In this document: positions 1 to 24,000 of the stretch, piece after piece
Layout: each line of letters opens with the position of its first letter
Position numbering within the stretch: the first letter of the stretch is position 1
Assembly (NCBI GenBank): GCA_944391625.1
Contig: CALXUG010000002.1
Span: 16,168 to 40,167, forward strand
Direction of reading: 5' to 3'
Origin: an uncultured Clostridia bacterium
Lineage (GTDB): Bacteria > Bacillota > Peptococcia > Peptococcales > Peptococcaceae
Length of the DNA stretch: 24,000 nucleotides
Program-made: the position numbers and the translations under genes
Notes under the pieces: model-generated
The model's database searches: none
Told to the model about the DNA's origin: nothing
Seen by the model: the letters and a program-made list of their open reading frames with translations, nothing else

Positions 1-69
1 ACTACGTTTCTCTCCTTTTCTGATACCTCTGTTATTTTAGCATCTCTGCCGTGCTTTTACAACCATTCA

Positions 70-246
70 TTATCCCTGACCGGCTATTGTATAACTGCTT
101 TGCTGCACATACTGGGCAATCAACAAATCAAGAGATTGGCTTTTTTCAATGACAAGGGCATCTTGTATGGACATACCCTGTTCTTCTACCATAGCAACCA
201 TTTCTTTTCGCATCGTATCAATTTGCTGTAATAATGTTTGACTCAT
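70..246 (-). CDS. Spo0E-family aspartyl-phosphate phosphatase-like small protein (58 aa)
   Basis: Too short for the ORF track. Hand translation of the minus strand from ATG at 246 to TAA at 70-72 gives MSQTLLQQIDTMRKEMVAMVEEQGMSIQDALVIEKSQSLDLLIAQYVQQSSYTIAGQG. SQSLDLLI resembles the SQELDxLI signature of Spo0E-like proteins. An SD-like AGAGGGTG lies just upstream. The gene starts 27 nt after the nitroreductase stop, so it is probably in the same operon. Confidence 0.55.
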   Translation of the reverse strand: MSQTLLQQIDTMRKEMVAMVEEQGMSIQDALVIEKSQSLDLLIAQYVQQSSYTIAGQG

Positions 247-273
247 AGGACACCCTCTCTCAATCCTTCTATA

Positions 274-795
274 TTAAAATTGTTCCTTGTGAATTTTTTT
301 ATAGGCAAGCTTGTCCAACTGATGCGGTGTTTTTTCCTCATCAGGTTCACCCAAAGCCAAAATGGCCAACACATCATATTGTTCAGGTACATTCAGCAAC
401 GCCTTTACAAATGCATTGCTGCTCTGCTGTTCTCCCTGCGCCTGTCTGTTGCGAATCTGCACCCAACAGGAGCCCAGCCCCAGCTTTTGCGCCTCCATCT
501 GCATAAGTGTCAAAGCAATGCTGCAATCCTCCACCCACACATCGGTCATTGCGGTATCACCCAAGACCACAATGGCAGCCGGTGTCTGCGGCAGAAATAC
601 CTGCTGCGGATGGCGGCATTTGCCCAGCTGCTGCAAAGTATCTTTATCCTGCACTACAATAAATTCCCATGGCTGCTTGCCCCGCGAAGACGGCGCCAAC
701 AGACCGGCCTGCAAAATTTGTTCCATCTTCTTGTCATCCACCGGCGATGTTTTATATTTTCTGATGCTTCTGCGGTTTAATAGTAACTCTAACAT
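274..795 (-). CDS. NAD(P)H nitroreductase family protein (173 aa)
   Basis: Track ORF. N-terminal LNRRSIRKY, then APSSRGKQPWEF and LGLGSCWV segments typical of the nitroreductase fold family. Recognised from memory only. Confidence 0.85.
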   Translation of the reverse strand: MLELLLNRRSIRKYKTSPVDDKKMEQILQAGLLAPSSRGKQPWEFIVVQDKDTLQQLGKCRHPQQVFLPQTPAAIVVLGDTAMTDVWVEDCSIALTLMQMEAQKLGLGSCWVQIRNRQAQGEQQSSNAFVKALLNVPEQYDVLAILALGEPDEEKTPHQLDKLAYKKIHKEQF

Positions 796-1029
796 GATAA
801 TTTCTCCTTTTTTCTCAGTAAAAACTGCTTCTTATACTTTGTGTGTTTCTATTTATTATTATACCGAAAATTGTTGCAAATTCCTAATCAAATATTCCAC
901 AAAATTCTCGCAAGATTCAGCAATATCAATTGGTTTTCTTCTATCCTTTCTCTTTTTCTCCCTTTTCAGACTGACAAAAAAGGAACTACTCTGCCCATTC
1001 TGCTATAAAAAATCACGAATACTGTCTGC

Positions 1030-1068
1030 AAAAAAATATCCTGCCTGCCAAAAAAGGCAAACAGGATA
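1030..1068 (-). terminator. Rho-independent terminator after mqo
   Basis: Read on the minus strand: TATCCTGTTTGCC, loop, GGCAGGCAGGATA, followed by a T7 run. It lies about 25 nt after the mqo stop codon. Confidence 0.7.
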
Positions 1069-1092
1069 CTGCAATTTCTATATTATTTTTAA

Positions 1093-2553
1093 TTACCGAT
1101 TCAATCCCAGAGTTTCGCTGGTAGAAGTCTGAATTTGCTGGAACAGCTCCGGATTCTGCGCCAGAGAAATCCCATAAGACGGAATCATTTCCTGAATTTT
1201 AGGCTGCCACTGTACAAATTCCTGCGGGAAACATTTTTTCATCACATCCAGCATGGTGTGTACAGCAATGGACGCCCCCGGAGATGCGCCCAGCAACGCA
1301 GCCACTGATCCGTCAGCAGCATTGACCACCTTGGTGCCAAACTGCAATTTTCCTTTGCCTTCAATTACCTGCACACGCTGACCTGCTACTAACAAATCCC
1401 AATCCTCCAGCTTGGCGGTAGGAATAAATACCTGCAACTCTTTCAAGCGCTGCTTGTCTGTTAATAACAATTGCTGAATCAAATATTTTACCAGACCGAA
1501 TTCTTTCAAACCGGACAAAATCATGGTAAAAATATTATGCGGTTTTACGGACAGAATCAAGTCAAACATAGAACCTGTTTTCAGGAACTTTGGTGAAAAA
1601 CCGGCAAATGGCCCAAACAGCAAAGACTGTTCGTTATCAATATAACGGGTATCCAGATGAGGAACTGACATTGGCGGAGCGCCAACTTTCGCCTTGCTGT
1701 ACACTTTGGCGTGATGTTTTTTCACAATTTCAGGGTTTTTGCATACCATAAACAAACCACTGATCGGGAATCCGCCAATGCCTTTGCCTTCAGAAATACC
1801 GGATTTCTGCAGCAATGGCAAACTGCCGCCGCCGGCACCGATAAATACAAATTTAGCAGTATGCAGTTCGGTTCTTCTGCCGTTTTTTACTTTCAGCTGC
1901 CATAAACCATCACTGGTGCGGGTCATATCTTTGACAGTACAATTATACTGTACATTGACACCCTGCTGCTGCAAATGGGTAAACAGCATTCTGGTCAGCG
2001 CGCCAAAATTTACATCTGTTCCGGTAGTGATACGAGTAGCTGCAATAGGATCGGTGCTGGTACGGCCCTCCATAATCAGCGGCACCCATTCTTTCAGCTT
2101 TTCTAAATCTTCTGTATATTCCATACCCTGAAACAACGGATGATGTTCCATAGCCGCATACCGTTTCCGCAGGAACTTAACATTCTTTTCCCCTTCCACC
2201 AAACTCATATGGGGCAATGGCATAATAAACTCTTCCGGATTGTGCAGCAGATTTTTGCTCACCAGATAAGACCAGAACTGTCTGGACAGCTGGAACTGTT
2301 CACTGACATTGATCGCTTTGGTAATATCCACAGAGCCATCTTTCTGTTCCACACTGTAGTTCAGCTCACACAGAGCAGAATGGCCTGTCCCGGCATTATT
2401 CAGTTCATGGGAGCTTTCTTCCCCCGGGGAGGACAATTTTTCTAATACAGTAATATTCCATTCCGGCGCTACCTCTTTCAACAATGCGCCCAATGTAGCG
2501 CTCATAATCCCAGCGCCAATCAAAATGACATCGGTTTTCTTTTCTTTTGCCAT
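1093..2553 (-). CDS. mqo: Malate:quinone oxidoreductase (486 aa)
   Basis: Track ORF. N-terminal FAD-binding [15 protein letters not shown]. Length and overall sequence are typical of Mqo. SD AAGGAGAG lies upstream of the ATG at 2553. Confidence 0.9.
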
Positions 2554-2690
2554 AAACCTTTATTCTCTCCTTCTTATCATCAATCTTTCCGGTGTATGCA
2601 ATCTGTTATTTTTGCCGTCTATTCCAAATGGGAATGGTTTATTGCAAAATACAACAAACGCAGCACCATCTGTGTTACCACATCGAAAGA

Positions 2691-3251
2691 CTAGTCTCTG
2701 CGATATTGGGCAATCCCCTGCTCATATAAATTATTGCCTTCGCAATCAATCGCCACAATACAAGGCAAATCTTCCACTTCCAACCGCCGGATAGCGCAAG
2801 TGCCCAGTTCTTCATAGGCAATTACTTCCGCTTTTTTTACTGCATGAGAAATGGCCACACCAGTACCACCGATGGCCGCCAAGTAGACCGCCTTGTTTTC
2901 CTTCATGGCAGCAATCACTTCCTGACTTCTGGGGCCTTTGCCCAGCATCCCTTTTAATCCCGCCTGACGGATTAACATCGGCGCATAACTGTCCATGCGG
3001 CTGCTGGTAGTAGGCCCGCAGGAACCAATGGGCTGACCCGGTTTGGCCGGAGCCGGTCCCACATAATAAATAAGCTGATTGCGCAAATCCACCGGCAGTT
3101 CTTTGCCGGCTGCCAATGTTTCGGTCAACAGCTTGTGGGCCTTATCCCGCGCTGTATAAATCACACCGGATAATAATACACTGTCACCGGCCTGCAATGC
3201 AGCAATGGCTTCCTCTGTCAAAGGTGTTGTTACTCTTTTTACAGTTCCCAT
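2691..3251 (-). CDS. Class I Fe-S fumarate hydratase (or L-tartrate dehydratase), beta / C-terminal-domain subunit (186 aa)
   Basis: Track ORF. Sequence (VLLSGVIYTARDKAHKLL, GPTTSSRMD, GKG) is typical of the FumA/TtdB C-terminal domain family. GGAGG overlaps the stop of the upstream alpha subunit gene, indicating translational coupling. Confidence 0.85.
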   Translation of the reverse strand: MGTVKRVTTPLTEEAIAALQAGDSVLLSGVIYTARDKAHKLLTETLAAGKELPVDLRNQLIYYVGPAPAKPGQPIGSCGPTTSSRMDSYAPMLIRQAGLKGMLGKGPRSQEVIAAMKENKAVYLAAIGGTGVAISHAVKKAEVIAYEELGTCAIRRLEVEDLPCIVAIDCEGNNLYEQGIAQYRRD

Positions 3252-3263
3252 CTCTGCCGCCTC

Positions 3264-4109
3264 CTACAATACAATTTCTTTATGCCGCGCTGCATGACAA
3301 TTAATATTTACCGCCACCGGCAGCATAGCAATGTGGGTTGGATAATATTCAATATGCACAGCCAGCGCTGTAACTCTGCCACCCAGCCCCTGGGGCCCAA
3401 TCCCCATTTTATTGATATCCGCCAGCAATTCTTCTTCCAGCTTTGCATATAATCCATTGGTATTTTTTGATCCAATCTCTCTGGTCAGCGCCTTTTTAGC
3501 CAGCATAGGCGCTTTTTCCATGGTGCCGCCCACACCCACACCCACAATAATAGGCGGGCAAGGATTACCGCCGGCCTGCCGCACCGTATCCAAGATAAAC
3601 TTCTTGGCACCTTCCAGACCATCGGCCGGTTTCAGCATTTTTACAGCACCCATATTTTCACTGCCTGCCCCTTTGGGCACTACCATAATGCGCAGCTGCT
3701 CACCGGGAACAATCTCGGTGTGTATCACAGCCGGCGTGTTATCCCCTGTATTATCCCTGCCAAACAATGGCTCTGCCACTACCGATTTTCGCAGATAACC
3801 ATCTTCATAGCCCTGCCGCACACCCTCATGAATGGCCTCAGTCAAACTGCCGCCAACAATATGTACATCCTGCCCCACTTCCAGATAAACAACGGCAATC
3901 CCCGTATCCTGACACATGGCCTGCTGATGTTCCCGCGCCATCTGACAGTTCTGCAAAATCTGTTCCAGACAATACTGCCCAAAAGAAGATTCCTCCCGCT
4001 TTAAACCATCCTGCAGCGCCCGTTCCACATCACCGGGCAAATCATAATTTACATCCATGCACAGCTTCCGAGTTACCGCCGTGATCTCCTGCACAGAAAT
4101 CGTTTTCAT
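3264..4109 (-). CDS. Class I Fe-S fumarate hydratase (or L-tartrate dehydratase), alpha / N-terminal-domain subunit (281 aa)
   Basis: The track ORF runs 3264-4205. I place the start at the internal ATG at 4109 (MKTISVQEI...) because GGAGG sits 8 nt upstream. Family-typical segments include CQDTGIAVV and the GVGVGGT loop. Confidence 0.85.
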   Translation of the reverse strand: MKTISVQEITAVTRKLCMDVNYDLPGDVERALQDGLKREESSFGQYCLEQILQNCQMAREHQQAMCQDTGIAVVYLEVGQDVHIVGGSLTEAIHEGVRQGYEDGYLRKSVVAEPLFGRDNTGDNTPAVIHTEIVPGEQLRIMVVPKGAGSENMGAVKMLKPADGLEGAKKFILDTVRQAGGNPCPPIIVGVGVGGTMEKAPMLAKKALTREIGSKNTNGLYAKLEEELLADINKMGIGPQGLGGRVTALAVHIEYYPTHIAMLPVAVNINCHAARHKEIVL

Positions 4110-4173
4110 CACCGTTTCCTCCGCTTCTGATTTTTTCAATGCGTATTCCAAAATGAATTCTGTCATTCTTATT

Positions 4174-4202
4174 ATTATACACAATTCTGCATCGCCTGTC
4201 AT
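4174..4202 (-). promoter_or_regulatory. Possible sigma-A promoter of the fumarate hydratase operon
   Basis: Minus-strand read ATGACA-N17-TATAAT, about 65 nt upstream of the ATG at 4109. Hexamer match only. Confidence 0.3.
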
Positions 4203-4373
4203 CAAAAGTCAAGAACAAGATTGCAAGATTTATCGGTAATGGGACAGGTTATTTCTGTCACTGACCAAAACGTCGTTGTAACTTAGCTAAATTTAGTCTT
4301 CATAAATAATTTAAAAAGGCAACTGTAAATTTTCAAAACTACATTCTTGACATTAGGATGTTCATTTTCAAGT

Positions 4374-4756
4374 TCACCACAAATCTATCCTCGATACATC
4401 GAACTCAATATAATCATCATTTTTAATATCTTTTGGAATTTTTGTACTATCAATTTCCAATACAAGTCCGCCAACTCTTACCAATCCATCCAATTTGTTA
4501 ATTAGCTTCCCTATTACATGATATGAAAAATATTCTTTCTGTTTTTCCACTTTATCATTGCTACTGTGTGATATCATAACTAGACCTACATCTAAGCAAT
4601 GTAAAATTTCATTTATACGTTCTCCCTGCAAGTATTTACATGGATGTGAAAAGCAAATAATCTGATAGTTATCATCGATAACTTCAACCTCTGCTTCTTT
4701 TACTTTCCCTATCCAACCAATGAATGGATTTGATCAGCATATGATTCACCCTTCAT
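4374..4756 (-). pseudogene. Degraded small gene of unknown function (frame break near its 5' end)
   Basis: The track ORF 4374-4631 begins at a TTG. Its frame stays open upstream to about 4735 (SNPFIGWIGKVKEAEVEVIDDNYQIICFSHPCKY...) with no ATG/GTG/TTG start. An ATG at 4756 (MKGESYADQIHS...) is in a different frame and stops after 15 codons. Consistent with a frameshifted gene. No family recognised. Confidence 0.3.
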
Positions 4757-4910
4757 TTTTAATCTTATGTGCATTCCCATTATCAACAATTCTTTCATAA
4801 TAACTATACTGTACCACATTCCACAGATTACGTATATTATCTTTTACAAAATTTTCTGTATTTCCTTCCTATTGCCATTACACCAGATACCTGCTCCTGT
4901 TTTCAGAACA

Positions 4911-4943
4911 ATAAAAAAGCAACCACCCATAGGATGATTGCTT
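4911..4943 (-). terminator. Putative rho-independent terminator
   Basis: Minus-strand read AAGCAATCA, loop, TGGTTGCTT, then TTTTTTATT. It lies about 130 nt downstream of the 5076 gene end. Confidence 0.5.
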
Positions 4944-5075
4944 AAATAAATGTTTCAGTTTTGTAATAGATGCTGCGTTCATTTTTTGTGTAGCAACTTT
5001 ACAAACTGTCAATCTTAAACTTCAATTACTTTATTATACGGTTCAGATTTCAATAACTGTTTCAATTATTTTCAC

Positions 5076-6107
5076 CTATTTGATTTCATTATTAAAATTC
5101 GGAAAGATACACATCTTTCCTCCTTCGGCAGGAATACAATATACCACTGGTTCTTTTATAAAAGGAATATATAAAAAGCTATCTCCTAAGCCATTTTCTC
5201 CAATAAATTCCACAAGAATAAGACCCTTATAAAAACCCAAACTGTTTATAACCGTTTGCTTTATATTTGGATAAGTCTTATATATCTCTTCTGTAATACT
5301 TTCCTCAATAGAAAAAATCCTTTTACATATGTTACTATTTGTATTAATTTTATAAATACTTTTCTCATCATACAAAAAAAAGTCTTCATCTACAGTAATA
5401 CAATTAATACAGTCTATGTCAATATCAAAAAAATCTTGCTTCGTTAAATATTTCATCAACTTTTCAGAAACATTTTCTATGTTATACATCTGTTTATCTC
5501 CAGAAACCAGATCAAGTTCTAATAATTTTAGACTATAATCATTTTGTGTTTCTTTTTTATCTGTTAACGGTTGATTTTCTATAAATAACATTTCTACTTT
5601 ATTATTTTTCTGCATTGCACCATAAATATGATATAAATTAGGTAAATACAAAGGTATTCTCCGTTCATCCACATGAAGTTCATATTCCCCTTTTTTATCC
5701 AGTTCTACCACATCAATAAAACCATTACCATCTATAGTCGAACGCCAAATAATATTTTTACTACTATTATCTGGAACCACCAAATACGGTTGCAACTGTG
5801 GATTTGCTACTATAGTTACCCCATTCCATCGTAAATTACACAAACCATATAGTGCCCCTGTTCCAGAAATTGCATTACCAGAAATTCTTCTCAATATATT
5901 TTCTTTGAGATCCCATTCCCCCAAAAAATCCTCTGGTCTTGATAAATTCTCAACTAATATTGGAATTGTATCTGGCATTTCTTCTAAATTTATTATATAT
6001 TGCTCCTCTATATCTTGAACCTCATCATCCCAGATACTCGCTTTCCCTACAAGAATAATCATCAACATCACCATTGCACAACATAAACACCCTATTATCT
6101 TCTTCAA
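5076..6107 (-). CDS. Hypothetical membrane-anchored protein (343 aa from a TTG start)
   Basis: The track ORF runs 5076-6125. I prefer the TTG at 6107, giving (M)KKIIGCLCCAMVMLMIILVG, because AGAGGTG sits 5 nt upstream. One N-terminal hydrophobic helix; the rest is predicted extracytoplasmic. No family recognised. Very AT-rich. Confidence 0.6.
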   Translation of the reverse strand: MKKIIGCLCCAMVMLMIILVGKASIWDDEVQDIEEQYIINLEEMPDTIPILVENLSRPEDFLGEWDLKENILRRISGNAISGTGALYGLCNLRWNGVTIVANPQLQPYLVVPDNSSKNIIWRSTIDGNGFIDVVELDKKGEYELHVDERRIPLYLPNLYHIYGAMQKNNKVEMLFIENQPLTDKKETQNDYSLKLLELDLVSGDKQMYNIENVSEKLMKYLTKQDFFDIDIDCINCITVDEDFFLYDEKSIYKINTNSNICKRIFSIEESITEEIYKTYPNIKQTVINSLGFYKGLILVEFIGENGLGDSFLYIPFIKEPVVYCIPAEGGKMCIFPNFNNEIK

Positions 6108-6140
6108 AATTACACCTCTTCCCAAATATATTTTATAAAC

Positions 6141-6184
6141 ACAAAAGAACTTACCTGATGTTACTATTAGATAAGTTCTTTTGT
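6141..6184 (-). terminator. Perfect 13-bp stem-loop between the two islet genes (attenuator or terminator)
   Basis: ACAAAAGAACTTA (6141-6153) pairs with TAAGTTCTTTTGT (6172-6184) around an 18-nt loop. It lies just after the stop of the 6191-7468 gene. The trailing sequence is only moderately T-rich. Confidence 0.5.
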
Positions 6185-6190
6185 ATTTAT

Positions 6191-7468
6191 TTATGCGCCT
6201 TCATTAGTAACAGTTCCGTTAGAAAATGTCCATTTTTTCCCTTGTTCAGACAATTTCCACGCTGACTCGTTACCTGAATACCATCTTTCTCCTGCATTTA
6301 AGCCAAATTTTAATTGATTTTCATGCTCTTCTGCAAAAATTCTGTATGGAGTTGTTAACGCTCCTAAAGAATCATAGCTTAGTTGAGCAACAACTCTAAA
6401 TGCCCCATCATAAGTATTACCCTGATTACTTCCGGCATCTGAAGTAATAGACCAAAAATACGTTCTATTTGCAACTAAATCTTCTGTAGCTGCACACCCA
6501 ACACATTGTTGTATGATATTCGAACTATCTCCAAAACTAGTATCTAAATATGCATTTGGCAAATTAGTGGTGTAAGTTCTATGGGTTGTCTTTTGATAAG
6601 CATTTCCAGGATACTGACTGCTATTTTTTTCATTATAGAACATTAAAGTCATTTCTAATGCTTCGTTACTATCAACATTCAAATTGTTTAAGTTCGCAGA
6701 AGAAAATTCATGATACAATGTAGATCTATTTTTCCCACTTGATACATTTGAATCAAATTTTGCTTCAATATCATTCGGGTACCAATTATAACCACATGCC
6801 CTTCTATTGTTCCCATCACCTAAATGAGGGTTTGTACCATTACTAGCACATTTCGTTTTAGTACCATTTAATGAATTATACCAATAGATATTACCATCTT
6901 TTATATGATAACTGCTGTCTACAGCAAGCAATGGCATCGGCACATTATCTACTGTTGGATAACTTACATTTTCATATGGGTCATCTAGATTCATAATTAT
7001 ACTTTCCTGAGTATAACTTCCTTGTAAACTATATGAATTTTTCATTTCTTTTGCTGGAACTATTGTTTCCACTTTTTTTACTACAAGGTCATCTAAAGAA
7101 ATACTCTTATTAACTTCCAATTTTTCTTCATTTAATAATGTTTCATTTACAAAATCTACTTCATTTTTTAATTGCGTTAAAAGTTCTTCATAGGAAACTC
7201 CTTGTTCTTCATCCCGATATCCAATAGTAAGCTCTTCTCCAGCAACATTTACGCTACATTGTATTTCAGAAATCCCTTCTTCCAAAATCGCAATATTATG
7301 TTGATTCGATTCTGATGTCAACATAATATCGTTAAATTCATAAGATATTACCCGAACTCCATTGTTTATATCGGCTACTGTATCTGTAGCTAAAGCTGGA
7401 AAACTACTAAATGTAAATACTGATAAATTAATCAATGCAAATGCTGTCATCTTTTTTACTCTATTCAT
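6191..7468 (-). CDS. Hypothetical secreted protein (425 aa) with Sec signal peptide
   Basis: The track ORF runs 6191-7504. I place the start at the ATG at 7468 because GAGGAG sits 5 nt upstream. MNRVKKMTAFALINLSVFTFSSFPALA/TDT looks like a signal peptide with an AxA cleavage site. The C-terminal half is rich in N, S, T and Y. No family recognised. Confidence 0.65.
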   Translation of the reverse strand: MNRVKKMTAFALINLSVFTFSSFPALATDTVADINNGVRVISYEFNDIMLTSESNQHNIAILEEGISEIQCSVNVAGEELTIGYRDEEQGVSYEELLTQLKNEVDFVNETLLNEEKLEVNKSISLDDLVVKKVETIVPAKEMKNSYSLQGSYTQESIIMNLDDPYENVSYPTVDNVPMPLLAVDSSYHIKDGNIYWYNSLNGTKTKCASNGTNPHLGDGNNRRACGYNWYPNDIEAKFDSNVSSGKNRSTLYHEFSSANLNNLNVDSNEALEMTLMFYNEKNSSQYPGNAYQKTTHRTYTTNLPNAYLDTSFGDSSNIIQQCVGCAATEDLVANRTYFWSITSDAGSNQGNTYDGAFRVVAQLSYDSLGALTTPYRIFAEEHENQLKFGLNAGERWYSGNESAWKLSEQGKKWTFSNGTVTNEGA

Positions 7469-7646
7469 TTTTTCTCCTCGCTTTTTGATAGAATTTATGC
7501 GCATTCATTCTTCTATATAAATTAGGTACAATATTTTTTAGGATCCTAATTGATATTGTTCACAAAAAATATAACATATAATAGTTAATATAGTTCATTT
7601 TCCGTAATTATCGCTCATTTATTTGTAATTATCGTATCTTCAACTC

Positions 7647-9275
7647 TTACACCTTCACCAATGCTTCAACCCTTTTCCCATCCATAAACATCACTTCTAT
7701 TTTATCCTTCTGCAGTACTGTTATCCGTTGAATAATCTTCCGCACCAGCATGTCATTATAGTTGCTCAAATCGAAATTCATCTGCCCGATGATTTCTATT
7801 AACTCTTCATCGATATGTTCTCTATCTGCTCCGATTCGTTCTGCTATCTGACTATTTTGTTTCTCACTATATAATTGCTTCAGTTCGTTTTCTAACTCCT
7901 GAAACTTCTGATCAAAATAATCTAAGTCTGCGGATGTCATGCTCAATAATTCGGATAAATCCAATATAGATTGTTCAATACTTTTTATCTTTTCGTCTAT
8001 CTCCTCAGAATCTTCGTTTGGTACAAATTTTTCTGCTTTGCGCATTCCTTCTTTCAATAACCATTTTAACTCTTCCTGATTTTGAACATATTGATTTATC
8101 GCCCATAGGATTGCCTCATGCAAATCTGTTTCTTCCAATGTCGGTGATTGTCTGCAATATTTGAGCCCATTTTTTAACCGATTGATGCAGCGCCAAACTA
8201 CTTTTTTCTTCCCTTTCTTAGCCCAGGTCACTCTCCGATACGGTGTTCCGCAGTCTCCGCAAATTAGTAACTCTGTCAGCGCATACTGCCCACTGTATCT
8301 TCCCTGCCCAACATCATGAAAAGAATCTTTCTTTTTCACAGCATTCCGCTGTGCCAGTTCTGCTTGAATTAAATAAGCTACTTCTCTGCTTCGTATAGCT
8401 GGATGATGATCCTTTACATAATACTGCGGCAGCTCCCCCTTATTTTCTTTACGTTTATGTTCCAACATATCCACTGTGAATGTTTTCTGCAGCAGCACAT
8501 CACCCATATATTTTTCATTTAACAATATCCGTTTAATTGTTCCCGCCTGCCATTTTTCATTTCCTTTTACGGTTTTAATTCCTCTCTGTTCCAGCATGGC
8601 TTTTATCTGATATAAACTCATTCCAGACAAAAATGCCATATCAATCAATTGTACAATTCTTGCTTCCTGGGGAACAATTTTCCACTCTCCAGCTTTATTT
8701 ACATCAAATCCCAAGATTTTACAACCTCTTCTTAGTTTTCCCTGTTTATATTCTTTCTGTAAAGCCCAGGTTATATTCTTACTGATACTTTCGCTCTCTG
8801 CCTGTGCAAAGGAGCTATATAGTGTCAGGATCATCTCACTGGATATATCCAAGGTATTGATATTTTCTTTTTCAAAAATAATTGCAATTCCTTTTTCCTT
8901 CAACTTTCGAACATAATTCAAAGTATCCAGCGTATTTCTAGCAAATCGGGAAATCGATTTTACCAAAATCACATCTACTTTGCCTTCTTCACAAAGCTGC
9001 ATCAATCTTAAAAATTCTGTTCTGTTTTTTGTCCTGGTACCAGAAATACCCTCATCGGCAAAAATACCAATCAAAACCCAGTCAGGATTATTGGCAATCA
9101 ATTGTGTATAATAAGCTACTTGAGCATCAAAACTGGTCTGCTGATCCTCTTCATCTGTACTAACCCTGCAATACGCAGTCACCCATTTTTTCTTTGGCAA
9201 AATTGTTCTTACATTATGATATGCTGCTACTTCTTTTACCGGTATGCAAGTTACAGTTCTCTTTTCATTTGTCAT
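7647..9275 (-). CDS. Large serine recombinase (542 aa)
   Basis: Track ORF. Resolvase catalytic domain (YCRVSTDEEDQ with the nucleophile Ser, VKSISRFARN), recombinase domain, Cys-rich zinc ribbon (CGDCG...CINRLKNGLKYC) and a C-terminal coiled coil. AAGGAG lies upstream. Confidence 0.9.
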   Translation of the reverse strand: MTNEKRTVTCIPVKEVAAYHNVRTILPKKKWVTAYCRVSTDEEDQQTSFDAQVAYYTQLIANNPDWVLIGIFADEGISGTRTKNRTEFLRLMQLCEEGKVDVILVKSISRFARNTLDTLNYVRKLKEKGIAIIFEKENINTLDISSEMILTLYSSFAQAESESISKNITWALQKEYKQGKLRRGCKILGFDVNKAGEWKIVPQEARIVQLIDMAFLSGMSLYQIKAMLEQRGIKTVKGNEKWQAGTIKRILLNEKYMGDVLLQKTFTVDMLEHKRKENKGELPQYYVKDHHPAIRSREVAYLIQAELAQRNAVKKKDSFHDVGQGRYSGQYALTELLICGDCGTPYRRVTWAKKGKKKVVWRCINRLKNGLKYCRQSPTLEETDLHEAILWAINQYVQNQEELKWLLKEGMRKAEKFVPNEDSEEIDEKIKSIEQSILDLSELLSMTSADLDYFDQKFQELENELKQLYSEKQNSQIAERIGADREHIDEELIEIIGQMNFDLSNYNDMLVRKIIQRITVLQKDKIEVMFMDGKRVEALVKV

Positions 9276-9292
9276 ATTATGTTCATCTCCTT

Positions 9293-10117
9293 TTATACCA
9301 ATTTATCATTTATCATTAAACACTGAATGATTTCATCTGGATTCAATACTATTTTTTTCACGCTATGTTCAATCAGTTCAAAGTCTGGTTCACTTAAAAC
9401 TGTCTGTTGCTGATACAAGTTCTTTAATATTTTTGTGTTGTATGTATGATCCAACGCACTGCAATTCTGATATCGTTCAGCTGCCGCCTGATAAATCAGC
9501 GCCGCTATCTCTTCATCTGCCTTTTTCCGTTCTTTGATTTCCTGTAGTATTTCATTATTCATCTGCATGACAGCTAACGATAACCGAAATGGCTGTTCTT
9601 TTTCAATATCCAGCAGCGCAGGATGTTCTATAATCTGATTTTGTTTTGCCATCAGTTTTTCTTTTAATATATCATCGGTAATATAATTTTTTGTTGTTTT
9701 CCATTCACTTTGGCACTGCCAATTAACGATTGCGCCTATCTTTTCTCGATATACATGACTTCCACAATGCCCACAAATCAGTTTTGCACGAAACGCCTTC
9801 GGCCATTCTGTCTTTACTGCCCGATTACTTGCTTTCTTTTCTTTTAGCAGCTGCACTGCTTCCCATTGCAGTGGATCTATTAATTGCGAATAACCATTGA
9901 TACCACAGTACTCTTCTCGCTCTAAAATACGTTTCACCATATTTTTGTTCCAACCGCAATCATCGTCCCGATAAGCAACTTTTCCTTCCGCTAACCACTG
10001 AGCCAATTGCCCATAGGAATACCCCTGCTGATATTTGCTAAAAATCTGCTGCACAGCCTCCCCTTCTTTTGGATGCGCCACTATCACCCCATCTACAATC
10101 TGATAACCAAATGGCAA
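9293..10117 (-). CDS. Recombinase-domain plus zinc-ribbon protein lacking the resolvase catalytic domain (274 aa as called from TTG)
   Basis: Track ORF. It begins (L)PFGYQIVDGVIVAHPKEGEAVQQIF, which is the start of the serine-recombinase 'recombinase' domain. CGHCG...WQC forms a zinc ribbon. There is no S-R catalytic N-domain and no SD before the TTG. The true start is uncertain (see findings). Confidence 0.7.
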   Translation of the reverse strand: MPFGYQIVDGVIVAHPKEGEAVQQIFSKYQQGYSYGQLAQWLAEGKVAYRDDDCGWNKNMVKRILEREEYCGINGYSQLIDPLQWEAVQLLKEKKASNRAVKTEWPKAFRAKLICGHCGSHVYREKIGAIVNWQCQSEWKTTKNYITDDILKEKLMAKQNQIIEHPALLDIEKEQPFRLSLAVMQMNNEILQEIKERKKADEEIAALIYQAAAERYQNCSALDHTYNTKILKNLYQQQTVLSEPDFELIEHSVKKIVLNPDEIIQCLMINDKLV

Positions 10118-10165
10118 TCGTCTGTTTTTTTGTTTTTTCCTGTATTCACTTTTACCCCTCCATCT

Positions 10166-10591
10166 TTAACCCAGTCCTTGCAGCATTGCAGGCGCTGCTT
10201 TTTCATAATCGGGTTCTTCATCATTTTCAAACTGTATTTTTTCAGATAACCCTAAACTAATTGCTAAGGCCGCATCTACCTGCTGCATCACAGCTGCACC
10301 AAAATGACCCATGTATCGCCGCAATCTTTGCCGATCCAGAGTACGGACCTGCTCTAACAAAATTAACGTTTTATCCCGCAGCCCAAACGCTTCACCGGAA
10401 ATACAAATATGTGTTGGCAGATTGTGTTTATTCTGCTGGCTTGTTATTGCTGCTGCTATCACTGTTGGACTGTAATGATTCCCCACATCATTTTGAATAA
10501 TCACCACTGGCCGAATTCCTCCCTGTTCGCATCCAACAGATGGATTCAAATCAGCATAGTAAATATCCCCACGCCGCACTGCTGTTTTCAT
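10166..10591 (-). CDS. PemK/MazF-family endoribonuclease toxin with an acidic C-terminal extension (141 aa)
   Basis: Track ORF. RGDIYYADLNPSVGCEQGGIRPVVIIQND and LEQVRTLDRQRL are typical MazF/PemK segments. AAGAGGAGA overlaps the end of the upstream recombinase gene, and the ATG lies 7 nt after that gene's stop. Confidence 0.85.
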   Translation of the reverse strand: MKTAVRRGDIYYADLNPSVGCEQGGIRPVVIIQNDVGNHYSPTVIAAAITSQQNKHNLPTHICISGEAFGLRDKTLILLEQVRTLDRQRLRRYMGHFGAAVMQQVDAALAISLGLSEKIQFENDEEPDYEKAAPAMLQGLG

Positions 10592-10598
10592 ACTATTT

Positions 10599-12146
10599 TC
10601 ATCTCCTCTTTACATTCAATTTTTCCCGAAACTGAAATCCGCCAGATAAATAAAAAACGGCATCATCTTCCTCGGTTATCACAATTTTAGTAACCATCTT
10701 CAGAAACAGCTCCTCTGGAAAAACTTCTAACCGCTGCGGTCCTTTTTCTATTAGGCTTATCAATGTTTTAACCCGGTTGATTACTTGATTCCCCCGTACT
10801 CTCTGCATCAACGCTTCTCCTCTGGCTTGTTTCAACTGCTCATTCAATTCCCGAATTTTTTCTATAAAAATAGCAGATTCAAGATGCCCTCGACTTTGCA
10901 GCCTTGAAAGGACCTGAATCTGCTTTTGAATTTTTATTGTTTCTTTTCCTGTTTCTAACGAGATACTTTCTCCCAACTGGTTCTGATATAATAATTCCAG
11001 CTGCTGCAAAGCTGGCACTAATACTTTTTTATAATTTATCTTCAATTTATGATACATTGTCATAAATGCTTCGTAAATACTGTTTTCTTCTATTGCCATA
11101 ATCGGGCATTCTTCTTTCCCTCTGACATGGGTTTGACATACCCAATATAACTTACTCCCATTGGTTTTATAGCGCAGTTTACTTCCGCAATAATCACAAA
11201 ACAATTTATTCTGCAGTACTCGATTGTTTTTCATAGAAAGCGATTGCTCTGGTTTTATCTGCTCTATCAAACGCTGTGTTTTTTCTGCTTCTTCTTTTGT
11301 AATCATTGCATCCTGCGCATGTTCTATATAAAACTGTTCCCTCTGGCCTTGATTTGCCTTTCTCACATACGGTAACGTATCGGTTGTATAGGTTTTCTGC
11401 ACTAAGGCATCTCCAAAATATTTTTCATTCAATAACAGGTATCGAATACCTGATGCTGTCCACACACCATTATGTTTCTCTTTCGGCACTCTAAAATAAT
11501 TTAGCGTATCTGCAATCTTCTGACAGCTATTGCCAGCCAGAAACTGCCTATAGATCCACTGCACCACCGGCTTTTCCTGTTCATTGACGATCAGATTGCC
11601 GTCTTGCAGTGTGTACCCATATGGTGCACAGGTTGTAATAAATAACCCTTGCTCCATTCTGCGTTTAAACGTCCAGCGAATATTTCTGGATAAGGAACGG
11701 GACTCTTCTTCTGACAAACAGCCGAAAAAAGTAAGCAGCAGTTCATCATCCAACTCACTGGTATTGACATGTTCTTTTTCAAATATCACACTGATATTCA
11801 AACCTTTTAGTTTTCTTATATAAAACAGGCATTCCTCAATATTTCTGGCAAATCGGGATACCGACTTTACCAGAATGCAATCAATCTCTCCTGCCTGACA
11901 ATCTCTTATCATTTGCTGAAACCCTGGGCGCTTTTCCGCACTGGTTCCTGTAATTCCCTTATCGGAATAAATATCTACTAAAATCCAATCTGGGTGTTTC
12001 AAAATATATTCTCTGTAATAACTGATTTGAAACTCATAGGAGTTATTTTGGCTGTCTTCTTCGGTACTAACACGAGCGTAAGCACAGACTCGTTTTTTCT
12101 TTGTCTGCAGTTGCTTGATTGGCTCTATCACGAATACTTCTGGCAT
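10599..12146 (-). CDS. Large serine recombinase (515 aa)
   Basis: Track ORF. YARVSTEEDSQ catalytic motif, VKSVSRFARN, recombinase domain (APYGY), zinc ribbon (CDYCG...CQTH...C) and coiled coil. GAGGTG lies 7 nt upstream of the ATG. Confidence 0.9.
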   Translation of the reverse strand: MPEVFVIEPIKQLQTKKKRVCAYARVSTEEDSQNNSYEFQISYYREYILKHPDWILVDIYSDKGITGTSAEKRPGFQQMIRDCQAGEIDCILVKSVSRFARNIEECLFYIRKLKGLNISVIFEKEHVNTSELDDELLLTFFGCLSEEESRSLSRNIRWTFKRRMEQGLFITTCAPYGYTLQDGNLIVNEQEKPVVQWIYRQFLAGNSCQKIADTLNYFRVPKEKHNGVWTASGIRYLLLNEKYFGDALVQKTYTTDTLPYVRKANQGQREQFYIEHAQDAMITKEEAEKTQRLIEQIKPEQSLSMKNNRVLQNKLFCDYCGSKLRYKTNGSKLYWVCQTHVRGKEECPIMAIEENSIYEAFMTMYHKLKINYKKVLVPALQQLELLYQNQLGESISLETGKETIKIQKQIQVLSRLQSRGHLESAIFIEKIRELNEQLKQARGEALMQRVRGNQVINRVKTLISLIEKGPQRLEVFPEELFLKMVTKIVITEEDDAVFYLSGGFQFREKLNVKRR

Positions 12147-12192
12147 CGGTCTGCACCTCGCTTTCCTTTTGTACCACTGACATTACCACAAA

Positions 12193-12363
12193 TCAGAGTA
12201 AAAAGCTATCAAATATTTCATTTTGTACGCCAAGTTTTTGACAAATATACTGCTTGGCTCGCTGCATTTCTTCTTTTGTAATTTTTCCTTGCTGATATAA
12301 CAATTCCAGCTTTTCTGCTGCAGCATAATACATTACGATATTACTGATTGTAAGTGTATCCAT
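12193..12363 (-). CDS. Small hypothetical protein (56 aa), element backbone
   Basis: Not in the track. Hand translation: MDTLTISNIVMYYAAAEKLELLYQQGKITKEEMQRAKQYICQKLGVQNEIFDSFLL. The ATG lies 5 nt after the DUF4314 gene stop and is preceded by GGAG. No family recognised with confidence. Confidence 0.45.
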   Translation of the reverse strand: MDTLTISNIVMYYAAAEKLELLYQQGKITKEEMQRAKQYICQKLGVQNEIFDSFLL

Positions 12364-12368
12364 TTCTT

Positions 12369-12605
12369 TCACTCCAATTTCATTACCGGTTGCTGTTCCT
12401 GTATCACCTGAAATTCATCTTCCCCGGGAATCAAGGCTAAACTGCTGCCATTTTCCCAGCTTACATGAATGCTGCCAATATCATCTACAAATTTCACAAC
12501 GCCTGTCAAGCCAGATGGCATCTGTGTTTCGCCAGCCATACTCTGTAATTCAACTTTTGTTCCGGCAGGATACTCTCTTCTTAATCTCTCCACCTGATTT
12601 CTCAT
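12369..12605 (-). CDS. DUF4314-like protein (78 aa)
   Basis: The track ORF runs 12369-12758. I place the start at the ATG at 12605 (MRNQVERLRREYPAG...) because GGAGGT sits 6 nt upstream. ...VKFVDDIGSIHVSWENGSSLALIPGEDEF matches my memory of the DUF4314 family common in Firmicute conjugative elements. Confidence 0.65.
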   Translation of the reverse strand: MRNQVERLRREYPAGTKVELQSMAGETQMPSGLTGVVKFVDDIGSIHVSWENGSSLALIPGEDEFQVIQEQQPVMKLE

Positions 12606-13027
12606 CCATATACCTCCAAAATTAAAAATAAACAACACATCAGGCTGTTTATGGTCAATAAACATCATGGGAATCTCACCCCAATACACTGTATTGCTGC
12701 CCCCATTGCGTGCGGCGGATTGGTTACCGCTCAAGCTGTGGCTGGGCAGATGTATCATAATCCCTTTGTTATCATCCTGGCAGCCTGGCTGACCAATAAC
12801 CAGACATTTATCTTACTGTTTTTCGCTCCAATGATCAAACTCATTCTTCCTGGCGCAGTAAATAAAACGGCTCCTATAACAAAGAACGTACCTGATGGGT
12901 TTCCTATTTAGTTTTCAAAGAACCAAGTAGCAGGCTATTGCCTTTTATCTTTAACGCCAAAGCGTTAAATTCAGAATTTCTTTTCTAGCAGGATTTTAAA
13001 CTTGCTCATACTCAGCATTAGTTTTGT

Positions 13028-13213
13028 CTACAAACGCAGCACCATATCTGCATCAGGTTCAAAACGGGTTTGTCCCTGCTCATCTATGATTTGACGCATG
13101 GCCAGCTGCTGAATTTCATTTTTATAATGCTGCACAATCTCCAAAATTGCCTTTTCATCCTGCTCGGTTGCCTTGCATATTGTTGCATATGGAACTTTGT
13201 TCTTATTTGTCAT
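13028..13213 (-). CDS. Small helix-turn-helix protein (Tn916 ORF8-like), possibly shortened by an in-frame TAG (61 aa)
   Basis: Track ORF. ATGA start/stop overlap with the sigma-like gene. Reading through the TAG at 13028-13030 continues TKLMLSMSKFKILLEKKF to a TGA at 12971-12973. Confidence 0.6.
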   Translation of the reverse strand: MTNKNKVPYATICKATEQDEKAILEIVQHYKNEIQQLAMRQIIDEQGQTRFEPDADMVLRL

Positions 13214-13638
13214 AGCAGATCATCCATTTCCAAATACAGCCGCAACTGTTTTAAAATACTTTTTCGCTGATAGGTCACCGTTTGCCGAATCATGTCATAC
13301 AACTCTGCTATCTCCTGATCGGTTTTATTCAGAAAAAAATACAGTAAAATCAACTCTCTTTTTTGTGCTGCCAACTGCTCTAACGCCAAAGCTAATGCTT
13401 CATTGCGAACCAACACAAAATTTTCGCCAACAACAAAAACAGTCGGTTTTTTCAGTTCATCGGATACCGACAGTTCCAACAGCTCCTCTAAGGTTAAATC
13501 TTCTAAAAATTTTTCATGCTTTTTCTGCCTTGCATATTCCCGATAAATATCGCGAGTTTCATTTCTCAGTATGGTCATACAAAAATTATGAAACTGCTGC
13601 TCAACCTGTTTTTGCACAGACACAGAAAGCTCATTCAT
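13210..13638 (-). CDS. Sigma-70 region-4-like DNA-binding protein (Tn916 ORF7-like, 142 aa)
   Basis: The track ORF starts at a GTG at 13647. I prefer the ATG at 13638 (MNELSVSVQ...) with GGAGG 8 nt upstream. The C-terminal LILLYFFLNKTDQEIAELYDMIRQTVTYQRKSILKQL is a sigma-70 region 4 / LuxR-type HTH. Confidence 0.75.
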   Translation of the reverse strand: MNELSVSVQKQVEQQFHNFCMTILRNETRDIYREYARQKKHEKFLEDLTLEELLELSVSDELKKPTVFVVGENFVLVRNEALALALEQLAAQKRELILLYFFLNKTDQEIAELYDMIRQTVTYQRKSILKQLRLYLEMDDLL

Positions 13639-14007
13639 GGAAATCACCTCCTAGTATAATAATGATGTAGTCAAGAATGACTACTTGATTAATTAGTTTC
13701 TATACAGATAACAAAAGAATGTGTTCTTCCTTCATCAGATGTTATCCATACTAATCATCATGTCTGACGGTTCCTGATAGACACCGGATAAAACATAAGG
13801 TATCATCCTTTAGGATAGGACAAATAATGTATCACTCCTTGGGATGCTGTTTTAATCAGCCCATACCTACAAGAAAGTCAATTAGTCCATTCGGCAGGGT
13901 TTTATGTTTTAGCTGGTTGGGAGCCGGAAGGCCATACCCGAATAACACGCTAGGTTGTGTACCTGTCAGACTGGAAATGGATTCCTATCAGAAAGGAGCT
14001 TCCGCTC

Positions 14008-15324
14008 ATGTCAAACAAAATTATTTTTAATCTTGATGAATTATTCATCTCTGTTGGCATTGATGTCAGCGCTGACTTCTCATGGATGTCTATTGCACTT
14101 CCAAACCAACAGTTTGTAGGAAAGCCTTATAAAATCCTACACAATAGCATGGATTCCCTTTCAACCGCTGTTTCTAAAATAAAAGAAGCAGAAGAGTTGT
14201 ATTCTTTGGAAAGTCGCATTTTCCTCGAATCCACGGGAGTTTATCATTACCCACTCTTCTGCTATCTTCGTGATAAGGGTTTTAACTGCTCGGTTATAAA
14301 TCCTATCATCACTAAGAATAGCACAAATATCAACATACGAAAAGTGCATAATGACCGTTTTGATTCTAAAAAAGCTGCTTTAGTTGGTTTGAAACCTGAT
14401 TTAAAGGTTTCTCTTATGCCTTCTGACCTTGTTCTAAACTGCCGCAATCTCTCTCGTGAATACTACGATTTAATGGATAACCGCAGTGCTTATGTGAACA
14501 AGCTTCAAGGGGAACTGCGTATGGCATTTCCACAGTATCTTGGCATTTTCTCCAAGGTTACCACTCATACATCTCTTACCTTATTGGAAACTTATACGTC
14601 TCCATCTGCCTTTATTGCAGCCGACAAGCAAGAGATGATTGACACTATCAGGTCAACTGCCCGCTTTGGACTTACATATGCTCAGAACAAGTATAATGCC
14701 ATTATAAAGGCTGCTAATGAAGCCAATGAATTTGGTTACATCATTGACAGCAACATCAAGCGGATTCGCCTGTATATCAGTTTCATTCGCAAATATGATG
14801 AAGAAATCAACAATATTCTGCAAGCAATGCATGAACTCGTAAATGCTAATGAAGATACTGATTTTGTCAAACAGATTCACTTAATCGAAACATTTAAAGG
14901 TGCTGGCTTTTTATCTGCCGTATCTCTTATGGGAGAGATTGGTGATTTTTCTGCTTTTTCAAAACCAAAACAGCTTTTTGCTTACTTTGGGCTGGATCCG
15001 GCTGTAAAACAATCCGGTAAATTTGAAGGCACCAAAATTCAAATGTCGAAAAGAGGGTCTGTTATAGCCAGACGGGTTATTCATACCCTTACTTTACAAA
15101 GCATCAGTATATCTCGCACAGGAGAAGCAAAAAATCCGGTACTTCGTGATTACTATCTCAAAAAATGTGAATCAAAACCAAAGCTTGTTGCAATGGGCGC
15201 TGTTTCACACAAGGTATGCAACATCATATTTGCAATCCTAAGAGATAACAAACCTTTTGAAATCATGACTCCACAGGAGCATATCCAACAATACAATGCT
15301 GCTAAATGCCACATAGCTGCATAA
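14008..15324 (+). CDS. IS110-family DEDD transposase (438 aa)
   Basis: The track ORF runs 13957-15324. I place the start at the ATG at 14008 after GAAAGGAG. N-terminal VGIDVSADFS and LESTGVYH (DEDD RuvC-like domain). C-terminal GAGFLSAVSLMGEIGDFSAFSKPKQLFAYFGLDPAVKQSGKF (Transposase_20 domain). Confidence 0.9.
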   Translation: MSNKIIFNLDELFISVGIDVSADFSWMSIALPNQQFVGKPYKILHNSMDSLSTAVSKIKEAEELYSLESRIFLESTGVYHYPLFCYLRDKGFNCSVINPIITKNSTNINIRKVHNDRFDSKKAALVGLKPDLKVSLMPSDLVLNCRNLSREYYDLMDNRSAYVNKLQGELRMAFPQYLGIFSKVTTHTSLTLLETYTSPSAFIAADKQEMIDTIRSTARFGLTYAQNKYNAIIKAANEANEFGYIIDSNIKRIRLYISFIRKYDEEINNILQAMHELVNANEDTDFVKQIHLIETFKGAGFLSAVSLMGEIGDFSAFSKPKQLFAYFGLDPAVKQSGKFEGTKIQMSKRGSVIARRVIHTLTLQSISISRTGEAKNPVLRDYYLKKCESKPKLVAMGAVSHKVCNIIFAILRDNKPFEIMTPQEHIQQYNAAKCHIAA

Positions 15325-15551
15325 AATACTGTAAATTCAGCTGCATATCTTTTGAAAAAACGATATTCTCGCCAAGGGATAACTACGCCCTTTTTTAACA
15401 GAATTTATTTTTTTTATTTCGCTATTGACATTTATTAGCTGGACTTTCCCAATCAGAGAAAGGAGATTGCAATTTCCCTTTATATATAAAACGTAGTTTT
15501 TCTCGAAAAAGCAAAAAAGGAGCAAAAATTTCTCAAAAATTTTTAAAAAAT

Positions 15552-15595
15552 AGAAAGACACAAGAATCAAACTGAGCTGACTCTTGTGTCTTTCT
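15552..15595. other. Strong 14-bp perfect stem-loop (IS110 right end, or a terminator read on the minus strand)
   Basis: AGAAAGACACAAGA (15552-15565) pairs with TCTTGTGTCTTTCT (15582-15595). On the minus strand it is followed by ATTTTTTAAAAATTTTT. No minus-strand gene lies upstream of it. Confidence 0.5.
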
Positions 15596-15823
15596 TGATA
15601 TGTGAATCGTAATACACCTAAAATGCCATACTGTTCCTGTCTGAAACATTGAAATTCACTTTAGAATATCCTGATACTGTATTCTGATTCTTTTTATTCT
15701 GCAACTTATTCTCCGTTTATCTTATTAATAAACTTTAGTTCATATAATTGCTGTATCATCTTACATTCAACCAACCTTTTCTGTCAGTTAAAATAAATTA
15801 GAATGAATATGAGGTGAATTGCC

Positions 15824-16177
15824 ATGTTTGATTTTACTCAACCTTTAGCCGATGTGATAAAACGGGCGCGGGAGCACCATGAGCTGACGCAAACCCAACT
15901 GGCTGAGCAGATTAATATTGATACCCGCACAGTACTCAACATTGAAAACTGCAAAGGGAATCCCAAAATGCAGGTTTTATTTCCGCTTATCCGCACACTC
16001 AACGTCGATCCTAACGATATTTTTTATCCGGAGCGTTTAAAACAAAACTCTAAACGCAATGACCTGCACCTTTTAGTTGATACCTGCTCAGAGCAGGAAG
16101 CCGCTGCTTTAATTGCCATCATAGATTCTATCTTGAAGGTAATGCGTAACCAGGGACCAACCAATCTGCAAAAGTAA
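15824..16177 (+). CDS. XRE-family helix-turn-helix transcriptional regulator (117 aa)
   Basis: Track ORF. LTQTQLAEQINIDTRTVLNIENCKGNP is a Cro/C1-type HTH. GAGGTG lies 7 nt upstream. Divergent from the sigma-like gene, as orf9 is from orf7 in Tn916. Confidence 0.85.
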   Translation: MFDFTQPLADVIKRAREHHELTQTQLAEQINIDTRTVLNIENCKGNPKMQVLFPLIRTLNVDPNDIFYPERLKQNSKRNDLHLLVDTCSEQEAAALIAIIDSILKVMRNQGPTNLQK

Positions 16178-16217
16178 GAGCCTGCTTTCTGAACAATCGA
16201 TTCCAGAAAGCAGGCTC
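16178..16217. terminator. Bidirectional stem-loop between convergent XRE and KTR genes
   Basis: GAGCCTGCTTTCTG (16178-16191) pairs with CAGAAAGCAGGCTC (16204-16217): perfect 14 bp with a 12-nt loop. It starts 1 nt after the XRE stop and ends 3 nt before the KTR stop. Confidence 0.65.
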
Positions 16218-16220
16218 TCC

Positions 16221-16394
16221 TCATTGGTTGACCGTCATTTTTAGTTGTACAACATTAATCTCATTTGTCTGTTTACACTTAGGGCAATAAAGCGGAAAAT
16301 TCAGCAATACTGTTTCCGGCAGTACCTTGATTCTTGTTTTCCCTCCGCAAACCGGACAACGAACCCAAAAAGAGTCCTGCTTAGACACACTCAT
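16221..16394 (-). CDS. Cysteine-rich KTR-type small protein (57 aa)
   Basis: Not in the track. Hand translation: MSVSKQDSFWVRCPVCGGKTRIKVLPETVLLNFPLYCPKCKQTNEINVVQLKMTVNQ. CPVCGxKTR ... FPLYCPKCK is the pattern I recall for 'cysteine-rich KTR domain' proteins of Tn916-like elements. Confidence 0.75.
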   Translation of the reverse strand: MSVSKQDSFWVRCPVCGGKTRIKVLPETVLLNFPLYCPKCKQTNEINVVQLKMTVNQ

Positions 16395-16463
16395 TGATTC
16401 TTTTCTTCCTTACCTGTTTCATATTTGCTCTGCATCTTTGTGTCTGGCTGATTACGTTGTAGT

Positions 16464-16796
16464 TTACTTCACTTGAGCGGCATAGCAATTATGCGGCCAA
16501 CACTCTACGCGCCATGTAATATGTTCCGTTTTTCCGTTTTCCTGCGGCAGTTCCATACTATAGGTTTCTATCTGGATGTGGCCTACTTTTTCCCTGCCAA
16601 TACGTTCAATAGGAGCTGTAAGCTCTTGCAGAGAGTAGCCCTGAAAAAGCATACTGCGCTGAATAGAGCCATTGGGAGTAGACATAAACCAAAAGAACGC
16701 TACAAAAAAGCATAGGAAAAACGGTGCTATTTTCCATTGATTTTTCTCCTGACCACACCATTCTTTGAGTCTTATAAAAACCGTTTTTTCTTCCAT
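16464..16796 (-). CDS. Hypothetical single-pass membrane protein (110 aa)
   Basis: The track ORF starts at a TTG at 16820. I prefer the ATG at 16796 (MEEKTVFIRLKEW...). One hydrophobic helix (IAPFFLCFFVAFFWFM). No family recognised. Confidence 0.45.
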   Translation of the reverse strand: MEEKTVFIRLKEWCGQEKNQWKIAPFFLCFFVAFFWFMSTPNGSIQRSMLFQGYSLQELTAPIERIGREKVGHIQIETYSMELPQENGKTEHITWRVECWPHNCYAAQVK

Positions 16797-16887
16797 ACAC
16801 TCATTTCTCCGGTTCGTCAATCTAGTTTGGATTAACAGTAACCCCTGTCCTTTATGAAATTGCGTAAAGAAACAAGGGGTAACTGTT

Positions 16888-16980
16888 TTACATAGTTTCG
16901 ATACGATTTTGCTTTACCACATTGATGCTGATCTCCTGTTTACACTTTGGACAATAGAGTGGAAAGTTTAACACAGTAAT
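16888..16980 (-). pseudogene. 5'-truncated second KTR gene (C-terminal ~30 codons only)
   Basis: Hand translation: ITVLNFPLYCPKCKQEISINVVKQNRIETM*. It aligns with the C-terminal half of the intact KTR protein, but the DNA is clearly diverged. The N-terminal CPVCG half is missing. The break coincides with the stop codon (16981-16983) of the first AT-rich cargo gene. Confidence 0.65.
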
Positions 16981-17409
16981 TTATTCCCCTTGCGAAAAAT
17001 CTACCCAAACATAACTGGATCCATCTTTTTCATTGAAAACAGATCTCAAACTACCCCACTCAAATTTTAATGGAACCATCGCAAATTCTTGTTGCAACCA
17101 ATTATCATTTCTTTTTTTCCGCTCCAATTCCCGCTCCTTACTCCAATCATTCCAAGATGGAATTTCATCATTATCTTGAATGGACAATAAGACATACTTT
17201 AACGATTTATTATCTTGTTCAAAATATAGCCTCACTATAAAAAACATTTCCCCACTTTTTCGTGGTTTCAAATACAATTCTATATTGGTATTAATATCAT
17301 AAGAATATATTTCATCCTCACCAATCATCTCAAGAAACTTTGTTAATCCCATATACGGCATTAATATAAATTCATCAAAAGTTATATATCCATTTATTTG
17401 ATCTATCAT
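16981..17409 (-). CDS. Hypothetical cytoplasmic protein (142 aa), last gene of the AT-rich cargo block
   Basis: The track ORF runs 16981-17427. I place the start at the ATG at 17409 (MIDQINGYITF...) with GGAGG 8 nt upstream. No TM segment or signal peptide. It is separated from the kinase gene by 245 nt that contains a TATAAT, so it may have its own promoter. No family recognised. Confidence 0.55.
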   Translation of the reverse strand: MIDQINGYITFDEFILMPYMGLTKFLEMIGEDEIYSYDINTNIELYLKPRKSGEMFFIVRLYFEQDNKSLKYVLLSIQDNDEIPSWNDWSKERELERKKRNDNWLQQEFAMVPLKFEWGSLRSVFNEKDGSSYVWVDFSQGE

Positions 17410-17654
17410 TAGATATCCTCCTTCCATTACAAATTATAGGCAATTGTATAAGTCTAAAAACTGCTTAACAAAGCCATTTTTCAGCACGTATATTTATACG
17501 TTTACTCCACTATTTCTAGCATAAATATGCAATCAGTACTGGTATCGCCCTAAAAATGGCGTTTTATTACTTCGACTTTTACAATTTCCTAATGAATAGT
17601 AATTCATTTGTAAAATATACATATTTTATAAAAATATTGTAAGCCGTCTTTGAA

Positions 17655-18553
17655 CTACAGTAATATATCGACCCAACTATAATCTTCTTTTTTATTATAA
17701 TTTGCAGCCAAGTAAAAAAGTGTAAGATATGCTTGCATTGCTTTCAAATAATCAGGATTAACCACAATACTCAATTCATTTTGATACGCTTGTAAAAATG
17801 CAAGAATCAATTCTTCGTCTGGGTTTTCGTTACAGATAGTAGCAAGGTCTTGATAGTAATATCCGTATGAACATAACTCAAAATCAATCGGGGTAAATTG
17901 TGAGTTATTTTTAATCAAGTTATATGAATAGAAGTCGCCATGAATTAACCCTTTTGTATTTTCTTTCATGGACATCGCCTTCATTATACAGTTAATTTTA
18001 TCGCCAGCATCAACTGCAATGTGAAATATGTTTTCATCGAAAAATCCCATTTTGCATCCTAATGAAATTCTTTCCAGAAAAAAATCAATTCTTTCTTCAT
18101 CAAATGGTAATCTTGGGCATCGTTTAGCGATATTAGTATAACGCATACTTGCCTTATGGATTTTAGCCAGTAATTTCCCAATAGCAGAATAATCTGTTAA
18201 AGTAAGTTCCTTTACTTCTGCCTCTTCACCATCAATCCATTCAGTTATAATATACAAAGTATTTTCATATTTGGTAACATATTCCTGCTCTTTATTCTTG
18301 ACAGGTTTTTGTACAGGCAACCCATTTTCTTGTAAGAAACGAAGATACTCCATTTCATACTTAAGTGCTTCATTGGAATATGCGTTGATACCAAACAAAG
18401 AGGCATCATAATCTTGATTATATGTTTTCAATAGATATATGCCATCGTTCGAAACAATTTTCCAAACGCTATTCATATTACCCACACTTTTTCCGTGGTA
18501 TATGTATCCATATCATAGTTCATTAGAATTTGATTTACGAAATCCATCTTCAT
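17655..18553 (-). CDS. APH/CotS-type phosphotransferase (kinase-like fold); apparent -1 frame break at an A5 run
   Basis: The track ORF 17655-18485 has YLLK (ATP-binding Lys), LIHGDFYSYNL (catalytic loop) and IDFE (metal-binding Asp). An ATG at 18553, 18 nt after the radical SAM 2 stop and preceded by GAAGGT, opens MKMDFVNQILMNYDMDTYTTEK in the other frame. This joins the main ORF through a -1 shift at the A5 run (18488-18492). Confidence 0.75.
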
Positions 18554-18571
18554 AACACATTACCTTCTAAA

Positions 18572-19951
18572 CTATTCAGGTAGAATTGGACTATTAGTAG
18601 TTATAATGCTATATAAATCCCTAACCATAAAATCCAGAGTTGTTTTAGCATGAACACAAAAGCCTGGGTCAATGGCATCATATACCGATTTTTCAGAATT
18701 ACGCATACCGTTTATAGGACATCCACCACCACATATTCCCAATGCTTTGCATGATAAACATTCATCTTTATTGACAGGACTGATCTGGCACCATTTCTGC
18801 ATTTCATCCGATTGTTCTAAAGGATCTCTGCTACTAACATCAGTAAAAAAGAACTCTTTGTTTTCAATACAACCTTGGCATATACCAATTCGACCATCCG
18901 GCAACACAACAATCTGGCTACCTGAAGTAGCTGCACAATCAGATAAATACGGAGTACCATCAACAAAAGCTTCTACCTTCCGATTAATACGATCCTCATA
19001 TATACCACGAATTCTTGCGATCTTAAAGAAATCTACAATAAATTTTGATGCCTTTTTGTAATAATCGGTACTCATTTGAAAATCCGGGGTCGAATACAGC
19101 AAATTAAAGCTTACAGCATTGATTTGATATTTATCAAGTAAGGATATAATATCATCTGGATTACTAATTGTTTTTTCTGTAAGAGTTATAGATAGCCCAA
19201 CTTCATATTCACTTTCCTTAACAAGTTCAAGCACTTCCAGTAAATTATCATAAATAGGATTTCCTGATTTATTCACACGATTAATGTTTGATTCGAAATC
19301 AATACCATCAATCGAAATGGAAATTGCCACATTATTCTCTTTCAAAAAATGTATTTTTTCCTTATCAAGGAGCAATCCATTTGTAACCATTGAGAAATTC
19401 ATTTCAGCGGTAATTTCATTATTGATTTGCATTTCCTTGCATCTGTCAATCACATACTTCAAAGTTTCAAAGTTTAACAATGGCTCTCCGCCATAGAAAA
19501 TGATTTCTTTGCTATGCCCAAACCATTCCGGATGTGTTTTATTTTGGAAAGAAAAATACTGGAGTGCCTTATCAGCAATTTCCTTTTCCATCATCGGCAT
19601 TTGATGCTGCATAATATTTGTATTTGCATTGCCCAAAAAACAATATTTACATGCCAGATTACATTTTTCGGATAAAATTAAATACATAATCGTTGGATAT
19701 GGTGTAAACAATTTTTCTCTAACACGGTTCAAAAGCAAAGCGTCTTCAGCCGGACTATTAACTATAATCTTGTTCTTGACCAACTCGCTATATACCTCAA
19801 CAGGCAAGGAACTTGGTAGTTCATTCGCCGAAACAGATGAAATAATAAAATGATCTTCTTCTCTCACATAAACAGGTTGTAATTGCAAGCTATTGTAATA
19901 AGCATAACTACCGTCATCCATTTTAAATGTATGCGAAAATTTCGATAACAT
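18572..19951 (-). CDS. Radical SAM / SPASM-domain peptide-modifying enzyme 2 (459 aa)
   Basis: The track ORF runs 18572-19987. I prefer the ATG at 19951 (MLSKFSHTFKMDDGSYAYYNSL...) with GAGG 7 nt upstream. The ATG at 19987, which overlaps the upstream stop, is an alternative. CNLACKYC (C97/C101/C104), YGGEPLL, twitch-like CAATSGS...GICQGC, and CLSCKALGICGGGC (CX2CX5CX3C SPASM motif). Confidence 0.9.
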   Translation of the reverse strand: MLSKFSHTFKMDDGSYAYYNSLQLQPVYVREEDHFIISSVSANELPSSLPVEVYSELVKNKIIVNSPAEDALLLNRVREKLFTPYPTIMYLILSEKCNLACKYCFLGNANTNIMQHQMPMMEKEIADKALQYFSFQNKTHPEWFGHSKEIIFYGGEPLLNFETLKYVIDRCKEMQINNEITAEMNFSMVTNGLLLDKEKIHFLKENNVAISISIDGIDFESNINRVNKSGNPIYDNLLEVLELVKESEYEVGLSITLTEKTISNPDDIISLLDKYQINAVSFNLLYSTPDFQMSTDYYKKASKFIVDFFKIARIRGIYEDRINRKVEAFVDGTPYLSDCAATSGSQIVVLPDGRIGICQGCIENKEFFFTDVSSRDPLEQSDEMQKWCQISPVNKDECLSCKALGICGGGCPINGMRNSEKSVYDAIDPGFCVHAKTTLDFMVRDLYSIITTNSPILPE

Positions 19952-19980
19952 AGTTTTTCCTCGCTTTCCATAGATAATAA

Positions 19981-21324
19981 CTACCATAATAAGAAGTCAT
20001 TTGATTCAATCATTAGACGATATAAATTTTCTTTGTATTCTGCACTGCAATTTCGTGGTGCCAACTTCTCAATGTCCACTAAGTATAAATCATCTATTTT
20101 TGTAATTTCATTATAGTTGGCAATTCGACAACCGCCACCACAAACATATCTTAGGTCACACTGATTACAAGGCGTAAATGTTTCAATACTTGACAATTTA
20201 CGTGCAGTTTTTCTTAAACGTAATATTTCAGAAAACTCATCCTCACGTATATTACCATATTTTTTCACTTCATAAACCCGGCCACAAAAAGATACATCTC
20301 CCTGAGAATTTACCGTAAGAGAGCCATATCCACAATTACGAAATATCGTGTTATATTGATGATTTTTCACAAACAATGTTAATTCGTTATTGGGGTATAT
20401 TTCCTCACAAAGTTTTTTTATAGTTTCTGCATAAGCGGCATTGCGTTCCTTAGAAGATTTCACTTTCCTACCATCAATAATTTCGTTTCCGAAAATAATC
20501 AAAAAATCTTTATCTTCATATTTATCCACCAAAGCATTGCCAAACTCTACATATTCATTAAAATATGTTTCCGCATAACCGTATAGTGGAGTAACAATGA
20601 TAGACGTAAAAATGCCTGCATTAAGGAATTGATCCACCGTTTTCAGTGCTTTATCAAATGCACCTTTTCCTCTAATTTCAGCATTCACGTTTTCGTTAAA
20701 CCCATCGATGCTTATCTGAATTTCATCGATATATGGTTTAGCTTCTTCAAATAACGCTTTTGTCCAAGCCGCTCCATTTGATAGCACTTGAGTATACATA
20801 TTATATTCTTTTGCAATTATTAATGCTGGAACAAATGATTTGGATAACGCAACTTCACCGCCTGTTAAGATTAATTTTGTAGCACCAGCTTTGGCACTTT
20901 TTTTAATCAGAGTAATGATTTCTTCTGTTGACAATTCATTTGCAAAAGAATTGTCTGCATACATAAAACAATGCTTACATCTCAAATTACAGTTATTAGT
21001 CAAATAAATGCGCAATTCAAATGAATCGTCATCAAAAGATTCGAAAGTATGTTCCAGATGTTTTCCTTCAATTTGAGCCAATACATATTTTACATCTTCT
21101 TCGTAGCCGTCAAATTGTTTGAATGTATCACCAACTGTACTTTTTCTAAAAATATGTTGAAAAATATCCCGCTGCGTTTGAGTTTCCAAAACAATCCAAC
21201 TCCCATTTTGGGGTGATATATATAACCAAAACCCATAACGGTGGATAATTGTTATATCGGATGGTAAAGAGTATATTTTATTTTCATCAACGCTACAAAC
21301 AAAATTGTTATATTCAATATCCAT
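19981..21324 (-). CDS. Radical SAM / SPASM-domain peptide-modifying enzyme 1 with N-terminal RRE-like extension (447 aa)
   Basis: Track ORF. GGAG lies 7 nt upstream of the ATG at 21324. CNLRCKHC (C112/C116/C119), LTGGEV, CGYGSLTVNSQGDVSFCG, and CNQCDLRYVCGGGC (CX2CX5CX3C). The first ~100 aa (…GSWIVLETQTQRDIFQHI…DVKYVLAQIEGK) look like a PqqD-type peptide-binding domain. Confidence 0.9.
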   Translation of the reverse strand: MDIEYNNFVCSVDENKIYSLPSDITIIHRYGFWLYISPQNGSWIVLETQTQRDIFQHIFRKSTVGDTFKQFDGYEEDVKYVLAQIEGKHLEHTFESFDDDSFELRIYLTNNCNLRCKHCFMYADNSFANELSTEEIITLIKKSAKAGATKLILTGGEVALSKSFVPALIIAKEYNMYTQVLSNGAAWTKALFEEAKPYIDEIQISIDGFNENVNAEIRGKGAFDKALKTVDQFLNAGIFTSIIVTPLYGYAETYFNEYVEFGNALVDKYEDKDFLIIFGNEIIDGRKVKSSKERNAAYAETIKKLCEEIYPNNELTLFVKNHQYNTIFRNCGYGSLTVNSQGDVSFCGRVYEVKKYGNIREDEFSEILRLRKTARKLSSIETFTPCNQCDLRYVCGGGCRIANYNEITKIDDLYLVDIEKLAPRNCSAEYKENLYRLMIESNDFLLW

Positions 21325-21345
21325 AAAAATTCTCCATATAAGTCG

Positions 21346-21377
21346 ACAAGGTCAATGATAAACATCATCGACCTTGT
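21346..21377 (-). promoter_or_regulatory. Intercistronic stem-loop between the peptide gene and radical SAM 1
   Basis: Minus-strand read ACAAGGTCGATGAT-GTTT-ATCATTGACCTTGT: 14 bp with one G-U pair. No T-run follows, so this is more likely an mRNA-stabilising, processing or partial-termination element than a full terminator. Confidence 0.6.
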
Positions 21378-21393
21378 TCGAAACCGAATGCAA

Positions 21394-21504
21394 TTAGCGT
21401 GTGCCAGTTTTTCTGCAGTTACCTACGCATCTGCCACCGATTGTTCTGGAGCAAGATGTGTTCGTACCAAACATTTTTTTTGCATTGTCCTTGTTTGCTG
21501 TCAT
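21394..21504 (-). CDS. Candidate RiPP precursor peptide (36 aa)
   Basis: Not in the track. Hand translation: MTANKDNAKKMFGTNTSCSRTIGGRCVGNCRKTGTR*. GGAGGTG lies 6 nt upstream of the ATG at 21504. It is the first gene of the operon, directly upstream of two SPASM radical SAM genes. Confidence 0.65.
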   Translation of the reverse strand: MTANKDNAKKMFGTNTSCSRTIGGRCVGNCRKTGTR

Positions 21505-21550
21505 GTTATTCACCTCCGTTAAAGCTTTGTTTAACATCACTGTCATATTT

Positions 21551-21578
21551 ATTGTACTCTTTTAAAATTATTTGTCAA
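21551..21578 (-). promoter_or_regulatory. Near-consensus sigma-A promoter of the peptide operon
   Basis: Minus-strand read TTGACA (21578-21573), N16, TACAAT (21556-21551), about 45 nt upstream of the peptide ATG. Confidence 0.55.
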
Positions 21579-21711
21579 GTAGTTAAAAAATAACTGTTGC
21601 TTAAAAAGCTTGAATTTACTGCGTTTTTAAGCATAATTTGAAACATAATAAAAATTGAATCTACATGCTTTTCAATACAATTTTCCAATCGAAAAAGTAT
21701 GGATTGTCATT

Positions 21712-22590
21712 TTATCGTTCCAAATCCTTTTGATTAGGCTTTCTCTGTACCAATTGCTTTTGTTCTTTCTGCTTTGCCCGTAGCTTTTCCATGGCAGATT
21801 GTTTCTCAGCTTCTTCGCCCAGCAGATTTGCCACATCCCGTTTACTGTCGTATATCATCATCGGATCGTATTTCTCGCCGTAGGCGGCTTTCACCCGGTC
21901 AACGGCAGAGCGTTCCTTATCCTCACGAATAGCAAGCCTTGCGTCTATCAGCTCGGTGGCATCCATACCGACGGCTTGCTCTTTCAGCACGGCGTACTGC
22001 TTCAAGGCTTCATCAAGCTCGGCAGAGTATTTCGCCTCCTGCTCAGACAGTTTTTGCAGCGCACCCTCCAATGCGGCAATTTCTTTCTTCACGACAGAAA
22101 TTCCCGCATCATCAGCACAATCCAAAGAACGAAGCAGCATTTCTTTTTCGGTTTTCAGTTCCTCCAATTCCTCGGTCAGCTCGGTAATGCGGCGGGTAAG
22201 GTCGTGCAGCTTAGGTATCTGGTAGAACGGCGTTTCCTTTTTCTCCGCAAGCAGAGATTTCCGTTCCTTACTTTTTTCCTTGATCTGCTGCACCAATGCC
22301 GCATAACGTTCAAGTCCCGGCTTGACCGCCTTGACACACCTGCCCATATTGTGCTTACCCACACCGATATGACGGAGCTGATAACTGAAAATCAGCATAC
22401 TGCTGCGCACTTTCTCCATTGCTTCCGCTATGGCGGGAACAGTATTCTTGACTGCCTGCATCAGCTTCTTAACTGTCGCTTTCAACTCACGGAGCAAAGC
22501 ATTGTCAGCCTTGATCTGTCGGTTGATTTCACAGCGGTCTGGAGTGTTACAATAAAAGTAGAGCCAATCCTTGCGGAAAAATGATAAAAT
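21712..22590 (-). pseudogene. 5'-truncated coiled-coil gene, probably the C-terminal part of a Mob/relaxase-type mobilisation protein
   Basis: The track ORF 21712-22497 starts at a TTG. The frame stays open upstream (…FFRKDWLYFYCNTPDRCEINRQIKADNALL…) into the IS3 remnant, with no start codon or SD. The long E/K/L-rich coiled coil resembles relaxase C-termini of Firmicute mobilisable elements (recollection only). The junction cannot be placed from stop codons. Confidence 0.45.
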
Positions 22591-23045
22591 AGAATAAAAA
22601 ATCCGCAGAAAGAGGTAAAGGAAATGAGTAACACCTACAGCAAAGAAGAACGATTAGAAGCATTGAAACTGGCAGATGAAATCGGTCCGGTAGCAACAGC
22701 ACAACGCCTGAATATCAATCTGAACACCCTCTATAACTGGCAGAGCAAAGCAAGAAAACAGGGTATCACAGCAGAACATCCAACCCCCAAAACAGAAAAA
22801 GAATTGCGGGAAGAAGTATTAGCACTGCAAAAACAACTGAAAGAACGAAATGAAGAAGTCGAAATCTTATAGGCAGCCTTAGGTTTTTTTGCCAAACGCC
22901 AGAAGGGATGACAAAGCATCAGAGAATACAGTTCATAGAACAGACAGCTGGTCAATGGCCTGTAAAAAAGATGTGTCAGGTATTACAGATTTCTGAAGCC
23001 GGATATTACAAATATCTGCGTCAGAAAACAAAACCGCAGAAAACA
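22582..23045 (+). mobile_element. IS3-family insertion sequence remnant (left part only; ends approximate)
   Basis: orfA followed by the first ~45 codons of orfB in the -1 frame. Most of orfB (the DDE domain) and the right end are missing. Confidence 0.7.
22624..22872 (+). pseudogene. IS3-family transposase OrfA (HTH plus leucine zipper) with TAG where the frameshift window should be
   Basis: Track ORF MSNTYSKEERLEALKLADEIGPVATAQRLNINLNTLYNWQSKARKQG…EEVEIL*. Reading past the TAG gives AALGFFAKRQKG*, i.e. the conserved EILKKAxxFFAK region. The usual A-rich slippery site is replaced by TTA TAG. Confidence 0.7.
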
Positions 23046-23093
23046 ATTACCTTGTCACTAATTAATCTGCTCTCAAATTTCCTCCAAAGATAA
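22908..23093 (+). pseudogene. IS3-family transposase OrfB N-terminal fragment
   Basis: Track ORF. QRIQFIEQTAGQWPVKKMCQVLQISEAGYYKYLRQK matches the HTH_21-type N-terminus of IS3 OrfB. Similarity ends near 23045 and unrelated AT-rich sequence follows. Confidence 0.65.
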
Positions 23094-23173
23094 AATCTGT
23101 ACTAAGGTTAGAATATAAACAGTACCTGGATGAGAATAGCTATATAAGCAAAAAGATTTCATCTGTAAGGAAA

Positions 23174-23202
23174 TTGAAATTTTGCCGAGATGCTTGTATA
23201 AT
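23174..23202 (+). promoter_or_regulatory. Putative sigma-A promoter of the fic gene
   Basis: TTGAAA (23174-23179), N17, TATAAT (23197-23202), 50 nt upstream of the fic ATG. Confidence 0.5.
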
Positions 23203-23212
23203 GAAGGAAGAA

Positions 23213-23236
23213 AATACGCAAGATAATACGCAAGAT
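23213..23236 (+). repeat. Perfect tandem duplication of a 12-mer in the fic leader
   Basis: AATACGCAAGAT occurs at 23213-23224 and again at 23225-23236, immediately before the SD GGAGGT (23240-23245). Confidence 0.8.
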
Positions 23237-23251
23237 TACGGAGGTATTTTT

Positions 23252-24000
23252 ATGGGAGAATACAAACCGCCTTTTACAATAACAAATGAAATACTGTCGT
23301 ATGTATCATCTATTTCTGAAAAAATCGGACGTATAACTGCTACCAATAACCTTGAAGCAAAACCTCATTTGAGAAAAAACAACAAAATCAAATCGATTCA
23401 TTCCTCGTTGAAAATTGAAGCCAACTCTCTGTCTTTGGGCCAGGTCAGAGATGTTATCAATGGTAAGGCTGTGTTGGGTGAGCAAAAAGAGATCCAGGAA
23501 GTAAAGAACGCTTATATTGCGTATGAACAGTTTTCGGAAATTGATCCATACAATATCCAACATTTAAAAAAGTTCCATAGGATTATGACAAAGTATCTTT
23601 TGGAAGAGTCCGGAGAGTTTCGATTAGGCGAGGAAGGTGTTTTTGACGGTGATCAGTGCATCTTTATGGCACCGCCAGCAAGATTTGTACCAAAACTTAT
23701 GGAAGAACTGTTCAACTGGATGAAACTGGCGCAAAAAGATGTTCACCCACTGATTTTGGGCAGTGTTTTTCACTATGAATTTGTATTTATTCATCCTTTT
23801 TCAGATGGTAATGGTAGAATGGCAAGACTATGGCATACCGCCATTTTATCTAAATGGAAGCCGATATTTGAATATATTCCAATTGAAAGCCAGATTGAGA
23901 AATTTCAGGATGAATACTACCAGGCCATTGCCAAGTGCCATGTTGCCGGAGAATCTACAATTTTTATCGAATTTATACTGTCACAGATTGATAAAATCCT
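23252..24000 (+). CDS. Fic/DOC-family protein (AMPylase-type), 3'-partial at the window edge
   Basis: Absent from the track because there is no stop in the window. Hand translation: MGEYKPPFTITNEILSYVSSISEKIG… with the Fic_N-like IHSSLKIEANSLSLGQV and the core motif HPFSDGNGRMARLW (HxFx[DE]GNGRxxR). GGAGGT lies 6 nt upstream. Confidence 0.85.
   Translation, partial: MGEYKPPFTITNEILSYVSSISEKIGRITATNNLEAKPHLRKNNKIKSIHSSLKIEANSLSLGQVRDVINGKAVLGEQKEIQEVKNAYIAYEQFSEIDPYNIQHLKKFHRIMTKYLLEESGEFRLGEEGVFDGDQCIFMAPPARFVPKLMEELFNWMKLAQKDVHPLILGSVFHYEFVFIHPFSDGNGRMARLWHTAILSKWKPIFEYIPIESQIEKFQDEYYQAIAKCHVAGESTIFIEFILSQIDKI

What the first reader, a model, noticed from the sequence alone, without database searches (positions are those of the whole stretch)
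9293..10591. MazF toxin gene and a catalytic-domain-less recombinase gene share one frame across a single TAA, with an out-of-frame SD-GTG and an A AAA AAC heptamer between them
Seen: the MazF ORF ends …AMLQGLG-TAA at 10166-10168. The 16 codons after it (RWRGKSEYRKKQKNRR) have no stop and run in the same frame into LPFGYQIVDG…, where a serine recombinase's 'recombinase' domain normally begins. The called TTG start at 10117 has no SD. GGAGGGG (10155-10161) sits 5 nt before a GTG (10147-10149) that is in the +1 frame and stops after 18 codons. That short frame crosses A AAA AAC (10132-10138), a classical -1 slippery heptamer (the IS1-type A6C site). A -1 slip there lands in the recombinase frame. 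The MazF protein has no upstream antitoxin gene (the upstream gene is a recombinase, translationally coupled) and carries a ~30-aa acidic tail (FENDEEPDYE…). Inference, several readings: (a) a former MazF-recombinase-domain fusion, with the nuclease domain replacing the resolvase catalytic domain, now split by a nonsense codon; (b) a recombinase-domain protein made by programmed frameshifting or phase-variable A-tract slippage; (c) a homopolymer assembly error hiding a plain GTG start. In any case the DNA-binding half of a recombinase is expressed next to a toxin inside a recombinase operon. That could make it the toxin's partner or antitoxin, or an addiction module for the element.
Basis: partly seen in the sequence, partly recalled or inferred. 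Interest (0 to 1): 0.7.

Follow-up and report, generated by a model that had tools for sequence, protein, structure and literature searches.

The report
One-base deletion breaks recombinase-partner gene start
The odd junction is a real one-base deletion in a run of A's that knocks the normal start of a recombinase-like gene out of frame in one widespread strain variant; it is not a toxin-recombinase fusion or a recoding device, although the gene belongs to a large, apparently undescribed family of recombinase partners that lack the catalytic domain.

Summary
The cause is simple. The middle gene normally starts at the SD-GTG (10161-10147). In this window the first A-tract is A6 (10138-10133), while 14 distinct related contigs have A7. 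With A7 the GTG is in frame and the protein begins VNTGKKQKNRRLPFGY, which includes a motif invariant in the family.

The A6 allele is not an assembly error. Ten further contigs from at least three sample series carry it. All are 100% identical to the window over 1,299 bp, so they form one clonal haplotype. Every other haplotype has A7.

The shared frame with MazF and the A AAA AAC heptamer are by-products of the deletion. I found no stimulatory RNA structure, no conservation of the frameshift and no fusion protein anywhere.

The middle gene belongs to a large family of ~285-aa proteins made of the C-terminal DNA-binding half of a large serine recombinase. Each starts at its own ATG, and nearly all sit just upstream of a full-length recombinase gene, usually between two. 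MazF is movable cargo: upstream of rec1 in 26 of 46 informative relatives, and at this junction only in this lineage, where other relatives carry Phd-ParE. The middle protein is unlikely to be MazF's antitoxin. Interest is low to moderate.

The parts
10599..12146 (-). rec1: full-length large serine recombinase (515 aa), the first gene of the three-gene module
   Evidence: Pfam Resolvase+Recombinase+Zn_ribbon_recom. The RVST catalytic-serine motif is visible in the translation.
10166..10591 (-). MazF/PemK-family endoribonuclease gene (141 aa plus TAA). It is cargo inserted between rec1 and the middle gene in this lineage only.
   Evidence: PF02452 at E=1.5e-33. The best solved relatives are B. 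subtilis-type EndoA/MazF at E~1e-37. Relatives L006/L007/L009/L010 lack it at this position. pN/pS is 0.09-0.23.
10169..10252 (-). MazF C-terminal tail (residues 114-141, acidic), specific to this lineage
   Evidence: It lies beyond the Pfam match. The region is hypervariable in length and sequence among homologues. It has no PDB or Pfam similarity. Residues 118-141 have pLDDT below 50 in a modest model (mean pLDDT 62).
10155..10161 (-). Shine-Dalgarno GGAGGGG of the middle gene
   Evidence: It sits 5 nt upstream of the GTG and is identical in all related contigs.
10147..10149 (-). Native GTG start codon of the middle gene, out of frame in this allele
   Evidence: It is in frame in all A7 alleles. 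Two cluster members are called as 285-aa proteins from this start (P0281, P0283).
10133..10138 (-). A6 tract: site of the 1-nt deletion (A7 in all other haplotypes). With C10132 it forms the A AAA AAC heptamer.
   Evidence: Alignments and a pattern scan. It is the only uncompensated indel in 6.5 kb against the 98.5%-identical L008.
10125..10131 (-). Second A7 tract (codons for K-Q-K-N), unchanged
   Evidence: It is A7 in all 25 verified sequences. An A7 run is also present in distant relative L006.
10093..10149 (-). 18-codon dead-end ORF read from the GTG in this allele (VNTGKNKKTDDCHLVIRL, then TAG)
   Evidence: Read directly from the sequence.
9293..10138 (-). Body of the middle gene ('recDelta'): recombinase domain, zinc-ribbon-like CxxC...C segment and helical C-terminus of a large serine recombinase, with no catalytic domain. 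The ORF caller's TTG start at 10117 clips the invariant QKNRR motif.
   Evidence: Only Pfam Recombinase is found. Invariant columns in the family alignment. AlphaFold model at pLDDT 71, with Foldseek top hits to LSR C-terminal domain-DNA complexes 4KIS and 9y66 at probability 1.0. The top 150 family representatives are 237-463 aa (149 of them at most 332 aa) and match from their residue 1-8, almost all from 2-5.
7647..9275 (-). rec3: full-length large serine recombinase (542 aa), the constant downstream partner of the middle gene
   Evidence: Pfam. An LSR follows the middle gene in 68 of 71 informative loci.

Best explanation
The locus is the integration/excision module of a clostridial integrative element. 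It has two full-length large serine recombinases (rec1, rec3) flanking a conserved ~285-aa protein. That middle protein is only the DNA-binding C-terminal half of such a recombinase.

The middle gene normally starts at a strong SD-GTG, 16 nt after the upstream stop codon. In this lineage a stand-alone MazF toxin gene has been inserted between rec1 and that SD.

In the haplotype sampled by the window, one A has been lost from an A7 tract at codons 5-6 (A7 to A6). The GTG therefore now reads an 18-codon dead-end frame. The rest of the gene is left without a usable start, because the TTG has no SD and would clip the invariant QKNRR motif.

The apparent continuity with the MazF frame and the A AAA AAC heptamer are automatic consequences of deleting one A from GGA AAA AAA CAA.

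What is shown: the deletion, its reality across samples, its clonal distribution, and the family-wide gene architecture.

What is inferred: (1) the allele is null or strongly hypomorphic for the middle protein; (2) that protein is a non-catalytic DNA-binding or regulatory partner of rec3/rec1; (3) MazF is maintenance or defence cargo, not a partner of the middle protein.
For: - A7-C-A7 is present in 14 distinct related contigs, and A6-C-A7 in the window plus 10 contigs.
- The A6 contigs come from at least three sample series (ERR40965xx; BRZ_ ERZ24773xxx; ONAT22-1 ERZ2861xxxx). All are 100% identical to the window over 1,299 bp, and they differ by about 1.6% or more from every A7 haplotype.
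- The exact 274-aa and 253-aa calls of this allele are on 12 and 21 contigs.
- None of 11 distinct A7-allele protein sequences carries the window haplotype's private substitutions.
- Q-K-N-R-R before FGY is invariant in the close family.
- Almost all of the 80 species-level loci show an ordinary ATG just before (K/Q)(N/R)(R/K)x(I/L/T)PFGY.
- A full LSR lies upstream in 57 of 65 informative loci and downstream in 68 of 71.
- 242 clusters match at E<=1e-30. The best 150 are 237-463 aa (149 of them at most 332 aa) and match from their first few residues.
- The fold matches the LSR C-terminal domain.
- MazF is absent from this junction in L006/7/9/10. It lies upstream of rec1 in 26 of 46 informative loci.
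- A Phd-ParE pair occupies the same rec1|middle-gene junction in 8 loci.
- No terminator-like site lies between MazF and the middle gene.
Against: - pN/pS of the middle gene between the A6 haplotype and its A7 relatives is 0.18-0.29. That is within the range seen between A7 lineages, so there is no clear sign of pseudogene decay. The deletion may be recent, or the ORF may still be expressed at some level.
- A -1 slip on A AAA AAC would restore a near-native protein (VNTGKNQKNRR...), so a hypomorph cannot be told apart from a null.
- My look-ups of the A6 haplotype were by exact protein sequence. An A7 version of the same haplotype could therefore exist among the 8 cluster members not listed.
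- The function of the middle protein is inferred from domain content only.
Confidence: 0.8

Rival explanations
1. Expression by slippage. The A6 allele still makes functional middle protein, either through -1 ribosomal frameshifting on A AAA AAC or through transcriptional slippage on the A6/A7 runs. The deletion would then act as an expression attenuator and not as a knockout.
For: - The heptamer is in the correct register of the SD-GTG frame, and a -1 slip lands in the conserved frame with only a K6N change.
- The ORF downstream shows no obvious decay.
- The haplotype is widespread.
Against: - There is no stimulatory structure downstream (z=0.31, with 116 of 200 shuffles folding at least as well).
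- The heptamer is common in this AT-rich window (18 occurrences against 12 expected).
- The heptamer is the automatic residue of deleting one A from Lys-Lys codons.
- No other haplotype or family member uses a frameshift here.
- The 'upstream ORF' is only 6 codons, unlike known programmed sites.
- From general knowledge, unstimulated A AAA AAC slips at roughly the 1% level or below.
Confidence: 0.1
2. Phase variation. The A-tract switches reversibly between A7 (ON) and A6 (OFF) by slipped-strand mispairing, toggling the middle protein and hence element mobility.
For: - Both lengths exist in nature at comparable contig counts, roughly 33 A6 against 42 A7.
- The site is a homopolymer at the very start of the gene.
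Against: - Tract length segregates perfectly with haplotype. 11 of 11 sequences of the window haplotype are A6, and 14 of 14 distinct contigs of other haplotypes are A7.
- No A7 protein carries the window haplotype's private substitutions.
- The adjacent A7 tract never varies.
- From general knowledge, A6/A7 is short for a contingency tract.
Confidence: 0.06
3. Sequencing or assembly error. The true sequence is A7, and the window simply miscounts a homopolymer.
For: - The difference is a single base in a homopolymer.
- It is the only frame-breaking indel in 6.5 kb compared with a 98.5%-identical relative.
Against: - The same A6 was assembled independently in 10 other contigs from at least three sample series, always on the same haplotype.
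- A7 haplotypes are assembled as A7 in a sibling sample series from the same archive (ERZ2861xxxx).
- Other genes in the window with long homopolymers are intact.
Confidence: 0.03
4. Toxin partner or former fusion. The middle protein is MazF's antitoxin or partner, or the two genes descend from a MazF-recombinase-domain fusion split by a nonsense codon.
For: - The two genes are adjacent and probably co-transcribed.
- No MazE gene is present.
- They share a frame across one TAA in this allele.
Against: - In the intact A7 alleles the two genes are in different frames.
- The middle-gene family is conserved in loci with no MazF at all. Where a MazF is present, it lies upstream of rec1.
- No fusion is found among 80 loci, 150 family representatives or 120 MazF homologues.
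- The window MazF is closest (~70% identity) to ordinary 120-128-aa clostridial MazFs. This suggests separate capture, although the genomic context of those homologues was not examined.
- The frameshifted middle gene coexists with a conserved, catalytically intact-looking MazF in a widespread clone.
Confidence: 0.03

Closest known systems
Triplets of serine integrases at the ends of streptococcal ICEs (Ambroset et al. 2016, PMC4701971)
   Same: Three adjacent, co-oriented recombinase-family genes sit near one end of an integrative element. Sometimes a few cargo CDSs lie between the genes and the element boundary. The genes cluster by position: external, middle, internal.
   Different: That paper states that all the streptococcal proteins have the N-terminal Resolvase catalytic domain. 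Here the middle member lacks it across the whole family.
Isolated C-terminal domain of a large serine recombinase bound to an attP half-site (Listeria innocua integrase, PDB 4KIS; also 9y66, 9dxd, Bxb1 9iu2)
   Same: The model of the middle protein matches these chains best (Foldseek probability 1.0), and its order of helices and strands is compatible with the same domain succession.
   Different: 4KIS is a laboratory truncation. Here the truncated form is a natural, separately initiated gene. TM-scores are low (0.27-0.37), which fits a flexible multi-domain protein and a model of only moderate confidence.
Bacillus subtilis EndoA/MazF and the mazEF type II toxin-antitoxin module (PDB 4MDX, 1NE8, 4ME7)
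   Same: Roughly 60% identity by eye in the printed alignment, E~1e-37. The Arg in GG-R-P and the Thr in AAIT are conserved. That these two residues are catalytic is from my recollection of the EndoA literature.
   Different: No MazE gene is adjacent, and the gene sits inside a recombinase operon. It has a 28-aa lineage-specific tail, of which residues 118-141 have pLDDT below 50.
IS1-type A AAA AAC (-1) programmed frameshift site
   Same: The identical heptamer, in the correct register relative to an SD-led start.
   Different: There is no conserved overlap of two substantial ORFs, no stimulatory structure, and no conservation in relatives. The heptamer arose from a 1-nt deletion in Lys-Lys codons.
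PemK/MazF gene listed two locus tags from a serine recombinase gene in the Clostridioides difficile 023_CTnT island (PMC6814731, Table 1)
   Same: A MazF-family gene is annotated close to a serine recombinase gene in a clostridial conjugative transposon.
   Different: This is annotation only. No CTD-only recombinase gene and no triplet are described there.

Membership tests
Large serine recombinase (for the middle protein) | N-terminal resolvase-type catalytic domain with the nucleophilic serine | tested here: not met
   Pfam finds no PF00239 in the 290-aa open frame. Gaps between rec1 and the middle gene are mostly <150 nt, leaving no room for a separate catalytic exon. Family representatives match from their first few residues.
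Large serine recombinase (for the middle protein) | Recombinase domain (PF07508) followed by a zinc-ribbon and helical C-terminal region | tested here: met
   PF07508 at E=2.9e-13. PF13408 is recorded for homologue P0003. A CxxC...C motif is invariant. The fold matches 4KIS and 9y66. The window subfamily has only three conserved cysteines.
Serine-integrase triplet of ICEs (Ambroset 2016) | Three adjacent co-oriented recombinase genes near an element end | tested here: met
   The order rec1-middle-rec3 is seen in the window. It is also seen in 57 of 65 (upstream LSR) and 68 of 71 (downstream LSR) informative loci. Homology with L008 ends near window position 4908.
Serine-integrase triplet of ICEs (Ambroset 2016) | All three proteins carry the Resolvase catalytic domain | tested here: not met
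   The middle protein lacks it. The paper states that all streptococcal members have it.
MazF/PemK toxin | PemK fold and sequence with conserved catalytic Arg and Thr | tested here: met
   PF02452 at E=1.5e-33. EndoA matches at E~1e-37. R27 and T50 are invariant in 24 homologues. Their catalytic role is from prior knowledge of EndoA.
mazEF type II toxin-antitoxin module | Adjacent (normally upstream) MazE/AbrB- or RHH-type antitoxin gene | tested here: not met
   The upstream gene is rec1 and the downstream gene is the middle gene. No antitoxin family appears among the window ORFs scanned. The MazF copies in related elements also lack a recognisable MazE.
Programmed -1 ribosomal frameshift site | Slippery X XXY YYZ heptamer in the zero frame | tested here: met
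   A AAA AAC at 10138-10132, in the GTG frame.
Programmed -1 ribosomal frameshift site | Downstream stimulatory structure, and conservation of the frameshift arrangement in homologues | tested here: not met
   The downstream fold has z=0.31. All other haplotypes and almost all of the 80 family loci are in frame with a plain start.
Phase-variable homopolymer (contingency locus) | Tract-length variation among otherwise identical sequences | tested here: not met
   11 of 11 sequences of the window haplotype are A6, and all other haplotypes are A7. Within-sample read heterogeneity could not be examined.

The most novel reading that the evidence does not exclude
The ~285-aa protein made only of a serine recombinase's C-terminal domain is an obligatory non-catalytic subunit or built-in directionality/targeting factor for the flanking large serine recombinases. 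I found no description of this kind of accessory in the searchable literature. On this reading the A6 allele is a natural off-state, or a frameshift-dependent low-expression state, that locks the element in the chromosome. The element meanwhile carries an antitoxin-less MazF that is kept in check by something other than a neighbouring gene.
Probability: 0.25. Interest if true: 0.6.

Novelty: new variant of a known kind. Interest (0 to 1): 0.3.

Why it matters
For the finding as posed, the value is corrective. An apparent recoding or fusion signal is really a 1-bp deletion allele, and annotation pipelines mis-call it as a 274-aa or 253-aa protein.

The context is of more interest.

- A very large family of clostridial integrative elements uses a three-gene recombinase module. 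Its middle member has no catalytic domain (at least 242 clusters at 50% identity; 80 species-level genomes retrieved here). I found no description of it in the literature I could search.
- If this protein controls the site choice or directionality of the flanking integrases, it would matter for understanding ICE mobility in gut Firmicutes. It would also matter for engineering multi-component serine integrases.
- The A6 haplotype would then be a ready-made natural knockout for testing this.
- Toxin genes recur inside this operon (MazF, Phd-ParE), which points to the rec1|middle-gene junction as a cargo slot.

Tried and rejected
- **Assembly error.** This was my working conclusion. I withdrew it when exact-sequence look-ups showed the A6 allele in many independent contigs.
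- **Pattern scans for the junction.** The JGI metagenome scan gave only one A7 contig. The GTDB genome scan and the IMG/VR scan gave nothing.
- **Frameshift stimulator.** The RNA downstream of the heptamer folds no better than shuffles.
- **Heptamer enrichment.** None was found.
- **MazF tail as a fused MazE-like inhibitory peptide.** It has no PDB or Pfam similarity. Residues 118-141 have pLDDT below 50 in a modest monomer model (mean pLDDT 62). This test is weak, because the MazE groove forms only in the MazF dimer.
- **Relaxed selection on the frameshifted gene.** pN/pS is inconclusive.
- **Defence-system membership.** PADLOC gave no hits, and PHROGs gave only generic MazF and integrase families.
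- **Literature on catalytic-domain-less middle recombinases.** Three searches found none. This is absence from the searchable library only.
- **Sigma-factor look-up to trace the IS110 insertion.** There was no exact match. The HTH_16 look-up gave partial information.
Full report
**1. Observation**

All relevant genes are on the minus strand.
- rec1: 12146..10599, 515 aa.
- MazF: 10591..10166, 141 aa.
- An ORF called from TTG: 10117..9293, 274 aa.
- rec3: 9275..7647, 542 aa.

- The TAA is at 10168-10166.
- 16 open codons in the same frame lead into LPFGYQIVDG.
- GGAGGGG is at 10161-10155, 5 nt before GTG at 10149-10147.
- An 18-codon frame runs from that GTG and ends at TAG 10095-10093.
- A AAA AAC is at 10138-10132, in register with the GTG frame, followed by a second A7 tract.

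Pfam finds Resolvase+Recombinase+Zn_ribbon in rec1 and rec3. It finds PemK_toxin over residues 6-113 of MazF. In the middle ORF it finds the Recombinase domain only.

**2. What the junction is**

The protein search returned few but telling relatives.
- A 93%-identical protein reads ...GGVKVNIGKKQKNRRLPFGY. This is the window's GTG frame joined seamlessly to the recombinase frame.
- Homologues at 53-59% identity, 284-286 aa long, begin MYSxKQKNRR or MKTYMKQQKNRR.

A DNA alignment of five contigs encoding the close relative shows GG-A7-C-A7, where the window has GG-A6-C-A7. A sixth contig, found by a pattern scan and carrying the window's own ACA codon, also has A7.

With A7 the SD-GTG opens the gene in frame, and MazF is in a different frame. 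The residues Q-K-N-R-R before FGY are invariant in the close family. The TTG call would therefore remove a conserved motif.

Against the 98.5%-identical contig L008, this is the only uncompensated indel in 6.5 kb.

**3. Error or allele?**

I first took this for a homopolymer miscount. Exact-sequence look-ups refuted that.
- The window's 274-aa product is on record on 12 contigs.
- A 253-aa call of the same sequence is on 21 more, mostly 20-200 kb contigs.
- Ten of these loci were fetched. All read A6-C-A7 and are 100% identical to the window over the 1,299 bp from the MazF start to the middle-gene stop.
- They come from at least three sample series (ERR40965xx; BRZ_ assemblies ERZ24773xxx; ONAT22-1 assemblies ERZ2861xxxx).
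- 14 distinct contigs of other haplotypes, 1.6-4.7% divergent, all read A7-C-A7.
- None of 11 distinct A7-allele protein variants carries the window haplotype's private substitutions: Q to R in PFRLSL, and T to I and F to C in DEIIQCL.

So A6 is a real one-base deletion fixed in one clonal, widely sampled haplotype. It does not toggle among the sequences available.

**4. Why the 'recoding' features are by-products**

Deleting one A from GGA AAA AAA CAA necessarily leaves GGA AAA AAC, the A AAA AAC heptamer in the GTG frame. It also shifts the downstream frame by one, which happens to be the MazF frame.
- Sharing a frame with 16 open codons has a probability of about 0.1 at this composition.
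- 15 of 80 relatives also have the middle gene in frame with the upstream gene across one stop.
- AAAAAAC occurs 18 times in the window against 12.2 expected.
- The 82 nt downstream fold no better than shuffles (z=0.31).

A -1 slip would restore a near-native protein (VNTGKNQKNRR...). Low-level rescue therefore cannot be excluded, but nothing indicates that it is programmed.

pN/pS of the middle gene between the A6 haplotype and its A7 relatives is 0.18-0.29. For rec1 and rec3 it is about 0.1. Between A7 lineages the middle gene gives 0.24. The test is therefore uninformative about decay.

**5. The middle gene is a conserved, autonomous family**

A profile-guided scan of one genome per species returned 80 loci in Ruminococcus, Oscillospiraceae, Lachnospiraceae, Peptococcaceae and others.
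- In almost every locus the gene has its own ATG a few codons before (K/Q)(N/R)(R/K)x(I/L/T)PFGY.
- A full-length recombinase lies immediately upstream in 57 of 65 informative loci and downstream in 68 of 71.
- The gap to rec1 is usually under 150 nt, which leaves no room for a catalytic domain.

An exhaustive HMM search found 242 clusters (50% identity) at E<=1e-30. The best 150 are 237-463 aa (149 of them at most 332 aa) and match from their first few residues.

The AlphaFold model (pLDDT 71) matches C-terminal-domain-DNA complexes of large serine recombinases (4KIS, 9y66, 9dxd, Bxb1) with Foldseek probability 1.0. The best NCBIfam match is positions 153-402 of CcrA, below its cut-off.

The published streptococcal 'triplets of serine integrases' are the closest described arrangement. 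There, however, all three proteins are stated to have the catalytic domain. I found no paper describing a catalytic-domain-less middle member.

My mechanistic proposal is an inference from domain content and from the tight linkage to rec3. I propose that it is a non-catalytic att-site-binding or coiled-coil-interacting partner that assists or regulates the flanking integrases.

**6. MazF**

The toxin has its own SD and starts 7 nt after the rec1 stop. No terminator-like site separates it from the middle gene. It is about 60% identical by eye to B. subtilis-type EndoA/MazF, and the Arg and Thr of the active site are conserved.

It is cargo, not a partner of the middle gene.
- Relatives at 51-60% identity have rec1 directly coupled to the middle gene, with no MazF.
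- In 26 of 46 loci with enough upstream sequence, a MazF homologue (38-55% identical) lies upstream of rec1. It is often followed by a ~55-aa SHOCT_2-like ORF and is never preceded by a recognisable MazE.
- The window's MazF is closest (~70%) to ordinary 120-128-aa clostridial MazFs. This suggests a separate capture, although I did not examine where those homologues are encoded.
- The rec1|middle-gene junction is a cargo slot. It holds a Phd-ParE pair in 8 loci, an IS110-type transposase in one, and other genes elsewhere.

The 28-aa acidic tail lies in a region that is hypervariable among homologues. It has no PDB or Pfam similarity. Residues 118-141 have pLDDT below 50 in a modest model.

An intact, conserved MazF coexists with a frameshifted middle gene in a widespread clone. 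This argues that the middle protein is not its essential antitoxin. What restrains MazF is unknown. The candidates are a host MazE, the small ORFs of the element, or low intrinsic toxicity.

**7. Verdict**

The missing base is a genuine clonal deletion, not an error, a fusion relic or a programmed frameshift.

The finding itself is ordinary. The surrounding three-gene module, with its catalytic-domain-less middle member, is a new variant of the known serine-integrase triplet and deserves modest attention.

Noticed in passing
window 13957-15324 (+), between 13647 and 15824: An IS110-family transposase gene (Pfam DEDD_Tnp_IS110 plus Transposase_20) sits in the divergent intergenic region between the HTH_3 regulator gene (15824-16177) and the operon that runs sigma-70 r4, HTH_16, DUF4314, then the recombinases. 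In relative L006 these genes are only ~400 nt apart. Several short contigs carrying this element's HTH_16 gene, three of which also show the 253-aa or truncated middle-gene call, start exactly 87 nt upstream of the sigma gene, as expected from assembly breaks at this IS. Together with the frameshift, this suggests a decaying or immobilised element.
   Followed up: partly
window ~4908; genes 5076-6125 and 6191-7504 (-): Homology with the 98.5%-identical contig L008 ends at window position 4908, and the flanks differ beyond it. The window has fumarase and malate:quinone oxidoreductase genes, while L008 has unrelated small genes. The element end is therefore probably near 4908. Two proteins with no family match (349 and 437 aa, the latter with a signal-peptide-like N-terminus) lie between rec3 and the boundary.
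   Followed up: partly
L023 5278-5891; also L024, L028, L035, L062, L073, L075, L078: A Phd/YefM-ParE toxin-antitoxin pair is inserted at exactly the rec1|middle-gene junction in 8 of 80 related genomes. In L006/L007/L009 a similar pair lies just downstream of rec3. L072 has an IS110-type gene at the junction, and L016 has ~2 kb of other cargo. The junction behaves as a cargo slot that favours toxin genes.
   Followed up: partly
L013-L087 (e.g. L023 3131-3478, L055 3640-3999, L092 5001-5402): MazF homologues without any recognisable MazE are a recurrent backbone gene of this element family. They lie upstream of rec1 in 26 of 46 informative loci. They are usually followed by a 50-56-aa SHOCT_2-like ORF and are sometimes preceded by a small cysteine-rich protein. 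In another subgroup they are followed by a DinG-like helicase. The antitoxin, if there is one, is unidentified.
   Followed up: partly
L003 1908-3532; L075 6905-8498; L057 4424-5969; L036 6863-8450: Other members of the module are split into several tblastn pieces in some contigs (rec3 in L003, L075 and L036; rec1 in L057). Frame-breaking lesions in these recombinase genes therefore look common, either as real decay or as assembly errors.
   Followed up: no
window 9707-9746 (-), zinc-ribbon region of the middle gene: A short, highly divergent patch (REKIGAIVNWQCQSEWK against REKADKVMNWQCQQEGK) distinguishes haplotypes that are otherwise 95-98% identical. The pattern suggests mosaic recombination within the DNA-binding region.
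   Followed up: no
L012, L025, L029, L038 (and L051, L071, L074): A minority of loci show the middle gene without a full-length recombinase immediately upstream. L012, L025, L029 and L038 have the middle gene plus rec3 only. L051, L071 and L074 also lack a co-oriented recombinase immediately downstream. The tightest association is therefore middle gene plus downstream recombinase (68 of 71).
   Followed up: no
window 17655-21324 (-): The element carries two radical-SAM genes (one with a SPASM domain) next to an APH-type kinase gene. This may be a peptide-modification cargo cluster.
   Followed up: no

Follow-up and report, generated by a model that had tools for sequence, protein, structure and literature searches.

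The named system that lies closest to the locus described here is FibroRumin, a curated RiPP system defined by bioinformatics, for which no experimental paper was found in the literature searched. Canonical FibroRumin loci consist of a target peptide (TIGR04135/PF27848) with a CxxC-type core of 8-10 Cys, one radical SAM (rSAM) maturase and a UvrA paralogue, and they too are carried on mobilisable elements (MobA/MobL, TnpV, Mob_Pre). Other systems that bear comparison are the actinobacterial StsA/StsB and BlaA/BlaB pairs (NF045574; Precord et al. 2023, PMC10288494), in which a single rSAM, StsB, installs three Cys-to-Gly sactionines (PMC10288494), and the ranthipeptide systems of CteB (thermocellin), PapB (freyrasin) and the SCIFF maturases, which typically reside in exporter-less clostridial operons with one rSAM. 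Two rSAM genes are found in the gut-Firmicute thioether-peptide clusters for thuricin CD (TrnC/TrnD) and ruminococcin C (RumMC1/MC2), where two paralogous enzymes of one family are matched to several paralogous precursors. Lastly, in the class V lanthipeptide, thioamitide and kintamdin pathways (PMC9486802, PMC9415263), APH-fold kinases phosphorylate Ser/Thr residues, which are then eliminated to dehydro residues and receive Cys.

In the present work, we have analysed a window of 24,000 nucleotides from an uncultured Clostridia bacterium. We consider it likely that its minus strand carries a RiPP operon with a three-gene core, including SPASM maturases of two different families, together with an accessory APH-fold peptide kinase, and that this operon is an offshoot of the FibroRumin system. 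One short three-Cys peptide is thus served by two rSAM families plus a kinase, and no description of such a conserved combination was found in the papers that could be searched.

The precursor gene (21394..21504, minus strand) encodes 36 aa plus a stop, with the leader MTANKDNAKKMFGTNTS and the core CSRTIGGRCVGNCRKTGTR; the peptide has one core module, three Cys and a net charge of +5. All homologous precursors begin with M-[VT]-A-N, which matches the start of the 36-aa ORF, and the upstream ATG of a 50-aa ORF was rejected as the start on this ground. Across the relatives, a leader of ~17 aa is followed by one or two three-Cys modules with the invariant core C-x-R-x-[IV]-G-G-x-C-x-G-N-C-R (C18, R20, G23, G24, C26, G28, N29, C30 and R31 in the window); two tandem modules are usual and the window lineage has one. 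Most relatives also bear a tail ending in Trp, which is missing from the window precursor. The family is small, comprising ten 50%-identity clusters in 1.84 billion proteins, eight of which have two modules. The identical 36-aa peptide is present in the related locus L107 and as P0247 in a public collection.

The peptide is found beside the same enzymes in >15 distinct loci, and the expected number of matches to its DNA motif in shuffles of the window is 0.00. A scan of metagenome contigs with the degenerate DNA motif of the peptide alone retrieved 11 loci, and both enzymes were present in all 8 that had usable flanks. Conversely, every rSAM1 homologue of 45-93% identity is flanked by this small ORF and an rSAM2 homologue. 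The rSAM1-like genes that are <=42% identical lack both partners and neighbour other peptides, viz. ~33-aa peptides ending in ...MYCFKxCxxNQN or Bacteroidales peptides with ...GCFxxCC. Co-inheritance of the peptide with rSAM1 and rSAM2 extends over Clostridia, Synergistota and unassigned metagenome contigs from gut and rumen, and these three genes form the conserved core. The first-pass annotation had regarded the 36-aa ORF as the substrate of two distinct radical SAM enzymes and had named a lack of conservation beside homologous enzymes as evidence against this. The ORF is a real precursor, conserved next to both enzymes, and the interpretation as a RiPP-type operon therefore survives; the two enzymes do belong to different families and share an identity of about 22-25% only (tblastn cross-hits).

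The relation to FibroRumin is seen in rSAM2 (18572..19987, minus strand, 471-aa ORF), which scores 447.9 bits against TIGR04136, the FibroRumin maturase model (cutoff 400), and whose homologues are named "FibroRumin system radical SAM peptide maturase" at NCBI. On these grounds we regard the operon as a derivative of that named system, and more precisely as a probably distinct and so far unnamed offshoot of it. The earlier opinion that the locus matches no known RiPP class thus holds for the combination of genes, which is undescribed in the literature searched, but not for rSAM2, which exceeds the family cutoff. The alignment to TIGR04136 begins at residue 14, and the true start of rSAM2 is therefore probably Met13, at 19951. 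Further points of likeness are the leader motif Y-x-K-[LM]-[FY]-G, shared by canonical leaders and the window family (a weak similarity in profile-profile alignment, E = 1.6e-4, probability 51%), the Trp tail of the relatives, which resembles that of canonical targets, and the UvrA-like ATPase gene, which is kept after the rSAM pair in the sister loci L005, L106 and L109. The differences are these: the FibroRumin maturase is separated from the precursor by an unrelated second rSAM, the core consists of a G/N/R-rich three-Cys module that is often duplicated, the window peptide has no match to the TIGR04135 model, and the window operon has an added kinase and lacks the UvrA-like gene.

The cluster motifs of rSAM2 (CX3CX2C and CX2CX5CX3C) are invariant in 36 homologues, in agreement with the first-pass annotation. 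In its AlphaFold model (pLDDT 87.9) residues ~18-91 form an RRE-like N-terminus, and the N-terminal strands plus three helices of this topology occur in the models of both maturases; rSAM2 had earlier been credited with an N-terminus of a different kind, which these models contradict. By sequence, the nearest solved structure to rSAM2 is CteB (2e-25), and its second-best NCBIfam model is that of PapB (147 bits). Six positions near the catalytic site of such enzymes have been defined in PMC10288494; we mapped them onto rSAM1 and rSAM2 via CteB alignments, and they are conserved within both families. At these positions rSAM2 is similar to CteB (F/Y/V/S/Q/G in the window and H-G in most of the family, i.e. 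F/Y/V/S/H-Q/G, versus F/F/T/S/H/Q). However, rSAM2 scores below the cutoffs of all the ranthipeptide maturases, and the window peptide differs from their substrates in having no CxxxD/E motifs and in that Pro or Ile can stand in for its sole conserved Thr. The analogues put forward earlier, thuricin CD and ruminococcin C, are poor ones, since each pairs two paralogous maturases of a single family, whereas two families act here beside one precursor; the RumMC model scores 75 bits for rSAM2.

The second maturase, rSAM1 (19981..21324, minus strand, 447 aa), belongs to an unnamed StsB/MftC-like family. As the first-pass annotation had noted, it has a CX3CX2C motif (C112/C116/C119), a full SPASM motif CX2CX5CX3C (C386/C389/C395/C399), both invariant in 34 homologues, and an RRE-like N-terminus, seen as a fused domain at residues ~1-90 of its AlphaFold model (pLDDT 93.9). 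Its best Foldseek matches in the PDB are SkfB, CteB, anSME and SuiB. The best NCBIfam model, with a full-length alignment, is StsB, but the score of 121 bits falls far short of its cutoff (625), which places rSAM1 outside the StsB family; StsB is likewise the top, sub-threshold model for the wider rSAM1 family. StsB and rSAM1 both lie in an MftC-like region of sequence space, and their active-site-lining residues (F/T/L/S/G/R in rSAM1, Y/T/I/S/K/L in StsB) are alike at only 4 of the 6 proximity positions, compared without the scoring scheme of PMC10288494. StsA resembles the window peptide in being a short substrate with three Cys and three invariant Gly, but in StsA these form a C-x-C-x-C...G-x-G-x-G hairpin, whereas in the window peptide Cys and Gly are interleaved; moreover, StsB of Streptomyces sparsogenes requires a separate RRE protein, StsC. 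Cys-to-Gly links cannot be assumed for rSAM1, because its stand-alone relatives often have substrates devoid of Gly.

The following scheme, with its thioether chemistry, the carbons that are joined and the assignment of steps to each enzyme, is inferred from these family resemblances. The leader motif x-K-[LM]-[FY]-G-x-N would be bound by the RRE domain or domains, and each module's three Cys would then be built into intramolecular thioethers by the two enzymes. The sactisynthase-like rSAM1 probably acts on the C-x-x-x-C part, since this is the only feature common to the substrates of its stand-alone relatives, while rSAM2 would be ranthisynthase-like. The resulting peptide, ~17-19 residues long, would be compact, crosslinked and strongly cationic. 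In the case of a two-module precursor, a protease from another locus would cut at the repeated N-x-[DES]|C junction, giving two copies of it or a single tandem peptide.

ORF and profile searches revealed no lyase, cyclase, protease or exporter within the block, as had been noted before, and none of these is conserved in the locus of any relative. Given that no protease or exporter is conserved, secretion and antimicrobial action are at most putative, and the peptide might be no bacteriocin but a cell-associated, non-antibiotic molecule (a signal, a cofactor-like peptide or a metal-binding peptide), as in SCIFF and ranthipeptide systems, which have no exporter. We hold this to be rather doubtful. 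In its favour, an immunity gene is likewise not conserved, the three genes have housekeeping neighbours (Kdo transferase, SSB, DUF2232) in Synergistota and in related loci from metagenomes, and rSAM1 falls in the MftC/StsB sequence space, MftC being a cofactor maturase. On the other hand, one would sooner expect carriage on mobile elements, a strongly cationic core and an accessory kinase or UvrA-like gene in a toxin system with immunity, and multi-copy cores in secreted RiPPs, none of which is decisive.

The fourth gene (17655..18554, minus strand; PF01636, 64.2 bits) encodes the APH-fold kinase recognised earlier, and H205, D207, N212 and D224 (HGDxxxxN and IDF) are invariant across 8 relatives, while the β3 lysine is Arg in three. 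As a partner of the operon the kinase is recurrent. A word-index search found only 6 relatives, of which all placeable ones are on contigs of this operon type. It is nevertheless not part of the core, and in the window its gene is frameshifted. Whole clades have the peptide and two rSAMs but no kinase, which is a lineage-specific accessory. Every kinase-bearing lineage (window/L107/L102, L001, L003, L104, L110 and L112-114) has C-x-R-T in its peptide, while Pro or Ile replaces this Thr in L005, L106, L008, L010 and L101, which are all the kinase-less lineages with enough downstream sequence. No other Ser/Thr is common to all kinase lineages, leaving the Thr three after the first Cys as the sole conserved hydroxyl residue. 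In neighbour-joining trees of both enzymes, the kinase/Thr lineages are both basal and within the crown, which implies at least two joint losses of kinase and Thr; the association thus covers about 11 lineages but 2-3 evolutionary events, on unbootstrapped trees. The restriction of the kinase to peptides with this Thr suggests that it acts on the peptide, most likely by phosphorylating this residue (Thr21 in the window), which could be a tailoring step or could hold the peptide inactive inside the producer.

Phosphorylation in a lanthipeptide-like pathway, in which the phosphorylated Ser/Thr would be eliminated to a dehydro residue for Cys addition while the rSAMs do something else, is very improbable. 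The precedent of class V lanthipeptides, thioamitides and kintamdin and the covariation of one Thr with the kinase would agree with it, and the kinases of the first two systems and AmiN are likewise stand-alone PF01636 proteins with conserved HGDxxxxN and DF motifs (E ~1e-6 between the window kinase and AmiN or APH). However, those kinases work with a partner lyase, and a HopA1-type or other phospho-lyase or cyclase is absent from the window and from all kinase-bearing relatives. The Pro/Ile clades also retain the same three Cys and both rSAMs, and the Cys partners must therefore be independent of a dehydrated Thr. The class V analogy drawn in the first-pass annotation fails accordingly, with the lyase missing and a single hydroxyl residue conserved.

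UvrA paralogues are known as drug-resistance proteins in producers of DNA-binding antibiotics (DrrC, Ecm16). This role favours a reading in which the kinase provides self-immunity by phosphorylating the mature peptide inside the producer and so holding it inactive, in the manner of antibiotic kinases, the UvrA-like ATPase being an alternative or additional immunity factor and the exported product unphosphorylated. Such a function is possible, if somewhat doubtful. The nearest solved structures of the kinase by sequence, an aminoglycoside phosphotransferase (6ef6) and the amicoumacin kinase (6sui), are both antibiotic-inactivating enzymes; the core system can do without the kinase, which occupies the slot of the UvrA-like gene and coexists with that gene in L109; and the Thr covariation fits immunity as well as tailoring. 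Against it, the kinase resembles these resistance enzymes only distantly (E ~1e-6), neither a dephosphorylating enzyme nor an exporter is linked to it, clades that have neither the kinase nor the UvrA-like gene would be left without a visible immunity gene, and the frameshift of the window kinase beside intact biosynthetic genes would be risky if the product were toxic.

The operon lies in a region of reduced G+C content (32.7% for 16981-21600, compared with 38.7% and 41.0% in the left and right flanks and 45.7% in the chromosomal part), a smaller difference than the ~30% versus mid-40s estimated earlier by eye. As proposed in the first-pass annotation, it is mobile-element cargo: it lies between IS110 and IS3 copies, its neighbour is a relaxase-like ORF that is truncated, and the element encodes three large serine recombinases. 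All five co-directional ORFs lie where they had been reported, but the last of them (16981-17427, minus strand; 148 aa when read from the first ATG, or 142 aa with Met7 as the start) was rejected as a member of the operon: no homologue is present in any related locus, and the alignment to the 92% identical L107 extends over 17631-22332 only, so that the last shared bases (17631..17654) lie just past the kinase gene and the sequence beyond differs.

It is unlikely that the window copy is a decaying, non-functional remnant. Consistent with decay, the kinase gene lacks 1 bp at 18484/18483 in comparison with relatives of 91-94% identity, which encode 299 aa, and its first ~24 codons (ATG at 18554) are thereby split from an intact 276-aa ORF (17655-18485, GTG start). 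The one-module, tailless precursor, the missing UvrA-like gene, and the IS110/IS3 flanks and truncated upstream relaxase-like ORF on an element full of IS copies point the same way. By contrast, the precursor and both rSAM genes are intact and keep all invariant residues, and the 276-aa ORF, a form also present on 12 other contigs, still contains every catalytic residue and the nucleotide-loop region. Both this one-module peptide and this 276-aa kinase form recur on 10-13 independent contigs, which indicates an allele that is maintained and spreading. The accessory kinase step may have been lost from the window allele through the frameshift.

The expression signals of the window copy are likewise intact, and each had been noted in the first-pass annotation. 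A predicted promoter, TTGACA-16 nt-TACAAT (21551..21578, minus strand), matches 11/12 consensus positions and ranks first among 28 sites in 16800-22700 (5.9 kb), a region in which the number of such sites is not above that in shuffles. A strong Shine-Dalgarno sequence, GGAGGTG (21511..21517, minus strand), precedes the start codon of the 36-aa ORF by 6 nt. Between the precursor gene and rSAM1 lies a stem-loop of 13 bp + 4 bp (21343..21381, minus strand; -24.2 kcal/mol, z = -4.46), matched by 0/200 shuffles and without a U-tract. A strong hairpin occurs at the equivalent position in 11/11 related loci examined, with its sequence not conserved and with U-runs following several. The stem-loop of the window probably serves either as a partial terminator or to stabilise the mRNA of the precursor.

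The operon recognised by the first-pass annotation in the block 16981-21600 has proved to be real. On the minus strand, a promoter-like site that starts at position 21578 (TTGACA-16-TACAAT, matching 11 of 12 consensus positions and the top match of the region) and a ribosome-binding site (GGAGGTG) lie ahead of a 36-codon open reading frame (ORF) for a three-Cys precursor peptide (21504-21394). These are followed by a hairpin (21381-21343; -24.2 kcal/mol, z = -4.46), by the overlapping genes of two radical SAM/SPASM proteins, rSAM1 (447 aa; 21324-19981) and rSAM2 (471 aa; 19987-18572), and, directly after rSAM2 in gene order, by the gene of an APH-fold kinase. A hairpin after the precursor gene is the usual device by which more precursor than enzyme transcript is obtained, and one is present 3' of the precursor gene in all 11 loci examined, its sequence being unrelated between loci and often followed by U-runs. 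The block is AT-rich as described earlier (32.7% G+C), although its contrast with the flanks (38.7% and 41.0%) is weaker than had been guessed; the value is 45.7% for the chromosomal genes (viz. Mqo and fumarase) at the window's left end. The 148-aa ORF (16981-17427, minus strand), which had been counted as the fifth gene of the operon, has to be removed from it. This ORF is separated from the kinase gene by a 228-nt gap, its homologues are absent from every related locus, and the 92% DNA identity shared by the window and its relative L107 spans 22332 to 17631, where synteny ends 24 nt past the kinase stop codon. No match to the 148-aa protein was found in Pfam, NCBIfam or PADLOC, and its gene is a separate cargo outside the module shared with L107.

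The 36-aa ORF encodes a real and conserved precursor. For homologues of rSAM1 with 45-93% identity the contigs were identified, and on each a small ORF that encodes the same core precedes the rSAM1 gene. A scan of a metagenome collection with a degenerate DNA pattern of the core alone led to 11 loci, and homologues of both enzymes adjoin the peptide in all eight motif-scan loci with usable flank (the order of the enzymes is swapped in one). The association of the small ORF with homologous enzymes in other genomes, upon which the original proposal of a modified peptide depended, is therefore upheld. When 1.84 billion cluster representatives were searched in full by HMMER with the 36-aa peptide, 10 clusters were recovered, eight of which have two modules; this indicates that the peptide family is small and coherent. 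One locus from the motif scan (L096) was set aside; its single motif stands at the very beginning of a reading frame close to the contig end, without a leader, and is possibly a chance match.

Members of the precursor family share a leader of about 17 aa (M-[VT]-A-N...Y-x-K-[LM]-[FY]-G-x-N-x-[DES]) and a core module of the form C-x-R-x-[IV]-G-G-x-C-x-G-N-C-R, and in an alignment of 14 distinct peptides the residues C18, R20, G23, G24, C26, G28, N29, C30, and R31 are invariant. Most of the precursors carry a second, near-identical module after a linker in which the last residues of the leader recur (x-N-x-[DES]-C), and a short tail with a terminal Trp is often present; the precursor of the window lineage has one module and is without the tail. 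The window peptide is identical in L107, and the related locus L102 has a variant with two substitutions. In public gene calls the precursor appears as a 50-aa protein that starts from an upstream ATG (record P0247; 21394-21546, minus strand); the 36-aa start is favoured by its Shine-Dalgarno sequence and by the way in which all homologues begin (M-[VT]-A-N). The 36-aa peptide is without a match in Pfam and NCBIfam. Scans of viral contigs with the peptide motif revealed no true relatives, and scans with the rSAM2 alignment gave only generic radical SAM matches (partial alignments with identities of at most 37%); hence, the module is not phage-borne in the viral contig collection scanned. Near-identity DNA searches with the block in plasmid and phage collections also returned no matches.

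[quoted passage not shown] Close homologues of rSAM2 carry the NCBI name "FibroRumin system radical SAM peptide maturase". Neither the 36-aa nor the 50-aa form matches the target model TIGR04135 (cutoff 45 bits), and window-type relatives reach 7.1 bits at most (E = 5.3, confined to the leader), whereas two of three canonical FibroRumin targets score 60-68 bits and the third 32 bits. Comparison of the window-type and canonical peptide alignments by hhalign yielded an E-value of 1.6e-4 and a probability of 51% over 32 leader columns; the leaders of the two groups resemble each other, and a Trp-containing tail is frequent at the end of both. Canonical members with about 43% identity to rSAM2 (loci L087-L090) have one or two Cys-rich targets, a single radical SAM gene, and immediately downstream a UvrA paralogue of about 710 aa that is without the first approximately 260 residues of UvrA; these loci often adjoin relaxase genes. 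The window differs from them by an additional radical SAM gene that separates the peptide from the maturase; no UvrA-like gene was found in the window by tblastn.

The combination of genes had been described in the first-pass annotation as unrecognised. This description must be modified since rSAM2 belongs to the curated FibroRumin system, but the trio as a whole is unnamed in NCBIfam and in the Pfam copy searched, and so is the Thr-linked kinase. No experimental paper on FibroRumin was found in the searchable literature, and nothing of relevance came from searches for the peptide motif, FibroRumin, TIGR04136, or UvrA with radical SAM and SPASM; papers on RiPP mining in Bacteroidales and anaerobes do not cover the window-type system. 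The trio (viz. peptide, StsB-like radical SAM enzyme, and FibroRumin radical SAM enzyme) and its Thr-linked kinase are described in no searchable paper.

In contrast to rSAM2, rSAM1 reaches no curated family cutoff in an NCBIfam search. The best model for it is that of the Streptomyces sparsogenes sactisynthase StsB (NF045574; 121.2 bits against a cutoff of 625), followed by AhbD, NirJ, and MftC. It matches the Pfam families Radical_SAM and SPASM, and its cysteines C112/C116/C119, C331, C347, C386, C389, C395, and C399 are invariant, with C426 nearly so. The AlphaFold models of both enzymes (pLDDT 93.9 for rSAM1 and 87.9 for rSAM2) start with an RRE-type domain of strands plus three helices, which in rSAM1 has a pLDDT above 90, and the top PDB fold matches of the rSAM1 model are SkfB, CteB, anSME, and SuiB. 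With its CX3CX2C SAM cluster, SPASM auxiliary-cluster cysteines, and modelled RRE-type N-terminus, rSAM1 fits the features of an StsB-type enzyme.

A survey of rSAM1 relatives in 185,579 species genomes revealed two groups. Relatives with at least 46% identity (viz. those of Candidatus Clostridium eludens, a Fretibacterium metagenome-assembled genome (MAG), and two other Synergistota MAGs) are accompanied by both the peptide and rSAM2. The seventy-odd relatives with identities of at most 42% are stand-alone enzymes beside different peptides of about 33 aa, which end in ...R[VI]xxMYCFKxCxxNQN in Bacillota, Spirochaetota, Campylobacterota, and Desulfobacterota and carry ...GCFxxCC in Bacteroidales. 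StsB is again the best model for these stand-alone enzymes, below its cutoff. They form a large unnamed family (30-42% identity; loci L011-L086, e.g., L019 5819-5920, L036, and L032 1031-1138) with hosts that include Bacteroidales, Treponema, Lachnospiraceae, Megasphaera, Campylobacterota, and Desulfobacterota, among others. A peptide lies in front of each gene (MEIxYxV...GCFxxCC in the Bacteroidales form), and none of the enzymes reaches an NCBIfam cutoff.

StsB installs three Cys-to-Gly sactionines, and six residues that line its active site by their proximity to the catalytic site have been defined (Y113, T147, I174, S199, K338, and L339) (PMC10288494). We transferred these positions via alignments with the ranthipeptide maturase CteB (chain-numbering offset +3) and examined how far they are conserved across the family alignments. 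The residues are F120, T154, L181, S205, G348, and R349 in rSAM1 (family [FY][TS]L S [GSN][RL]), Y, T, I, S, K, and L in StsB, F, Y, V, S, Q, and G in rSAM2 (family F Y [VI] S [HQ] G), and F, F, T, S, H, and Q in CteB. rSAM1 and StsB are alike at positions 1-4 and differ at positions 5-6. On the basis of this comparison with StsB and CteB, rSAM1 may tentatively be called sactisynthase-like and rSAM2 ranthisynthase-like. CteB is also the nearest solved structure to rSAM2 by sequence (2e-25), while the scores of rSAM2 lie below the cutoffs of the ranthipeptide families PapB (NF047865; 147.3 bits, cutoff 340) and SCIFF (TIGR03974; 105.7 bits, cutoff 425). The acceptor motif C-x-x-x-[DE] of ranthipeptides is absent from the window peptide; C18-x-x-T21 is present, with Pro or Ile in place of the Thr in sister clades. 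A C-x-x-x-C segment is the only feature common to the window peptide and the substrates of the stand-alone rSAM1 relatives, and because of this shared segment the second and third cysteines of the module would be those acted upon by rSAM1. All of the chemistry proposed here for the operon is inferred, and the linked carbons are not readable from sequence.

The presence of two maturases had been compared earlier with thuricin CD and ruminococcin C. Those systems combine a paralogous pair of radical SAM enzymes with paralogous precursors, whereas the window has one precursor and enzymes of different families. Against the RumMC model (NF035951), rSAM2 scores 75.4 bits (cutoff 720), and this model is absent among the 25 best-scoring families for rSAM1.

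The APH-type kinase named in the first-pass annotation was confirmed by its match to PF01636 (64.2 bits, cutoff 23.2) and by the invariance of its catalytic residues, with the addition that the 5' end of the gene is frameshifted in the window. Relative to L107 and L102 (91-94% identical), the gene has a 1-bp deletion at 18484/18483, as a result of which the ATG at 18554 leads into a dead end of 25 codons and the main reading frame begins anew at a GTG at 18485, severing the first approximately 24 codons (18483-18554, minus strand). The resulting 276-aa form is found on 12 other public contigs and coexists with intact 299-aa alleles; it is a real and circulating allele.

The residue three positions after the first Cys of the module is Thr (R-T-[IVP]-G-G) in every kinase-bearing lineage and Pro or Ile in every kinase-less lineage with enough downstream sequence to judge, and no other Ser or Thr is common to all kinase lineages. 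Thr33, in the motif C-R-K-T, was considered as a phosphorylation site and rejected, as this position is occupied by Ile, Ala, Ser, Val, or Pro in the kinase-bearing loci L102, L104, L110, and L112. In neighbour-joining trees of both enzymes (unbootstrapped), the kinase/Thr lineages are placed both basally and within the crown, a distribution that implies at least two joint losses of the kinase and the Thr; the number of independent events is small. Taken together with this tree placement, the covariation of Thr and kinase argues with moderate strength for Thr21 of the peptide as the residue on which the kinase acts. Its role could be either tailoring or self-immunity; its nearest solved relatives are antibiotic kinases (E ~1e-6). 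An APH-fold kinase is shared with class V lanthipeptides and thioamitides, but the HopA1-like lyase partner and the multiple core Ser/Thr residues of those systems are lacking here. The window block and all of the kinase-bearing relatives are free of phospho-Ser/Thr lyase and cyclase genes, and because of the absence of a lyase dehydration in the lanthipeptide style is unlikely.

HMM searches over all open frames of the related loci indicate that the peptide, rSAM1, and rSAM2 are always present and reveal no conserved protease or exporter. Other genes vary. The kinase is found in the lineage of the window, L107, and L102 and in L001, L003, L104, L109, L110, and L112-114, and a UvrA-like ATPase in L005, L106, and L109; L008, L010, and L101 have neither of these genes and are flanked by housekeeping genes. 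The possibility that the kinase and the ATPase are mutually exclusive substitutes was discarded, as L109 carries both. The UvrA-like genes lie directly after the maturase gene in the canonical loci (L087 6400-8526; L089 6397-8541) and in the window-type loci (L005 4558-6888; L106 5312-7642; L109 3721-5805). UvrA paralogues protect the producers of DNA-binding antibiotics, and by analogy these neighbours hint at a DNA-directed activity of this peptide group. A third radical SAM/SPASM gene is located between the precursor and rSAM1 in L106 (1264-2607; best model TIGR04463, below cutoff).

These observations may be combined, tentatively and with more doubt than confidence, into an undescribed RiPP class with mixed sacti- and ranthi-type crosslinks that is phosphorylated in the Thr-bearing lineages. 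According to this proposal, rSAM1 would link Cys to Cα and rSAM2 would link Cys to Cβ/γ on a short three-Cys module that is often in tandem, and a dedicated APH-fold kinase, without a lyase, would phosphorylate one defined Thr. If it is true, the operon would represent the first phosphothreonine-bearing radical SAM RiPP or a case of kinase-based self-immunity, and DNA as a target would be further suggested by the UvrA paralogue that recurs as a partner in the wider FibroRumin group. Like many other radical SAM peptide systems, FibroRumin has been defined by computation and never tested, and the window contains a conserved offshoot of it that has gained a further radical SAM enzyme, unrelated to the first, as well as a peptide kinase. 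The 36-aa substrate is of a size that permits direct chemical analysis, and with three cysteines, one candidate phosphorylation site, and natural Thr/Pro/Ile variants, the bond formed by each enzyme could be assigned by a few co-expressions. The same peptide could show whether sacti- and ranthi-type chemistry combine on one scaffold, and the operon could reveal the role of an APH-type kinase in a lyase-free RiPP cluster. The hosts of the family are gut and rumen anaerobes, and it travels on mobile elements; hence, any antimicrobial or signalling activity would bear on competition within these communities. The larger unnamed family of rSAM1-like enzymes with ...MYCFKxCxxNQN peptides provides further targets.

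Around the operon, the backbone of the mobile element is made up of three genes for large serine recombinases (one of them short at its N-terminus), the gene of a MazF/PemK toxin, an IS110-family transposase gene, and an IS3-type transposase fragment (7647-12146, 10166-10591, 13957-15324, and 22624-22872). They are accompanied by small DUF4314, Cys_rich_KTR, and HTH genes of the kind that is typical of conjugative or mobilisable elements in clostridia. PADLOC reported only a generic viperin-type radical SAM similarity and generic ABC/AAA matches, and assigned no defence system. An ORF for a 261-aa coiled-coil protein (21712-22497, minus strand; 49% G+C; no family match) accompanies the operon in L107 as well. 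It resembles what would remain of the C-terminal part of a relaxase or mobilisation protein after interruption by the IS3 copy, and relaxase genes are likewise found immediately upstream of canonical FibroRumin loci. The chromosomal fumarase gene is immediately followed by a second AT-rich block (4206-7600; 30.7% G+C), whose two ORFs (349 and 437 aa) have no match in Pfam, NCBIfam or PADLOC and adjoin the first large serine recombinase gene; this block is probably further cargo at the edge of the element.

Follow-up and report, generated by a model that had tools for sequence, protein, structure and literature searches.

The window, i.e. the whole stretch of 24,000 nucleotides that was analyzed, carries on its minus strand a compact cassette comprised of a short peptide gene, two genes for radical SAM/SPASM enzymes (rSAM-A and rSAM-B), and a gene for an APH/CotS-like kinase. 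The features are as follows, in the order of transcription and with coordinates referring to the window.

21551–21578, minus strand: promoter of the peptide/maturase operon (−35 TTGACA at 21578–21573, 16-nt spacer, −10 TACAAT at 21556–21551)
21511–21517, minus strand: Shine-Dalgarno sequence GGAGGTG, 6-nt spacer to the ATG
21394–21504, minus strand: precursor-type peptide gene, 36 codons and a stop codon
21474–21481, minus strand: run of eight A (A8), comprising the last base of Ala8 (GCA), Lys9 and Lys10 (AAA AAA), and the first base of Met11
21343–21381, minus strand: intergenic stem-loop, located after the stop codon of the peptide gene and before the ribosome-binding site of rSAM-A, core stem at 21376–21347
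19981–21324, minus strand: rSAM-A, radical SAM/SPASM enzyme of 447 residues with an RRE-like N-terminal domain, CxxxCxxC at residues 112–119, and a full seven-cysteine SPASM set
18572–19987, minus strand: rSAM-B, radical SAM/SPASM enzyme of 471 residues, its start overlapping the end of rSAM-A by 7 nt
17655–18553, minus strand: gene for the APH/CotS-like kinase, interrupted by a 1-nt frameshift
16981–17427, minus strand: protein of 148 residues, last gene on the strand, with no family hit and found in near-identical strains only

Reading of the sequence places the start codon of the peptide gene (ATG) at 21504 and its stop codon (TAA) at 21396–21394, and the encoded peptide is MTANKDNAKKMFGTNTSCSRTIGGRCVGNCRKTGTR. 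About the first 13 residues (MTANKDNAKKMFG) would form a leader, and residues 14–36 (TNTSCSRTIGGRCVGNCRKTGTR) constitute a single core module containing Cys18, Cys26, and Cys30. From Thr14 onward the peptide includes seven Ser/Thr and five Arg/Lys residues and is devoid of acidic residues; this composition, already given in the initial annotation, was confirmed on re-reading, as were the ORF itself, the GGAGGTG, the promoter, the A8 run, and the presence of a hairpin downstream. The Shine-Dalgarno sequence is invariant in the related loci L001, L181, and L182, and GGAGG-type sites are also found ahead of the peptide genes in L170, L173, L176, and L090–L096. The σ70 promoter matches the consensus at 11 of 12 positions and ranks first among 27 promoter-like sites between 16.8 and 22 kb, a number of sites that equals the chance expectation, so that the promoter carries weight only through its rank and its conservation; it is kept in L001, L181, and L182/183.

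Gene callers assign a longer frame of 50 residues, starting at an ATG at 21546 (P0001), and this frame served as the query of the protein search. The extra 14 codons (42 nt) contain many non-synonymous changes in L001, changing as freely as non-coding DNA, and the ATG at 21546 is located at or before the predicted transcript start. Consequently, the correct reading is that of 36 codons. The gene has previously been left unannotated or mis-started at 50 residues, and is sometimes missed by the callers entirely.

Four close alleles of the peptide gene were compared (the window, L001, L181, and L182/183). Relative to the window, synonymous and non-synonymous codon changes number six and one in L001, six and two in L181, and four and zero in L182, which amounts to 16 synonymous versus three non-synonymous differences over the three pairwise comparisons, and the third codon position accounts for 10 of the 13 variable columns among the four alleles (binomial P = 0.0016). 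The 36-codon frame is under purifying selection, as is generally expected of a RiPP precursor. Compared with these close-allele statistics, the distant clusters provide the stronger evidence for a gene: tblastn located peptides with 51–75% identity directly upstream of homologues of rSAM-A (45–59%) and rSAM-B (41–59%) in L090–L096, L170, L173, and L176, and the peptide gene is found immediately 5′ of rSAM-A in all loci with enough sequence, which is the adjacency typical of RiPP clusters. Within the window, the regular expression C.R..GG.C.GNC identified one site in the six-frame translation, namely this ORF, and a tblastn search of the window with the family peptides (E ≤ 10, word size 2) produced noise only. 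The ORF is a real conserved gene that is co-inherited with both enzymes. An unannotated precursor-type gene of a radical-SAM operon had been proposed in the initial annotation, a proposal staked on conservation of the ORF and a synonymous bias in related loci; both are present, and the synonymous bias together with the syntenic homologues bears the proposal out. Alignment of tblastn hits, which had been suggested at the same time, showed the cysteine positions to be near-invariant, with residue 21 being either Thr or Pro and the A tract varying in length.

A search of 5.8 billion proteins with a profile of the peptides from these loci recovered 46 clusters, and about 45 homologous peptides precede the pair of radical-SAM/SPASM genes in clusters whose enzymes share only 45–60% identity. 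When an HMM was run exhaustively against 1.84 billion representative proteins, 18 hits were obtained, about 15 of which were judged true members from their sequences; on the same reading P0220 and P0221 were rejected, as was P0218, which resembles a eukaryotic repeat protein. The family is small. Its leader is conserved, about 13 residues long, and typically of the form M-[VTI]-A-x-x-K-x-Y-x-K-[LM]-x-x, and its three-cysteine module has the consensus N-x-[D/E/S]-C-x-R-[P/T]-I-G-G-x-C-V-G-N-C-R-K, with Cys18, Arg20, Gly23, Gly24, Cys26, Gly28, Asn29, and Cys30 (numbered as in the window peptide) being near-invariant. The module occurs as a tandem pair in most members and in three copies in P0215. 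The window clade has one module, as do the scattered members P0156, P0161, P0164, P0165, and P0166, and since such members are found beyond the window clade, one module on its own is evidently viable. An assembly artifact, in which a tandem repeat had been collapsed, was also considered as the origin of the single-module form and was rejected for the window clade, where five alleles on more than 20 independent contigs agree. The tail of most members is short and ends in Trp, and an Arg is the last residue in the subgroup that is nearest to the window peptide (P0148, P0149, P0150, and P0213).

None of the models in Pfam and NCBIfam matched any family peptide, whether the window peptide or its two-module relatives, even at E ≤ 10; scans of the same two databases with the peptides paired with distant rSAM-A homologues were also empty, and a literature search on the motif strings found no paper with this peptide family. 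Family members with a named host come from Dialister hominis, Clostridium sp. WILCCON 0269, and Synergistaceae MAGs, and proteins of Clostridiaceae bacterium Marseille-Q4143 fall in the 90% identity clusters of the window enzymes.

Both rSAM-A and rSAM-B contain a CxxxCxxC motif and a complete set of SPASM cysteines. Over residues 14–463 of its 471, rSAM-B passes the curated model TIGR04136 (FibroRumin system peptide maturase), scoring 447.9 bits where 400 are required, and the NCBI name of a "FibroRumin system" maturase is also attached to a member of its 90% identity cluster; a literature search on FibroRumin and TIGR04136 found no paper. The next-best families for rSAM-B are PapB, CefB, anSME, DynA, and the SCIFF maturase, with scores below the cut-offs for PapB (NF047865, 147.3 bits against 340) and for the SCIFF maturase (TIGR03974, 105.7 bits against 425), and its best solved relative is CteB (2e-25). 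rSAM-A lies below the cut-off of all named families. Its nearest family is that of StsB (NF045574), which it matches over residues 13–406 with 121.2 bits against a cut-off of 625, and it is also near SkfB (1e-17). More than 280 homologues of rSAM-A were found. A scan of the genome collection recovered distant rSAM-A homologues only (31–37% identity), without rSAM-B or the peptide, and these served as an outgroup.

The AlphaFold model of rSAM-A has a mean pLDDT of 94 and comprises, within residues 1–90, β-strands followed by three helices (strands in residues 25–46; helices at 49–59, 64–70, and 75–87; pLDDT about 96). SkfB, CteB, and SuiB, maturases that contain an RRE, can be aligned with the model from end to end. 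The N-terminal domain is predicted to have an RRE-type layout, as would be required of an RRE-dependent maturase. Given this predicted layout and the conservation of the leader, a leader of about 13 residues is the norm for the family and is consistent with recognition by an RRE. The shortness of the leader remarked on in the initial annotation was thus upheld; its supposed oddity for RRE recognition was not, as the length is that of the whole family and the partner enzyme has the modeled domain.

Thioether cross-linking would be the likeliest chemistry for this system, because the nearest characterized relatives of both enzymes (StsB and SkfB for rSAM-A; PapB and CteB for rSAM-B) form thioethers. 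The thioether-type product suggested at the outset is, by analogy with these relatives, judged the most reasonable one. The reactions of SPASM enzymes are diverse, however, with DynA, anSME, and cyclophane formers among the matches of rSAM-B and with the rSAM-A model matching, among other structures, the epimerase EpeE and SuiB, and it is conceivable that the cysteines are not cross-linked at all and instead bind metal or form disulfides, the two enzymes being responsible for epimerization, C–C cross-linking, or methylation. We consider this unlikely, as conservation in the peptide falls on Cys, Gly, Asn, and Arg and not on aromatic residues such as cyclophane formers use, and the best characterized relatives point toward thioethers for both enzymes.

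In the window, the kinase is encoded in two pieces, a 26-codon N-terminal fragment (18553–18473) and a 276-codon body that begins at a GTG at 18485. Intact kinases of 299 residues are present in close relatives (P0202, P0205, and P0207), and comparison with them places the frameshift near codon 23, at GTGTGGGTAAT. An A5 run at GGAAAAAG was considered as the site of the frameshift and rejected, since the intact relatives place it a few bases downstream. The gene next after rSAM-B encodes this kinase in the window clade, L170, L173, L176, L179, L182, L184, and L186, and the kinase gene is absent from L091/092, L093, L094, and L187. Its presence coincides with the identity of residue 21: C-x-R-T is found with the kinase in six lineages and C-x-R-P without it in five, with no exceptions, a correlation that represents about two independent events on a neighbor-joining tree of rSAM-A. 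One of these events, that in L181, is informative, as rSAM-A of this locus falls in the 90% identity cluster of the window enzyme. Here large deletions have left only pieces of the kinase gene and the peptide carries T21P and R25N, with five substitutions within 15 nt. Restriction of the kinase to the subgroup with Arg-ending peptides was also considered, and was rejected as L184 and L186, with Trp-ending peptides, have the gene. Judged from this covariation, the kinase probably acts on Thr21.

A more elaborate product may be envisaged, in which the two enzymes would cross-link the three-cysteine modules with both sactionine and non-α bridges and the APH-type kinase would phosphorylate or dehydrate Thr21. 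We regard this hybrid as rather unlikely; if true, the replacement of Thr21 by Pro on loss of the kinase would imply that a phospho- or dehydro-residue and a Pro are equivalent at the turn before Ile-Gly-Gly.

APH-like kinases initiate dehydration in class V lanthipeptides and are also found in linaridin clusters. This role, and the co-occurrence of an APH-family kinase gene with Thr21, could be taken to indicate a lanthipeptide-like pathway, with phosphorylation of Thr/Ser by the kinase, elimination to a dehydro-residue, and addition of a Cys, and with the radical-SAM enzymes confined to other tailoring. The likeness to class V lanthipeptides and linaridins consists of an APH-fold kinase in a RiPP cluster and a peptide Thr that tracks with it; here, in contrast, the cluster is built on radical-SAM enzymes, a gene for a lyase or cyclase is found in none of the cassettes, and half of the family does without the kinase. 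Moreover, the five kinase-less Pro lineages retain the three cysteines and both radical-SAM genes, and consequently the cysteine chemistry is independent of the kinase. A lanthipeptide-like pathway is therefore improbable.

The stem-loop that follows the peptide gene has a predicted folding energy of −24.2 kcal/mol (z of −3.8 to −4.75), and no shuffled sequence equals this fold. No U-tail follows the window hairpin, and a terminator scan made no call there. A hairpin is found in each of the peptide/rSAM-A spacers examined (z of −3.0 to −5.2) with stem sequences that are unrelated across clades; a hairpin with a U-run occupies the same position in six related loci, and those at this position in L090, L091, L093, L095, L170, and L176 are non-homologous to that of the window. 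Among the close relatives, the core stem is unchanged in L001 beside a 15-nt indel, and in L181 pairing is preserved by a U·G wobble. Conservation of the position without conservation of the sequence supports a function for the hairpin in setting the ratio of peptide to enzyme message. In the window clade partial termination would be less certain than stabilization of the transcript, since the hairpin has no U-tail. The initial annotation had related the stem-loop to the excess of precursor over maturase transcript that is common in RiPP operons: its position proved to be conserved family-wide, and its proposed role would have to be exerted in the window by a copy devoid of the U-tail.

A short ORF with a strong hairpin directly after it, ahead of enzyme genes, is also the arrangement of a regulatory leader peptide, and it might be argued that the ORF is such a leader or a chance ORF of the 5′ UTR, with the hairpin as an attenuator and the true substrate encoded elsewhere. 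This is highly improbable. What is conserved at 45–60% enzyme identity, amid heavy synonymous divergence, is the amino acid sequence and not the RNA; the core is tandemly duplicated in most relatives; the motif occurs in no other ORF of the window; and the hairpins are mutually non-homologous and lie outside the ORF.

The length of the A run was compared across related loci. It is A8 in the window and in L182/183, A7 in L001, L181, L173, and L176, and A4 in L170, with all differences being synonymous substitutions (GCA to GCC or GCT, AAA to AAG), and the Lys-Lys pair is conserved in the subgroup (KKMFG or KKMYG). Variants longer or shorter by one base were found neither among 17 contigs with an identical peptide nor among five further alleles, and the frame is intact throughout; the indel length variation among close strains and the frame switching that define a contingency locus were not seen. 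The run thus reads as two lysine codons and no switch. The suggestion of the initial annotation that A8 is a slipped-strand on/off switch controlling translation from Met1, for which an unbroken A8 inside codons 8–11 and the presence of only three A8 runs in the whole window could be cited, is highly improbable, as the length changes by substitution with Lys-Lys kept, more than 20 contigs contain no frameshifted allele, and A8 runs are not enriched, being scarcer than chance predicts for this composition (three observed versus 12.5 expected in shuffled sequence).

Taken together, we consider it likely that the ORF encodes the substrate peptide of a cassette of peptide, rSAM-A, rSAM-B, and kinase; this peptide would be thioether-modified following recognition of its leader by an RRE, the hairpin would adjust the ratio of the messages, and Thr21 would be the probable target of the kinase. 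The cassette would be driven by its own promoter, with the peptide gene first and served by the strongest ribosome-binding site, and the stem-loop would most likely shift the balance of messages toward the peptide, through partial termination or through protection of the 3′ end. The N-terminal segment of about 13 residues would be the leader, which the enzymes would recognize and bind with their RRE-like N-terminal domains, and the rest of the window peptide would constitute one three-cysteine module, doubled in relatives. Most likely, the two radical-SAM/SPASM enzymes build intramolecular thioether bridges from the thiols of the three cysteines. Of the two, rSAM-A resembles the enzymes that form bridges to the α-carbon (sactionines) and rSAM-B those that form non-α bridges (ranthipeptides). 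The product would be a compact, basic, cross-linked peptide, probably modified at Thr21 by the kinase. A gene for a protease or an exporter was found in none of the cassettes examined.

With regard to known systems, the window cassette is linked to the FibroRumin system by rSAM-B, which is above the cut-off of TIGR04136 over its full length; this name covers the enzyme only, and neither NCBIfam nor Pfam has a model that matches the window peptide. Among the named families, rSAM-A is nearest to StsB of Streptomyces sparsogenes, which installs three Cys-to-Gly sactionines in a hairpin arrangement (PMC10288494). Three cysteines and conserved glycines are common to StsA and the window peptide, and the StsA product is close to the hairpin-type thioether peptide imagined in the initial annotation, a resemblance and not a membership. 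The two systems differ in the spacing of the cysteines (C-x-C-x-C in StsA versus C-x7-C-x3-C here), in the RRE, which is a separate protein (StsC) for StsB and a fused domain in rSAM-A, and in the second radical-SAM enzyme and the kinase that the window cassette has in addition.

The SCIFF peptides and ranthipeptides (CteA-CteB and PapA-PapB, freyrasin) share with the window a short cysteine-rich precursor beside a radical SAM/SPASM maturase and the lack of a protease or exporter, and as in PapA a short cysteine-containing motif is repeated in the precursor family. The Cys-X3-Asp motif of PapA is absent here, however, the window core containing no Asp or Glu, and the window peptide matches no SCIFF model and is accompanied by two maturases versus one. 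Two adjacent radical-SAM maturase genes in a thioether-peptide cluster are also found in thuricin CD (TrnC/TrnD; PMC12093266). That system comprises two different precursors and dedicated export, in contrast to the one precursor found here, with internal repeats in relatives, and rSAM-A and rSAM-B fall into clearly distinct subfamilies.

The cassette resides in a stretch of low GC content (30–37%), whereas the genes for malate:quinone oxidoreductase and fumarase, which lie at the window's left end, have 43–51%. Genes for three large serine recombinases and for a MazF toxin are located in the same stretch, as are an IS110 transposase and an IS3-type ORF, and the cassette is carried on a low-GC mobile island. 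In L181 it is located between unrelated chromosomal genes, and similarity to the window begins 2–3 nt upstream of the −35 element. This difference in context, and the onset of similarity just upstream of the −35 element, indicate that the cassette and its promoter are mobilized as one unit. Searches of plasmid records found no match to the cassette, and none of the viral contigs encodes the peptide. The 148-residue protein at the end of the strand, judged by its distribution, is probably outside the conserved system.

Collectively, these data define a distinctive system, in which two enzymes and an optional kinase make up the cassette with the peptide, the leader is very short, and the three-cysteine core is modular, with a single module in the window. 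From its sequence and that of its enzymes, the peptide is best classed with the radical-SAM-modified cysteine peptides, its precise chemistry being assigned by inference. The case also illustrates how a small precursor gene can be mis-started (at 50 residues) or missed outright by gene callers. The series of intact, frameshifted, and decayed kinases and its covariation with Thr21 offer a specific and cheap hypothesis for phosphorylation in a radical-SAM peptide pathway. An enzyme family that until now had a database name only is provided with a defined precursor family of about 45 sequences with a clear motif. It is hosted by anaerobes of the human and animal gut (Dialister hominis, Clostridium sp., Synergistaceae, and relatives of Clostridiaceae bacterium Marseille-Q4143). 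As the cassette is minimal, comprising the peptide, two enzymes, and an optional kinase, it could show how two radical-SAM maturases share a short leader and a repeated core.

The kinase gene downstream of rSAM-B is split in the window as follows.

18473–18553 and 17655–18485, minus strand: kinase gene, interrupted near GTGTGGGTAAT, where a frameshift of 1 nt lies

The 26-codon ORF of this gene, MKMDFVNQILMNYDMDTYTTEKVWVI, corresponds to the N terminus of the intact 299-aa kinase alleles P0202, P0205, and P0207. Because the identical frameshift is carried by many independent contigs, it represents a real allele and does not stem from sequencing error. In L181, a close relative of the window cluster with an rSAM-A identity of at least 90%, alignment of L181:4860–5700 with window positions 17350–18620 revealed large deletions that leave three fragments of the kinase gene. 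The L181 peptide carries T21P and R25N, with five substitutions confined to 15 nt, a density that could have its source in gene conversion or selection.

The peptide family also varies in module copies, with one, two, or three present (P0215, P0156, P0161, and P0164–P0166). P0156 is the peptide of L090, a more distant peptide/rSAM-A/rSAM-B locus, without exactly one 21-residue module. Some single-module peptides, encoded on contigs shorter than 1.3 kb, could be assembly collapses.

At L173, another of the distant loci, the spacer between peptide and rSAM-A (L173:610–861) is ∼250 nt, compared with the usual 70–100 nt, and contains an inverted repeat, CTCTAAAAACCC ... GGGTTTTTAGAG, internal to the arms CAAGGCC and GGCCTTG. 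It looks like the usual hairpin with a small element inserted. The rSAM-A homologue of Clostridiaceae bacterium Marseille-Q4143 (P0183, QUO20758.1; complete genome) has an annotated length of 394 aa and stops abruptly within the SPASM motif (...CDLRYD); its accession and the one assigned to the FibroRumin maturase (QUO20727.1) differ by 31. In this genome the two genes may be non-adjacent, or one copy may be damaged.

Elsewhere in the window, mobile-element content spans 4200–16000 and 22600–23100, and the GC content falls to 29–41% from 43–51% at the mqo and fumarase genes (1–4.2 kb). The mobile-element genes and other features noted in the window are listed below.

7647–9275: serine recombinase gene
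9293–10117: recombinase fragment
10599–12146: serine recombinase gene
12665–12761, minus strand: pemK RNA (Rfam RF02913), scoring 40 bits where the gathering threshold is 34.8
13957–15324: IS110 transposase
16221–16394, minus strand: gene for a Cys-rich, 57-aa KTR zinc-ribbon protein (PF14205)
16888–16974, minus strand: 28-aa ORF, ∼500 nt from the zinc-ribbon gene
22624–22872: IS3-type OrfA

The pemK RNA overlaps the start of a DUF4314 ORF (12369–12758) and sits ∼2 kb upstream of a MazF/PemK toxin gene (10166–10591) on the same strand. The 28-aa ORF (MLNFPLYCPKCKQEISINVV...) is similar to the C-terminal half of the zinc-ribbon protein and may be a truncated copy.

Distant rSAM-A homologues (31–40% identity) without an rSAM-B partner pair with other conserved small peptides, located 100–250 nt upstream (L010–L029 and L097–L169). 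Among them are two types, neither matched by any NCBIfam model: a 33-aa peptide, e.g. MKKIKITWKNKKVKKDARINSMYCFKSCDKNQN, in Oribacterium, Helicobacter valdiviensis, Campylobacteraceae, Desulfamplus, and Lachnospiraceae, and a Bacteroidales peptide with the pattern ...GCF[TA]QC...W.
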